Position numbers and translations under genes: made by a program | The notes under the pieces: generated by a model | What the model was told of the DNA's origin: nothing | The model's input: the letters and a program-made list of their open reading frames with translations, nothing else | Databases searched by the model: none | Part shown: one piece after another, positions 1 to 64,000 of the stretch | Layout of the letters: each line of letters opens with the position of its first letter | How positions within the stretch are numbered: the first letter of the stretch is position 1 | Assembly (NCBI GenBank): GCA_002269645.1 | Contig: NIVC01001154.1 | Span: 124,001-188,000 of the forward strand | Direction: 5' to 3' | DNA length: 64,000 bases | Source of the DNA: Macrostomum lignano | Taxonomy: Eukaryota

Positions 1-445
1 GCTTAGTTGTCGTCTGCACAGAGAGTATGGGATCAGCCCTACAACAAAAATCTGGCTTCGCCTGTCTGTCGGTCTTAAAAAAAAATTTAGCTTGATACTC
101 GTAAACTATTAATCAAACGTAAATCTGCATCATTTAAGATCTGTTATTAAATACAACAATAGATTAAAGGAATCCACAATTTGTTTGTGCTCGTAATCTA
201 GTCTGTGACGAGTTTTCAAAAATAAATCAGATAAGTCAAAGGCAAACAAAAACATTTCCAAGAGAGCACATTTCACTTGCTCAGATTAGAATTTGCTGCA
301 ACTCGCTATATTTTCGATCGTATTAGGTTTCAAAAAAACTAAGCAATCCACCTTGTTAACAAACCAGGCTAGGAAACACATAATCAACAACTACCATGAA
401 CTTGCTATTGAAGACGTCAAGTTCTCTCTCTCTCTCTCAATTAAT

Positions 446-1003
446 TCATTCGCCGCGCAGCTTAGCCTTCTTCAGCTTCTTCTTGCTTTCTTTCTTCTTC
501 GCGGACGTCTCCTCTGTGTCGGCGGCGCGGGCGACCACCTGCTCCTTCTCGTTCAAGATGACCTCAACGTGGCATGGCGAGGACATGTAGGGCCCGATGC
601 GGCCGTGGGCTCGGTAGGTCCTGCGACGCATTTTGGGCGCCCGGTTGACCTGGATGTGATCAATAACCAAATGATCGGCGTCGAGGCCTTTAAACTCGGC
701 GTTGCTTTCGCAATTCTTCAACAATTGTAGAAGAAATTCGCAGGACTTTTTCGGCCAACGACCGGTGGCTGTGCCCCAGACCTTGGACTGCGCGTGCCGG
801 CCAGTGCCGCCCATGAACCGCCTGAAGGGGACAATCTCCTTCTTGGAGATGACGTTCTTTAAAAATCGCTGCGCCCGTTTTAGCGCCATGCCGCGCACAG
901 CGCCGGCGGTTTCGCGGGTATTTTTAAAGTGCACGCGCAAGTAAGAGCCGCGCGCCTTGGCGCATTTTGCGGCGCTCTCTGGCTTAACGCTGTACCGGCC
1001 CAT
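446..1003 (-). CDS. RPL17: 60S ribosomal protein L17 (uL22), uninterrupted 185-aa CDS
   Basis: MGRYS...[18 protein letters not shown]...[70 protein letters not shown] is the recognisable eukaryotic L17 sequence; lysine-rich C-terminus; no stops or frameshifts. Confidence 0.97.
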
Positions 1004-1650
1004 CGTTCAGAAAGGTCACTGAAGTTGGAGGTATGCAGGCTTACATGGGAGATGGCATGAATTAAAAATGGGGCATAATGCCTTTAAACTGAATATGCGC
1101 AGATAGGAACACGTAAATAATCTAGATGAGTTAAAGATACATTGTGAAGAATTAACAAAAGAGCTTAACAGATTTTTAGGCTTTAGCTAACTACCAACTA
1201 TAAATTGATGTTTTTACTATAGATAAGAGAAAGCAATTTTTAAAGAGAAGCATCAATATAGCTGCTACCATAATCTGAGACAAATTGAAGGACTTTTTTA
1301 TGCTTAATAAAAAATTTCAAGACAGTTGTGTGTGGTTGGAGAAAATGACAAATATTATGACAAATTTGACAAAATTTCCTATTTTTTAGTAAGTGTCTGG
1401 ATTTGTTTTTTTGCTTTGATTTGACTGTGACCTAGACAAATTATTGTAGGACAAATTAACTCCTATCAGGTTTTTAAGTGGTTGAAATGGTCAAATATTT
1501 TTTTCTAGAAACTGTTTGCTTTATTAGACTAGTGACAAAAATATTTTTTTAAACTGCATGAGAAAAGTCTTATACTTTAGGAAGATAAAATTAATGATAA
1601 CAAATTATAACATTATTTTATCTGCGGGACACATTATATGTTTACATGTA

Positions 1651-2269
1651 CAAAGGGCTGTCCCAGAAATAGTGGGAAAAACCAGTACAGAGGCTGACTG
1701 TGATATTTAAATTTGATGCAACTTGTTTCATAAGTAGAAAAAATCCAACAGTTGTTTTGCTTTTTAAATGGGGTAAAAATGTCAGTTTATTTAAAAGTTA
1801 TGCCTATAATTAGAACAAGGGGTAGGGGGTAGAGTTACACCAAGTCGAGCCTACTATGCTGGCCATAGATTAAACTTTTGATGTTTAGTCAGAGCCATCA
1901 AAAGCAAACAAAGAAGCTGAAGAGAAACAAAAGAGCACATAAGCTCTCAAAAAAGCAGAAGCTAATCTGAAGTAGAAGCAGAAGCAGAACAGCTGCAGGC
2001 TGAGGGATGACTTTGTCAAAAAGTCATTAGTCAAGGGCAATGGCAATGCTGCGTGACTGACTTTGCAGACCCCTCAACTTGGTGTAACTTTACCCCCTAC
2101 CCCTTGTTCTAATTATAGGCATAATTTTTGAATGAATTGACATTTTTACTCCATTTAAAAAGCAAAACAACAGTTGGATTTTTTCTACTTATGACACAAG
2201 TTGCATCAAATTTGAATATCACAGTTAGCCTCTATACTAGTTTTCCCACTATTTCTGGGACAACCCTTG
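1651..2269. mobile_element. Non-autonomous TIR element (MITE), Tc1/mariner-like ends
   Basis: ~1651-1850 is the imperfect reverse complement of ~2075-2269 (CAAAGGGCTGTCCCAGAAATAGTGGGAAAA... / ...TTTTCCCACTATTTCTGGGACAACCCTTG); TA on both flanks (1649-50, 2270-71); no ORF. Confidence 0.8.
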
Positions 2270-5200
2270 TACATCTAGTGCAAAATTATCTTTAAGAATG
2301 TGAGATTGTTATAAGAAAAGGTAACTTTGTGGTATACCATACAATCTTATTACATTTATTTGTTATTGGCCAAGTCAAAAGTTAACAGCTTTCTAGTAAT
2401 CAATTTTTTCAATCAAAACTTTACATAGTGTGTTGGCCAGTTTGATTTTAGAGGTTGCAATTTTAGAAGCTAGCTATCATTCACTGGTAGTGAATCAGCA
2501 ATGCAAAAAGGTATAAAACAATAGCAATGCAGACTGGCAACATATATATATATATATAAAGAGGAACAAAGACTATGGCCAAAGGCCCCAAGAGTTGAGA
2601 AGAGCAGCTTATAGAGTGCTAAAGCAAATTTTAGATATATAGTTTTTAAAATTTAGAAAGAAGAGAATGGTGAAGTATTAGGTAATAGACTAATAGTAGT
2701 GCACTGAGACAACATGACACCAGTATTGAATTCAGTGAAAGAATGAATAGATAAAGGAAGCCAGGTGCTTGCCCAGTATGCCAACTGCAAAGCTTAAAGG
2801 CACGGGAGGCCAAGGGACAAAGGCAATTTGCAAGGGAAGCCAGCCTAGGAAGAAGACAAAAATTAGATCAACTAAGAAGATCAATAAACAAGAAGTAGAG
2901 TCATCATTATCAGATGATGAAGGCTAAATTAATTGGCAAGGCAAGTTCTAGGATGGAAATAATTTAATGAGAAAGTGATTTAGAGGTAGGCACAGAAGTA
3001 GAAATTAGAAAGGAAGGAAGCAAAGAAGAGAATACCAAGTATAAGAGCTTGGAAAAAGAGATTGAAGAAAGTGGAAAGGGAGAGGAATCAGAGCTTGAGC
3101 ATGAAAGAGAAAGAAAGTGAGGAAATGAGAAAGCAATAAGCAAAATAAGGAATAGGATGACATAATACTAGCTAAAAGGTATAACATGTGCAATCAGACC
3201 AAGCCCCCAAATAGCTTATAGATGCCAATGCTATCTGAAAAGGCTAGTCTCTATATAGAATCTATTATATAGAAGAACTAAAGTACTAAGTAAGGGAATT
3301 TGATAGCAAAGGTAAGGGACAAAACCAAAGCAAACAAGTTGGGACTTCATTGGATGAGAAAAAGATGAGTAGTAGGCACTTCAGTGAGAAAATTAAATTT
3401 CAGAAATTGTTATAGGCTGCTATTTCACTAGATAGATCTTACTTTCCCATTTCCAAAATGGCCAAACTTTAGTGATTTGGTTGAGTAATAAGGAAACTAC
3501 AGCTATTTTAGTAACCCCGATTTGTGCCTTTAGCCAATGGAATTTTTACATTACGGTTTGTGATCATTTTTGGCCAAAAAGTTGGCTTTTTGTCTTTGAA
3601 CACTTGTAATTAATTTTCTAGCCAACCAAAATGACTGTGCTTGGTGTCATTTTGTTCAGTTTTTTAGTGTTAATTGTATGAATTATATATTTTAATATTA
3701 TTTTATATGCCCAAGTTGCTAAGCTAATTGAAACAGGATGGGTGTATGAAATTTTGACTATTTTAACCAGATACGCAATGATTGCAATTTTAAAAATACA
3801 ATAGCATCTGTTCTGCTTGCTTAATTTATACAAGGCTAGTGTCATTTTGTTCAGGTTTTTACCTACTATAATACTATTCTACTTCTTGCCCTAAATTTTT
3901 AATGCATGACAGACACCCCAACTGCAATGTAATGTGCTGTACAGGCTTTGCGCATGGGTTTATTAAAAAACGGTTTTGCCTATCGTGTTCAGCATAGCAG
4001 AATTAGTTAAATGACACAGAGAACTAGTTTGCCGGAAGGCAGAGTCTCACAAAAAACACGAAATACACGTTTCAATGGGTATTTTACATGTAAACGTATC
4101 AAAAAAAGAAACCTCCACAAAATTTTTGCGCCTATAGCTATTGGCAAGCGGTTTTTTTTACTGTGCTTGTATTGTCAATAGGTAATGAAAAATATAAAGA
4201 GAAACAATGCAGGAAAAGGATTTCATGGAAAATTTTGGATTTGAAATTTTGCATAGAGCCATATGGGCATTAAAAGAAAAAAATTTTTTTTTTTAACACC
4301 AGAAAAATGTTTCTAAATTATCCCTTTACACTATAAAACCTTTGTTTCCATTATAAGAAACACATTGCAGCTAAGAAAAAGCATTTTCTGAACCACTGTT
4401 TTTTTATTCATTTTGGCTTCAATTTTATATTCCTCCTAAAAAATGGTCAACTTTAAAAATAGACAGTGCAAAAAGTATAACAAAGCTAGACTTGCAGTTG
4501 GTGTCATTTGAAAGAGCTCCTTTTTACCTTTTAAATGAATATTTTACTTTCATCCTGGCTTCTATAGTTTCTTTAAAATCGCCCTTGAAAAATTGGACTT
4601 TTTTCTTACTTTTTTGCCATTGGCACGCACTTCTTATAACTCACTGAAGTCCCTATGAGTAGACTAGCCAATTAGATTTTAGCTATTAAAGAAAGGCTAG
4701 GAATGGTCAACAGGGAGATTGAGGCTAATAGCCAATGGAAATTGATTTGGTTTCCCACTCTAAATTATTTAAACCCTGGACCAATAGGCCACCTACAACA
4801 CGTTGGCCAACCATCTGATGGTCAACCATTCGCCGAGCTTTCCCCCATCAGCACTTTGGCAATATCCTCTAGGCTCTACTGGATAACACACTACTACCCT
4901 ATGTAGAACTCTTTTAACTCTTGCGAGAACTCTGTGAGCTTGTCGGACTCTGAATGTTCAGAAAGGGGTTTAAATAATTTTAGAGCAGGAAACTGAAGGA
5001 TTGCCCAAAATATGGACATATGGACGAAATGCCAAAACACCTGTATGCACAAGGCAAATAAGGCCATACTTCTGAAATAAGTACGGAAGTAATAATGATT
5101 TTAAATCTTTGCTTAATAAACTTAATAAGCTTAATAAAGTGTTTTTACTTTCATTGTTAATATGTTAAAGTTAAACACTACAGTTTAATACTCAAAAATT

Positions 5201-7622
5201 TAATTATGTTTAAGTTTATATTGCTTTTTAAATTTTTATAGTTACCACGTTAAATTAACTATAAATATATAATAAACCTAATCCTAACTAATCCTTAATT
5301 AAATATTAATACTAATTTTTTCTTGAACGGGAGGTGTGAACATGCTGCCGAGTGTGACGACGCATCACAGACGGAATGAACGATAAATAATTCAAAATAT
5401 CTTTTGTTGTGAATTAAATTTAGATTTTCTGGCTACATGTGTGTAAAGAAAAAAGTTTTTTGTATTTTTTTATTATCTTTAAGTTAATTTTTAGAGTTTT
5501 AACTTCTTATAACGTTTTTTACTTTGTTAAACAGGACCATGCTACATATAATGTTTTAAAAAGCGAATATTTCCTATCTTGAGTCTATAAACCCATCTTC
5601 TTCAACTGCACAACTCTGAATTCCGTACGCATGGTCGTATGTATATGATCAGTCAGATGTATGCATCAGCATGATCGGAGCAGCAATTCTAATTTTTGTA
5701 AATTTAATTACATACGACGTATGTGCGCACTAAAAATAACACTTTGCAAAATTACTCTGCATTCTCCTTAACGACGAAATAACTTGGTTTGCTTTTTAAT
5801 TGTTAATGATTTTTTGAACCTCTGCAGTTTACTAGGCTAGGCCTACTGTTACACTTTATAGTTTATTCGTGTCCAATGCCTTTTGATTTAAATGATAGGC
5901 TAGAGTCTAGACTAGGGCCTAGGTCTAAAAGTTGCATTTTTTATGAAGATAAAGGCCTAGGCCTGGGTTGATCATATCAACTGTGCAAAAACACTTTTTG
6001 GACTAATAAATGTGCATAGGCCTATGCACTCTGCATTAGGAAAGAATTTTACTTTTGAACCAAAATTTAATCATTTTAAATGAATACTTAATAATTTGCC
6101 AAAAAACTTTTTCAAAAAGTCAATGTTTTAAAAGACATGTTTTAAATCTAACATTTACAATTTTATTTCTTTATGTATTTTATTTTATTTATTTCTTTGT
6201 TCATTTTTTGGCAAAACAACTTTTGGTAAAACAACCTGCTTTTGGCAAATTGACTTTTGGCAAATCAACTTTTGTCAAATTGACTTGTTACCTTTTGTTT
6301 TAAATGAGCACTAGCGCCTATATAAGCTAAATTTAGTAAAAAAATTTTATTTAGGCCCCTATTGTTAGTGTAGTGATAATAAATTTTAAAATATATTAAA
6401 GGCAAAAAAATATTTTAAATAAAAAAATGTTTCATTTTTGTATGAAATTAACTTAAAAAAGTTATAAATTTTTTTAATCATAATCTAATAAGGGGGCCTA
6501 TGTTTTCTACAATGTTTAGGCCTACCTTGAATCCATAGTTTAGATTATATATTAGTATATACCAGGTTTAATATTGGAAAAATTACAAGACCTTATTTGT
6601 ATGCAAGGTTATATGCCAATGCAAAAAAATTGCCATTGACACGATGTATCTGCTGTGTTATGTACATTGGGATATGCTTGCTATATGCTAAAAAATAGTA
6701 AGTACCTTTATTGTATACAGGGAAATCCTGGCATATATGTCACCTTCTAAACTATGGCCTTGAATCAATAACCACCATATTCTAAATGATGCAAAGTGTA
6801 TAGCCAAACAAAAATTGAATAATTACAAATGTATACCAATAACAATGTATGCCAAAAAGTTTTGATTAAGTGCACATCAGCTAAAAAATAAAAATGATAT
6901 TTTTTAATTTAAATTCAAATTAAAATGCCTTAAAAGCTATATATGTCTCTGTATATATCTCTTTGTAGATATCTCTGAAACTAACTTTAGAATTATAAAG
7001 TTTTATAGTTTACAACTTATTTTCTTTGGCTATAAGCTATATTGGCTATAAGAATAAATAAACATTTGTTAAAAATATATTTAGAAAGTATAGGGTAAAA
7101 AATAGATGAAACAAACTTGGGTAGAAAGCAAAGTTAATGTATATTGATTGATATGATTATACTAAATAATAAGATTATACACCATTGTTTCCTTTATTAC
7201 TACTCAATTCAACAAGATTGTTGCTAAATTTACTCTTTTGCTAAATGTGTCCATTGTAAATCTCTATTGCCAAATTGGTTAGTATTTAAACCTATAGGTG
7301 TAGATTATTTTGTATTTTGTCATTTTGTAAGCAAAAGAAAGACTATGATAGGTACAAACAAAATATATTGAGAAATCATAGTTAAAATTGAAAAAGGCAT
7401 AACATTGGCTCTTCAAATGATGTTTCACTAAGTATAAGGAAACTAGGCCTAAGCTAAGCCCTATTAAAATAGTTTTTATGTAACCAATTATGCATATTTA
7501 AATCAATCTTTTAAGTACTAGTTAATAAATATTAAGTTTGTCAACTAGCAGTTAACTTGATAAGAGACAAAATGACTATATAAATAGACCTACTATTGAC
7601 CTCTAACTGTTTTTCTATAGGC

Positions 7623-7922
7623 ATCATACATGCGCAACAGTCGGCCGAGTCGGCCGATCCGGCCGACTGATTTGGCAGCCAACCAAGGAAGTTGCAAAAA
7701 TGCCCACCCAAAAATACCCACGCAGTAGTACTAAGTAGCTGACGAGGCATTTTTGCCTGATAAGACAGTCATAGTTACTCCCGCCGTTTACCCAAAGTTG
7801 CGTTAATTTTGCTTTAGGGTTTTTTTACATGTAAGTCGCATTTTTGGCCAAAAACTACGTCGCATTTTTGTTAAAACTAAGTCGCACGGCCGACCGAATT
7901 TTGGACGTTGCGCATGTATGAT
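7623..7922. mobile_element. Small inverted-repeat element (possible MITE)
   Basis: ATCATACATGCGCAAC at 7623 and its exact reverse complement GTTGCGCATGTATGAT ending at 7922; GC-richer interior with CGGCCGA repeats in AT-rich surroundings; no clear TSD. Confidence 0.5.
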
Positions 7923-9053
7923 AGGCATTTTGCCTTTGGACCATTCAATCCTTCAAACCATTCAAACCTTCCATCCTTTGCAATCAAATTTGTTTAATGA
8001 AAACTTTATCCACATTAACTGCTAAACCCAAGGTAGAAAATATTAAAATAGGCTTAATAGAATAAATGATAGAAGCAAAAGTAATATGGAGATATACATA
8101 ATAAAAAAGTGTATACCATATTTAAGGTAGCAAGTGTATATTAGAATACAATTTTGGCAATGGCCTATCCTTTTTTTGCTATAAACATTAAGTCTTGTCA
8201 AGCCATTTTTACTTAAATTAGACTGTTATCGATTTAAAACATTCCTTATAAGGCATCTATAACTGTTTTTGCAATTGCACTACTAGCCAACCCAGCTGAT
8301 TTGGCTGATATAAACTATAAGGTTAAGTTATAAAATTGATAATCAAAAGTGTAAAAGAAGACTAGCATAGAAAGATAAAAAAAAATTAAAAAGGTACTAC
8401 AAAAAAGCAAAACAAAAACAGGTAAATAGCACAAATTAAAAAGAGTAAACAAAAAAAGCAGACTAGGTTGCAAAAAGATTAGGAAGTCACAAAAAGGATT
8501 AAGGATCAATGTGTTGAAAAACTAGGTTGCATTTTTTAGAATTTCAATTAAAACTATGACAAAGTTAGTATCTATATATTAATATATTAATGTTTGTATT
8601 AAACTTATTATCTATTCAATTTTTATGTAATAAAAGACTTGATAATAATATTATTAGAGACATAAGACTTAAATTTTTAGTTTAGTTCCACATCTATATA
8701 CTAAAAATGGTCTTTTTGATCTAATTTTCAGGTTGCAATTAAAATGTTGAATGTTTATTTGGATAAAAACTTGTCAATATGGTATAAGTTATGCCATTAA
8801 TAAGTTTAGGCTCATATTTTAGTGGAGTTGATTAAATGATTAGTTCTTTTGTTCTAGTGTTTATTTTTTGTTTAAATCAACCAAATAAAATTCTTAGTAT
8901 ACATTTCAAGCATTTAATTGAATGAATCGCTTTGTTTTACTATATTTAATTTAGAAAAATGAAAAATAATCTTTCAAAAACTACAAGGTATTTGTTGCAT
9001 ATGAAGCAGTTTGAGTAAGATTTTGTTAACTTATTTCTAACCCTATTTGCTGC

Positions 9054-9992
9054 ATGGCTTCCGGAGTGAAAGTTCAGCAGGAGGTGCTTGACACCTTCCA
9101 GGAGATCAAGACCAACCACTGCTACAGGTATCTGCTGTTTGGCTTTGTCAATAATGACAAGGAGATTGGCGTTTTGAAAAAGGCCCCAGCTGACGCCACC
9201 TACAATGAATTCATAGAAGATCTGAAGGACTCGGTGAACAGGAAAGTTGGCTGCTATGCCGTTTATGACTTGGTCTTCGAATTTGAAGAGTCCAAGCAAA
9301 AGCGCAGCCGGCTCGTTTTTGTGTCTTGGTTAGTTGTTTTGCCTTTTTAACTGTGTGTTGATGGGATCCCCAATGATAGGCATCAGTTGTTGGGATTCCC
9401 CAATAATAGGCATCAGTTGTTGGGATTCCTAATGATAGGCATCAGTTGGTGGGATCCCCAATGATAGGCATCAGTTGTTGAGATTCCCCAATAATAAGTA
9501 TCAGTTGTTGGGATTCCCCAATAATAGGCATCAGTTGTTAGGATTCCCAATGATAGGCATCAGTTGTTGGGATTCCCAATGATAGCCATCAGTTGTTAGG
9601 ATTCCCAATGATAGGCATCAGTTGTTGGGATTCCCCAATGATAGGCATCAGTTGGTGGGATCCCCATTGATAGGCATCAGTTGGTGGGATCCACAATGAT
9701 CTGAGATTTCTAGTGAGGGAAAACTCTCGACCGAAGTCTAACCCGCTTGAACCCAATATTTGGGATCTTTCTTCTAGAATCTAAAAATACAATGCATTAA
9801 TTGATTTCCACTGTGTCCAGGGGTCCCGACGGCATCCCAATCAGACAGAAGATGCTGATCGCCTCGTCCAAGGTTGAGTTGAAGAACAAACTGCAGGGCA
9901 TCTTCAAGGAGCTGCAGGCTAGCGGCATCGATGAGGCTTCGGAGGAGTGCATGCTGGAGCTCTGCCGCCAGGGCGACCGTGGCGCCAACTGA
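9054..9992 (+). CDS. Cofilin/actin-depolymerising factor (ADF-H domain), 148 aa; exons 9054-9328 and 9821-9992
   Basis: MASGVKV...YRYLLF...GCYAVYD...RLVFVSW|GPDGIPIRQKMLIASSK...LQAS is the ADF-H pattern; a GT (9329)..AG (9820) phase-2 intron joins TG|G into Trp; the spliced length of 447 nt is a multiple of 3. Confidence 0.92.
9358..9700. repeat. Minisatellite, 29-30 bp unit (TGGGATTCCCCAATGATAGGCATCAGTTGT), ~11 copies, inside the cofilin intron
   Basis: Direct tandem copies visible. Confidence 0.95.
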
Positions 9993-11068
9993 GCGAGCAG
10001 CCTGTCAGCCGGTGGTTATTCATCATCAGTTTTTCTATTATATTATTAATAATGAATATTTTTTTTGACAACCAGTTCATTTGCACTCGACCGCCCGCAT
10101 TATTAAAAAACCCTATGCCTATCTTTATAACTGTCTTTAAATATATTATTAAGTAATATGTAGGCCTTGACTATTGGACTGAGTTACTTAAGTTTTCATT
10201 TTGTTATAATCAAGACAGCAGAAATATAATTGAAAAAAACATGATTCCATCAAGCTTGGCATGTGGCAGTCTTTGATGCAACTCCCAGTCTCTCTGTGTA
10301 TTCCGTAGAGCTTTTTGACAACTCTGTCAATAATTAACTTTTCCAAGAAGCCCGTCACATTTCCTGTGCTACATTAAATTCTTTGTTGTGTTGTCTCTTT
10401 ACATCCACGCCGTAGCTAATAGTTAGTGGGAGTCGGTTAGCCTGTCTGTTGTGTCTGCTATTGTTAAAGCGGAGCAGCCTTCCTATTTGACAATGTTAAA
10501 CGCATCGGTTTTCCTTTGCTTCTCATTATTCTGTTCTCTTTCTGAAGTTAAATAAACAAATGCAAATGCAAATTAAAATATTCTTCCCACCTATATTTAA
10601 CTGTCTAATCCGGTTTTTTCGTTTATTTGTTTCCCAGTTTATATTTAGCAAAATAGTTTTTCTGTCGGTTTTTATCCACCAGTCAGTAGTAAACAATTGA
10701 AAGGATGAATATAAACTGAACTAAATACACGAGAGCATCCAGTAAACTGTGTCCGCGTGCTGTGAGGAATGCCTTTGCCACAAAATAAAATAATAATAAA
10801 CATGTCGATATCGCCTTTGAAATCTCATTTTGCAATCGTTTTTTATCTACGAGTAATAATTGCTTTATTTAGGACAGCGCCACAATGTACAAAGCAAAAG
10901 TAATTGTAATTCATGCACATCGGCTGCAATACTATGCTAGATCCGGTACAATAGCTAGCGCATTGACAGCGAACTCGAATCAGGCGAAGTTAAGAGACAC
11001 TATCAACAACTAGCTAGCTTGCCTGTAAAACGAGCGGCACGAAAACTTCTACGCTCGTATATGGCTAG

Positions 11069-11641
11069 TGTAGTAGGGCATTATTTTAGGAACGGGAAAT
11101 TTTGTGGGTTTAAATATGCTTTTACCCTACTATCAGTAGTTTCAACCCGGGGAAATAATTAGAGCGGGGGTAAGTGGCTAAAATCGGGATTCCTTTAGAA
11201 CTACAGAGCAGTTGGGCTCTCGGGAAAGAAAACTCGGACCTTCGTTGGAGTGTCTTCTCCTGTTTAAACTTAGAGAGTTCACGAAGAAGTGGTAAGGAAA
11301 GGGAAATATAAGGGATAGGCTTGCACAGAGGAGTCTTGCCTCTAAAAACTGGGAGTCTTGCCCAAGCACTATAACGGGAATAAGAAAATAGGGAATTAAT
11401 GTAAAAGCAAAACTAACTTTTGTACCGTAATTCACTTTTCTATTATAAAGCTTTTTTTGTGTTAACTAAATCCAAATTGGTGTCCTGACTTGGTTCTTTA
11501 AGCCTAAAGCTAGAATTAAGGAACAGCAGGAACCTGGTGGCAGCGAACTACCAAACATTAAGCAGTACCACAGATAGCAATCCGCTCATAATCCTTAGCA
11601 ATAAGAACCAGTAGCTTAGCCGCGGTTACACGCCCATTCCA
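11069..11641 (+). repeat. 5' LTR of element A
   Basis: Starts TGTAGTAGGG, ends CCCATTCCA; near-identical to 30917-31489. Confidence 0.97.
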
Positions 11642-11643
11642 AT

Positions 11644-11653
11644 TGGTGGCAGC
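11644..11653 (+). promoter_or_regulatory. Primer-binding site of element A (TGGTGGCAGC; resembles the complement of a tRNA-Leu 3' end)
   Basis: TGG-initiated sequence 2 nt (AT) after the LTR end; the tRNA identity comes from remembered tRNA-Leu ends, not from this genome's tRNA set. Confidence 0.75.
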
Positions 11654-12094
11654 TTAGAGGATTAGAATACCCGAGAAGCGCATACATTAGACTGGAGCTT
11701 AGGATTAGTAAGGGATTAACGGATTAACTCCTATGTGCTGAAATTAGAACTAAAACTAACACAAAATTACTTATTAGGTTCTAAATTAGAGATTAATGTA
11801 CATAGTCAGTGGTCTAAGATCGTCTAATCTCAGATTAACGGATTAACGGATTAGGAACGGATTAACGCTCCTGAAAGGAATTTTAACTTAGTTTCTTCGC
11901 TAGAAGATTAGTAAAGTCTCAATTAAGACCAGAAGTAAGGCGGAAGTAATAAAATTAGAGTCACTGCTGTTTTATTAACTAAAGTCTTACCATTAGGCAA
12001 TTTAGCAGCTAAATTCGGAGTCTTGCCAATTTACTGACCAAAATTATTAAACCAGAAGCGTTAATTCTAAAATCCAACCTAAAATTAAACTAAT

Positions 12095-13138
12095 ATGGAA
12101 GCTAATGACGTAGTAGAAGCACTGGCTGAAGGCATTAGAGACAGGCTAGACATTAGGAAACATATTAGGATCCAAAAGTACACGCCTAATCAGGATATAG
12201 ACGTATGGATTCAGGCTTTCGAGCAGAGGTGTATCGCAGATGAGATACCCCCAGCTGAATGGAAGAATGAGCTACTGTCTAACCTAGATGTTCAGTCAGC
12301 GTTCGCTATCGTGACAAGGCTAAACTTAGACCCTAATCTAGCATACGCAGACTTTAAGGATAGACTAATTGAGCGGTTCACGCATGTAGGTAGTGCTCAA
12401 GAAGCTAGGGAAGAGTTCCGTAGTAGGTTCCAGTGCAAAACTGAGAGCACTGATGACTACGCTGAAAAACTGACAGAGCTAGCATGCAGGGCGTTTCCCC
12501 ATCTAACTAACGATCAGAGACAGGAAGAGGTGGTGGAACAATTTATCAGAGGTGTTAGGGTTGCCCCAGAGACTAGGGAAAAGCTACTGCTAGCTCAGGT
12601 AAACTCGCTTCAAGAGACACGTCGAGTCTTGCGACGTATCGAAATGGCGTACGCCATGTCTCGCCGAGGTAGAGACCCGCAGCAGTGTAAGGCAACTGGA
12701 GGAGAAGAAGCTGAGAATGGCTTGAAGGAATTAGTCCGCAAACAGGGTGAGGCGCTAGAGACCCAGCAGAAGGTGCTTCAGGAGTTACTCCGACACCACC
12801 AGAGTGTTGAGCAAAAGGTCAAGCAGCAGCAGCCGTCAGGTCAGCAGCAGCAAGGCCAGAATCAGCAGAGGCGTCCCCCAGTGAAGTGCAACAGGTGTGG
12901 CAAGCTAGGTCACATAGCTAAGAATTGTAGACAGCCACATCCGCAGAACCAACTTAGGTACCCGGCTCAGCAGCAGATGCAGTATCAGCAGCCGCAGTAT
13001 CAGCAGCCGCAGTATCAGCAGCCGATGTACCCACAGCAGCAGATGCAGCCGCAGTACCCGCAGCCGCAATACCCTCAGCAGCAGAATTCGGGAAACGGAG
13101 TAGACGGAAGCGTCGGAGGCAACGCTTTCCAGCAGTAG
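12095..13138 (+). CDS. Element A Gag (capsid, CCHC zinc knuckle, Q/P/Y-rich tail), 347 aa
   Basis: Retrotransposon-gag-like helices (WIQAFEQRC...AREEFRSRFQ...ESTDDYAEKL...EQFIRG); CNRCGKLGHIAKNC = CX2CX4HX4C. Confidence 0.95.
   Translation: MEANDVVEALAEGIRDRLDIRKHIRIQKYTPNQDIDVWIQAFEQRCIADEIPPAEWKNELLSNLDVQSAFAIVTRLNLDPNLAYADFKDRLIERFTHVGSAQEAREEFRSRFQCKTESTDDYAEKLTELACRAFPHLTNDQRQEEVVEQFIRGVRVAPETREKLLLAQVNSLQETRRVLRRIEMAYAMSRRGRDPQQCKATGGEEAENGLKELVRKQGEALETQQKVLQELLRHHQSVEQKVKQQQPSGQQQQGQNQQRRPPVKCNRCGKLGHIAKNCRQPHPQNQLRYPAQQQMQYQQPQYQQPQYQQPMYPQQQMQPQYPQPQYPQQQNSGNGVDGSVGGNAFQQ
13090..13130 (+). promoter_or_regulatory. -1 programmed ribosomal frameshift signal of element A (G GGA AAC + downstream hairpin)
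   Basis: GGGAAAC at 13090-96 is correctly phased in gag (TCG GGA AAC); stem GGAAGCGT (13106-13)/ACGCTTTCC (13122-30); the -1 frame is open from here into the protease ORF. Confidence 0.8.
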
Positions 13139-13760
13139 ATCCCTCACAGTCTGTAGCCTCACAACCTGTAAATAGCAGCGATAGTTTTTCTGTAAATAGT
13201 GAATTGAATCCTTCAGTGTATAACAGTACGCATGCGCAATCATTTAATCAATCATTTAATCAGCCGAACATTTACTCTCAGCACTTTTCAAACGCACCAC
13301 AACAGCAACCTTATTCTAGCAAGCAGCAGCTAAAACAACCAAAATTAACTGAACAAACTAAAAAGCAAAGTTACGATCCGTACATCACTGGCAGCATTTT
13401 AAATAAGGAAATAGTTTATCTATTAGACACTGGCAGTAATAGAAATATCTTAGGACGCGAAACCTGGAAGCATCTTTTCACTGGCAAGAATAGGCATCTA
13501 ATTAAGCATTGGGACAATAGAATCGTTTCCTTTATGGAAGAGCCTATTCCAATTAAGGGTTTCGTAGTTATTAAGGCAACATTTGGCGATTTTGAAGAAG
13601 AAGTTGAATTTCTCTTATGTGACGCAGATGTAGACAATGTAATAGGTGTGACGTTTGTCCAAAAATATTGTAATACCATTGACTTCGATGCAGGAATGCT
13701 AACCATGAAACAAGGAACTAGAATTCCGCTTCGATCAACCAGAGCTAAGCCTCAGGTTAG
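13090..13760 (+). CDS. Element A Pol, 5' part (aspartic protease), cut by insertion of element B
   Basis: YLLDTGSNRNIL protease motif and ...DNVIGVTF flap region. The ORF-track tail after 13760 (VEYYISQ...) is read-through into B's LTR. Confidence 0.92.
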
Positions 13761-14812
13761 TGTAGAGTATTATATCTCCCAGAAAAGTTATTTAAAATTG
13801 TTAACGTACTACTTAAATAGTAGTAATTTGAGGAGCATGTATAAGGATATGCGCTGAACCATACATATATTCGAATTAACCAATAGAAAGAGAGAAATCT
13901 CGAGCATGCTAATTTTAGAAATCACCCAATCACGTGCGACCAACAACTGTCAATTCAAACCCCACCTTCAAGTCATCATTTGGTTTGCACTCGGGTTGCA
14001 CCCGGATGAACCAATCAAAGTCTACCAGCTACGGTAACCAATCATGCGCTTTTACAGTAGACTAGTTGCGCAACTTTCTACCCTGTCATGCTTGACAGCC
14101 ACCGAATCGTGACCCTTTGACATTTGCGAAGACAGTGATGTACGACCTCGAGAGAGGTCTGAACGCCTATAAATACAAGTGGTCCGGAACGGACCCGGAG
14201 CCAAGAAATCTCCAAGGGAGAGAAGCTCCGAAGAGGAAGCTCTAGTGAAGCCTTCCTGAAGAAACTCGCGTCGTGGACGAGTTCTTGCGGTAAGCCTTAC
14301 TCATTTGCGCCCGTTGGTTGAGACGTCTCGCTCAAGTCTATTGAGACTTGAGTTTATTTGAGTCTGTTGAGACTCTTGAGTCTGTTTAGACTCCACTGGT
14401 TGCAGTCTCCAGAAGGACTGCCCCTGATAGATCTTAGAAGACTATCAGTGGTTTCCGGAGCCATACCTAGAGTGCATAGAGGCACTACTAGAAGGAGTAG
14501 GCTTATATTAAACCGCAGATTGGCGCAGGGTACCCATTGTTGATTTGGAAGCTTCCCATTGGTCCGCACTACAGATACCGGCCGGAAACGACTTCAGTGG
14601 ACGTAAAGGAACGCGGACCTGGTTACGAACATAGACGTCTAACGAAGTTCGAGGTTCAAAGGAAGTCCGAGAATAACAGAACACGGAAGAGCTCTCAGAG
14701 ACAGGACTCAAGGTAATACATACCTTCATTTGATTACTGGGTTGCCTAGCTACAGAGCTAGAAGTGATTGTTCCTTGATTACAGCTGAGGACTGGTAATA
14801 AGGAACACATCA
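13761..14812 (+). repeat. 5' LTR of element B; several CCAAT boxes and TATAAATA at 14168
   Basis: Near-identical to 24544-25594. Confidence 0.97.
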
Positions 14813-14814
14813 AT

Positions 14815-14825
14815 TGGTGATCTCG
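14815..14825 (+). promoter_or_regulatory. Primer-binding site of element B (TGGTGATCTCG; primer tRNA uncertain, closest to a Trp-type TGGTGACCCCG)
   Basis: TGG-initiated sequence 2 nt (AT) after the LTR-terminal CA. Confidence 0.7.
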
Positions 14826-15508
14826 CCCTCTCGGCACTACTCAAACTTTTGAGCAATAGCCTGGCCAAGCTATTGTAAAGTGACGAAAGAGCGACTTCAT
14901 TAATTTTGCGCGCACGTGTTAGAGGTAACACTTTTCGACACTTTTCGATTTTTGTACGATTTGAAACTCGAGTAAAAGTTTAGATATACAGGCTTGAGTA
15001 CCTGTCAATTTTGAGTAACGTTTGAGCACGCGTGTTAAATTTTTGTTTTTAACGAGCTCGAGCAAGAGTAAACCTTAAACAAAACCGAAAACAACGTCCG
15101 GTACACTGAAAACAAACCGAAAAATAATCAATACACACTAAAACAAAACCGAAATTAAAAACACTTGACGAAAGCTAAAACAAACCGAAATTTGATAAAA
15201 CGTGACAAGGCACGTCACGAAGACAAGAAAGGCCTTTGAAAAAAGCAAGAAGCAGCTGCACTTCAAGCACTTTAAAGATACACTTTGCGGGACGCCGCAT
15301 AAGTGCGAAAATCAGCCAGCGAATAAGAGGTCAGAAAAAGCAGCCAAAAGCCGAATTCCGCTCAAGGTCAGACATAACAAATTGAGGTGTCAAAAGCGCC
15401 GCGAGACAATCAGTTACAACCGAAGTTTATTTCGAAAGAAACACCACACTGGAAGATCCATTACAAATCGACCCAGACCTAGAGCTACCGTTCTATCCCA
15501 TCAACAAC

Positions 15509-16591
15509 ATGGCGCGGCGCAATCCAACGGTGCACAGAGATATCAAAGAGACAGTTGGCACCTTTTCTATGGAAAAAGACTTTAACACCTTTGTTGATCA
15601 TTTTGACCTGGTATGTAGGGAATACAACCTACAAAATCCAGAAAAAGCGCAACTGTTGCCACCACTCCTCCAAGGCACTGCACGAGAGATTTATGGTAAA
15701 CTAGACGCGGCAACACAGCAAAACTACCCAGCATTAATCATTCAACTGCGCGCACACTTCAACCGCTGTGGCACAAACAGGTCAGTGCTACTGCACAAGT
15801 TGCATAACAGACGGATGCAGCCAACAGAATCCTTCCTGACCTTCGTGGACGATATACGTCAAATAATTAAGGCACTGCATCAGCCAACGCTGCCAGCTGC
15901 GGATCAGCCACCTCCAGGCGCAGCGGAGTTAGCCGCAAGAGAGCGACAACGATTGATGGACCGTGAACAAAACCTCATCCTGCACGTAATAAACAATGCA
16001 CAGCCGTCACTGCGGGATAGACTTTTGCGCGAGAACATTGAAACCGAGGAAGACCTTTTACGGTGCGGAATGCAGTGGGAAGCAAGCGCTCCACTAATGA
16101 CAACCGGCAACACAGAAGTGCAGAAACTGACACAGCAACTAAACAAACTGATGCAACATCAAACAGCCGTTATCGCCGAACAAAAAAGACGAAATGAACG
16201 AGCCCAAGCCAGATGCTATTACTGTGGACGAGAAGGACACTACCAAATACATTGTCCTCATCGGTCAACAAGAAATGATATGCCGCGACAGCCATTCAAC
16301 AGACGAAAGCCGCAAAAACCATGGCAACAGCATCAAAATTGGCAGCAGCAAAACACGAAACGCTTAGGAAACAATGGCTACAGACCGCGAAACGCCAGAT
16401 ACATGCCCAAGCAACCAACGCAAGCGATGCAACGATATGCAAACGCCATCACGTACACACCGGAAAGCGAACAGCAAGAGCAGCAAGTCTTCACGATAGA
16501 CGACTTGAAATGGACTTCACTATCAATGAAATCGACTGGCTCGATGCGGAGAGCAGCGAAAAGACAAAAAACATCAGCATGGTCGAAATGA
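15509..16591 (+). CDS. Element B Gag (capsid + CCHC knuckle)
   Basis: FNTFVDHFDLVC...LLQGTAREIY...LHNRRMQPTESFLTFVDDI capsid-like pattern; CYYCGREGHYQIHC = CX2CX4HX4C. Confidence 0.93.
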   Translation: MARRNPTVHRDIKETVGTFSMEKDFNTFVDHFDLVCREYNLQNPEKAQLLPPLLQGTAREIYGKLDAATQQNYPALIIQLRAHFNRCGTNRSVLLHKLHNRRMQPTESFLTFVDDIRQIIKALHQPTLPAADQPPPGAAELAARERQRLMDREQNLILHVINNAQPSLRDRLLRENIETEEDLLRCGMQWEASAPLMTTGNTEVQKLTQQLNKLMQHQTAVIAEQKRRNERAQARCYYCGREGHYQIHCPHRSTRNDMPRQPFNRRKPQKPWQQHQNWQQQNTKRLGNNGYRPRNARYMPKQPTQAMQRYANAITYTPESEQQEQQVFTIDDLKWTSLSMKSTGSMRRAAKRQKTSAWSK

Positions 16592-19500
16592 AAGAAACTA
16601 ACATTGACAGCGAAGAAGAAAAGGCAGAAGTGAGCACAGAAAAAACATTGCCAAGCGACATCAATGAAAGAAAAGAAGAAACAAACAAAGGCAACGACAA
16701 AGAACTGGCAACGAAGGATGACAACGAAAGAAGCAACGACGGAAATGCAGAAATGGAAGAAGAACAGCAAGAAGAAAGCAGCGATCACGATTATGAGATG
16801 CAGAATGACGCTGATGACAACCAAGCCGCCGACAAAGAACATGAAGACGGAAGGCACAAAGGAATGGAAGAAAGAAATCTAAGCTCCGACAGCGATCAAT
16901 GCTACGAGATCCGATATAAACGAAATGGTGAAGCCTACATTCAAACGGTCGACTACAAGGCCGAAGTAAGGTACCGCAGACAATGGAGTGACACAACTAC
17001 AACATCGGAAGAAAGCAAGGACGAAAATGATGAAGACGACAAGCAGCGGAACGAATCGGATGCCTTGCGCTCGGAAACGCCAATGGAACAAGAGGAAGAA
17101 TACGATGCGGACGCAGAAGATAACGAATGGCAGCCGCAGCCAATGCCAGCAAAGACAACGGCAACGTTCAGAAAATGGCGATTCTGGATATTCTGGATCA
17201 TCATAATACTACTGACGGCAGTAGTCACCAAAGCAACAGCAATGGAGAAACCAATGATATGTCCAACGGATGCGCATATCCAACCGATGATCTACAAGAT
17301 ACCAACCGACATCAAATGCAGCTACTTCAAGACAAATCAGACGAAGCCAAAGAAGATCACAATTGATCTCTACAAAGCTAACATCAAGAAGCATCGACAA
17401 CTCGGAATAGTGTGCTTTAGAGACAAGCACCTAGTGGAAAAAGTTTGGCGAGGACAATGGAACAGAATTCGATTTTGGCAACACGAACTACATGTGTCGC
17501 ACGCTGAATGTCTACAATGGAACCAAACACTGTTCTCAAAGGATGGTCAGCTAGAACCGGATGAGAAAGTGGGGGAGGCACAACTTTACCGAACGAAGAA
17601 CTCAGCAAACGGACGATATGTACACTTTTCGGAAGCATGGACTAACTACATGACACGAAACAGTTACCTAATCAGGAATATTCCATTCTACCACAATCCT
17701 TTTGAAAAAATGGAGTCGCTACAACTGCAATTAAGCGACTGCCGATACAGCAAAGGATGGTGTCCAACGCCGATACTGCGGAATGAGGAACTATACAGCT
17801 TACCGTTGAGTCCAACATATCATCAAGACTATCGATGGCAAATAATACGCAGAGGCGACTCACGATATGAAGAACCATCTAAGTCACGACAATACTTCTT
17901 CGCGTGGGAAGTTGAGCCGGAAATTGACTGCAAGCTTCAAAAGTATCACACAGTTGAAGGAGGTCTACTGTCAAACACGTTTTTGGCAAAGTCAGGAGAC
18001 TTGGCACTGACATTTCAAAAGAAACCAGTCGAGCAAAAACTGAAATGCAAGGATACAGACAAGACACTATTCATCTCGGAACAAGAGATACCAGTCTACG
18101 TAAAAGATGACGACAAACAAACCTTTCTGGCGATCATCAACGGAACGTATCAACAGCAGGAACAACAGAACAGACGACGACGTGACATCGAACGTCCCAA
18201 ACTGGTGTCAAACCGACTACTGTCAGCAAAGATAACGGCTTTGGATCACAATCTACACAACCAGTTAAACCACTTGCATCGAACACTGGTCCAGCTAACT
18301 TGCAAAATGCACGCAATCAACTTAAATTATGCCAGACAAAACTACTATGTCAACCCTACGATGACTTTTCGTAAAATCACCGGAATGACGAACGTTTTGG
18401 CAGTTCCAATATACGAGCATCTGTTGATATACAAGTGCACGCCGATACAGCACTTTAACATCTTGCCGTCGAACACGTCAACAACCTGCTACGACAAGCC
18501 AAGGATTGAAGCGTTCTACGAAGGAAAACGAATTCAGGGATTCTTGGACACGGTACACAACATCATCGTTGGCACCGCAATACCGAGACCTTGCACCACG
18601 GCAGCGAACTACTATCAACTGGACAATGCACTACACGTCATCAAAACAACTGGAACGACAGCAAACATCACAGAACCGGAAGTAATCGTCGACGAAAACT
18701 ACGACATGGAGGATTTGAAAATCCGATTCAACAGAACAAAGTATACGCCATTCGCCGATATCCAACTTGACGAAATAACACCAGGATGGACGATCAACGA
18801 CTTCTTGCAAGCGTTCATCACCCAACGCAAGATGATTCACCAGCTGTTCACAAGAAAGGACAAAGGAACCGGGACAGGAAGATTTCCCGTCCTTGTTTCA
18901 ATGGACAGCGCCATCAAATCATTTTGGACAAACAGCTTCTGGGAGCTGCTCAATGGAAGAGGCAGTCTCTATCAAGGATTCATCTTCTACGGTGCTTGCA
19001 TTGTGTGGATTGTCACGGCAATCTTCATCATTTCGTCAATCGTACGGTGCTTCAGTCAAACTTGTCCAAGAGCTAAGAAGACAGTGAATGCCATAATGCA
19101 AAGAACGACAACGGAAGGCGACAACAGTTTAGAACTAACAGAAACTGCACATCGTGAGGTTCAAGGGCAACCGACACTAGCAACGCGGCTATATCCATCG
19201 ATTCCGACAACACCAACGGCACCAAGAATACAACCACCTAACTATCAAGCAGAACAGCAAGACCCAAAATGGCCAGAAAACTACGTATGTACTCTACACG
19301 CCGAAATTGGCAAAGCAATGGCTCAAGTTATAATCAACAATCTACCATGTCGAGCGTTACTGGACTCCGGCAGCTCCATTACAGTTATATCAAAACAACT
19401 GTGCAACAAGCTACGACTTGCTCTACGGCCAGCAACAATCGCAGTTGCAGGAGCAGGAGGACATTCGCTAAACATTCTGGGAAAAGCCGACATTGATTTA

Positions 19501-21156
19501 AGAATCGCTAATAAACATTTGACAGTTCCAACGTACGTCATCGACAGACTCCCAAACCAGGACGTTATTGTTGGCATCGACACGTTCAAGCAGCTTCGAC
19601 TACCATTGACCTTCGACTTCAATAAGCAAACGTTCAAGATCGACTCGGTAGAACAACCATTGATCAACCAGATCCGAGTACTACCAAAAGTAACATTGCA
19701 ACAAGATGTCATCATCCAACCGGAGAGCGCCTGCTGGATAAAGGCAAAGGCAACTAACGCAACGGAGGAAGCAATGATATTCGACCCAAACAGAAGAGTC
19801 ACGGCTAAACACCAAATTATGATGCCTACGGCACTAGTACTGGTTGCAAAAGATAAACAGCTGCCAGTACAAATATTCAACCCGAACACAGAAACGGTTC
19901 ATCTACGACAAGGAATGTGCATCGGTCATCTCAACACCCAAGCATCGGTTATGCTGATTGAGCAAGCGACTCCACGACTAACAGAGGAAGAATTTCAAAA
20001 GAAGATCAATTTGGATGACAGCCCGATTACGGAACAGCAAAAGAGGAAAGTTCGACAGCTGTTGTGGAAGTACAACGACGCTTTCTGCCACCATGACTAC
20101 GACATCGGACGAGCCAAGGACATCAAACAGGAAATCAAACTTCTGCCGCACACGGAACCAATTCAGTGCAAACCGTACCCGATCGCCAAGCATCTGCAAC
20201 AGCACTTCGATGAGATTATCGACAAAATGCTGAAACACGGCATCATCAGCAAAGCCATTTCAGCATACTCATCACCATGTCTCTTGGTGCAAAAGAAGGA
20301 GACTAACGAAAGACGACTCGTATGTGACTTCAGACTACTGAACAAGTACATACCGACGGATCAGCAAAGCCTACCGAAGATCTCCGAACTACTAGCAAAG
20401 CTCAACACGGCAAAATTGTTCACAGTGTTCGATCTACGTCATGGATTTTGGCAAATTGAAATCGAGAAAGAGTCACGACAGTACACGGCTTTCAAAACCT
20501 ACAATGGACAAGTATACGAGTACAATCGATCGCCGATGGGACTCAGCAACAGCCCAGCAACGATGAGCCGACTAACAGCATACATGCTTGCAGGATGCAC
20601 GAACCTGTTGCACTATGTTGACGACATCTTGGCCTACGGAGAAGACTTCGAACGACTCTATGAAGCGACGGAGAAGGCCCTCGCGCTTATACAACGTCAA
20701 GGTCTGAAGCTACAACCAACTAAATGCAAATTCTTCCGAGACAACGTGCGTTACCTGGGACATCAGGTGACAGCCAAAGGAATTTCACCGGACCCAGACA
20801 ACGTGGATAAAGTGAAAAAGTTTCCTACGCCAACTAGCATAACGAAGGTCCAATCATTTCTTGGACTAGCGCAATACTTCCGAAAGTTCTTACCCAACTT
20901 CGCGAAGACAGCAAAGCCGCTGTACGACCTGCTCAAGTTCGACAAATGGAAGCAGGAGAATTGGACACAAAAGCAACAAGAAAGTTTTGACGAAATCAAA
21001 CGACAGCTGACATCAGACGCACTGCTACAGCATCCGGACTTCGACAAACCCTTCATCATCGAGACAGACGCCTCAGGAACGGGACTCGGAGCGTCCTACT
21101 ACAGGAAACTGAAGAAAAAAGGAACGACCTATAGCCTACGTCAGTCGAGCACTTAA
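16321..21156 (+). CDS. Element B Env-Pol polyprotein: acidic linker, signal peptide, class III-like glycoprotein ectodomain, TM, late-domain tail, protease, RT, start of RNase H
   Basis: Hydrophobic WRFWIFWIIIILLTAVVTKATA (from 17176); 12-Cys ectodomain with RRRR furin site (18172-83); TM GFIFYGACIVWIVTAIFIISSIV (from 18976); LLDSGS (D at 19363); YVDD (20614); IIETDASGTGLGA; all in one stop-free frame. Confidence 0.93.
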   Translation: MATASKLAAAKHETLRKQWLQTAKRQIHAQATNASDATICKRHHVHTGKRTARAASLHDRRLEMDFTINEIDWLDAESSEKTKNISMVEMKETNIDSEEEKAEVSTEKTLPSDINERKEETNKGNDKELATKDDNERSNDGNAEMEEEQQEESSDHDYEMQNDADDNQAADKEHEDGRHKGMEERNLSSDSDQCYEIRYKRNGEAYIQTVDYKAEVRYRRQWSDTTTTSEESKDENDEDDKQRNESDALRSETPMEQEEEYDADAEDNEWQPQPMPAKTTATFRKWRFWIFWIIIILLTAVVTKATAMEKPMICPTDAHIQPMIYKIPTDIKCSYFKTNQTKPKKITIDLYKANIKKHRQLGIVCFRDKHLVEKVWRGQWNRIRFWQHELHVSHAECLQWNQTLFSKDGQLEPDEKVGEAQLYRTKNSANGRYVHFSEAWTNYMTRNSYLIRNIPFYHNPFEKMESLQLQLSDCRYSKGWCPTPILRNEELYSLPLSPTYHQDYRWQIIRRGDSRYEEPSKSRQYFFAWEVEPEIDCKLQKYHTVEGGLLSNTFLAKSGDLALTFQKKPVEQKLKCKDTDKTLFISEQEIPVYVKDDDKQTFLAIINGTYQQQEQQNRRRRDIERPKLVSNRLLSAKITALDHNLHNQLNHLHRTLVQLTCKMHAINLNYARQNYYVNPTMTFRKITGMTNVLAVPIYEHLLIYKCTPIQHFNILPSNTSTTCYDKPRIEAFYEGKRIQGFLDTVHNIIVGTAIPRPCTTAANYYQLDNALHVIKTTGTTANITEPEVIVDENYDMEDLKIRFNRTKYTPFADIQLDEITPGWTINDFLQAFITQRKMIHQLFTRKDKGTGTGRFPVLVSMDSAIKSFWTNSFWELLNGRGSLYQGFIFYGACIVWIVTAIFIISSIVRCFSQTCPRAKKTVNAIMQRTTTEGDNSLELTETAHREVQGQPTLATRLYPSIPTTPTAPRIQPPNYQAEQQDPKWPENYVCTLHAEIGKAMAQVIINNLPCRALLDSGSSITVISKQLCNKLRLALRPATIAVAGAGGHSLNILGKADIDLRIANKHLTVPTYVIDRLPNQDVIVGIDTFKQLRLPLTFDFNKQTFKIDSVEQPLINQIRVLPKVTLQQDVIIQPESACWIKAKATNATEEAMIFDPNRRVTAKHQIMMPTALVLVAKDKQLPVQIFNPNTETVHLRQGMCIGHLNTQASVMLIEQATPRLTEEEFQKKINLDDSPITEQQKRKVRQLLWKYNDAFCHHDYDIGRAKDIKQEIKLLPHTEPIQCKPYPIAKHLQQHFDEIIDKMLKHGIISKAISAYSSPCLLVQKKETNERRLVCDFRLLNKYIPTDQQSLPKISELLAKLNTAKLFTVFDLRHGFWQIEIEKESRQYTAFKTYNGQVYEYNRSPMGLSNSPATMSRLTAYMLAGCTNLLHYVDDILAYGEDFERLYEATEKALALIQRQGLKLQPTKCKFFRDNVRYLGHQVTAKGISPDPDNVDKVKKFPTPTSITKVQSFLGLAQYFRKFLPNFAKTAKPLYDLLKFDKWKQENWTQKQQESFDEIKRQLTSDALLQHPDFDKPFIIETDASGTGLGASYYRKLKKKGTTYSLRQSST

Positions 21157-21171
21157 ACCGAATGAGACAAA

Positions 21172-22824
21172 ATGGTCAGCTACGGAACGAGAACTACTAG
21201 GAGTTCTGTTCGCCTACGACAGTTTCACTACTACATCTATGGATCTCCATTACAGACGATAGTACGCACAGATCACGCACCGCTGACCTACGTCGTAACT
21301 ACAAAAGGACAAACAAACAACCGACTCATCAGGATGACACTCAAGATCCAGGACTACAACTACAAGCTCGTCTACAAACCAGGAATTACTAACAAGGCCG
21401 CGGACGCCCTGTCAAGAACCTACGAAGTCAACGCCATTCATCCAATCCCTAACATCAAGGAATTGGTGGATGAGACGGAACACGACAACTTCTACATAGC
21501 AGTTAAAAACAACGACAAGGACATCAAGCTCAGCCCCGTGGAACGAAAATTCCTGCGCAAGCAGCGACAACATTTAACAATCAACAAGTCACGACTCTAC
21601 TGGATGAGTGACAACAAACCTAAAATCTACATGCCATATTCGTTTAGGCAGGCAATTCTCAACGAGCTGCACGACAACCCACTCGCTGGACACCTGTCGG
21701 CAGCCAAAACCATTGCAAGAGTGGAGCAATACTACTTTTGGCCAAGCATGCATGGCGACATCAAGCAGTATTGCAACAACTGCCACTCATGCGCAGCATC
21801 GAAGACAGGACGACGACAAAAACCACAGCTACAATCGATACCAAAGTCAACAACTATGGACTGTCTCAGCATCGACATCACCGGACCGCTGCCACCGAGC
21901 TGTCTCCATGGCATAGCCTACACCTACATCCTAACAGCCTTGGACATTTTCTCAAAGTTTGCTATTGCCATACCAATACCGGACATCACAGCTCAGACAG
22001 TGGCAATGGGTTTCTTCAACGACATCATCTGCAAGTACGGTACGCCAAAGAACCTCACATCGGACAATGGATCGCAGTTTACGTCTCAACTCTTTCAGCA
22101 AGTGGTGAAGATCCTCAACATCACGCAGATCTACACATCGACCTACAATCCGAAGGCGAACATGGTTGAAAGGTTTCACCGCAACCTACACGAGATGATT
22201 ACACACTTCGCGCATCAACAACCGGACGACTGGATCATCTATCTGCAAGCAGTAACAATGGCCTACAACAGCGCTATTCATCGATCAACGGACAATACGC
22301 CATTCTTTCTAATGTTTGGGCGAGACTTCCAGCCGCCAAACCTATTGGCACAGCAACTACTACCATCGCAATATGTGGAAGTCCCGACGTCCATTCAAAA
22401 GTTCGTCACGCAACTACACCTCGCATGGAAAGTAGCCAAGCACAACATCGACAATCAGGTGGCTCTGACCACCGGCACCGACACGAGATCGACAACTCTG
22501 ACAGCCGGCGACATCGTCTACCTGCACTATCCGCCACAACAGACGCACAAACACGCACAGAAGTACAAAGGACCATATCGAGTGGTCCAACTAACGTCAC
22601 CGACAACGGCACGCCTGGCCAATGTGCAAGATCCTCATCAGCACCAATTCTACGTGCACATTCATCGATTGAAAAGGGTCAACACTGACACGGCGACATT
22701 TCTACCGTCACTTGACAATGCCGACCGCACGCGTTCGACAAACCGCCACATCGCAACGAAGCACGAGGAGACTCAAACAACGAACGAGAGCCAGCCGCAC
22801 GGCTATAATCTGCGACCTCGTTAA
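21172..22824 (+). CDS. Element B Pol, 3' part (RNase H remainder + integrase); same frame as the upstream ORF
   Basis: RTDHAPL, NKAADALSR; HHCC (HDNPLAGH...CNNCHSC), SIDITG / SDNGSQF / VERFHR DDE triad, GPY motif. The true junction is masked by three 1-nt deletions at 21093-21214. Confidence 0.93.
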   Translation: MVSYGTRTTRSSVRLRQFHYYIYGSPLQTIVRTDHAPLTYVVTTKGQTNNRLIRMTLKIQDYNYKLVYKPGITNKAADALSRTYEVNAIHPIPNIKELVDETEHDNFYIAVKNNDKDIKLSPVERKFLRKQRQHLTINKSRLYWMSDNKPKIYMPYSFRQAILNELHDNPLAGHLSAAKTIARVEQYYFWPSMHGDIKQYCNNCHSCAASKTGRRQKPQLQSIPKSTTMDCLSIDITGPLPPSCLHGIAYTYILTALDIFSKFAIAIPIPDITAQTVAMGFFNDIICKYGTPKNLTSDNGSQFTSQLFQQVVKILNITQIYTSTYNPKANMVERFHRNLHEMITHFAHQQPDDWIIYLQAVTMAYNSAIHRSTDNTPFFLMFGRDFQPPNLLAQQLLPSQYVEVPTSIQKFVTQLHLAWKVAKHNIDNQVALTTGTDTRSTTLTAGDIVYLHYPPQQTHKHAQKYKGPYRVVQLTSPTTARLANVQDPHQHQFYVHIHRLKRVNTDTATFLPSLDNADRTRSTNRHIATKHEETQTTNESQPHGYNLRPR

Positions 22825-22970
22825 GTTGCGAAAACAAACCCGTGTAGAGACCGGGTCAGAATAGCTCTACAGCTTCGCAAGCTTGTCGTAAGAGGCGACT
22901 AATCCGAGCGACTCCACAAGTGAACTCTACAATTGACTACATAACCGCAACTGACGCTTGGCTAACGACT

Positions 22971-23639
22971 ATGGGCAATGCACAGTCTAGACTGGCGACC
23001 CAGCCACGGCAACTCTATGAATGCCCTGTCTGTTTGGAAGATGACCTGTATAAAAAACCACCAACCATTTGTATAAATAATCATCGCATATGCGGCACTT
23101 GCTTGTGTGACGCGCATCATATCCAACACTGGCAAAGCTGCCCCCTATGTAGGAGTAGTCTGACGCAGTGCGCCTATTGTTATTCGTGGCGCACCTTTCA
23201 ATACTGTAATCAAAGTCATTTTATTTGCATGCAATGCTTGAAACGAACCGCTAGTAGGGGCATCATAGGATGCCCTATGTGTAACAGTATGCCGAAGGAC
23301 AGCACCTTCAAGAAGTGGTGTCGCATCAAGCCCGACGCCAATCGATGCTTACATGTTGATAATATTCGAACACTACCCGCAATACGTATCGAACAGTTGC
23401 TAGAGTTTTGGCCAGTACCTCGTTTCGCTCGACGGTCACGCAATGAATTACTACCGTACGCACATAACAATCAAGGAATATTGCGTCATATGTTACCCCT
23501 GGATATAGAACGACATCTACGACAATTTTTGCATGCCCATCACGCGTTTCACTGGACATTGCACATATATTGCCACGCGCTAAAAAGATTAATTTTGTCA
23601 CGTAGTTATTTCATATGGCTTTTACGGTATACACAGTAG
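22971..23639 (+). CDS. Element B accessory ORF 1: tandem C3HC4-type RING protein with N-myristoylation motif (222 aa from the ATG)
   Basis: MGNAQS; CPVC..CINNH..CGTC..CPLC and CAYC..CNQSH..CMQC..CPMC; lies inside the LTR boundaries. Confidence 0.85.
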   Translation: MGNAQSRLATQPRQLYECPVCLEDDLYKKPPTICINNHRICGTCLCDAHHIQHWQSCPLCRSSLTQCAYCYSWRTFQYCNQSHFICMQCLKRTASRGIIGCPMCNSMPKDSTFKKWCRIKPDANRCLHVDNIRTLPAIRIEQLLEFWPVPRFARRSRNELLPYAHNNQGILRHMLPLDIERHLRQFLHAHHAFHWTLHIYCHALKRLILSRSYFIWLLRYTQ

Positions 23640-23693
23640 ACTGTATACTTCACCCTGACTGCTTTAATTACGATGATTACATAAAACCCGCAG

Positions 23694-24332
23694 ATGGCCG
23701 AGAACAACGACGTATGCCCCTGCTGTCTCGAGACGCGGGACTATATGATCCCGACGTGTGAGTGGGGACACCGCGTGTGTGTCTCCTGCGACGCCATGGC
23801 GCAGCAGGTGGATGGCAATGTTACCATGCTATCTACCTGCCCGGTCTGCCGTCGCGCGCGGGCTACCTGTGTGGTATGCGGCGAACAGCCCCATGTTCAG
23901 GTGTGTTCCAACCGACATTGGGTCTGTGCAAGCTGTCTCCGAAGGTACGGTGCAAGAGATATAGAGATCTGCACCGAATGTCTAGCTCCTGTCAACCATT
24001 CGACGGCGCTGATGTTGGCGACAATAACACCAGTGCCAGAGTTGACGTTGGCGGAGCCGGACAGCTTGACCTTCGAGCAATTGTCCATCGCCGTCCGGTC
24101 GTGGCCGTGGCCGCACCGGCATCAGGAGTCATGGCGTCACGTCCTTGGAATTTCCAGGAGCCTGGCTCGCGAGCACCCAGGACTCACGAGTATTGACGCC
24201 TACCTGATGATACTCGAGCGCACAGAGGAACCGCGCTTCACACGCTTTCAGCCGACATTCTGGGCGGTGGCATGTCTGGCTGCGCGAACAGCGCAGCAGA
24301 TATCCGCCGTGCTCAAAATCGGGTTCGGCTGA
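23694..24332 (+). CDS. Element B accessory ORF 2: tandem C3HC4-type RING protein, 212 aa
   Basis: CPCC..CEWGH..CVSC..CPVC and CVVC..CSNRH..CASC..CTEC; same architecture as accessory ORF 1. Confidence 0.85.
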   Translation: MAENNDVCPCCLETRDYMIPTCEWGHRVCVSCDAMAQQVDGNVTMLSTCPVCRRARATCVVCGEQPHVQVCSNRHWVCASCLRRYGARDIEICTECLAPVNHSTALMLATITPVPELTLAEPDSLTFEQLSIAVRSWPWPHRHQESWRHVLGISRSLAREHPGLTSIDAYLMILERTEEPRFTRFQPTFWAVACLAARTAQQISAVLKIGFG

Positions 24333-24505
24333 TCGTCCGAGCGGCATCAACACAGGGGCAAGTGTCATCTGCATTTATCAGACGATAACTTTCCATTAAC
24401 TCTGACAAAACTAACTACTGATAATGTATACAATGTAACATACCGGCAATATAAATATATACAATATCAAGTTCAAGACGTTTCTGTAAATTTATATTTT
24501 TATTC

Positions 24506-24540
24506 AAACTCGGGACGAGTTTTTTCGTAAAAAAGGGAGA
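24506..24540 (+). promoter_or_regulatory. Hairpin (AAACTCG-GGA-CGAGTTT) and polypurine tract of element B
   Basis: Perfect 7-bp stem followed by AAAAAAGGGAGA, 3 nt before the 3' LTR. Confidence 0.8.
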
Positions 24541-24543
24541 TTT

Positions 24544-25594
24544 TGTAGAGTATTATATCTCCCAGAAAAGTTATTTAAAATTGTTAACGTACTACTTAAA
24601 TAGTAGTAATTTGAGGAGCATGTATAAGGATATGCGCTGAACCATACATATATTCGAATTAACCAATAGAAAGAGAGAAATCTCGAGCATGCTAATTTTA
24701 GAAATCACCCAATCACGTGCGACCAACAACTGTCAATTCAAACCCCACCTTCAAGTCATCATTTGGTTTGCACTCGGGTTGCACCCGGATGAACCAATCA
24801 AAGTCTACCAGCTACGGTAACCAATCATGCGCTTTTACAGTAGACTAGTTGCGCAACTTTCTACCCTGTCATGCTTGACAGCCACCGAATCGTGACCCTT
24901 TGACATTTGCGAAGACAGTGATGTACGACCTCGAGAGAGGTCTGAACGCCTATAAATACAAGTGGTCCGGAACGGACCCGGAGCCAAGAAATCTCCAAGG
25001 AGAGAAGCTCCGAAGAGGAAGCTCTAGTGAAGCCTTCCTGAAGAAACTCGCGTCGTGGACGAGTTCTTGCGGTAAGCCTTACTCATTTGCGCCCGTTGGT
25101 TGAGACGTCTCGCTCAAGTCTATTGAGACTTGAGTTTATTTGAGTCTGTTGAGACTCTTGAGTCTGTTTAGACTCCACTGGTTGCAGTCTCCAGAAGGAC
25201 TGCCCCTGATAGATCTTAGAAGACTATCAGTGGTTTCCGGAGCCATACCTAGAGTGCATAGAGGCACTACTAGAAGGAGTAGGCTTATATTAAACCGCAG
25301 ATTGGCGCAGGGTACCCATTGTTGATTTGGAAGCTTCCCATTGGTCCGCACTACAGATACCGGCCGGAAACGACTTCAGTGGACGTAAAGGAACGCGGAC
25401 CTGGTTACGAACATAGACGTCTAACGAAGTTCGAGGTTCAAAGGAAGTCCGAGAATAACAGAACACGGAAGAGCTCTCAGAGACAGGACTCAAGGTAATA
25501 CATACCTTCATTTGATTACTGGGTTGCCTAGCTACAGAGCTAGAAGTGATTGTTCCTTGATTACAGCTGAGGACTGGTAATAAGGAACACATCA
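24544..25594 (+). repeat. 3' LTR of element B
   Basis: Near-identical to 13761-14812. Confidence 0.97.
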
Positions 25595-25598
25595 ATAG

Positions 25599-28500
25599 GA
25601 GAATCTATGTCGCAGAAAAAACGACAGTTTCAGCCAATAGTTCAGGATTAGTCAAGGTCAGATTAGCAGCAGGTAGTGAAACTAATTTCGGAGTGCCATC
25701 AGTTATTGAGCCACTCAGATCAGGATTGAAGACTAGAACAGAGAAAGTAACCGTAGTGCCAAGTTTAGTAACTCTAAGACAAGGGGAAGCTTATTTAGAA
25801 GTAATTAACACCAGTTCACAGGAAGCTAGAGTACCAGCATCAGCATTAGTTGGGATGGCCAAGCCACTCTTAGCTAGCGAGCTTAACTATCTGAAGGAAC
25901 AGCCAGAAGAAGAGCAGAATAAGAACACGCAGTCTTGCGGAAGCAGAGAAAAGATCAGCCAGGTACAGGACAAGTCAGAAGACTGGATTAGTGAGATTAA
26001 CATAGGAACTGAACTGACTCAGGAACAGAGACAAAAGGTGATCGAGGTCGTCAAGGAACATTCAGCAGCTTTCTCGCAGCACGAGTTAGACTTAGGCAGA
26101 ACGCATTTAGTCACACATGAAATTATCTTGAAGGATAACAACCCAGTTCAGATACCAGCTAGAAAGATTCCACCTCATTGGATCAAGGAGGTAGATGAGC
26201 AGTTAGATCTCATGTTGGCTAGAGGCATAATTAGGCCTAGTTACTCGCAGTACTCGACTCCATTAGTCATAGTACCTAAGAAAGACGGTTCGCTTAGATT
26301 AGTTAACGACTATCGAGCACTAAACAATAAATCGGAGTATTTTCCGTATCCAATAACTAATATCAATGAAACATTCTCATGTCTCCATGGAGCCAGTCAA
26401 TTTTCTACGTTAGATCTATTTTCGGGATATTATCAGATAGCTCTTAGGGAAGAAGATAAGTGCAAGACTAGCTTTCCAACTTTACATCGAGGCTCGTTTG
26501 AGTACGAAGTATTGCCAATGGGACTGCAAGGAGCTCCAGGAACTTTTCAAAGGTGCATGAACTTAGTTCTTAAGGACATTGCACAGAAGTTCGCCATAGC
26601 TTACTTAGACGATGTAATAGTTTATAGTGCAGACTTTGAATCGCATTTAGAACACCTGAAAGAAGTGCTCAAGAGACTAATCCAAGCTAACATGAAACTA
26701 AAGGCTAAGAAATGTCACCTTTTCAAATCAGAATTACAATATCTAGGACACGTCATAGGCAAAACAGGAATTAAGAGAGATGCGTCGAAATTAGAATCAA
26801 TTAGGAACTGGCCGAAACCTAAATCTGTGACAGAGCTTCGAAGTTTTCTCGGACTCTGTAATTACTATAGAAAATTCGTTAGAGATTTTGCCGAGGTAGC
26901 AGCACCACTCTGTGAGTTAACTAAGAAGAACATCAAGTGTATCCAGGACAAATGGACCAGGATTCATGATGAATGCTTCGAACTGTTGAAGGAACGGATG
27001 TGTTCCGAAGAAGTGCTTGCTTACCCAGAGTTCAATACAGACCCCCAAGTTTATTTTGTGTTAGACACTGATGCATCAGATGTCAGAATTGGGGCGGTCT
27101 TGAATCAAGTTCAGAGCGACGGCATAGAAAGTCCGATCGCGTATTATAGTCGGAAGATGAGGCAGTCAGAAACTAGATATCCGATTACGAGGAAGGAGCT
27201 TCTAGCGATTGTTGACTCGCTGAAGTATTTTAGATTTTACCTCGTAGGAAAACATTTTAAGGTGCGCACTGATCACAATGCCCTAACCTGGTTGCTTCGC
27301 CAAACCGAACAGACAGGCATTTTAGGTCGTTGGATCGAAAGACTTTCTGAATTTGATTTTGAGATAGAACATAGGAGTGGCCCTAAACATGTGAATGCTG
27401 ACGCTCTATCCAGGATCCCTGATCCTCAACCGGAAGAGATGTCCCCACATGCCAGGTCGCTAAGCTGTAGGGCAACTGTGAATACAGACCCAGCATCAGC
27501 TTTTACTGTCAGCTCAGGCAATTCCGCGTTCGCTGAAACCTGTAGCTCGAGCAGTGGAGTTCCGTCATGCTGTTCGTCACAAGACACTGTCACGAACCGA
27601 CACAATACTCCGATCTTTAGTAGCAGTAGGCTAGACAATAGACAGGGACAGGAGCCTAAAACCGGAAATCCGCCTGCATGCAATGCCCTGCTCAGTGACT
27701 ATCTCCGTAGCCCAGTTCGCCGTGACCAATTGATCGCAGCACAGCTAGCCGATCCGGCGGTAGGCTTTGTTAGAAAATTAATTGAGAATGACTCGCCTAA
27801 ACCGACATTTCAAGAACGACTAGAGTTAACCCACGACTGTAGGAACCTCTTAGGTTACTACGAGTTGCTCAGAATTGAGGACGGCGTACTCAAAGTAGAC
27901 TTATCTATGGGGCAGACTGATCCAAAGGTAGTGTTGCCCAAGTCTCTGGATAGTGAAGTCTTTCACCAATTCCATGATTCACCGTTAGCGGGACACCTAG
28001 GTCGAGATAAAACTTATCAGAGAATTAAAATTCGATTTTGGAGGCCAGGATTAGCAACAGCAGTTGAACGCTACGTAGCCAAATGTAAATCATGCCTAGA
28101 AAGCAAAACTAGAAGAAGAATTAAGGCACCAATTCAGAACTATCCTGTAGTCGAACCGTTCGGTAGATTGCACATAGATCTAATAGGACCTATTGGCCAA
28201 ACTAGCAAATCAGGAAACAAATATGTACTTTCAGTCATAGACAGTACTAGCAAATTTCCATTCGCATTCGCAATTAGGAATCAGAAGGCTAAAACAGTTA
28301 TCAAAATTCTACAAGAACGAGTTTTCGCTGATTTTGGGATTCCACAATGGATTCACACAGACCAGGGAACACAGTTCACTGGTAGGGCCTTTAAGAAATT
28401 TTTAGACCTCTATGGCATTAGACACACTCGAACAACTAGTTATCATCCGCAGAGCAATGGCTTAGTAGAAAACCTTAATAAGCAGATTAAATCAATTCTC

Positions 28501-29535
28501 ACCTGTTTACTGGAGAAGGAGCATTCCAACTGGGACGTTCTGTTGCCAGGTTGCATAACAGCTCTGAGAACCAGCACGCACACTGCCACAGGATTTAGTC
28601 CGCACTATTTAGTCTTTGGACGAGAGGCCAGAATGCCCTGTGACAATGAGCTGAACGAGCCAAAGCAGTTTCAGGACCTGCCATCTTATGTCCAGGAACA
28701 TCAGCAGAATCTGCAGGAAGGCCAAGAACTAGCGAGAAAGAGATTAAAATTAGTGCAACAAAACCGTGAGCAGGAGTACTCTAACAAGCCTAAGCCGAAA
28801 ACATTGCCTGTAGGAAGCTTAGTATTTATCAATAATCCAGTAATTGCTAACACAGAGGCTAACAAATTTCACAGAAAACAGAGGGCAGTTTACGAAATTG
28901 TAGAACAACTATCAGAAGTAGTCTTTAAGATTAGACCAGTTACCAGAAATAAGAAGGCCAGGAAGGAAGAACTTATCATGCATAGAGACAATTTAATGAA
29001 AGTACCGCAAGCAGATTATCAGGAAGAAGAAGCTAGTACTAAACCAAAAGAACAGAAGAAACAATACGATAGGGAACAGTTAGCCAATAGTCAGCCGAAT
29101 GGGTACAATGACTCAGAAAGTGAAGACGAGTACGAAGACGCAGTGCAGTTTATGCCAGTGCAACATCAAAATAATGAGCAGTTTATGCCAGTGCAAAATC
29201 AAAATAATGTGCAGTTAGTGCCAAATCAACAAGTGCAACATCAAAATAATGAGCAGTTTATGCCAGTGCAAAATCAAAATAATGTGCAGTTAGTGCCAAA
29301 TCAACAAGTGCAGCATCAAAATAATAATCTAAATAATTTAGTAGGTGTACACGGAGTTATGCCAGTACAATTAAATAATAACAATAATAATTTAGGGATT
29401 AATTTAGAAGCTAGGCCAGCGAGAGAGCGTCATGCTCCAGATAGATTAACAGTCAGGCCAAATCAGAAAAGTTATGTGCAGAGGATAGCGGAGTTGTTTA
29501 ACCCATTTAACCTCTTGCAGCCGAAATCCCAATAA
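25599..29535 (+). CDS. Element A Pol, 3' part (PR-RT spacer, RT, RNase H, integrase, Q/N-rich tail)
   Basis: Removing B plus 4 nt restores ...KPQV-RRIYVAEKTTV...GVPSVIEP in frame; AYLDDVIVY, LDTDASD, KVRTDH, HDSPLAGH..CKSC, HIDLIG / TDQGTQF / LVENLNK; no stops. Confidence 0.95.
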
Positions 29536-29538
29536 ATC

Positions 29539-30249
29539 ATGGCCGAAGCCCCTCTTCGGGTGTATCCAAGGAAACGCATCTATGGCCAAAGAAGAAGACA
29601 GGAGCAAGACGAGAATGAGCCCCCGCGAATTCGGGCCGCACAATTGGCAGAGCGTGAAGAATGCAAGAAGCAGAAATTAGATCATCGGGAAGAGGAAGAG
29701 GGTAGGCTAACTATCGACGTAGACCTGGAAAAATTAGGAAGAGAGACGGAAAAAGCGGAAGCTGAATTTAGGGACGAGATGGCGCAATTCATGGAAGAAA
29801 TCCGACAACAGGAAGAAGGGGTGGAACCCATTGATGAGCAGGAAGAGGCGGCCGCGGAAGAACCAAATCACCAGCCGGAGCAGTGTCCATCCGAGCAATG
29901 CCAGGCAGGGCAAGGCCAGCATGAGTCTACGCTCATCGATTACGCTACATTGCTCAGGGCAGATCTGGGTGATACGCCGGCTCCTAAAGAGACCAACGCC
30001 GAACGGCCGGATAGTCCCGGAACGCAGGCGCGGAAATTCCGCAATTGTCGTCGCGCCTTGAAGCGGGCTATCCTGGCTACAGGGAAAAACAGGACGATTC
30101 GAGGCGCAGCTACCGGACGCGTGCGTCCAGTTCTTGGCCACGGCGACCCCAGAGGAAGCAGTCCGATGCTTCGAGATTGCCTGCTCATACTGTTTACAGT
30201 ACGCCGAAGGGAGAGCGCGGGGTCCGACCAATATGAGAGCGACCACTGA
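29539..30249 (+). CDS. Element A ORF3, acidic/charged protein of unknown function (C-terminus uncertain)
   Basis: ATG 3 nt after the pol stop, same frame; basic N-terminus (PRKR..RRR), E-rich helical middle; no TM segment, so not Env. Confidence 0.65.
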   Translation: MAEAPLRVYPRKRIYGQRRRQEQDENEPPRIRAAQLAEREECKKQKLDHREEEEGRLTIDVDLEKLGRETEKAEAEFRDEMAQFMEEIRQQEEGVEPIDEQEEAAAEEPNHQPEQCPSEQCQAGQGQHESTLIDYATLLRADLGDTPAPKETNAERPDSPGTQARKFRNCRRALKRAILATGKNRTIRGAATGRVRPVLGHGDPRGSSPMLRDCLLILFTVRRRESAGSDQYESDH

Positions 30250-30906
30250 GCAGCTGGAATTTTTCGCCAGACAATTCGACCCTACTCACCAGATGATCCC
30301 GATAAACGGATTACTGTATCTATCTACTCAAAACACCCAAAATCTCCGGCCAATCCATTAGGTAAGATAGAGAACTTAGCCAACCAATGACTTTTAGCTC
30401 GGTTACACATAATCGATGACATTTTATTTTACCATCTTTTGGAGTAGAATTGGAGTAAACTTGCCAAATTATTTTACCGCTTTTTTTTGCACTGCATTTT
30501 CTTTCTTTTCTTGTTGTATACACCTGCCAATTATTCTTGTTCAATTGCTCAAACAACTCAGCAGCCATTTAATAGTGCAACTGTTCATGCTATAACTCAA
30601 TTTATCATATTTAGCCATTTAATAGTGCAATTATGTTAACGGTGCATATCATAATTATCATGTTCAACATTTAATCCATTCGTAATAATACAGTTCTGCA
30701 TGCAATCAATCAAACGCGTATTTCAACCTAATCCCATTACTTTTACGACTCGGCATACCAGTAACTTCCCCACTTGATATACGTGTAATCTTGTTACAGT
30801 AGCTTATATTCAGTATATCGCTGATAAAGCGCAATATTACTTATTAAATTTCATTAAATAAATATAATATCAATGTACAAAAGGGGGTTTTGCACATTTG
30901 TTTAGC

Positions 30907-30916
30907 GAGGGGGAGG
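30907..30916 (+). promoter_or_regulatory. Polypurine tract of element A
   Basis: GAGGGGGAGG directly abutting the 3' LTR. Confidence 0.9.
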
Positions 30917-31489
30917 TGTAGTAGGGCATTATTTTAGGAACGGGAAATTTTGTGGGTTTAAATATGCTTTTACCCTACTATCAGTAGTTTCAACCCGGGG
31001 AAATAATTAGAGCGGGGGTAAGTGGCTAAAATCGGGATTCCTTTAGAACTACAGAGCAGTTGGGCTCTCGGGAAAGAAAACTCGGACCTTCGTTGGAGTG
31101 TCTTCTCCTGTTTAAACTTAGAGAGTTCACGAAGAAGTGGTAAGGAAAGGGAAATATAAGGGATAGGCTTGCACAGAGGAGTCTTGCCTCTAAAAACTGG
31201 GAGTCTTGCCCAAGCACTATAACGGGAATAAGGAAATAGGGAATTAATGTAAAAGCAAAACTAACTTTTGTACCGTAATTCACTTTTCTATTATAAAGCT
31301 TTTTTTGTGTTAACTAAATCCAAATTGGTGTCCTGACTTGGTTCTTTAAGCCTAAAGCTAGAATTAAGGAACAGCAGGAACCTGGTGGCAGCGAACTACC
31401 AAACATTAAGCAGTACCACAGATAGCAATCCGCTCATAATCCTTAGCAATAAGAACCAGTAGCTTAGCCGCGGTTACACGCCCATTCCA
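30917..31489 (+). repeat. 3' LTR of element A
   Basis: Near-identical to 11069-11641; followed by the CTAG TSD. Confidence 0.97.
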
Positions 31490-32134
31490 CTAGCCAAGTT
31501 GTAACTCTGAGACTGAGCCCCATTCTACTAAAATTTAGCAACCCACGGCAGGGCAGTAAGCATGCAGTAGGCCAAAATAAATACAAAGCACTCTACTAAG
31601 AGAGAGGGACAGACGCCAGCTTTAAATCTTCATACATTCTGAGCTACCTACACTACACCGAGCTGAACTATAATAGTAAAGCGAGAGAAAGAGAGAGAAA
31701 GAGAGAGGCCAAGCAGCTTCTGACACGCAGTTGCGTACGTGATTAGGCAGTCAATTTGGTATTCGCATTTCGGTCTGAGGCAGAGCCAAAGGCTAAACCG
31801 GAGGAAGCTTCACCCCCCCCCCACTTCACTGAATATCCAAATGGTTAATTTGCAAGTTCGCCTGAACTACTGGTATAGCTGGTTTATAGCCTCTAATTAT
31901 CTACTGAAGTTCTCAACAAAACGATCTGCTTATTGAATTTCACTTTAGAGTTAAAAATGAGAAAAATATTTTCAAAACGAGCATTTCAAAGTGATAATTC
32001 AAAGTTCCAACTGAAAATGTACAAGAATTTATGTTTATTTCGGTTTGAAAAGAAAACAAATACAAGATTGAAATATTTATAGCGACGAAAGATGCTGCCT
32101 TTCGTCGAAATTCAAGCTCCAGTACATAACATTG

Positions 32135-35100
32135 TCACATGACCTCATCCAGTTCCACAACTGCGTCCTCCTCCATCGGATCCGAGGACACGAACACTCC
32201 GTCCGAGTATTGTAGTGGTCGCCGCTGCTGATCTCGCAGGCTGTCGGAATCTTCGCCAATTGATGACGGCCCCTCTGTCGACCTGGCGCCGGGAGTCAGA
32301 TTTGACGCTTCTCCTAGTTCAGCGCCGCCAGCAGTAGTCGGAGTGTCCGGTGGCGCGTAGCGCGGACTACTAGCGCCAGCGGCGTCTGGAGCGTCCGGGC
32401 TGGCAAAGCCAAGACCGAGTCGGTACCTGCCGCCGCCGCCGCCCGAGTCCGACGTCCAGTCGGAGATGCCAGGCAGCTGAGGAGGCATCGGGCGGCCTCC
32501 GTAGCCGCGGAATCCCTGACCGCCAGCTGACGGCTGCTTCCTTGCCAGGCGAACGCTCAGAACGCTGCCTTTGACCAGCTGGCCATCCAGCTGATGATAA
32601 TTGGGAGGGAGGTGTTGGAAAGTAGAGTTACGCCGCAGCATAGGAGCCTAGCAAAATCGAATATAATAAACACCGGTATAGAATGAGGGACTGAGTTGAG
32701 TGAAGGACTCACTGAGTTGAGTGAGGGACTCACTGAGTTGAGTGAGGGACTATCTGAGTTGAGTGAGGGACTCACTGAGTTGAGTGAGGGACTCTCTGAG
32801 TTGACTGAGGGACTCACTGAGTTGAGTGAGGGACTCTCTGAGTTGAGTGAGGGACTCTCTGAGTTGAGTGAGGGACTTTCTGAGTTGAGTGAGGGACTCT
32901 CTAAGTTGAGTGAGGGACTCTCTAAGTTGAGTGAGGGACTATCTGAGATGAGTGAGGGACTCTTCGAGTTGACTGAGGGACTCTTCGAGATTACTGAGGG
33001 ACTCTTTGAGTTGACTGAGGGACTCTCTTGAGTTGAGTGACGGACTCTGTGAGTTGAGTGAGGGACTCTCTGAGTTGACTGAGGGACTCTTCGAGTTGAC
33101 TGAGGGACTCTTCGAGTTGACTGAGGGACTCTTCGAGTTGACTGAGGGACTCTTCGAGATTACTGAGGGACTCTTTGAGTTGACTGAGGTACTCTGAGTT
33201 GAGTGAGGGACTTATTGAGCTGATGACGGTATTTCTCGAGTTGGTTGGAGTGAAGTTGCGATAATTATGGATAATCACGAGTTTTAAAAATATTTTAACG
33301 GCATGGTAATCGCTAGCCAAAGAAACTCCATCATACACATACGCACAACAAGGTTATGCAGTAGCAATTTCCGTACCACTGCTAAATAACAACTTTATGG
33401 AGCTGCAGTGTTGACTAAACAAGCTTTGTAACAAAATTGTAAGATAGCTAAGCTACATAAATGCCCAAACCTCAGATACAAAGTCTAGCCAAGTCCAACT
33501 CTCTCATTTAGAATTTGTATCTTAGCACATTTTCTTAATACTGCGCGCCAAAAACTGCAGTCGCGTGCTTGAATCACCTGTTCAGACAGGCCATGACCAG
33601 CCCTCCCCCTACCCTCACCTTTCCCTCGACTATTTATCTAGCCACCCAACTTAGCCTTCTACAAATTAGCTGGCAAGGCAATCTGATAAGAAAGGCGACT
33701 TGAACTGCATGAAACTGGCGATCGCGCACTGATTGAAATAAAAAAAGAGACTATAAAATCTTTCAAAGCTCCATGCGAGTGCCAGATACGAGTAGGTGAA
33801 AAAATGAGAACACAGGGACAGGGGGAAAGTAAAGTACCCATTATCTGTCTCACCTGCTTGTGCGCGCATGTGCACACGAAACACTAAACTGGTACTTGTA
33901 AGATTTTACCAAACTGTGTATTTTTGACGAGGGTTGACGGCAAGCTTAGTAATGAGCCATGATGAACTCACTGATGTGAACTCACTGATAAGCAGTTCGT
34001 TGCAGCCAGCTTCCACTAGGACCCTGTCTAGTCTGCCTTATGTAGCTGACACCCCTTAGCTGGCGCCCCTTCTGTAGCCGGCGCCTCTTTTGCTACCAGC
34101 GCCTGACTATGTTGATGGCGCCTCTATTGCTGACGCCCTTTTCTGTAGCTGGCGCCCCTTCTGTATCTGGCGCCCCCTATAAGCTGCCGTCTATTCAAGT
34201 CACAAGTCAAATTCAACGTCAGGGTACCCAAAAACCGATCATAAGCTTTACAGATCAAAAAAACTTTCTATTAGTGTAGAAACACCAGAAATTAATAGAA
34301 TTGCAGGCAAACTTGACAGTTGCATCCGTTTTTTCCGGTTAATAAAAATTTACTAAGCGATAAAAGCACATAAACAGAAACGAATAACCGCTAAACTCTA
34401 CAGAGGGGTAAAAGTTAGCAAGTGAAGGATGCGAGGGGTCCGGCAGCTAGTGAAACTTCTATAAACGGCCGGGACCAGATAAAATTTCTGCGTCAAAATC
34501 TTGCCGCCCGTACCGACTAAGCCATAGTTGGTAGCATAGCCCAAACTATTCAATACTTCTAAGTCTCTCAGGTTTAGTTTTGACCATAAATAGAATTTTC
34601 TCGGCGCCGGCCGCTTACCAAATAAGGAATGTGTCAGGCCTCGCGTAGACTAGAGCGGCCCGCCCCGCCTCCGAACTCTTACCAACCCCTCTTTGCCCCT
34701 GGACCGCCGGCTGCGCCACCCGCTACCCCCTAGGCCACCCCAGCCATAAGGCACGAAATTAATTTTTAATTACTAAGTCGCTAATAAGCGATTCCACCTA
34801 CTTACAGTAGAAAGCAGATAATATTAAGCAAATGTTTCAGCAAAAACAAACAACGCAAATACAATACGTAAACTGCTAAGTCAACAGAATTCTAATTCCA
34901 ATTCCAATTCGAAGTTAAGTGAAATTTTATGTTTTGATCTGTGCTTAACAGTGAAAAAATTAACAGAATCAATAAAAACAATTGTAAAAACTTCGCGACC
35001 GTTTCTGCATAAAAATCCTACATTAAGAACTTCTAAAAAACGACTAATGGCTAAATGTAACTTATAAGACGCTTTTAAAGAACTTTGCTAGTGACCTTCA

Positions 35101-36505
35101 AGCCATCTACCTCACCCCGTTTGAGGCCACTTCCTGCCCCTCTGAGCTTTATCGCGAGCGTGTGAGCGCTAAGGTCTATCTATCTACGAGCTAATTAATT
35201 AAAAATATTAAGTAGCATACCTGATCCATAGCGTTAGCGGCGTCGTCCTCCGATTCGAACGTGACAAACGCCTTCGGCTTGTTGTTGGCTTTGAAGTCGC
35301 CAAACCGGCCGGCGAGGCCGCCAGCGCGATTCTCCATAGCGATGCGCGAGATCGGGCCGAACGGGCTGAACGCCGACCGGAGCATATCTGGATGGATATT
35401 GTAGCCCTGCACGAATAGAGTGTTGCCACGGGGCTTATTGGGCTCGGCGCTGTTCCCTGACGGGGTAGCTGGCGCCGGATCCTGTACGCCGCCAGAAACG
35501 AAGCTGTCGTAGAGATTCGAGCGCGGCCGCTTGGCTGGCGGCTGCTGCAGCTGATTCTGATGCTGTTGAATCTCGTCAGAGCCGCCGCCAGTAGGCGAGT
35601 AGGGCCGATAAGCGGAGACTGGGCCAGTCGAATCGCGGCCTTTCTTCATCAATACCCGAGGCGGGCAGGCGCTTTGTATTTTAATTTTGCCCAGTTTCAC
35701 CAGGCGCTCAGCCGCCACCCTGGCATCTTCGTTAGGCTTAACCGGCGTTTCCTCCTTCTCGCGATTTGTCTCGGCCTCGGCCGCTTGCCGGCTGCGCAGC
35801 TCAGTCAGCTGTTTTCTCTGCGGCGATTGACAGGCACAGTTAAAATATATAACTTTTGTAGATCTAAGGTTAACCTTGACCCGGTGAATTGATCCTAAAG
35901 CAGAGCAGATAGTAGAGTAGGGTCCTTACTTGGAGATCGGGTAGAGTAGGGTCCTTACTTGGAGATCGGGTAGAGTAGGGTCCTTACTTGGAGATCTGGT
36001 AGAGTAGGGTCCTTACTTGGAGATCGGGTAGAGTAGGGTCCTTACTTTGAGATCGGGTAGAGTAGGGTCCTTACTTGGAGATCGGGTAGAGTAGGGTCCT
36101 TACTTGGAGATGTGGTAGAGTAGGGTCCTTACTTGGAGATGTGGTAGAGTAGGGTCTCAACCTGGAGATGTGGTAGAGTAGGGTCTCAACCTGGAGATGT
36201 GGTAGAGTAGGGTCTCAACCTGGAGATGTGGTAGAGTAGGGTCTAAACCTGGAGATGTGGTAGAGTAGGGTCTCAACTTGGAGATGTGGTAGAGTAGGGT
36301 CTCAACCTGGAGATGTGGTAGAGTAGGGTCTTAACTAACTTGGAGATCTGCTAGAATAGAAGCTCAGCCTAAGAAAAGACAATTTTAGGCCAAAGAAACA
36401 ATCCATTTTACTTACTAATTGCTTTAACAATGCATAATTTTGCAGCAGCATTTCCTCTTCTTCAGTATTTTTCTCAGGAAATTTATTTGATTTCTTCATA
36501 GTCAT
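32135..36505 (-). CDS. NELFE: Negative elongation factor E (RRM protein), ~380 aa; exons 36505-36416, 35817-35221, 32590-32135
   Basis: FPEKNTEEEEMLLQNYALLKQL matches the NELF-E N-terminus; AERLVKLG; RSNLYDSFV; RRM GNTLFVQG..LRSAFSPFG..AFVTFE..AMDQ|LDGQLV..SVRLARKQP; both introns are GT-AG and phase 0. Confidence 0.88.
32684..33213. repeat. Minisatellite, 21-bp unit (GAGTTGAGTGAGGGACTCTCT), ~25 copies, NELF-E intron 2
   Basis: Direct tandem copies; source of the spurious SEGLTEL ORF. Confidence 0.95.
34055..34185. repeat. Degenerate short repeats (TAGCTGGCGCCCCT-like)
   Basis: Several decayed copies; share GCGCCCCTT/AGCTGG words with the reverse complement of the 46965-47205 array. Confidence 0.4.
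35911..36355. repeat. Minisatellite, 29-bp unit (GTAGAGTAGGGTCCTTACTTGGAGATCGG), ~15 copies, NELF-E intron 1
   Basis: Direct tandem copies in two sub-variant blocks. Confidence 0.95.
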
Positions 36506-39488
36506 TAAATTAAAGCCTAATGATTGTGGGTAGAAAGGACCAGAAATAGAAGACAGAAGATGATAATGGTTGACGAAAAATACTTTATTAGTATATCTAT
36601 TACTATTACTACAAAAGCAACAATTTTTTAATTACTTTTTTACTTTCTTTTTGGAAAATTTGCTAAACTCATTTGGCTAGTTTAATTTCAGAGGTACTCA
36701 TTTGTTTGAATATCATAATACATTTAATGATATAATGATTTAAATAAAAATCATTTATTTATTCCAAACTTACTTGAACCTAGATATTCCAGAATACTAT
36801 AAAAGAATATTTGCATATACTATGGAGCTCCAAAAATGATTGGATTGGATTAGCTTATGATAAGTTCTTGAGGAATGTTCTTATGTATTGGCTTTAAATG
36901 CTACCTTCCATTGAGCAAAAATTTTAGAAGTTAGCAAATCACTGTAGTCCTGCATTAACACAAATATACAAGCTTTGTACATAGACAAAATTTAAGCAGA
37001 TCTAGCAATTAGGCTATTATTTAGCTTCCTAGTGCATGCTTTTGGTCTGTTGCACAAATACAAGATATTGTTTTCAACAAGCAAGACTGTGCTTGTGCAC
37101 AAACAAATGAAGAAGAAAAGCATTTTTGTCAATTGCCATTTAGTTTATACAGCCTTAAACAAAGTCACAATTTGACAGTGCTGCTATGCATCTTTTGTTT
37201 GAAGAAATAATAGTTGGGGGTTTGAGACCAACTATTTCTAGTTCTATTCACAAGAACTAGAGCATCACCATCTGCCAAAAGGCTTCTACTAACATGATCT
37301 TGATGATGACAAACACAACACATTGTTATTGCCTTAGCCAATATGTTGCAGCTTTTATATTGACATATAGACATATTATTGCATAATTGACAGATTCATA
37401 ACCAATTGCAAAGGCAATATCAAGCAGATGCCACTGCTTTTTGCCTTTATGTTGCAGTGTAAAACCAAGGACTATAAACATAATCTATGGACAATGCAGC
37501 TAGTGCTAGCTATCAACCTATCATAGCTAGGCCTTGTTCAATTATTTATTTAATTTTCTATTTTACAATACTGAATATACCATTATATAGTGTCCATCAT
37601 ATTTATATATAAGATAGATGAGTTAGAAGTCAAGATAAAACTTTCAACAAAAAACCTACTTTCAGCAAATTGATTTTTAGCAAATCAACTTGCTACTAGT
37701 GACTAAGCATTGGCCTCTAGTAAAAAAATTATTAGGCCTGGCTTAAAATTTGGGATTTTAATGAGATTTTAAAAGCTATTTTGGTATTTTTATTTTATTT
37801 GATGAATCTTACTTGCCTAAAAAGATACCTTAGTCTTAAAAATTAATCATGTAATAAAAAAGGTATTGTAATAGTTTGACTATTCTGTAATTTGAATCTA
37901 GTTTATTTATTCTAACTTTAGTCAAGATCCTTAGCTATAATAATTATGTGTAGTTTATTATAAGGTTCTAATAATAGGTATTTTGTTTAATTGGTTTCCA
38001 TTTCTAAGAAATGTGACTCATATTTAAACATGTAAGTTCTAGTCTTTTCTATAAGCATGTGGCAGCCTTAGACATAGATCAATCAATTTAGCATTTGAAA
38101 ACCATAGCACACTGATAAATAATCAAAGCCAATCATTAGTATACACATTCATAATAAGACAATACAATTTCTTATACTATAGTAAATCATTTAAGACTGA
38201 TAGGCATAGTTGCTAAACCATTATGTTACTAATAGTAGTGCACTTGTCTCTTTCTAAGTAAATATTAAATATATGGGACTTATTATAAAATAAAACTGTT
38301 TGTATTTATATTTTAAATACTTTATTATGCACTTTGCCTATTAGGCATTGTGATCATTTTGCTAATTTGCTTAGGCACTACAAGCTTTTTTAAAAACATT
38401 TTGAACTGCTCTCCATTTGTTAAATAATTTTCTTTATTGTATTATTTTATTATATGATCCCTATTAAAAAAGGGTATAAGACTAAGATGGCCACACAACA
38501 TTGAATCTCTATTATATCTACTATCTTTTTACCATTAATTAGCAACTTAATAGCTATTGTTAAATTAATTATTGTTTAATCAATTATATTAATAAATTTT
38601 CAGTCTTTGTGCCAATTTATTTCTTACCCTATCAGTATCATTTTATCTATCAAATTTATTACTATCAGTTTTTCAAAAACCATTGCTATTGGTAATACTA
38701 TACAAAAATGGGATAAATATGCAATAAGATATTTATTTTTTGCTTGGCTATTTGCTTTATTTAGTGGATAAATATCTATAGGTAAGCCTATAATAAAAGC
38801 TAAAGCAAAAGGAAATGATTATAATGTAATACAATTCTATTATAGCATCTATCTACTTAAGACTTGAAGATCTAAACTTAATACAAATTACTACCAATAG
38901 GAAATGAGTGAAATATATTGACCTAAGCTTATTATTATCTATTTACATATTTATTTAGAGCTGTGGCCATCTTGGTATGTGGCTGTCTTAGTTATATGCC
39001 TTAAAAGGTCAAGGCAACTAGGCTTAGACAAAGTCAGTTTTCCTTTTTATCATACCCATAATCAGGGTCACTGCACACCTGTGCCAGAATAAATCCTATC
39101 AAAAAGTTTGATTGCACCATGCATAAAATGTTATGCTTTTCTTTTCCCACTCTCTTGTTATTTTCTCTGTGTATATATGCTAACTTATAGTTTCCCTATT
39201 GCTCACATTCATTTGCTTTATTTTAATTAGTAGCTAGCCTAACAGCTCTTTTATCCAACCTAAAGTGTGCTTTGTGGCTTTGCTAGATAATATTGGTTTT
39301 TGCGAGCTATCTCAGCCAAGGAGCAAACAAACTCATCCATCCCATAGATTTCAATACGATGAAGGAGGTGGTTTAAACCATAGACTATCATGTTTTTTCA
39401 ACCAAACTCATCCAATGGGCGAGCAATCTCAGCCATAGCTTGTCTGCCCATTCATTTCTTCTTCCCTTCTTTCTTTCCTCCTCCTCCA

Positions 39489-40550
39489 ATGGCTCAGTTG
39501 CGACAAACATCCAACTCCGACAGAGAGAAGCTAATCAACGCATGGAATGATAGACAAAATTTGAGCACTGCTTCACACATTCTCGGGATAAAGCTGAAGA
39601 TGTCCAGACATATAATCCAGACTTACGTAGCTACTGGAAGAATTGCTGCTCTTCAACGTGGCGGAATAAGGGAGGAATCAAGCAAGATTGACACAGAAAT
39701 GCGCCAAGAGTTGACTCGCATTGTGGATGCCAATCTGTTTGCAACACTCAAGACCATGTGTCAGCAGCTGCACAAAAGACTGCCAAACAAACTCGTGGTG
39801 TCAACCACGACTGTGCACAGAGCACTGCAGGGCTCTCTGTACACATTCAAAATTGCAACTAAGGACGCGGACATTTGCCTGCAAGCCAACTCGGATGAAG
39901 TGCTTGCCCAACGATGCAACTATGCCCAGATGATGACGACGCTGCCACACGATGCCGTGGTGGTGTACATCGATGAGACTGTATATAACTTGTGGAGCCG
40001 AAGGTCACAAGGCCGAGCAATCAGAGGTCAGCCTGTGCCTCGCATCTGCACCACTCAGAGAGGACCATATTTGACCATTTTCCTTGCCGTCTCCTTTGCA
40101 CTGGGTTTGGTCAAGAGTGACATCTTCCAAGGAGGCCAAACGCGGCCGCGGTTTCAACAGTTTGTAAACGAGCTAGTGGAGCAAGTCCAAGGCCAGGTTA
40201 ACAATGCAAGAATTGTAATTGTCTGTGACGGGCCGACCTTCCACCGTGGAGTCATCGTGCCACAGAATCATCAGCCGAGGATTTAACTGCAGCTGCTTCC
40301 TGCCTATTCGCCGTTCCTAAACCCATGAGAAATGGCGCATAGCGCGGTGAAGGCTGACATCAGATGGCAGCTGGTCAATCCTGCCCTGGTGGAAGAGGAA
40401 GCTGGTGGAATTCTGGATGTAATGAACCATCCCGAGTGGCGCTGTATTCTGTTGGAGCGACTAGGCCGCATTGCCTTGGACATGGTAACACCACTGAAGG
40501 TGGCTCGCTGGGAAATTCATTGTGGCAGAAATTATGCTCAGTGCATCTAG
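39489..40550 (+). pseudogene. Tc1/IS630-family DDE transposase pseudogene
   Basis: HTH region; VYIDET, IVCDGPTFH and LPAYSPFLNP*E motifs; two in-frame stops (40284, ~40326); D-x33-E spacing as read. Confidence 0.88.
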
Positions 40551-40634
40551 CAGCAGCCCTTTGTCTAATGAGACTAGCTGACAAATTGACACCGTGCATC
40601 AGATGCAACCAGTGCTTATTTAGTGAGTCATTTG

Positions 40635-40994
40635 TTTTTTTATTAGAGGCAGGGGGGTTGTGTGCACCCTGGCGCAATTTAAGCATCATTGGCACACAAC
40701 TGGCGAGAGGCATTACTGCCCATTCCGCCGACTCCCCTGAGCAGGCATACAAGCGCGCAGATACGTTACGCAGGCACACACTCACACAGGAGTGTACAGC
40801 AGCCCTAACTTTATCAATTGTTAGGCATGTACACTTCACTGCGCCTTGGGGGGGGGTTGGCTCTCAAGGCTGTTAATTGCACAAGCGAGCCAAGCCAAGA
40901 TTCCAATCCAGCCCCAAATTAATGTGGCTGCACTTGGAATCGAGCCTAGGTTGCGGCACACCAGAGCAGCTGCACTACCGCTGGGCTACGGCCC
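40635..40994 (-). mobile_element. tRNA-derived SINE inserted inside the Tc1-like element
   Basis: Minus-strand head GGGCCGTAGCCCAGCGG (A box)...GGCTCGATTCC (B box); body shared with a second copy at ~45380-45690. Confidence 0.75.
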
Positions 40995-41974
40995 AAAAAA
41001 AAGAGTCATTTGTTTGTTCTGTTAGTCAATTTCCTGTGTTCTGATGTGCTGCTCTATCATAAAGTCTCTTATATACAAACCAATTAAATTTTTCACTTAA
41101 TAAACAAGCTATGGCTGAGATTGCTCGCCTGTTGGATGAGTTTGGTTGAAAAAACGTGATAGTCTATGGTTCAAACCACCTTTGTCGTATTGAAATCTAT
41201 GGGATGGATGAGTTTGCTTGCTCCTTGGCTGAGATAGCTTGCAAAAAAAGGCTTTTCTTTTCTGAAAAATTTCTTTTCAAAAATTGGCCAGTAAAAATAA
41301 TATTAATATTAGCTTGCTCATCCTATTTATCTAATTAATAAAATCCATATACTAAATCCATATACTAAAAATGTGATGTTTGTTTGTTTGTACGAAATTG
41401 ATTTTCTCCTGAATGGCTTGACCGATTTTGTTCGAATTTGCACTGTTCGATCAGAAATTTTCCCGTGATGGTACATGCATCGTGGCTAAGAAATTGCTCG
41501 ATGCTAAAGGCATTAAATATTCGAAAAACATGCTTTTTTGCAAAGGTCAAGCAAAGTTTTCGACTTGAAATGCATTGTAAGAATGCTAGAGAAAAAACTG
41601 ACTGGTTGAATTCTGATTCTGAAATAGATTGCATCATAACTGAATTGTAACTCCGACTTGAATTGAAAATGCAGTGTGGAAGCGTAGCACCAGACTTGAT
41701 TTAAATTGCGTAACCATATTGTTAACTGATACTGACTGACTGAGAAACTGATTATGTCATAACTGCTTCGTGTGATTTACTCTATGCTTGGATTTTAAAG
41801 TGTTGAATTATATAAGTGCAAAATTTCATGTTATCAAAACGATGAGAGCTAGCCTAGAGGTGAACAAACTGAACTGCTAAATGCAGCAACGATGGTTCGA
41901 ATTTTCATAGAGTATATTTTTTTAATTAAAGCTTTTCATTGTCAGGAAAACTAAAAGACTTTTTAAAAAGAATT

Positions 41975-42445
41975 GCGTCATGTAAAATCATAGAAGCGTC
42001 ATGTAAAAATCATAGAAGCGTCATGTAAAAAATCATAGAAGCGTCATGTAAAAATCATAGAAGCGTCATGTAAAAAATCATAGAAGCGTCATGTAAAAAT
42101 CATAGAAACATCATAAAAAAATCATAAAAGCGTCATGAAAAATCATAGAAGCGTCATGAAAAATCATAGAAGCGTCATGTAAAATCATAGAAGCGTCATG
42201 TAAAAATCATAGAAGCGTCATGTAAAAATCAGAGAAGCGTCATGTAAAAATCAGAGAAGCGTCATGTAAAAATCATAGAAGCGTCATGTAAAAATCATAG
42301 AAATGTCATGAAAAAATCATAGAAGCGTCATGTAAAAATCATAGAAACATCATAAAAAAATCATAGAAGCGTCATGAAAAATCATAGAAGCGTCATGTAA
42401 AAAATCATAGAAGCGTCATGTAAAAAATTATAGTCATGTAAAATT
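41975..42445. repeat. Minisatellite, 21-23 bp unit (GCGTCATGTAAAATCATAGAA), ~20 copies
   Basis: Direct tandem copies. Confidence 0.95.
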
Positions 42446-42663
42446 ATATATTTCTTTCGCCAAAATGTACATCTATTGAAACTTAAGATTCACTTTTGCC
42501 GAAGCGTCTTTCGCCGAAAATTCCTTCGCCAAAATGGGCTGCACCCGCCACACCTACGCCTACCTTAATATATCAACAGTGAATGAAGAAGGCGCTATCA
42601 AAATGAATAGGCCTAATTGAGATACAACAGCAAAAAATGTGACCAAATGCACTTGTCGGGATA

Positions 42664-43060
42664 GTGAGACTGCTCCAACTGCCCAAATTGCAATTTTTCT
42701 TGCTGCCTAAGCCAGAAGCCTCAGTCAATCAGGTCCAAGATGAAGACCCCGACACTTGGATCAAGGAGATTGACATCAGCAGGAATCTGTCCAGTGACCA
42801 GCATGCTCAAGTCATTGAGCTGCTAAAGAAGTACAATACCATCTTCTCTCAGGGGCCAAACAATCTTGGCCAAACTCATTTAGTCACCCACAATATCATG
42901 CTGAAGGACAAAGATCCTGGTGATCATCCCAAAGAAGGATGGCAGCCTAAGAGTTGTACAAGACTTCAGGAGTTTAAACCAAAAGTGCAAGTACTTTCCA
43001 TACCAGATACCAAACATCCAAGAAGCATTCGCCAGCCTGGAAGGAAGCCAGCTATTTAGC
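42664..43060 (+). pseudogene. Isolated Ty3/Gypsy pol relic (pre-RT spacer and RT N-terminus), related to element A
   Basis: WIKEIDIS...QVIELLKKY..FSQ...LGQTHLVTHNIMLKD and IIPKKDGSLRVVQDFRSLNQK..FPYQIPNI parallel element A Pol; internal deletion and frameshift. Confidence 0.85.
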
Positions 43061-44038
43061 ACATTCATTACCCATATAGATTTTAGGCTAATGATTAAAT
43101 AAAATAAAGCAGTTAATCATTACAATCCACACATTGCAAAATTGCCATTAAAACGAATTGGAAAACAAAACACCCCCCTAACTTTTGTTATCTCAATATT
43201 GTTTGCTGCAACACATGCTCTTAGATAAAAATACCATTTTTAGTTAGATAAATTAATGTAAAATCTAGCAAAACAAACGTATTCGTAATCGTTTAGCAAA
43301 CTCGAGTCTAGCAAAGCAAAGCAAACTCGAGGAAAATAAGGTAAAACGTATATTTAAGTAGCAGTAATTTCTTAGAAAGTTTGATAAAACAGAATTTCCT
43401 TAAAAAAGTATATCCTTAAACAAATCTAACTGTTATATCTTAGCATGTATAACTAAATATTTTTATATTTCTAAAGTGACGTAAAATTTTGAGTCTAAAA
43501 TATACACGATGAAAACACAACAAAATGTTTAACTTTTGCAAATTAAGGTTGAAAATGATCTTTGAACTCGTCCGCAATTATGAAATAAGCAAATTAGCAT
43601 ATTCTTGTGTTAAATGAAAGGTTTGCTTTTTTAAGATTTATTTTGGTTTCTATTATTGCTATCTATACTATTTTATTGCTGTTATTATTGTAATATTGTT
43701 ATTACCATTAATAATAAACCTAGACCACAAAATAACAATTTTTTCGCTTTTCTGAACTAGCTTACATTTTTTATTTTAGATTCTTGTTTTTCATTTTATT
43801 TTATTTTAAAGACCTACATTATTAAGATTATTTTAATGTTCCTAAGCATTTTAAATAAGATAAATGAATTTTAATATTTTACTTTAATTCTATTGGTTTT
43901 TTATATTTATAATATTATATCCTACTAATGGCTTTTCTTTGGCCTATATTAGTAACAGTATGGTTTCAATTTTCAGTATTATTCATGGCATAAAACAATT
44001 ACAACTAGAAACCATTATTAGGTGCATGACTTATGACT

Positions 44039-44472
44039 AAGACTGCCATACACCAAGACCACCACAGCTATTACCAGCTACTAGTATTGTCATTGAGGGG
44101 AGCTACCAATCTTTTAGCATTGCTATTCCTCTCATAGCCATAGGTTCTTTTCTCGCAGCCTTGTCTTGCTGGCTCTCCTACCCACTCATCTTCTCTTTAA
44201 CACCATCTAATAATCACATTGAGCCAAATTTCTCCCCTAGCTCTCCCAAGTATGATGGTCTTGGTCAAGGGCATAGGGAGGGAAAGATAGGGGGGATGTA
44301 TCTCCCTCCCAAAGAGTGTAACCAAAACTTTTTTGTTGCCCTTTGTTGCTCTACATGCTACTATGTGACTCTGTCATAGCACTACCCCCCCTCCCCATAG
44401 AAAATTCACCTAGGTGTATCCCCCTATAGGAAATTCTTGGCTATGCCCCTGGTCTTGGTATGTGGCAGTCTT
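44039..44472. mobile_element. Small MITE-like element, ~23-bp TIR (AAGACTGCCAYAYACCAAGACCA)
   Basis: Imperfect inverted repeats at both ends; similar ATGTGGCAG(T/C)CTT words occur near 10260, 38055 and 38980. Confidence 0.55.
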
Positions 44473-44910
44473 GGTCCTACATCTATATTAAGAATTCTCC
44501 TTATTTCTTTTGACTCTTGCAAGAAAGTTGTAAGAATTTATAGGGAATTTACAAGCTATAAATATGGATATAGGTAATAATAATCTATGGATATAGATAG
44601 CTATAGTAAAAAATGAGCTATGGCTATAGATATAGATATCAGAAAAAGGGCATATCAACTTAAGTTCATAAAGTGGAGCCCAAGTAACCTATGCACACAT
44701 ATGTCATTCTGCTCATAGTGACACAAAGAAGCTAAATTTAGCAAAAAAGTGACAAAAATTGGACTTAGGATATGGGATAATAACTAAGGACATAATTAGG
44801 GACTACCATTTCCCATTTCATTTATATTGTCAATAGACTATGGCATAATATTAATTTTATTGGTGTTTAGCACACTTACTAATAAATCTTTAATACTTTT
44901 CTGTTGAGCA

Positions 44911-46262
44911 ATGGGCAAAACACTTAAACTGGTTGTTTGTGGCAGCAAGGGTTGTGGCAAGACATCAATCCTTGAACAGTTAATTTATTGCAACTATTCA
45001 AATTCGACATCTTCAAAGGTAAGTTAAAAAGCTTTTATTAATAATTTCTACTTATTTCATTTATTGTTGTCCTTATCAAATTGCACAGCAAATTTTTTCT
45101 TTGTATCTTTGTTGTTTTCTTTTCAGCCACAATTCCCTCATACTATTGAAGATACCTATGTTGCTCACATTGAGTCAGAGCGAGGCGTCAAGGAGAAAGT
45201 TCGCTTTTATGAGATCGGTGGCTCATCAGTGAGTTTTGAATTGCATTTGAGCAAGCCATCTACCTTTGTGAATAGTGCAGTTAAACTGATTGTTCAAATA
45301 AGCCCTCTTTCATTTTTTAGGACATCAAGTCAGTCAGCATACCAAAGCACTTTGTTGTTGGAGCAGATGTAAGTACAAGGTCTAGCATAGCGCTTTTATG
45401 TACCAGTGGCCCAGGCTCGATTCCAAGTGCAGTCAAATTAATCTGGGGTTAAATTGAAATCTTGCTCGTCCATTAAAGCCCTTGAGGGCCAATCCCCAAG
45501 GCACAGTGAAGTGTACATGGCTGACGATGAGTAATCTCAAGCTAGTGCCGCTGTACACCCCTGTGTGAGTGTGTACCTGTGCGTATGACTGCGTACGTAT
45601 GGGCAGTAATGCCTCTCGCTGATTGTGTGACAATGTCGCTTTAAGTGCGCCTGGGTGCGCAAAACCCGTTGCCAAGAACAAAGCAAAGTAAGTTTGTTGC
45701 AGGCAAGTTATCAATAATTTACCTTTCCTTGCGCAGGCATTCGTGCTAGTGTACGACACCACAGACCTCGGCTCCCTTTCCTACCTGGACGCTGTGAAAC
45801 GCGAAATTGAGAAGAATAAAGATCGCAAAGATGTGTTATTGTTTCTGTTGCTTGGCAACAAAAAAGATCTGGACGCTAGTAGTCGGACCAGTGAACTGGC
45901 GGCCAAGTTCGTCAACAAGGAGAGAAGTGGGTACTCATATCAGTAGTCTAGCATGATTTTTATTTTAATGTAGTCATGCAGTTTGGATTATTTTTGTGGC
46001 TTGTGTATGACAATTGGCCTAGGCTTGTCGTGCTATTCTCGCGCATTAGGGCCAACCCCCACCTCCCCCTGTCGCCATGATGTACCATACATATACTATG
46101 CATGATATACTCATTGATATAACCTTTGCAGTATTCCGGCACTTCACAGTCACCGTTCAGGATCGCCAATCATTAATCGATGCATTCGTTGCCATAACAA
46201 CCAAGATTACTACGCCGCCAAGTAAATCGGGATTTCCATTCGTCAAGAAAGATCCTAAATGA
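44911..46262 (+). CDS. NKIRAS: NF-kappaB inhibitor-interacting Ras-like protein (kappaB-Ras), 192 aa; exons 44911-45018, 45127-45228, 45321-45368, 45737-45926, 46132-46262
   Basis: KLVVCGSKGCGKTSILEQLIY; TIEDTYVAHIESERGVKEKVRFYE; IPKHFVVGADAFVLVYD; LGNKKDL; VTVQDRQSLIDAF...PPSKSGFP; all four introns are GT-AG with consistent phases. Confidence 0.92.
45380..45690 (+). mobile_element. Second, diverged copy of the tRNA-derived SINE, in NKIRAS intron 3
   Basis: GGCTCGATTCCAAGTGCAG...AAGGCACAGTGAAGTGTACATG...GGGCAGTAATGCCTCTCG matches the reverse complement of 40640-40950. Confidence 0.75.
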
Positions 46263-46964
46263 TTGATCAAAAAAAGCATTATTTGATTTATCAAGACACG
46301 TTCAACTGAGTAGTGTTTCTAGTACATGCATACTGAGTATTGCTTTGGCAATTAATTAGTAATCGCGAAGATATGCAAACTGTTTTGAAGCAGCCTAATT
46401 TTCACGGTCTTTCACTGCATACATCCTACAGTAAGTGTAATATTATCCAATCCTATCATTGTAATTGCCTATGCTAATGCTTCTTCCCGACCGTAACTGT
46501 TATTACCGAATCACTTTTAATGCAGCTTTAAACTTGAAATATAATGGACTCGCATGCCTTGGCTTAAGTGTCATCTGCACATTTGCACCACCCCTACTAA
46601 GCGGAACAGGGTCCAAATTCAGGATGTACGTATATTCATTATGTTGTTCTTATATTCCAGATAGGTACATGTATTATGTTAACAAATGGGTATGCTAGAC
46701 TATGGTTATGATCCAATCTAGCTCTTTTGGCGTTGGCGTTGTAAGTTAAGTAGAGTTGGCCGTAGTTAGTAACGTGATATCAGAGCGGCAATGATTATAG
46801 AATACCATCGTTGTACATGTATGTCCTCACCCGGCACCTGTGGGATGATCCTGCTCTAATGGGATCGGGGAAAATGAAAGTTTTTCGTTCTTAAATTAAC
46901 AGATGAGAGTCTGATTTGTAGCCTAGATTCTTGATTGGGAACCTAGGGGACGCATCGCGGGGTC

Positions 46965-47205
46965 GCCAGCACCAGCTGATTATAAGGGGCGCTGACACCA
47001 GCTGATAAGGGGCGCTGACACCAGCTGATAAGGGGCGCTGACACCAGCTGATAAGGGGCCGCCAGCACCTGCTGATAAGGGGCCGCCAGCACCAGCTGAT
47101 AAGGGGCGCTGGCACCCATGCAGCTGATAATGGGTCGCAAGCACCAGCTGACAATGGGCGCTGGCACCAGCACCAGCTGTTAAGGGGCGCTAACACCAGC
47201 TGCGC
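46965..47205. repeat. Minisatellite, ~23-bp unit (GCTGACACCAGCTGATAAGGGGC), ~10 copies
   Basis: Direct tandem copies. Confidence 0.9.
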
Positions 47206-47980
47206 TGACAAGGAAGCTACGTGCCTTCTGCACTTCCTCACTGTTCAAATCAAATTTAAAACGGATCTGAACATTGCAAACATTGATTTGAACTATTGAG
47301 CTATTTATAGCGCGGTACCATGAACTGACCATTAGGAGGCGTAGAGATGAGGTACATGTACATCTTCTAATAATTATGTACTCACTATTGCCGTCCAATA
47401 AAAAAATCGCCGTTTCGATTTTGTGATAATGACTCATCTACACCGTCATTAAGCTGTCAAATCGCACGACACGTATATTTTACCGTTTTTTTCATACGTT
47501 GTAATTTCTCAGTATACATTGGACAAGGCAGATTTAGAGTAACTCTCTAACCCTCAGTTTGGCCAACCCAGGTTGCCAATGACGCGAAGTGTACAACGGC
47601 GCTCAGTATCCATGGGGTTGGGCTCTGCAGAGGCGGGTGTGAATCCATGCAATTGGGGCAGGGAAGTGCATGCGAGACTCCTTCTGAAGTCGCGCGCCTG
47701 TACTCGCGTTTCCGTACTTGCAGTCTTACGGCTTCTCTTACCCCCGCGCTCGCGTGCTTCTAAAAATTGTCTGCTCTGAACTGCAGTGGCTGCACTGTGA
47801 GCATATAGGCTGCATAGTAGAAAGTTTTACCCCTGCAACAATTTACCTGGGAAAACACTGCTGTTACTGCTCAGGACAGAAGGGTGAGACGCTGCGCATC
47901 AATAATATGGGAGGCCAAGCCGCTACAACTAAATATTAGTTCCTATATGTGAAAGCCATCGCAGCTTGATACCAGAAGCA

Positions 47981-50900
47981 ATGGGCACGACTGTAGAGGA
48001 TGTGCTCACCTGTCCTGTGTGCTTGAGTCGCTTCACCGACCCCCGGCTGCTGCCCTGCCAGCACACCTTCTGTCTGCGGCCCTGTCTGGTGAACATCTAC
48101 GACGAGTCAGTGCGGACAATCCGATGCCCGCTGTGCCGCGAGCTCAGCCGGGCTGCCCGAGGCCCGGAAAATTTGCCTCGGAACCTCACAGTCACGGCAC
48201 TGCTTGGCGTGCAGCAGCAGCAACGTCAGCAGACGCCTCCGTCGCAGTCGCAATCGAATCGACGTCAAGTAGCTGAAAGCTCGACTGAGTCACCAGAGTC
48301 GGAGGTGGAACTGAGACGTCGTCTCGACGCATCGGCTAGTCGGCTGAGCGCCGCCGTGCCCGCCCTGCTTTCCGAGGCCGCCCGCCTTCGCTCCGTGGCC
48401 GCCGATATCGAGGCCTCCTCGGCCAGACAGAGCGCCCGGCTGGCTGCCGCTGTAGACTCACTCGCCGAGCAGCTGGCGGAGCGACGAGCGCAGCTGCTGG
48501 CCGACATCGCGGCGGCCTCGGCAAGCCGGCTGGAGTCCCTCTACGCCGCGCTGGACTCGCTGGAGGTGGAGGCGGCCAGCGCCAGCAGCTGCTGCGAGTC
48601 GCTGCCGCCGCCGGGAGCGCCAGTGGAAGAACTCCGTCGCCGACTGGACGCTTGCGAAGACGCCGCCAGGAGACTCGCCGGCGCCGCGGTCGCCGACTGG
48701 TCCGAGGTGGCGACCGATGTCGGCGGTTCTGCGGCGGTCGAGTTGCCGGTGAACGCGGAGCCAGTCAGCCGGGCCATCGCGGCTTTGGGCCGCCAGTCGT
48801 CGCTGTCGGGCGGCGGCTACCCGGCGGAGCTGCTGGTGGCCAACAATTATCGGACGCCGTTGAATCCTCAGCGCGCCGGCAGTCGGCAGCAGCAGCCGCA
48901 GCGTCAGAGCCGAATTCCCGAGCGTCAAAATCTCTCCGCTTCGGATGACAGCCGAGGCGGCGGCGGCGGCGGCGGCGCATTCATAAGTTTTGCTAATCCG
49001 GCATTTCGCGGAAATCGACGACCGCCAAGACTGAGCTCCGACAACGCAACGTCTGGCGCGGCAGGCAGTGGCGCAGGCGAACGTGGAGTCGGAGCTGGAG
49101 GCGCAGGGGGTAGGGTTAACGCATCAAGACGAGCAGCGAATGCAGCAATCCGAAGGCAGGAACAACAGCAGCACAATAATCAACAGCAACAGCAACAACA
49201 GCAGCAACAACAGCAGCAGCAACAACAGCAGCAGCAACAACAGCAGCAGCAACAACAGCAGCAGCAACAACAGCAGCAGCAACCGTCAGATGATGAGTCG
49301 CCTTCCTCGTCGGAACCGCATCAACAGCTGACAATGGTCCAGAGGTCGGGAACTTTTGTTCTGTCGCGCGCGAATCGACCGGTTGCATTTCAGGTTTGTT
49401 TTAGTGATTCGTTTTTTATTAATATTTGTTTCTTGGAAAATACTGAAACGCGAATTGACTGGCAGTCTATTCGAATACCCTGTCTGAACTCAACTCAAGC
49501 CTTCATTTAGCTTCGATCCCCAAATCCCCTCTCCAGGTGTCCCTGGACGGCAACGGCGACCCGTCGGACCTATCGGTGTCCGCCGGCGAGGACGCCTCCT
49601 ATTTGGCTCGCAGCGCACCGTGTGGCGTCTTCGGCCTCGGGCCCAGCGCCGAGGTCGGCCAGCTGAGCGCGCCGCGCGGCATCGCGGCCTGTCCCCGCAC
49701 CGGCGCCCTGTTCGTGGCCGACTCCAACAATCACCGACTGCAGGCTTTCTCTCTGACTGGCCAGGTTCGGCTGGCGTTCGGGCGGCGCGGCGCTGGTCCA
49801 GGAGAATTCGAGTGCGTCACCGGGGTGGCGGTGGACCCGGCTTCCCGGCGGGTGTTCGCCACGGACCGCTACAATCACAAGGTGCTGGTGTTTGACTACC
49901 AGGTGAGGGTGTCAATTTTTATAGTGTACGTTCTAACTACAGATTCTATTCCATGCCACTCCGCGAAAACCCCGCTGTTCAGACCATAGACTGTAGCTTC
50001 TGCTGCTCTCCAGCATAAGTAGCAGCAACTACGAGGTGTCTGTGGCCCAACCCCCCCCCCCTGGGTTTTCGGGGCCTCGGAGACGGCCGCTAAATACATT
50101 AGCAAATGATGGAGTGACAAATCTAGGTAAATATAGAATCTGCAGTGGCTCTAACCGCTAGTTAAATGCTTGAATGACCAAAGAAACATCGATATGTACA
50201 TGTAGCTGCGGAATTTAGGTAGGATTGTTAGTAGCTGGTGTTGCTAATCATAACGAGAAGCGGTAGTTTAAGTATTTAAAAAGATCAGATTTTGGTAGCT
50301 TTTGACGATCGAAATGGGAATTTGGACAATCAAAACGGGACGCCATAGACATTAAAGCCAGGCCACAGATCGCACCTTAGTCATGAATTTAAGCAGTTTA
50401 GCAAAGTCTACTTAGGGAGGCTTGGCCATAGACTATAACTTTGGACATTCAATATGGGAAAAGCCATTGTCATTAATTTTTGCGGGCTTAAGCGTCCCTT
50501 TTCCGGGCGTCAATGTGGCAATTCGTGCCTTGAATCGTCTATGGTATTGTCTATTTCAGTAATAGAGCGAAATAGAACAACAGTGTGAAACAGAGACCAA
50601 CAAATAACAGCAAAGTTTATGCGCTTATAAGCATGCAAAGAGAGACGATCAGTTAGTTAAATTAAATTAGTCTTTCAGGCCGTGGAAATCGAACGTACAA
50701 TTTTGAAATGTTCCAGAGAAATTCACACTGACCGATGGAGCTGGCACAGCCTGCTCAACTTGTCCTTCAGCAAGACGATCTCGAGCAAGGACGCTCGTCC
50801 TTTGTTCGCAGTGTCGAATAGAAGAAACGCAAATAATTAGCCAGAATCGACTTTGGAATTCGCAGCAGATCCGTTGACAGTTTCATTTCTTCCAGAAAAG

Positions 50901-53900
50901 TCTTGAAGCGGCTCACATTGTCCTCCATCTGCCGGGCGGAGGAGTCCGGTATTCCATCTCGTTCAAGCTGATTTAACTCTTGCATCACGTCCTCCGGAAT
51001 GTCGAGAATCTCTTCTGATTCTATCTTGCGCGCAAATTCTTCGCTCAGTTCCTCCAAATACCGGCTGTTCGACTCGGATGATACCCACGCCAGCTCTTCG
51101 GTCGACATACCGGAAACCATTTCTCCCGGCAGATTGGAATAATTAATTAAATGGTTGATCATTTTCAGAACTCAAGCACAGCTTAGTCCTGACAGATTTG
51201 AAAAAATATACATTTAGCATTTTTCTAGCTCCTTCAGTTTTACTGTCCATCTCTAGACCTGGACCATCAAAACTTCGTCTATGGCCCAGAGCTCGCAAAT
51301 CAAAAGAAAGAATGGCCATAGACATTTCAACTGCATTCTATGTAATAACACAGAGCCCGGAATTTTCGACATTGATGCCCGGAAATCTCTTGCATTAATG
51401 ACAATAATAATGTTACAGGGACTACTCAATTATCGGGACGGGAAACGGCCAAATCATGCAGAAAAAAGATGGAGGCCGATTTTCTCTGTTCTCTGCTGAT
51501 CTTATGTTTTATCGCAAGAGCTTCAGCTTCTCACTATGTACACAAAATTTATCCCTCTTCAACTTCCTGTAGCCTGTTTCTACTCAAATAATTTCGGATA
51601 AATGCTAGGAGACATTTTATACAGTACCGCTTTAATACACAAACTCGATGCTTGATAAGCCAAGTGCATCTGTTGTAGAAGTCTATGGGAAACATTGAAG
51701 CAAGAAGTGAAAGCTTGTATTATACGAGAAGTTATGCAACATAAGATATAAGATTAACAAAACTGTTGTATATAGTCAATACATGTATACCAAGATTTGG
51801 AAAACGATCGCGCTAGAATACACACTATTGTGCACTAGAATTATTCAACAACACCAAATGCATAAGTACAAGAAACACAACATTCACAACTAGCATATAA
51901 ATAACAATAAACACGATAAGAGCAAAAGGCAAGAGAACCACAAGCAAGTGCAAAACGCACATGAACCAGAACAAACAAAGTAAGCATAACAAAGTATCCC
52001 AATAGTATTGGTTTTTGTATGCTAAGTGAGACATTTTTCAAGCAATCTGAGACTGAATAGCAAAAACACTATTGTCTATGGCCACCCCTCGCTGCAGCCC
52101 AGCTTTTTGGGATCGCCTTGCAAGCAAAGTGAGAAATTTTTTAAAGCTAAGTGAGAACCATATTGAAAACAAAGGCTGGGCTATGGCAAATCAACTGCGT
52201 CTAACAAGCAACGAGGATAGAGAGCGCCTGGTCAATGCCGTCTAAGATGAACAAGATCTGAACAAGAAGACGGCCTATCGGATATGGAGTCGCTACGCAG
52301 CTACTGGTGAATTCCATGCGTTGCAACGGTGGCCGCAAGCCGCGGTCAACAAAAATGGACAAATATATAGTTTCCGACAGTACATCATTTTGTAATTTCG
52401 TAAAACCACCCCTTTTTTCAATATGGTTCTCACTTAGCTTGAAAAATGTCTCACTTTACTTGCAAGGCGCGCCCAAAAAGCTGGGCTGCAGCGAGGGGTG
52501 GCCATAGACAATAGTGTTTTTGCTATTCAGTCTCAGATTGCTTGAAAAATTTCTCACTTAGCATGCAAAAACCAATAGTAAGCAAATATATAAGCAATGC
52601 GACAAATCGAATTCGTAACCCAGTAGTCTCAGTCGGTATCAATCACGCTTATAAACGAGATGAACTGCGTAGCTTTGTGATTTTACAATCACTTGCGTCT
52701 GGTGTTTGTTCTGCAGTTTTGCAGTTTCGCACAAGTCCTTTGAAAAAGCAGTTTGATAGGCGACGAGTCACCGAAGTTGTATGAATGTCCTTGTCTGGAA
52801 AGAAATATTCGGCGATAGCATTGAATATCTGTTGCACACGGGTTGCACAGCTTGGTGAATATGATGTGAAGCTAGCATAACAAAGGCGCGAGAATTGGAA
52901 AAGCCATTCTGGTGGATGCGCTAGCTTTCCACGGGAAACAAGCTCCGTAAATTCGCATGGTTCATTTCGTGCTGCTTCTGCGTCAGCGGGAATTCCTTCC
53001 TTTGCTGCAACGTAGCCTAGGTAGTTAAAACCAAAAAGATAAATGAAAGTAGATATATATACGAATATTATTATACTCGTGCAAGAATACAAAATTGCTT
53101 GAAGAAGCAATTTGAAACCTGAAATGTAATGTAGGGCAGCATTCTCATGCGATGTCAAATTCTCCGCAGAAATGCAGCAACTGTCGACTGTCCCTAATTC
53201 CTCATCTGATAGTTGACTGTCGCAGCAGTGGCTCTGTTGGTGACTGAAGTCGGACAATTCAAGCGATGTAAAGAGCTTCATTCGTCTCAGTCGGGCGCTA
53301 AGAAAAACTTGTTCGACTGAAATAAAATAGTTGCCTCCACTCATTTGGCGATAGACTCCGAATTCACCTTCTAAAGGATCAGTGTTGAATTCAGATAGCA
53401 GAACATACTGCATAGCACCGGTTTCCAGCAGTTGGTGACACATTTCTACCACACCGAACAGACTGTTACATAATGCGTTTTTGGTCTCGGTCGTAAGGCA
53501 TTGATGTCGACTTCGTCCTCTACCACCGCCACGTTCAGAGACACAGCCTGCGCCAAGGCACTTAAGAATACTAAACGTTCGTCCGAAATCGAGGAAATTG
53601 GCTTTCGATCAGGATCGTTCAGTCGTATGTGCAAATAAGGGTTGCGGCAATTAACTGTTTTCCAAAACTTAACAATAGATTCTACAAACTTTGCAGTATC
53701 GTGGAATCCATTGCACGCAAGAGCAGCTACTACCTTGTCATCGAATACCTGCAGAGCTAGAGAAACACAGGTTTTCTGAATTCCATTTGGGTAGCATGCC
53801 CCGTGAGTGAGATTTGTTCGTCTGACAACGTGGTTTTGTTCAGCCTTAAAGACATGAATGATGTGACTCCATTTCGCCGAAATGACTCTGTCGCATCCCG

Positions 53901-56900
53901 GAATTCGAAGTGCTATAGTCCCCTTCTGTTCAGTCTGCCAGTTGTTTCTTATCGATTTCAACAAGTGGACCATGTCATTGATCATAAAAAATTGACTAGT
54001 CTGATTGACGTCTCGTCCAATCCAATCCTTGTTTTGCCGCTGATCTCTGAACAAATTAAAACATTTTCTGTTAGTAGGATGATTGTCGCAAACCAAAGCG
54101 AAAGCAGTACCACCATGCTTGTTGACCAACTCAATGCTTTGACTTAGTTGCTGTTTGAGAAATTCGGCTGTGAGTAGAAAAATTGGTATAAGGCGCAATA
54201 TGAATGGTTTTCCACCCATTAGCGGCTTCAACATTATCGCCAGAATTGTCCGAGCAATTTTCGCCGAGTCGTCCTCCGCTTGTCCAAACAGATGTTTACA
54301 TCTAAATCTGACAGATGGCTGCACGTACATCTCGTCAAATAGTAAAACGCAGTTCAGCTGGGTGCCGCGAAGTGCAGAAAAAACTGTTCGAATAGTTTCA
54401 TCAGAATCGGCTGCAGTTCCAATCTCTCCAAGACCGGCCAAATTTGTACGGAGAGTTCTTTGATGTGGCAGTGGCAACAGAGTGCGAAGTTGAGAGTAAG
54501 CCGAACTGCTGATTAAATAGATAAGAGTTGACTGCCTTAGTGTGGCAATGTCGTACCGACGACTCACTGGACTTGTAGAAATTAGCTGTAGTTGTGAAAT
54601 TAAAAACTGTATCGATGGATTCGTGATGACAGTATTTTCTAATTCCAACACTTGAAGAAATGACGACGACATCGCTTTCAACTCATGCTGAACAGACAGT
54701 TGAAAATTCATGCATCGAACGATAATGGCATCGAGTTTTGAAAAATACTTCAATGTAGGCTGGAATCCTAGCAGATCTCTCAGCGGAACCGGCGAATGAT
54801 AGTGAAAAGCACGAGTTGCAAAGTTGGACGAAATAAAAATCTTGATCTTTAGTTCTCCGCTCGAATCCAAACCGAACAAATAAACTTCTTCATTGCATAA
54901 CGATACAAACAGCGAATGTTGAGCAACGATATCTGATGATTTGAGTGCAGAAACGAGCTCGCTCCAGCCTGGCAAACTGTCGATTTTACGAAATTCTTCC
55001 AACTCGTCCGGTTTAAAATTTCTTTCGGCAGACAAAACGCGACGGACTTTTGGTTTTCTCGCTAATGCTAAAATTATGGATGTAAGCAATGCGATGCAGA
55101 ATCGTTTGTAGCTCGTATGTTGGTAGCACAATACGTGTACAGTTTATGTAGTGACAAATTCTCACATTTCGATTGAACAAAACATGATGGGGGGGGAATT
55201 GCAACGTCAAAGACGGACGGCGGGTCGACAGGTCGCTCATATCTGCTGCGTTTTATCATTGGCACTGATATTGGCCAGTGCTTCTCGCATACTGCCATAT
55301 GCGGTGTTGGATCCTGTAGAATTATGAGCGGTGTGCTACAGAAACAATACCTCGCAAAACTTGTCCTTCCGAACAAGAGAGACAATGCACTGTCTCTCCA
55401 ACTTGCCCAGCAGAGAGTAAAATCACGAATTTCATTATTACCAGTTTACTACTCGACTCACCTTGATGACATTTGGTAGAGCCAGTCGCCATTTTTCCTT
55501 CTCTATAGGATCGTTTGGGAAAGTAAAGACTTTAACAGAAGTTTTTTTCGTTCAAATAGTTCGACTTGCATGATTGCACACAGCATTTCCTTGGCATGAA
55601 TGCGAAAAAACGCAAAGCAAAATTATGACTATTTATTTGCATTCTATGGTATCAGTCCTTACCTTATAGGCCATCGTATAATACAAGCTTTCACTTCTTG
55701 CTTCAATGTTTCCCATAGACTTCTACAACAGATGCACTTGGCTTTTCAAGCATCGAGTTTGTGTATTAAAGCGGTACTGTATAAAATGTCTCCTAGCATT
55801 TATCCGAAATTATTTGAGTAGAAACAGGCTACAGGAAGTTGAAGAGGGATAAATTTTGTGTACATAGTGAGAAGCTGAAGCTCTTGCGATAAAACATAAG
55901 ATCAGCAGAGAACAGAGAAAATCGGCCTCCATCTTTTTTCTGCATGATTTGGCCGTTTCCCGTCCCGATAATTGAGTAGTCCCTGTAATGTTATGTTAAT
56001 GTTAATATTAATGTTATATTCAATACGGGAATCGGACTGAGATTTTACAGCTCTCTGTCCCTCTCTCCCCTGTTTGTTCGTCTTTGGCCTGAAAGCGACC
56101 CCATTGAATAGCGCCACCAATTCCTGTAGCAGATCCGCCAGCAGCTGACTGATGCGATTGAACAAGGGTCAGCCATCGCAAGAGCTGCAAGAATCTTGCA
56201 AATCAAGAAAAACAAGCGCATTCCGAATCGCTGCCAACTTTCGACTCGATGACAGAGTGCAGAATCCCTTCCTCGCGGTGGTCGTAAAGAAGGATTGTGC
56301 AAGGCCGATCAGGAAATGAGAGAATTCTTGCTTGAGAAACTCGATGAAAATCCTTTCCTGACGCTCAAGGAGTTCTGAGTTACTTTTGTTTGGCGTCCGG
56401 TAACGGGCACTTTGTTCACTTTTAAATATTCCAGTGGCCTTGAGATATGGAAAATACATTAAATTGGGCGAATTCCCATTTCGATAGTCCATTCCACATT
56501 CTATGGTTGGGTATTCCCAAGCCGCCCGAGTCTGTGGCCTGGCTTAATTAAACGTCTATAGCGTCCCGTTTTGACTGTTCAGATTCCCATTTAGATCGTC
56601 AAAAGCGATAGTAGAAATAATTTGGCTTTTGTAAAAGTATATAAAAGTGTTGCCTATTCGCTGCATGCATTTCGTAGAAAATGACACAGTATATACAAAA
56701 TATTTACACGCTTTGAATTTTCCCATCAGGGGGAGTTCCTTCGCCAGTTCGGCGCTGAGGGTTCCGGGCCCGGCCAGTTCCGCTATCCATGGGGCGCCGC
56801 CGTCCACTCCGGCCACCTGTACGTGGCCGACAAAAAGAACCACCGAGTGCAGGTATTCGACTTGGACGGGCAATTTCTGTCCAGCTTCGGAGAGCACGGC

Positions 56901-58412
56901 CGCTCGGACGGCCAGTTGGACAATCCGCACTTTGTCTGCGTCAGGCCGGACGGAGCGTCTGCCTTGGTGTTCGTGTCCGACAGCAACAACAACCGGGTGC
57001 AGGTGGGGTCTAGAATTCAAATTGGCGCGATTCTAATTTGCCTGCACACTTACTAGTACTAAGTTACTAGTCTCTTACTAGTAATCTAGTGCCCACTTCG
57101 GGGCGCCTAGCAAGCAAGCGACGAAAATATATTTATGTGAATCCTATTTGCCTTGACACCTAAAGCAATTCCCCCAGTAAGCCTTGACATCTCAACAATT
57201 CCCCCAGTTAGCCTTGACATCTCTGTAGTTCCCCCAGTAAGCCTTGACATCTCAACAATTTCTCCAGTAAGCCTTGACATCTCAACGATTCCCCCTGTAA
57301 GCCTTGACATCTCTGTAGTCCCCCCAGTAAGCCTTGACATCTCAACAATTCCCCCAGTAAGCCTTGACATCTCGACGATTCCCCCAGTAAGCCTTGACAT
57401 CTCAACAATTCCCCCAGTAAGCCTTGACATCTCAACAATTCCCCCAGTAAGCCTTGACATCTAGACGATTCCCCCTGTAAGCCTTGACATCTCTGTAGTC
57501 CCCCCAGTAAGCCTTGACATCTCAACAATCCCCCAGTTAGCCTTGACATCTCTGTAGTTCCCCCAGTAAGCCTTGACATCTCGACGATTCCCCCTGTAAG
57601 CCTTGACATCTCGACGATTCCCCCTGTAAGCCTTGACATCTCGACGATTCCTCCTGTAAGCCTTGACATCTCAACAATTCCCCCCCCTCCCAGTAAGACT
57701 TGACATCCTAGACATCCATCACCCAGCAGACACCTGTATGACAGAATCTAGATGTATAACTTAGATAATACATGTACAGATGTCCTATGTATAATCAAGA
57801 GATATCCGTGTCCCCCAATCTAGAGATATACAGGAACCCTGTTCCCCAATCAATATCCCTGTCCCCTAATCTAGAGATACCTGTCCTACAATCTAGAGAT
57901 ATCCCTGTTCCCTATCTAGTGATGACCATGACACCCCGATCCAGCAATGCATGCATGTGCCCTGTCAACAGTCTTGAGAACTACTGCTAAATCTATACAT
58001 GTAGAGGACTATTACATATACATATGCATTTAGTGAACTACGACACTATACATGTAAAATAATGCTCTCGAAGCCACGGACGTGTAAAAACTATAAAACT
58101 CACAATATTAAACTTCAGGCCTTCGAAAGTACCGATGGCGGCTTCCGTTTCAAATTCGGCGTCGAAGGCTCCGGCGCCGGCCAGATGCGTCATCCGCGCG
58201 GCCTCGCCTGCGACTCAGCCGGCCGCATCATCGTGGTGGATGCTGGCAATAGCCGGCTGCAGGTTTACCAGCGGGACGGCGCCTTCCTCTGCCACTGGGG
58301 CGCCACAGGGCGCCGGCCCGGCTGTTTTAAAGGCGCCGAAGGAATCGCCGCGCTGCCGGACGGCCGGCTGGCGGTCACCGACCGGGACAACAACCGGGTG
58401 CAGCTGTTTTGA
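47981..58412 (+). CDS. TRIM-NHL-type protein (RING, coiled coil, polyQ, six NHL repeats), ~781 aa; exons 47981-49393, 49537-49902, 56730-57002, 58119-58412
   Basis: CPVC..LPCQHTFC..C..CPLC RING; heptad-like helical region; NHL repeats (PRGIA..LFVADSNNHRLQ; PWGAAV..YVADKKNHRVQ; PRGLA..VDAGNSRLQ; VTDRDNNRVQLF); three phase-0 GT-AG introns. Confidence 0.88.
50767..51162 (-). pseudogene. Crypton-type tyrosine recombinase N-terminal fragment
   Basis: NVSRFKTFL..LLRIPKSILANYLRFFYSTLRTKDERPCSRSS resembles the F..FL..IP..L..YL..FY..LR.KDG..YS.SSL pattern of animal Cryptons and their domesticated relatives; catalytic C-terminus absent. Confidence 0.55.
52008..52575 (+). mobile_element. Internally deleted Tc1/IS630-like element (~190-bp TIRs, TA TSD) nested in the P element
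   Basis: TA|TTGGTTTTTG...CAAAAACCAA|TA; interior encodes MANQLRLTSNEDRERLVNA..YAATGEFHALQR, homologous to the N-terminus of the 39489 transposase, whose element shares the same TTGGTTTTTG end. Confidence 0.88.
52649..55597 (-). CDS. THAP-domain P-element transposase (THAP9-like), ~865 aa as reconstructed; exons 55597-55462, 55313-55166, 55061-53119, 53016-52649; two 1-nt frameshifts in this copy
   Basis: MPRKCCVQSC..FP...W and AVCEKHW (THAP); LLFDEM, VCDNHPTN, DMVHLLKSIRNNW, NTDPLEGEFGVYRQMSGGNY (P transposase core); extra A at ~55545 and one missing base near ~53545. Confidence 0.85.
57150..57710. repeat. Minisatellite, 27-bp unit (CCCCAGTAAGCCTTGACATCTCAACAA), ~20 copies, TRIM-NHL intron 3
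   Basis: Direct tandem copies; source of the spurious MSRLTGGIVE ORFs. Confidence 0.95.
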
Positions 58413-58579
58413 ATTAATCTATTTTCTTTTCATCTGTTGTGGTTATTTCTATTGCCCATTGCCCTCCCTATACAGTTGTGCGTTGATGAGGCTTTCTTTT
58501 TATACACTGCATGCTTATCATGAGCTGCTTTGATATCACATTGAATGGCATACATGCTCTTCGTGTTCTTTTTCTAGAT

Positions 58580-58790
58580 GTTTTGGGCTGTGTTCTCGAC
58601 TCTTGTTGGGTGTTCAGGGCTGTGTTGTCGACTCTTGTTGGGTGTTCAGGGCTGTGTTCTTGACTCCTGTGGGTGTTTAGGGCTGTGTTCTTGACTCCTG
58701 TGGGTGTTTAGGGCTGTGTTCTCGACTCTTGTTGGGTGTTCAGGGCTGTGTTCTCTCTCTAATTGTTGGGTGTTCAAAGCGGTGTTCTCA
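58580..58790. repeat. Minisatellite, ~32-bp unit (GGGCTGTGTTCTCGACTCTTGTTGGGTGTTCA), ~6 copies
   Basis: Direct tandem copies downstream of the TRIM-NHL stop. Confidence 0.85.
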
Positions 58791-60661
58791 CTTCTCTGGG
58801 TGCTTAGACCTGTGTTTAGACTTTAGATGTATCGATAAGTGCTTCGACAAGCGCATATACATTTCGCAGGCAAGCACAGGTACATGCAAGATTAAAAAGT
58901 TACTGGACTAGCACAGTTTTATCACATATCGCTTGTAGTTCTGCTGCGATCCAAGTCACTTTCACGTTCACTTTGATTTTTAATCATGTATCAAAATATG
59001 TATCAAAAAACAAATAGCGCTCAGTGCTCATTGGCGCCCATGGCATAAGGGCTTTGTTGTGCTTGCTTGAGATGCTTATTTTCAAACCCAACTGCCTATT
59101 CGCTATCTTATGATGCAACATGATGGCGCGACTACAAGGCGCGCAAAAGTTACGATTTTATTTTTTTACAAGTCAAATTGCCAATTTTCATAGAAATATA
59201 TTAATACAAACAATATAAGCACTATTCAACGTTTACTATTAATATGAAGACGACTTTGTGTTTAACAGATCTAATCTACGATCCAGCAAGTCACCGAGCT
59301 TGTGACTGTGAGTGAATGCGCGGGCGCTTAAAGAAATTTTAAATCGAGTTAACAAAAAGCAGAGTTTTTTTTCTCAAACTACATTGTTTTATTCAGTACG
59401 CTTACTTACGCGTGTGTAGCATTTGTAAGTAGTATATCAACAACAATTCTAGCCGCAAAAGAGAAAGAATTCACGCTTTAAATCAAAGCATAGTCAACCA
59501 GAATACAATGTTAGCTAAGAAAAAGTGTAATTATAACGAAGCTTATAATTAATTAACCTGTGTGCCGCGTCAACTCGATCAGGCTATCAATAATCAGGCT
59601 TAAATAAGTAGAGCAGATGGGATTAGCAATAATTGATCACATACATATAGAGGGATTAACAGAAGCTCGCTAGAGAGTAGGAGATTCTCATTTTATCATC
59701 ATAAAACTTTGTATAAAACAGTTTAGCAGCGTAACAATTAGCGTCAATTACGTTAACAATCAAGTTTAAATAAATGAAAAATATCTACACAGGAGGGTAC
59801 AAAGCGGGAGTGAATTCATTATTATAAGAAATGATAATGTTAAACAATTAGAAGCAAGCGATGGCATGCGTCCTGTAAAATGTTTTAGACCGAATCAGTT
59901 TTTGGACTTAGCGTAGCATATTTCAATAATGATACAAACAATGGGCACAAAGCAGAGAACTGGAAAATTGAAAAAGCGGATGTCTACTACAGCTACTAAC
60001 AGTAGTCGGGCTGAGAGTTTCTCCTGAGAGAAGCCCCCATAATTAGCATCGATTGGCTACTGAAGATTCCTTAATTCCTTAGTTCTAGTTCTAGAGTGAA
60101 CCAAAGAGTCCTCTATGCAAGCTTCGCTCCTCAGTTAAACTGACACGGGAGATCTCGCATTGGCAAACAAAGCTTGAAACTTTATTCAAGCAAAATAAGT
60201 CTTTTTCACTCTATCCAAAAACCGACGCCGTAGGTTTAAAAAAAAGATTTCTAGGATCGCCGATAGTTCTTAGTTCGAGAGTACTGCTCTAATACATCAG
60301 TGTTAGTCTATTTCATCAATGCAATCGGTTGAACATGTCCAGGGTGGTGTCTGTGCACTGCAGCTTAAACAGTTTTTACCATAGACAACTAAGGGACCTT
60401 CAGTAGCCAATCAATGCAAACGGGGGCATCGCGGAGCAAAATCGCACCCCCAAATTTAAAGCAGACGGTCAATCCATGATTTCGTCTATGGCCTAAACCA
60501 ACAGCATAACTGATGCCCGCAACTGCTATGGCCTAGACGCCAAACATGTACATAAACACTGTTTTTATATTCCTTCACCCGTGCCTATCGCACGCTCCCA
60601 TAAAGTTAAACAGTCACGTGACCCCCATCGAACCAAGCAAAAACTCTAAATTAATGTAGCT

Positions 60662-63664
<3,003 letters not shown>

Positions 63665-64000
63665 ACTGCTGGACGTGCTGTATGAGTGCGAAGACCACGC
63701 CAGCTTTGCTGAATTGAATGCAGTCGGGTTAGAAGTTTAAGCATCATTGACTTTAGTCATTCTTAGACTTGAATTTATCTTAGCCTCAATTTTGTTTGAA
63801 CTCTATTCTGGGTTTTTAAGCATCAAAATCACTGTTGCAATCCTAAGTCCAAAATTAGGATGCCAACTGGGCATCTATCAAAAAGGTCAAAATCAAATAA
63901 ATATCAACATCTCTACCCTACCCTTTACATTGGAGAAGTCTGCAGACTCCATGTTGATGCTTCAAATGAAATATGAATTAAAGAAAATTAATGGAACTTT

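Follow-up and report, generated by a model that had tools for sequence, protein, structure and literature searches.

The genome of the flatworm Macrostomum lignano contains a retrotransposon in which an envelope glycoprotein is encoded between Gag and the protease, which raises the question of whether this layout belongs to an element family or to one aberrant copy, and of what particle it could produce. The stretch analyzed (the window) comprises 64,000 nucleotides of contig NIVC01001154.1. Within it, the element occupies positions 13761-25594 (+), with two LTRs bounding the coding region (Table 1); a first-pass annotation had assigned it to 15509-24332, which covers the coding parts but misses the true start at 13761. 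Its pol order (PR-RT-RH-IN), TG...CA LTRs, primer-binding site (PBS), polypurine tract, and short target duplication are those of Ty3/gypsy elements (Metaviridae). Among PDB sequences, Ty3 RT (4ol8) is the best match to its RT (E = 3.6e-49), ahead of MLV-type RT (RT/RNase H p80; E about 1e-24) and HIV RT (E about 1e-11), an assignment made by similarity ranking and not by phylogeny with named clades. Membership in the Retroviridae was rejected, as the RT is not retroviral and the envelope is not a class I protein located after pol. One stop-free frame (16279-21156; 1625 aa) contains the linker, env block, protease, RT, and start of RNase H, so that the ORFs and domains bear out both the order originally proposed and the placement of Env in the same frame as protease and RT.

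Table 1. Features of the env-bearing element and its surroundings (window positions)
Feature	Position	Strand	Basis
Outer env-less Ty3/gypsy element (context only)	11069..31489	+	LTRs 11069-11641 and 30917-31489
5' LTR (TGT...TCA), 1052 bp	13761..14812	+	LTR comparison
PBS	14815..14826	+	Reverse complement equals PBS listed for Mlig_errantivirus_2
gag: capsid-like region and CCHC knuckle (~16214-16255), ATG at 15509	15509..16591	+	ORF, Pfam, motif
Acidic fast-evolving linker, nucleocapsid to signal	16534..17163	+	ORF, composition, dN/dS
Internal signal or signal-anchor	17167..17241	+	Hydropathy; common to both subfamilies
Predicted class III (gB / nyamivirus G-like) fusogen ectodomain	17242..18975	+	Pfam, AlphaFold, Foldseek
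Transmembrane (TM) anchor	18976..19032	+	Hydropathy; followed by Cys and basic residues
Predicted cytosolic tail with LYPSI, PTAP, PPNY	19033..19300	+	Motif reading
Aspartic protease (DSG ~19363), RT (YVDD ~20614), RNase H start	19306..21156	+	Pfam, motifs
Remainder of RNase H and integrase (H2C2 zinc domain, rve core)	21166..22824	+	Pfam
RING-A accessory gene, 222 aa	22971..23639	+	ORF, RING-finger matches
RING-B accessory gene, 212 aa, RING-A paralogue (22% identity)	23694..24332	+	ORF, comparison
Polypurine tract	24529..24540	+	Sequence
3' LTR, 1051 bp	24544..25594	+	LTR comparison

The two LTRs differ by one indel and no substitutions over 1051 aligned bases, which supports the earlier suggestion of recent activity. 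The insertion is flanked by TTAG and ATAG, representing either a 4-bp duplication with one mismatch or a 3-bp duplication (TAG), and is nested in the pol of the outer gypsy element, which it interrupts; that element has 573-bp LTRs with one mismatch and a CTAG target duplication. The window copy is broken twice, by a frame change after gag and by a break within RNase H. Both are lesions, because 11 of 20 fetched copies run from gag to integrase in one frame. A frame of its own for gag is thus peculiar to this broken copy, and gag is not the gene of its own that had been listed in the initial order. Its Pfam zf-CCHC match is weak (E = 0.043); the CCHC motif is visible directly in the sequence.

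Genome-wide, there are 77 env matches, 11 of them inside frames of 2461-2538 aa. Other copies, which the first-pass annotation had proposed to examine, carry the same order: env lies between gag and pol in 20/20 fetched copies, which were chosen mostly for long frames. Many genomic copies are broken or partial. The 11 fetched copies with a single gag-through-integrase frame (2461-2538 aa) include two of a 64%-identical subfamily (subfamily 2). gag runs into env within one frame in 15 of the 20, and no stop or frameshift is conserved between them. The dN/dS ratios are 0.06 to 0.12 for env and 0.02 to 0.05 for the capsid part of gag. The acidic linker has values of 0.43 to 0.50 and only 21 to 24% identity to subfamily 2, with a D+E content of 31 to 32% in the window subfamily versus 18 to 19% in subfamily 2. 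Between the two main subfamilies, dN/dS is mostly undefined because dS is saturated. The element family is young and multi-copy, its copies are recent, and purifying selection acts on both env and the RING genes.

Structural modeling indicates that env is a class III, gB-like fusogen. The ectodomain is Cys rich and has six N-glycosylation sequons and a furin-type site (RRRR) at 18172-18183 (residue 632 of the stop-free frame). An AlphaFold model from a 33-row alignment reached a pLDDT of 77.5, compared with 31 for the single-sequence model, and Foldseek matched it to HSV-1 gB (E = 5.6e-20) and, as the top predicted-structure match, to a Nyavirus glycoprotein (E = 1.3e-25), with global TM-scores that are low (only 0.2 to 0.46). 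The Pfam family Monjiviricetes_fusion is matched by 21 of the 33 aligned env rows, and below the cut-off in the window copy (E = 4.7e-5). A sequence search of env against the PDB gave no match below an E of 0.27, and a shallow word-indexed protein search gave one match for env and two for an env-to-protease query. Seven distant proteins (P0003, P0008, P0013, P0014, P0039, P0047, and P0049) are single chains in which env precedes protease and RT; a search of viral contigs for P0003 relatives found none. Hydrophobic segments lie at residues 304-322 and 900-918 of the stop-free frame. The internal signal has a basic n-region, a hydrophobic core, and an A-x-A end, after which it is probably cleaved. 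Basic residues precede the first segment (RKWR; RRKKK in the 64%-identical subfamily) and follow the second, and the two segments, their basic flanks, and the furin-type site are present in both subfamilies.

The reading that we favor, at a probability of roughly 0.6, is of a young, multi-copy, gB-type GAG-ENV-POL family in which a membrane-threaded polyprotein buds gB-coated particles, with the RING proteins as accessory factors. The single frame encodes Gag-acidic linker-signal-gB-like ectodomain-TM-tail-PR-RT-RH-IN, and this chain would be threaded twice through the ER membrane. Gag, which lacks an N-terminal glycine for myristoylation, would remain cytosolic, held by the first hydrophobic segment; signal peptidase would free the ectodomain N terminus, furin would then cut the ectodomain, and the second segment would bring the tail and Pol back to the cytosol. 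The hydrophobic segments that bracket the class III fold, with their basic flanks, support the predicted topology first proposed. Because Gag and Pol sit in one twice-threaded chain, both would be delivered to the membrane of Env. The 1:1 ratio of Env to Pol suggested earlier is implied by the layout but was too narrowly drawn, since the ratio implied is a Gag:Env:Pol ratio of 1:1:1. The element protease would later release the enzymes; its candidate cleavage sites, downstream of gag and of the TM anchor (ANAI and VNAI, which we take to be its cleavage motif), show no conservation in subfamily 2. ESCRT would be recruited for budding through PTAP/PPxY/YPxI motifs located in the tail instead of in Gag, and the class III trimer could fuse particles with neighboring cells, allowing copies to reach germline or stem cells.

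In the window copy, YPSI, PTAP, and PPNY fall at residues 972-989 of the stop-free frame, and the three motif classes occurred together in only 2 of 200,000 shuffles of this tail. PTAP and YPKI are present in copies L027 and L030 and are degenerate in the subfamily-2 copy L028, which has lost PTAP. The comparison set of 22 rows (9 with a motif) included near-duplicates and was reduced to 17 by dropping L027, P0060, P0061, P0062, and P0063. Late motifs occur in 4 of these 17 tails versus 0.66 expected (P = 0.002) and in none of the other 13. The count is 3 of 16 (P = 0.018) when the window tail is left out and 2 of 15, which is not significant (P = 0.11), when both Macrostomum lineages are left out.

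RING-A contains two SINA-like RING fingers and a helical-looking C-terminal part; a TRAF-like substrate-binding domain, as in SINA/SIAH, was sought there, and this part had no Pfam or ESM Atlas match. RING-A begins with MGNAQS, presumably a myristoylation-like start, which is absent in subfamily 2. The Cys/His pattern of the fingers is invariant. Pfam RING scores in the window copy are below the cut-off, as are all Sina_RING matches (best, 28.3 versus a curated 29.3 bits); zf-C3HC4_3 is above it in one of seven RING proteins. The shallow word-indexed search yielded no RING-B homologue at an E of ≤0.001 among 144 candidates, and ESM Atlas returned only generic viral RING leads for the RING genes (0.84 to 0.90, low recognition). 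The dN/dS values are 0.09 and 0.22 for RING-A and about 0.19 to 0.20, at near-saturated dS, for RING-B. A RING-A match lies within 15 kb downstream on the same strand at 77 of 83 env places. Fetched copies carry none to three double-RING genes, and contigs C272 and C4009 have six or seven RING matches in a row, as known from coordinates only. Many copies have only a shortened RING-A or none; therefore, the cassette is not needed for copying. It is conserved yet copy-variable. The double-RING genes may encode separately translated, E3 ligase-like accessory factors that have been swapped and duplicated between subfamilies while dispensable for copying, and their likeliest role would be countering host defense or aiding ubiquitin-dependent budding. 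A bolder interpretation, which we advance tentatively as possible but doubtful, is that of an infectious invertebrate retrovirus analogue having an alpha/flavivirus-like polyprotein, budding signals shifted from Gag to the env tail, and a self-encoded set of double-RING ubiquitin ligases that grows and shrinks (from none to about seven) and serves as lentivirus-like anti-defense accessory genes.

Whether such a polyprotein acts through free virions is where the favored reading meets its main competitor. Env might instead serve budding into the ER or endosomes, or local cell-cell fusion or contact transfer, with the TM segments mainly acting as assembly anchors, and sequence cannot tell this from the release of free virions. 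The entry mechanism of gB-type elements has been called unknown, and herpes gB needs helper glycoproteins (PMC13524379); the 13 of 17 tails without late motifs point the same way. However, the conserved furin-type site, the sequons, and the three late-motif classes fit secretory transit and ESCRT budding, and we consider action without free virions rather unlikely. It is also conceivable, though improbable, that the single frame is a genomic layout only and that extra Gag, or a Gag-Pol lacking env, comes from messages that are spliced or end early, in which case the stoichiometry would not be 1:1:1. Capsids usually require far more Gag than Pol. Single-ORF elements elsewhere do make spliced products, an example in the text excerpted from PMC10309623 being the cerv mRNA of Cer1. 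Against such processing stand the frame left unbroken in 11 of the 20 copies, with two subfamilies represented, the passage of gag into env in 15, and the lack of a conserved stop or frameshift between the two. Contigs from four public runs (three guessed as RNA) contained no GT-AG joint skipping env, which is neutral on expression and splicing; one env skip of low depth, bounded by CA..CA, has the appearance of a copy with a deletion.

The glycoprotein block could finally be decaying cargo, or else a one-off insertion or misassembly, the two outcomes that the first-pass annotation had named as undoing its proposal. The two breaks in the window copy and the many broken or partial copies are what such an origin would have in its favor, but the identical position of env in 20/20 copies and its purifying selection rule it out for practical purposes. 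Contigs from the four public runs span the env stretch, and the layout recurs in distant proteins and in print (PMC13524379).

The gag-env-pol order is already known, and this finding therefore does not establish a new type of element; the RING cassette and the tail budding motifs were not found in print. The locus is still a clear case of the GAG-ENV-POL type, and a very young one, and it yields predictions on points left open by the published survey, namely, the processing of a fusogen inside a gag-pol chain, helper-free gB-type envelopes, and the site of budding signals. What a specialist may not have met is the RING cassette, which is variable and under purifying selection. If the RING proteins are E3 ligases, they point to host-element conflict in the flatworm, an animal in which RNAi and imaging are routine methods. 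If the infectious-analogue interpretation is true, Ty3/gypsy elements would have a kind of accessory-gene system not reported for them before, one open to observation in stem cells and germline.

Elements termed GAG-ENV-POL HSV/gB-type "ancient errantiviruses" have been described in nematodes, bryozoans, and flatworms (Chary & Hayashi, eLife 2026, PMC13524379), and env before pol was reported for nematode NERV (Sacco et al. 2022, doi 10.1099/jgv.0.001739, as cited in PMC13524379). The layout is accordingly not the novelty it had been taken for, and, since the GAG-ENV-POL order has been published, it was wrong to presume that env is always found after pol. The window family conforms to this type in having env between gag and pol and a predicted class III ectodomain between signal and TM. 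The main text of PMC13524379 has no whole-word RING, late domain, budding, signal peptidase, frameshift, or polyprotein; a rotifer extra-ORF paper gave no matches for RING, and the Macpiwi1 paper gave none for LTR or retrovirus. Cer1 CERV was rejected as a RING-domain protein, the "ring" in the excerpted text of PMC10309623 referring to multimer rings.

The catalogued Platyhelminthes_Rhabditophora_Mlig_errantivirus_2 (env class ENV_HSV, 16 copies tabulated, LTR-to-LTR spacing of 9727; PMC13524379) has a PBS identical to that of the window element (12/12 bases; supplementary file 1). Both have a Ty3/gypsy pol, a gB-type env between gag and pol, two flanking hydrophobic segments, and multiple copies, and the 9727 spacing fits the 9729 unit of tandem short-RING-variant copies found here, whereas the unit of the window variant is 10.8 kb and includes two RING genes at full length. 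The host label Macrostomum lignano comes from a 99%-identical protein. Two env peptides had no matches in supplementary file 2 of PMC13524379, whose six flatworm env rows are all from Schmidtea elements; as that supplement lacks the catalogued env sequence, the correspondence is based on the PBS, the spacing, the type of env, and the host label.

A small RT tree (10 rows, rooted at the midpoint and lacking named NERV members) joins the window element to another Macrostomum lineage and to an env-less element and places the nematode-labeled P0013 elsewhere. NERV reportedly has a continuous gag-env-pro-pol ORF, an env resembling that of nyamiviruses, and additional ORFs for a small protein or a helicase; its RTs are reportedly monophyletic, and it is said to be restricted to chromadorean nematodes. 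The window family resembles it in having env before pol, in the continuous ORF of 11/20 copies, and in its top structure match, a Nyavirus glycoprotein, and differs in its flatworm host and in carrying RING genes in place of the small protein or helicase.

Drosophila errantiviruses (gypsy, ZAM, and Idefix) likewise combine a Ty3/gypsy backbone with env, and their soma-to-germline infection offers a functional model, but they encode an F-type env downstream of pol, whereas that of the window element is predicted to be class III and lies inside the polyprotein. Tas is an env-bearing element of the BEL/Pao group. A class III fusogen is also used by those BEL/Pao elements whose env is a chuvirus-like or gB-like glycoprotein (Dezordi 2020, as cited in PMC13524379), and one homologue, P0045, combines Pao domains with a C-terminal env. 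BEL/Pao is, however, another retrotransposon superfamily, in which env is located downstream of integrase, while in the window element it is located upstream of the protease.

The gag-env-pol element of the window is bounded by LTRs of 1,052 and 1,051 bp whose alignment shows a single indel and no substituted base, in keeping with the recent activity proposed in the first-pass annotation. A primer-binding site (PBS) comes immediately after the 5' LTR, and the 3' LTR has a polypurine tract just ahead of it. The element interrupts pol of an outer Ty3/gypsy element, which lacks env and has 573-bp LTRs with one differing site. Four-mers ending in TAG, including CTAG on both sides of the outer element, flank both nested elements, hinting from the sequence at a common target preference. 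The Monjiviricetes_fusion match in the 1,625-aa frame (E = 4.7e-5) is under the Pfam cut-off. By hydropathy, this frame has exactly two membrane segments, at aa 304-322 and 900-918; RRRR lies in the stretch that separates them, and YPSI, PTAP, and PPNY come after the second. The first-pass description of the element is borne out.

Coordinates of the nested elements and of other features in the window
Feature	Position	Strand	Remarks
Whole gag-env-pol element	13761-25594		bounded by LTRs
Its flanking 4-mers	13757-13760, 25595-25598		TTAG/ATAG
CCHC knuckle (weak)	ORF from ATG 15509		Pfam
1,625-aa frame	16279-21156		Pfam: Monjiviricetes_fusion (weak), protease, RT, RNase H start
Remaining RNase H and integrase	21166-22824		Pfam
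Sina_RING (weak), both ORFs preceding 3' LTR	22971-23639 (RING-A), 23694-24332 (RING-B)		Pfam
Outer env-less element	11069-31489		
Its flanking 4-mers	11065-11068, 31490-31493		CTAG/CTAG
Extra acidic ORF of outer element, ~230 aa	29555-30249		directly 3' of pol; no Pfam match
Ribosomal protein L22/L17e-like ORF	446-1006	-	
RRM-containing ORF	35191-35925	-	
Tc1/mariner-like element	39297-41247		DDE_3, HTH, inverted repeats
525-aa RING frame	47933-49510	+	GC-rich; C3HC4 RING (TRIM-like score pattern), poly-Q tract; probably a host gene
P-element-like DNA transposon	51407-55994		321-bp terminal inverted repeats (99%); transposase ORFs on minus strand
Minisatellites	numerous throughout		21-30 bp units

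The env stretch has at least 77 matches in the genome searched (G000), a lower bound with 73 of 263 candidates scored, and 11 of these lie within frames of 2,461 to 2,538 aa. Twenty copies were compared, picked mostly for long frames and coverage of identity classes. The first-pass annotation had proposed a check on other copies, and all 20 carry the glycoprotein block in the order gag-env-PR-RT-IN. Gag is continuous with env in one frame in 15 copies, and gag through integrase form a single frame in 11, which holds for copies with 99-100% identity to the window copy and also for a subfamily (subfamily 2) at ~64% env identity, so that the shift of frame that follows gag and the RNase H break are, by sequence comparison, lesions of the window copy. 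A continuous gag-env-pro-pol ORF is reportedly present in nematode elements. Nei-Gojobori estimates for two copy pairs gave dN/dS of 0.01-0.05 for gag capsid, PR, RT, and IN, 0.06-0.12 for env, and 0.43-0.50 for the acidic linker. Within one pair (L031/L022), dS is 0.07 in the env C-half and tail, 0.9 in gag, and 1.5-2.0 in the RING genes, a spread that points to exchange of modules between subfamilies.

Copies are tandem or clustered on contigs C669 (env spacing 10787), C2447 (9729), and C2121, C1130, and C87 (at least three copies each), a pattern that may reflect tandem insertion or cluster-like loci. Contigs C301, C352, C525, C1192, C2828, and C2869 hold six nearly identical derivatives of subfamily 2 that lack pol. 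Their env match is limited to residues 2-327, ending near a furin-type site, and a RING pair lies ~1 kb or less downstream; they may stem from amplification of a non-autonomous form or from contig duplication.

An AlphaFold2 model of Env from a 33-row alignment (pLDDT 77.5, pTM 0.59) shows a class III fold: the PDB matches listed are herpesvirus gB throughout (best E = 5.6e-20), and among predicted viral structures a Nyavirus glycoprotein ranks first (E = 1.3e-25). The low global TM-scores (0.2-0.46) probably reflect domain orientation in a multi-conformation fusogen. The RT is nearest to Ty3 among solved structures. An HMMER scan of 1.84 billion representatives returned 51 env matches at E <= 0.001; among the 26 selected by length for Pfam scanning, seven carry env ahead of protease and RT on a single chain, and another carries Pao domains and ends in env. 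In P0006, a distant env homologue, the chain also includes a NADAR domain at its N-terminus.

The three late-motif classes occurred together in 2 of 200,000 shuffles of the window tail, and strict late motifs are absent from the family's Gag. Across 17 non-redundant tails, four have a strict late motif versus 0.66 expected (P = 0.002); with the two Macrostomum lineages excluded, the count is only 2 of 15 (P = 0.11). Tail late motifs are a trait of the window element's lineage rather than a demonstrably general one.

The RING cassette varies among the 20 copies: two full double-RING ORFs are present in seven, three in one, and a full ORF together with a shortened one in another; seven carry a single shortened ORF (89-144 aa), and in the remaining four no such ORF reaches 80 aa. 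In eight aligned paralogues, 19-40% identical to RING-A, the Cys/His pattern that makes up two RING-like fingers is invariant and a WP motif is shared, with Pfam RING scores mostly under cut-off and dN/dS of 0.09-0.22, partly at near-saturated dS. By coordinates, a RING-A match lies within 15 kb downstream at 77 of 83 env places (two pooled match lists, split duplicates dropped), and env lies upstream of 80 of the 106 RING-A matches kept from 150 rows after removal of RING-B cross-matches and split pieces. RING-B has 151 matches in G000, six or seven of them in a co-oriented row downstream of same-strand env matches on C4009 and C272. Such runs of three to seven, known from coordinates alone, lie at C272:407486-415277 (-), C4009:39923-48270 (+), C1405:270776-276249 (-), and C1063/C1064. 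No homologue of the RING genes was found outside G000; for RING-B, none of 144 candidates reached E <= 0.001.

In the joint reading we favor, at a probability of about 0.62, the polyprotein would be threaded co-translationally, so that the signal segment holds Gag and the TM holds Pol. Env would be processed by signal peptidase and furin, the tail motifs would recruit ESCRT, the element's protease would free the enzymes, and particles would fuse with neighboring cells. Both membrane segments have basic cytosolic flanks in both subfamilies. Candidate protease sites (ANAI/VNAI) follow NC and the TM and precede IN, the pre-IN site alone being conserved in subfamily 2. An Env that acts intracellularly or in a contact-limited way is a distinctly less likely outcome, and spliced messages that upset the 1:1:1 ratio, set beside the single frame of 11 copies, are improbable. 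An artefact, with the block and order in all 20 copies, deserves almost no credence.

In a small (10-row), midpoint-rooted RT tree, the window element groups first with P0003 (98/97); the outer element, which lacks env, joins next (96/94), and six other env-first proteins lie outside this group. P0003 and G000 contigs C270, C1672, C4280, C247, C759, C3266, C362, C1512, and C3805 represent additional lineages of the genome: a family of 2,852-aa gag-env-pol polyproteins with several near-identical copies and PSAP and LYPTL in the tail, and related frames of 2,396-2,818 aa. The first four of these contigs are missing from the RING match lists.

The first-pass suggestion of a novel layout did not hold. 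Chary & Hayashi (PMC13524379) describe elements of Nematoda, Bryozoa, and Platyhelminthes with HSV/gB-type env in a GAG-ENV-POL arrangement, the ectodomains lying either between a signal and a TM or between two TMs. They attribute the nematode cases to Sacco et al. 2022 and place the layout in several unrelated clades, a view of non-monophyly with which our small RT tree seems to agree. Their table has nine flatworm elements and just one for Macrostomum lignano, so the P0003 family and related frames may be uncatalogued. That element, Mlig_errantivirus_2 (ENV_HSV, 16 copies), has a PBS identical to ours over 12 nt and an LTR spacing of 9727, compared with 9729 for the short-RING variant where its copies stand in tandem. 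Its env sequence was not found in the supplement searched. The label "Retrovirus-related polyprotein, Macrostomum lignano" is carried by a protein with 99% identity across 53% of the env-to-protease query, and likewise by the members of its cluster. Given the published gB-type elements and the PBS and spacing match, the layout is known and the family very probably already catalogued. The main text of PMC13524379 (figures and GitHub files outside the scope) makes no mention of RING, late domains, or budding, and a literature search, with subscription journals, Repbase, and GyDB outside its scope, returned neither RING cassettes in gag-env-pol elements nor tail-borne late motifs. The finding is real and well supported, its central novelty already in print; the variable RING cassette and tail-borne late motifs set the family apart as a variant that warrants modest follow-up.

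Follow-up and report, generated by a model that had tools for sequence, protein, structure and literature searches.

Conserved late-domain-like motifs between Env and protease in a gB-type GAG-ENV-POL retroelement of Macrostomum lignano

Within a retroelement (element B) of the 64,000-nt stretch of DNA analysed here, the window, positions 19189-19245 (+), read in frame with ORF 16279-21156, encode LYPSIPTTPTAPRIQPPNY, and the string LYPSI-PTT-PTAP-RIQ-PPNY lies ~50 residues past the Env membrane anchor and ~40 ahead of the protease DSG. A sequence-only reading had taken this for all three retroviral late-domain types in 19 residues of an Env cytoplasmic tail, through which the element would bud by way of ESCRT, and the in-frame translation confirms the string itself. 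The question that this locus raises is whether these are late domains at all and which part of the element carries them. From the comparison of related sequences, it is probable that they are real late domains, recruiting ESCRT for the budding of a GAG-ENV-POL element with a gB-type Env.

By its order of Pfam domains (a weak zinc knuckle, protease, RT, RNase H and integrase, env lying between gag and pol) and its gypsy-type profiles, element B is placed in Ty3/gypsy, and it is inserted into the pol of a second gypsy element, element A (Table 1). The 4-mers flanking it match at three of four positions. There is no P[TS]AP or PPxY in the long ORFs of element A, which has an extra acidic ORF after the integrase (29536-30249) with no Pfam match. 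In the window copy of element B, frameshifts, which are either lesions or assembly errors, split the coding region over three ORFs (401, 1,625, and 552 aa), and these hold no P[TS]AP or PPxY beyond those in the segment between Env and protease. A search of its own genome, in which 121 of 856 candidates were scored, gave at least 128 matches; at least 9 other copies of the family (family B) have open frames of 2,461-2,538 aa, and most of its copies are more than 95% identical. In L032 and in the sister-family loci L039 and L040, one frame holds the zinc knuckle, Env, protease, RT, and integrase. The named database proteins of family B and of one related family are from Macrostomum lignano, and two homologue searches by word index found nothing but Macrostomum-named or own-family proteins.

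Table 1. Features of elements A and B, by position in the window.
Feature	Position	Strand	Remarks
Element A, gypsy, no Env in ORFs	11068..31489	+	574-bp LTRs 99.8% identical; Pfam
Element B, whole	13761-25594	+	nested inside pol of element A
5' LTR of element B	13761..14812	+	LTR pair 99.7% identical
Primer-binding site of element B (tRNA-type)	14815-14826		after 5' LTR
gag ORF, one zinc knuckle	15386..16591	+	frameshift in gag-env junction zone breaks window copy
ORF: acidic spacer, Env, linker, protease (DSG 19363), RT (YVDD 20614), RNase H start	16279..21156	+	frameshift at end
Internal hydrophobic segment / signal sequence ending ATA	17182..17241	+	hydropathy; putative cleavage
Env ectodomain, predicted class III (herpes gB-like) fold	17242..18975	+	structure model and Foldseek
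Polybasic RRRR site in Env ectodomain	18172	+	
Env C-terminal transmembrane segment	18976..19041	+	hydropathy
Predicted cytosolic linker, Env anchor to WPENY block before protease, ~81 aa	19042..19284	+	
VNAI, candidate cleavage site for the element's protease	19084..19095	+	
LYPSI	19189..19203	+	ALIX-type (YPXnL-like, I for L) or YxxPhi sorting motif
PTAP	19213..19224	+	putative TSG101-type late domain
PPNY	19234..19245	+	PPxY, putative NEDD4-type late domain
ORF: RNase H end and integrase	21166..22824	+	
Two accessory ORFs with RING-like Cys clusters	22848..24332	+	weak Sina_RING matches below cut-off
Polypurine tract of element B	24529-24540		ahead of 3' LTR
3' LTR of element B	24544..25594	+	LTR pair 99.7% identical

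RING-like accessory ORFs after the integrase are common to element B and its sister families (3' regions of L031, L037, L039, and L042), and a tie to ubiquitin-dependent budding or to counter-defence is possible. Near 22912, contigs from three of four runs diverge from the window, and the accessory block may differ among subfamilies. Elsewhere in the window there is a P-element/THAP-type DNA transposon (51407-55994) with 321-nt inverted repeats, 99% complementary, and TNP-like domains on the minus strand that are split in two ORFs. A Tc1/mariner-like element with inverted repeats and a DDE_3/HTH ORF (39297-41247), an exon, probably of the host, that encodes a RING finger (TRIM-like) and a polyglutamine run (47933-49510), and arrays of 21-30-nt minisatellites (9311-9753, 32629-33237, 35825-36375, 42027-42446, 57106-57764, 61228-62989) are also present. 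No tRNA genes were found in the 64,000 nt.

The ectodomain of Env is predicted to fold like the HSV/gB-type (class III) proteins. Its model, from 54 sequences, has a mean pLDDT of 80, and all 32 of the Foldseek matches listed for it are herpesvirus gB (E 1e-21 to 4e-18); Pfam Monjiviricetes_fusion gives a weak match, below the cut-off, upstream of the protease. From the hydropathy of the two hydrophobic segments, what follows the anchor would be cytosolic. Because Gag, Env, and Pol share one ORF, the motifs lie in a linker between Env and protease inside a Gag-Env-Pol polyprotein. This is the place where HIV p6 sits, just upstream of the protease, and not an Env tail alone. The earlier notion that the motifs belong to Env rather than to Gag was thus too simple, given the single ORF and given that related families have PPxY or PSAP after the nucleocapsid. 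The region from the nucleocapsid to the Env signal is a long acidic low-complexity spacer (16279-17180 in the window), strongly variable among families, and in some of them it is this spacer that carries PPxY or PSAP.

Two other features of the linker were considered. In the single-ORF copy, motifs resembling the linker's VNAI terminate Gag (YANAI) and precede the integrase (EVNAI), and another lies behind the anchor in the distant homologue P0034/P0060. VNA/I was nevertheless rejected as a conserved cleavage site, being absent in the other five families and found beyond family B only in P0034/P0060. A 99-nt in-frame intron that would remove the motifs, from the database gene model of a family-B protein (P0002), was rejected as real splicing: contigs of four out of four runs, guessed to be RNA, cross the would-be donor gap-free, and the joint is not listed.

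Of 70 loci examined in the host genome, 69 gave a linker (all but L061), and these were sorted into six families. RT identity of the other five families to family B is 82, 82, 45, 43, and 42%, with Env identity of 65, 63, and 26-31%. P[TS]AP is present in 67 of the 69 linkers and in all six families, the exceptions being PPAP in L051 and PNAP in L040, the latter despite an open frame of 2,502 aa. In the long ORFs of 15 loci only one further P[TS]AP lies outside the linkers, in a cytosolic spacer. As read from these sequences, the linker is where P[TS]AP has been selectively retained.

The other two motifs are less widely kept. All 49 family-B loci have [LM]YPSI, all six loci of the two sister families nearest to B have IYP[KR]I, and LYPTL, with a strict YPTL, is found in the L048 family only; there is no YP motif in the linkers of the L045 and L047 families, which leaves YPx[IL] in four out of six. 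The LYPSI of element B fails the strict YPxL pattern, with its terminal Leu, and is the imperfect ALIX motif that it had been called. PPxY is present in 49 of 49 family-B linkers, where x is N, T, I, or G, and absent from the linkers of the other five families. The families that lack it there often have PPxY in the spacer after the nucleocapsid instead (PPPY in L039/L040, PPAY in L042, and PPRY in L043-type loci), which is in line with the position independence described for late domains (PMC8402826). A second PSAP in L048 likewise follows the nucleocapsid. The order also differs, being YP-PTAP-PPxY in family B and PTAP-YP in L039, L042, and L048. The cluster of three motifs in 19 residues is therefore specific to family B. 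The expectation that the three would be conserved together amid a divergent tail does not hold; taken singly, it is borne out for P[TS]AP in every family, for the YP motif in part, and for PPxY within family B.

The linkers themselves have diverged. The family-B linker aligns above shuffled sequence to that of L039 only (z 5.0), and to those of four of the other five families at the level of shuffles (z -0.5 to 1.1), while alignments within clades reach z 5-11.5. Since the linkers align within clades, the fair count is two clades and not six independent tests. The product of the P[TS]AP shuffle probabilities over six families (6e-10) was set aside on account of their relatedness; with a single family from each clade the figure is ~4e-4. 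Retention of the motifs appears, on this comparison, to be real and beyond chance.

More distant Env homologues are a further source of evidence. An exhaustive phmmer search gave 51, of which 50 were examined, P0004 covering only the N-part. Once 2 proteins of the host's own families are left out, together with 1 in which the anchor was called in the wrong place, 9 in which none passed the threshold, 5 that stop short of it, and 2 whose tails are <40 aa, there are 31 tails. P[TS]AP is present in 4 of these against 0.28 expected (a count reached in none of 5,000 shuffles), PPxY in 3 against 0.74 (P = 0.035), and hydrophobic-YPx1-3[LI] in 2 against 0.68 (P = 0.15), an enrichment that is not significant. 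At least one motif is found in 8 of the 31 tails where 1.65 would be expected, and 23 have none of the three. By density, P[TS]AP occurs twice in 11,913 aa of ectodomain and four times in 3,507 aa of tail in these homologues. The sole named motif carrier found is P0041, from Haemonchus contortus, and the tail motifs are absent in two Panagrolaimus proteins. P0006, which is among those left out of the 31, ends in PSAP; as recorded, P0006, P0022, and P0034/P0060 end soon after their motifs, like a Gag ending in p6. As a control, 20 other protease loci were picked from 150 matches; they form 12 families and have no Env match upstream of the protease. Two of them, both of one family, have P[TS]AP, which there ends Gag, and one has PPxY. 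The gypsy family of L118 (2188-3795, +) and L121, which has no Env before the protease, has a Gag that ends in PTAP, and its Pol frame encodes, ahead of the protease, a cold-shock domain (Pfam CSD, E 3.7e-6).

The motifs might bind ESCRT and NEDD4 proteins for a purpose other than the release of infectious particles, namely traffic or removal of Env-Pol by YxxPhi endocytosis, ubiquitination, or sorting into multivesicular bodies. The motifs are indeed placed on a membrane protein, and pairs of PPxY and PSAP occur in host sorting adaptors. YPSI fits the YxxPhi pattern (Y-x-x-bulky hydrophobic in a cytosolic tail), as do YPKI and YPTL, and such endocytosis signals are listed for retroviral Env tails in PMC8278194 (Table 2). 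The likeness covers YPSI in an Env tail but leaves PTAP, PPxY, and the fixed Y-P unexplained: in four families a hydrophobic residue before the tyrosine (Y-1) and a proline after it (Y+1) are conserved, and YxxPhi requires neither. PPxY and PSAP are also found on the Gag side of Env, and bluetongue virus NS3 is a viral membrane protein that does bud by way of such motifs (PMC6949946). A role in traffic alone is the most serious alternative, though an unlikely one.

It is less likely still that the linker is a spacer constrained for another purpose, such as protease processing, SH3-type or other proline-rich binding, or an RNA signal, with its resemblance to late domains secondary. The linker is Pro/Thr-rich, WPx[NA]Y is kept as well as PTAP, and in 21 distinct, equal-length family-B sequences seven codons of YPSIPTT-P are without synonymous change, as a constrained spacer could have them. 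The PTAP and PPxY codons, however, do show synonymous changes, those for P, P, and Y of PPxY changing in that way only, and the exact P[TS]AP 4-mer is found again in linkers with no alignment to one another, its distance to the protease varying. That the matches arose by chance in disordered, proline-rich sequence and were copied with a young family of near-identical members is very improbable: although single motifs are not rare in shuffles of the 81-aa linker (P[TS]AP 1.6%, PPxY 4.1%, and loose YPx1-3[LI] 8.6%), all three fall together in 4 of 200,000, and retention across two clades at ~43% RT identity and enrichment in distant homologues both speak against chance, which is largely refuted for P[TS]AP, with a weaker case against it for the YP motif.

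The host has candidates for the partners that late domains would need. Its TSG101 UEV (E 6e-43 to human) is identical to the human one at T58, Y68, N69, M95, V141, and S143 and differs by Y63H and F142V, positions which we take to be pocket residues. ALIX_LYPXL_bnd domains (V-domain matches) and HECT domains are also present. The matches for the TSG101 UEV, for the ALIX type, and for several HECT domains come in near-identical sets of three (L071, L072, L073; L074-L076), and the copy counts may be inflated by duplication or retained haplotypes. Prediction of a complex between the host TSG101-UEV and a 46-aa piece of the linker gave 0.24 and 0.28 against a mark of 0.34, which is evidence neither way.

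If the motifs are late domains, the two hydrophobic segments would place Env in the lumen, while Gag and the linker-Pol part would stay cytosolic and tethered to the membrane. Particles would assemble on a membrane. PTAP would then recruit TSG101 and ESCRT-I for scission of the bud neck, whether budding is at the plasma membrane or into endosomes. In family B, PPxY (NEDD4 family) and perhaps YPSI (ALIX) would assist, and the protease would afterwards free Pol from Env. P[TS]AP would on this model be the core signal, with PPxY and YP as modular helpers. A more detailed version, possible but tentative, is an enveloped virion made from one Gag-Env-Pol protein that spans the membrane twice, with a p6-like ESCRT segment, a VNA/I switch, and an Env insertion. 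In this the late-domain segment tethered behind the fusogen would drive scission by ESCRT, and cutting at VNA/I by the element's own protease would remove the late domains and Pol and leave an Env tail of ~17 residues, a maturation switch like that of the retroviral R-peptide. Env would have been inserted inside an old junction of Gag-p6 and protease. Should the twice-spanning virion exist, it would give Ty3/gypsy elements outside insects a defined ESCRT route of egress. In either version, the conserved P[TS]AP of the linker would be sequence evidence, independent of Env itself, for budding as enveloped particles, and the motifs name host factors that are open to knockdown.

The class of element is already known, and it is the late-domain reading that appears to be new. 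Errantiviruses of GAG-ENV-POL order with an HSV/gB-type Env are described from Nematoda, Bryozoa, and Platyhelminthes by Chary and Hayashi (eLife 2026, PMC13524379), who credit the nematode elements to Sacco et al. 2022. Element B matches this class in gene order, gB-type Env, LTRs, and multiple copies, and its primer-binding site is that of Platyhelminthes_Rhabditophora_Mlig_errantivirus_2 in their supplementary file 1. That paper regards the transmission mechanisms of env-bearing Ty3/gypsy elements outside Drosophila as still elusive, and its main text has no mention of late domain, ESCRT, budding, cytoplasmic, single ORF, or RING. The accessible parts of PMC4604429 have no passages on LTR, gypsy, or polyprotein, and no report of late domains in such elements was found in the literature searched, which covers few subscription journals.

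Outside this class, there is a likeness to retroviral Gag. The motif classes in the linker are identical to the three that are reviewed, with their position independence, in PMC8402826, where HIV-1 p6 has PTAP and YPXnL and the Gag of MLV has, likewise, all three (PSAP/LYPAL/PPPY). The linker motifs differ in that they follow a membrane anchor, in the Env-Pol part of an invertebrate Ty3/gypsy polyprotein, and are known from sequence alone. In the NS3 protein of bluetongue virus, cytosolic PSAP and PPRY recruit TSG101 and NEDD4 for egress (PMC6949946), so that a viral membrane glycoprotein there carries a pair like the PTAP and PPNY of element B, but NS3 is non-structural, comes from a dsRNA virus, and is not a fusogen joined to Pol. 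Taken with these systems, the linker suggests that late domains have been used, or reinvented, in an unusual place by a lineage of retroelements outside the Retroviridae.

Follow-up and report, generated by a model that had tools for sequence, protein, structure and literature searches.

A probable gB-type class III envelope between gag and pol of a young Ty3/gypsy element in Macrostomum, with a proposed Gag-Env-Pol route

Within the window, a 64,000-nt stretch of Macrostomum lignano DNA (contig NIVC01001154.1, positions 124,001 to 188,000), the segment at 17176-19053 on the forward strand had been read from its letters as a fusogen captured from a virus. This sequence-only reading placed the protein in class III, as herpesvirus gB-like or chuvirus-like, and not in the F type of errantiviruses. 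The locus raises three questions: which fold the protein adopts, what kind of element carries it, and how it would be made. We conclude, with a probability of about 0.8, that it is a class III envelope of the gB type, encoded by a young Ty3/gypsy element of GAG-ENV-POL order in the free-living flatworm Macrostomum, and we propose a Gag-Env-Pol route for its synthesis. The segment is translated into 626 aa without a stop and, as the sequence-only reading had overlooked, is not a free-standing ORF. It corresponds to residues 286-911 of a 1611-aa ORF, which runs from env into protease, reverse transcriptase (RT) and RNase H, with no stop between env and protease. All coordinates below are window positions on the + strand.

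A full HMMER scan for homologues gave 51 matches. Alignment A1 combines the env protein with 40 of these 51. The other 11 were excluded: P0003, which is identical, nine long polyproteins and a single fragment of 129 aa. The A1 profile matched 33 PDB sequences at E ≤ 1, and all 33 were herpesvirus gB, with a best E of 7.5e-16. Searched as a single sequence, env returned four PDB matches at E 0.25, all unrelated, and a word-indexed homologue search returned one match among 3078 candidates. The best Pfam family for env was PF24664 (Monjiviricetes fusion; E 1.8e-5), represented by the class III glycoproteins G of nyamiviruses, chuviruses and rhabdoviruses; the score of 23.4 bits lies below the Pfam cut-off of 27 bits, and 21 of the 41 alignment members match the family.

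An AlphaFold model and a Foldseek search had been named by the sequence-only reading as the check on its proposal. In the model (mean pLDDT 76, pTM 0.47), long hairpins are accompanied by a helix of 47 residues, and the C-terminal part is rich in beta structure. Among the Foldseek matches listed against PDB, 32 of 32 were gB, with a best E of 1.7e-22. The whole-chain TM-scores were 0.44-0.52 and the rmsd values 15-33 Å; because of these values and the pTM of only 0.47, the arrangement of the domains is uncertain. In a VIA-align comparison with 48,161 chains, ranks 1-6 were gB (HSV-1 gB: Z 11.5, rmsd 6.0, 404 residues aligned), followed by Chandipura G (Z 7.0) and Bourbon virus GP (Z 6.2), in a method where a Z of 7-8 can be background. 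Individual parts of the model also resembled gB domains. Many PH domains aligned to residues 34-304 of the model, at Z 4.6-5.9 and inside the full gB match, and domain IV of PRV gB aligned as the beta crown (Z 10.5, rmsd 4.1, 164 residues aligned, model range 3..489). Helix H324-370 corresponds to domain III, a region spanned by the A1 profile match to gB, and the C-terminal arm is represented by H518-536 at low pLDDT, ahead of the second transmembrane segment.

Among the predicted viral proteins of BFVD, nyamivirus G came first (E 2.5e-25) and herpesvirus gB appeared from rank 5, while the first named chu-like G stood at rank 19, below nyamivirus, herpesvirus and entomopoxvirus proteins and with some of the rows unnamed. 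The first Atlas match, a lead only, was the PF24664 cluster (0.90, low recognition). Profile, Foldseek and structural alignment thus support a class III, gB-like fold for the modelled env, with the reservation that the profile, the model and the fold searches all go back to a single alignment and are therefore not fully independent. The gB-like part of the initial assignment stood up well; its chuvirus-like part was not specific in view of the BFVD ranks.

The features expected of such a protein lie in order along the segment. The ectodomain (17242-18975) has 578 aa, with exactly the 12 Cys and six N-x-S/T sequons that had been counted before. Ten of the 12 Cys are kept in every relative that covers the column (23/23 to 37/37), and the remaining two in 34/35. 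The predicted fusion domain is long and beta-rich, with two internal aromatic loops, and the two aromatic motifs proposed earlier are both present. Candidate fusion loop 1 (17440-17460) forms the turn between model strands E51-70 and E73-83, and at least two aromatics are found there in 18/25 rows of A1. Candidate fusion loop 2 (17611-17640) precedes model strand E134-151, and has at least two aromatics in 27/27 rows over a wide window. Both loops were placed by the secondary structure of the model, not by its coordinates. The central RRRR furin-type site is present at 18172-18183; it lies in a flexible loop immediately ahead of the central helix and is followed by charged residues. RxxR occurs in the same loop in 28/35 rows of A1. 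The central helix itself (18211-18351) is the equivalent of gB domain III, with pLDDT mostly 70-96. The C-terminal membrane anchor was also recovered as a second hydrophobic stretch, TM2 (18976-19032, hydropathy 2.43), a predicted stop-transfer segment.

Other elements of the sequence-only reading needed trimming. Of the motifs it listed, VSHAEC, DCRYSKGWC, NPT, LIYKC, CY..P and GFLD are present, as are the W, C, NPT and R anchor residues of the dotted patterns, but the dotted spacings are only approximate, because three literal patterns (W/C-spaced, C/NPT-spaced and NPT..R) matched nothing. Neither the six sequons (P = 0.21, 5000 shuffles) nor an R-x-K/R-R site (P = 0.23, 5000 shuffles) exceeded what composition predicts. 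We dropped the sequon count and the bare furin motif as evidence, since the shuffles put both at chance level.

Taken as a whole, the protein resembles herpesvirus gB in its class III layout of five domains, in having two internal fusion loops, in a furin loop ahead of the central helix and in its C-terminal TM. It differs in being only 10-14% identical, shorter, probably part of a retroelement polyprotein, and encoded in an element with no gH/gL partners.

The gB-type env sits between gag and pol, inside a pair of LTRs and behind a primer-binding site (PBS). The 5′ LTR (TG...CA; 13761-14812) and the 3′ LTR (24544-25594), about 1.05 kb each, align with 0 mismatches and 2 gap positions over 1053 nt, so the insertion is very young; it is flanked by a 4-bp target duplication with 3/4 positions matching. 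The PBS (14815-14828) begins 2 nt past the 5′ LTR and is, we assume, tRNA-Val-like. The gag ORF (15509-16591) carries a CCHC zinc knuckle (Pfam zf-CCHC, weak at E 0.037; also DUF1759) and aligns to the Gag portion of P0002, P0004 and P0030. Between gag and env lies an acidic spacer (16592-17175; 33% Asp+Glu over 190 aa), which is probably disordered. Downstream of env and in frame with it, Pfam places protease, RT and the start of RNase H at 19324-21156. The remaining RNase H and the integrase follow at 21172-22824 (RT_RNaseH, Integrase_H2C2, rve). The order PR-RT-RH-IN is of the Ty3/gypsy type, and of the solved structures the RT of yeast Ty3 is the nearest to the RT found here (E 6e-52). A polypurine tract (24529-24540) precedes the 3′ LTR. 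The LTR contains no canonical heat-shock triplets.

The surroundings yielded two further observations. The env-bearing element is inserted within pol of a second Ty3/gypsy element (LTRs 11068-11641 and 30916-31489), in which we found no env. The window also contains an RPL17 that is 96% identical to a protein of Macrostomum lignano, whereas 58 further matches reach 70-79%; the host is accordingly M. lignano or a close relative.

Gag and env lie in different frames in this copy, with a frame shift near 16.5 kb, and at least two frame changes fall in the RNase H segment (21090-21215, located against an intact relative). Env is intact. A near-identical further copy, represented by P0003, is 95-100% identical across the coding blocks. 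These breaks bear on the possibility that the gB fold has been kept and fusion lost, so that env is a passenger in an intracellular element or part of a dead copy. Such a loss would fit the frame changes, and it would also fit two departures from the relatives: the adjacent Cys-Cys pair of loop 2, found in 18/27 rows, is missing here, and a lineage-specific insertion of about 38 aa (17764-17895, low pLDDT) lies in domains I/II, where an insertion of at least 25 aa occurs in 4/36 rows (this env, P0002, P0005 and P0030). Moreover, functional data among errantivirus members are limited to Drosophila in the account of PMC13524379 available to us. Against it, the full set of 12 Cys persists, together with the aromatic loop tips, among relatives that are only about 20% identical, and env does not differ from its sister copy in a comparison covering 468 residues. 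Because the LTRs are otherwise identical, with 2 gap positions only, an assembly or sequencing error is the likelier cause of the frame changes. We therefore regard loss of fusion as unlikely.

If the breaks are set aside, the coding blocks may form one chain. We counted single chains among the 50 matches other than P0003, many of which are fragments. A zinc knuckle lies upstream of env in the same chain in 19/50 relatives, a protease motif lies downstream of the second TM in 14/50, and both occur in one chain in 9/50; these counts can be inflated, because some gene models join exons, as that of P0003 does. In P0002 a single ORF encodes both Gag and Env, in P0004 the two are joined in one chain, and the sister-copy protein P0003 continues across the 16.5-kb point.

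The hydrophobic segment at the head of the ectodomain, TM1 (17188-17241, hydropathy 2.19), is preceded by basic residues and followed by an A-x-A site for signal peptidase. It had been taken for a cleaved signal, and the hydrophobic stretch, at 17188-17244, does end at the A-x-A site as described, but TM1 most likely serves the polyprotein as an internal signal rather than as a classical signal peptide. Its N-side is net positive in 25/31 rows with a TM1 call, and the nearest upstream Met is more than 30 aa away in 19/30 rows, so TM1 behaves as an internal signal in most rows.

In this env a Met lies 15 residues upstream of TM1 and would allow a separate env start. The same gB-type fusogen could then be translated from a separate message, either spliced or started internally, as Drosophila gypsy env is, with TM1 as a normal signal peptide and Gag made separately. 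The difference between the gag and env frames in this copy points the same way, and some 2:1:1-style control of the amounts of Gag versus Env and Pol would be expected. The upstream Met is not conserved, however, as the distances in the other rows show; P0002, P0004 and P0003 run from Gag to Env in one chain, and the Env C-terminus would still be fused to Pol. On balance we find a separate message improbable.

According to the preferred Gag-Env-Pol route, translation would proceed largely as a single chain. TM1 would keep Gag in the cytoplasm while directing the ectodomain into the ER, signal peptidase would cleave at A-x-A, and TM2 would halt transfer, which brings the tail back to the cytoplasmic side and with it protease, RT and integrase. 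The tail and Pol would stay tethered to the membrane until the element's protease releases them. The ectodomain would be glycosylated, disulfide-linked, probably trimeric and cleaved by a furin-like enzyme, and the two aromatic loops would drive membrane fusion, by analogy with gB and rhabdovirus G. Particles could then pass from cell to cell, plausibly out of the soma into the germ line, by analogy with Drosophila gypsy.

The relatives also speak to the origin of env. In a FastTree analysis (38 rows, with long-branch warnings), env groups with P0002, P0004, P0005 and P0030 at an SH-like support of 98, and RT groups with P0004 (SH-like 99; 8 RT rows only). One match, P0045, belongs to a Pao element whose env follows integrase. 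Judged by eye, the relatives resemble the bryozoan C2b rows in the part of PMC13524379 available to us. A recent capture of env from a chuvirus or another negative-strand RNA virus, as proposed for the mosquito Anakin Pao elements in the accessible text of 10.1101/2020.02.15.950899, could draw on that precedent, on PF24664 as the best Pfam family, and on the nyamivirus and chu-like G proteins that match in BFVD at E 1e-25 to 1e-17. Yet env is only 8-14% identical to viral proteins, the HMMER matches with a recognisable neighbour domain are all in a retroelement context, and the env and RT trees, subject to the long branches and the 8 RT rows, both place P0004 near. Anakin elements are BEL/Pao, unlike the Ty3/gypsy element here, and the gB-type env is argued to be an ancient partner of Ty3/gypsy pol in the sections of PMC13524379 we could draw on. 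A recent capture is thus very improbable.

The F-type (class I) errantivirus envelope, which could claim the central furin site, the long helix and one relative that weakly scores Baculo_F (P0011, E 2.8e-4; 1/41 alignment members), can be rejected with near certainty, as had been proposed at the outset, because charged residues and no hydrophobic fusion peptide directly follow the furin site and Baculo_F (PF12259) has no match in env at E up to 1, while the profile matches and the top fold matches are all class III. No F-type protein was present among the 50 structural matches listed, which is not in itself an exclusion. Drosophila gypsy and ZAM, of the F type, share with this element an env on a Ty3/gypsy element and a furin site; as described in the portions of PMC13524379 at hand, they differ in their class I fold, env after pol and a fusion peptide after the cut, none of which is found here.

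Beyond TM2, the Env tail of 93 aa contains LYPxI, PTAP and PPxY all within 19 residues (19189-19245), in the stretch that forms the cytoplasmic tail or protease spacer. In retrovirology, motifs of the LYPxL/I, PTAP and PPxY types are ESCRT-recruiting late domains. P[TS]AP occurs in 5/32 tails including this one (shuffle mean 0.25; 0/1000 shuffles reach 5) and is absent from the other 27/32, and it occurs in 1/19 Gag-Env linkers. LYPx(1-3)L/I occurs in 3/32 tails (2/1000 shuffles) versus 0/19 Gag-Env linkers. Two other candidate enrichments were not specific and were rejected: PPxY (3/32 tails, reached by 38/1000 shuffles, and also present in 2/19 Gag-Env linkers) and YPxL (4/32 tails, reached by 94/1000 shuffles). 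The motifs were selected after they had been sighted and the relatives are not independent, and we treat the tail motifs as a lead to putative late domains.

Downstream of pol, accessory ORF A (22971-23639) and its paralogue ORF B (23694-24332; 29% identity, E 5e-14) each contain two RING-like Cys/His clusters. A search for ORF A homologues gave 0 among 33 candidates. For ORF B, Atlas produced leads to viral RING proteins with scores of 0.90 or lower, and the model had a low-confidence pLDDT of 49. Judged only from their Cys/His spacing, ORFs A and B may be ubiquitin ligases. Rotifer elements are known to carry accessory ORFs downstream of pol (PMC5408684), and the whole word RING has 0 occurrences in the available part of that paper.

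The element belongs to a published class, and may be new or itself already catalogued. In the available parts of PMC13524379, GAG-ENV-POL order is reported in Nematoda, Bryozoa and Platyhelminthes, with gB-type env as common as F-type, and Chary and Hayashi catalogue the gB-type (ENV_HSV) errantiviruses under a filter for uninterrupted ORFs. PMC13524379 credits Sacco et al. 2022 with the first notice, in nematodes, of GAG-ENV-POL elements of the HSV/gB type, and the nematode polyprotein may already be described in that earlier work. The present element shares with this class the gene order, a Ty3/gypsy pol, an env between two hydrophobic segments and a variable furin site; it differs in having no loop-2 Cys pair, the 38-aa insertion, the RING-like ORFs and the tail motifs (compared with the sections of PMC13524379 at our disposal). 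None of the terms RING, polyprotein, late domain, ESCRT, budding and accessory occurs in the main text of PMC13524379, and narrow queries of open-licence papers found no description of a Gag-Env-Pol polyprotein, of late-domain-like motifs in the tail or of double-RING ORFs. The accessible text of PMC13524379 states that the cell entry route of gB-type errantiviruses is unknown.

A table in PMC13524379 lists Mlig_errantivirus_2 (Platyhelminthes_Rhabditophora, M. lignano, ENV_HSV, 16 copies; PBS class 'others'). By table values, it shares with our element the host genus, the env type, a PBS identical at 12/12 nt and the 2-nt distance from the LTR. It spans 9728 nt from LTR end to LTR end versus 10782 nt here, and 8181 versus 8009 from the PBS to the inferred pol end. 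The supplementary rows examined in PMC13524379 held no sequence of Mlig_errantivirus_2. Compared by table values only, the present element is either a member of the Mlig_errantivirus_2 family, whose catalogued copy is about 1 kb shorter, or a sister family, because the PBS is identical but the LTR spacing differs by about 1 kb. Two env peptide motifs had 0 matches in the eLife supplements (cells of up to 400 characters), and four short DNA motifs had 0 matches in five text supplements of PMC12801592. The latter paper describes transgenic work on LTR elements in Macrostomum, and its main text does not mention an envelope.

The fold result adds one further member to a published class, from a genus already in the catalogue (as far as the available parts of PMC13524379 go). 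Its value is practical: this young copy has kept env intact, and it comes from Macrostomum, an animal in which LTR-element transgenics exist (PMC12801592, in the part available). It also provides a gB-like protein for which the element encodes no gH/gL partners. Concrete hypotheses follow for the topology of the polyprotein, the tail motifs and the RING ORFs, and no printed description of them was found in open-licence papers. The fullest version, in which a Gag-Env-Pol polyprotein that spans the membrane twice is combined with ESCRT budding from the Env tail, double-RING ligases and live cell-to-cell spread, is a tentative one that we consider possible and rather doubtful. If it is true, the capsid and enzymes of GAG-ENV-POL elements would be tied to the fusogen at synthesis, unlike in retroviruses, and in this flatworm lineage budding would proceed through ESCRT-recruiting motifs of the Env tail rather than of Gag, aided or protected by double-RING ligases that the element itself encodes. 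Macrostomum, a transgenic and regenerating model animal, would then harbour a live enveloped analogue of a retrovirus that spreads from cell to cell.

The env-bearing element, a young GAG-ENV-POL Ty3/gypsy element, is inserted between the protease and reverse transcriptase of an outer Ty3/gypsy element (11068-31489, + strand), whose LTRs are 99.8% identical and which is flanked by a perfect 4-bp target duplication. No env was detected in this outer element. The target sites of the two elements have their last three bases in common.

In the Env tail, we found a cluster of three late-domain-like motifs (19189-19245, + strand), and P[TS]AP is present too in the tails of the database relatives P0004, P0011, P0013 and P0043. 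The related env P0004 also carries a long, Thr-rich, mucin-like insertion in its furin loop (residues about 990-1205). Among other relatives, P0006 combines a NADAR domain and a related env in one chain, and P0039 and P0024 each contain two protease-like regions. P0045 is a BEL/Pao element with a related gB-type env placed 3' of integrase; in the tree, this env sits on a long branch nested among the envs of GAG-ENV-POL elements. In BFVD, the gB-type predicted structure of the window's env ectodomain matches uncharacterised proteins of entomopoxviruses at ranks 7, 11, 35 and 36, with E down to 5e-22.

The window also holds host genes, namely RPL17 (446-1006, − strand, one open frame), an RRM protein gene (35191-35925, − strand), a RING and NHL (TRIM-NHL-like) gene in two frames (47933-49989, + strand) and PBX/extradenticle exons (60662-63455, − strand). 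DNA transposons in it include a DDE element of Tc1/mariner-like type that has terminal inverted repeats (39297-41247) and a P-element-like transposase flanked by 321-nt inverted repeats (51407-55994). Minisatellite arrays of 21-30 nt units lie at 9311-9753, 32629-33237, 35825-36375, 41975-42446, 57106-57764 and 61228-62989.

Between integrase and the 3' LTR of the env-bearing element lie two accessory ORFs, ORF A (22971-23639) and ORF B (23694-24332), both on the + strand and both with double RING-like Cys/His clusters. The two are paralogues. A homologue search with ORF A (33 candidates) found none; ORF B leads weakly to viral RING proteins. Five checked Bryozoa rows with LTR coordinates in supplementary file 1 of the published errantivirus catalogue (PMC13524379) place the 3' LTR of these GAG-ENV-POL elements about 1-2 kb downstream of pol, given windows ending 3 kb past pol. 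If the windows do end there, this interval would leave space for unannotated accessory ORFs.
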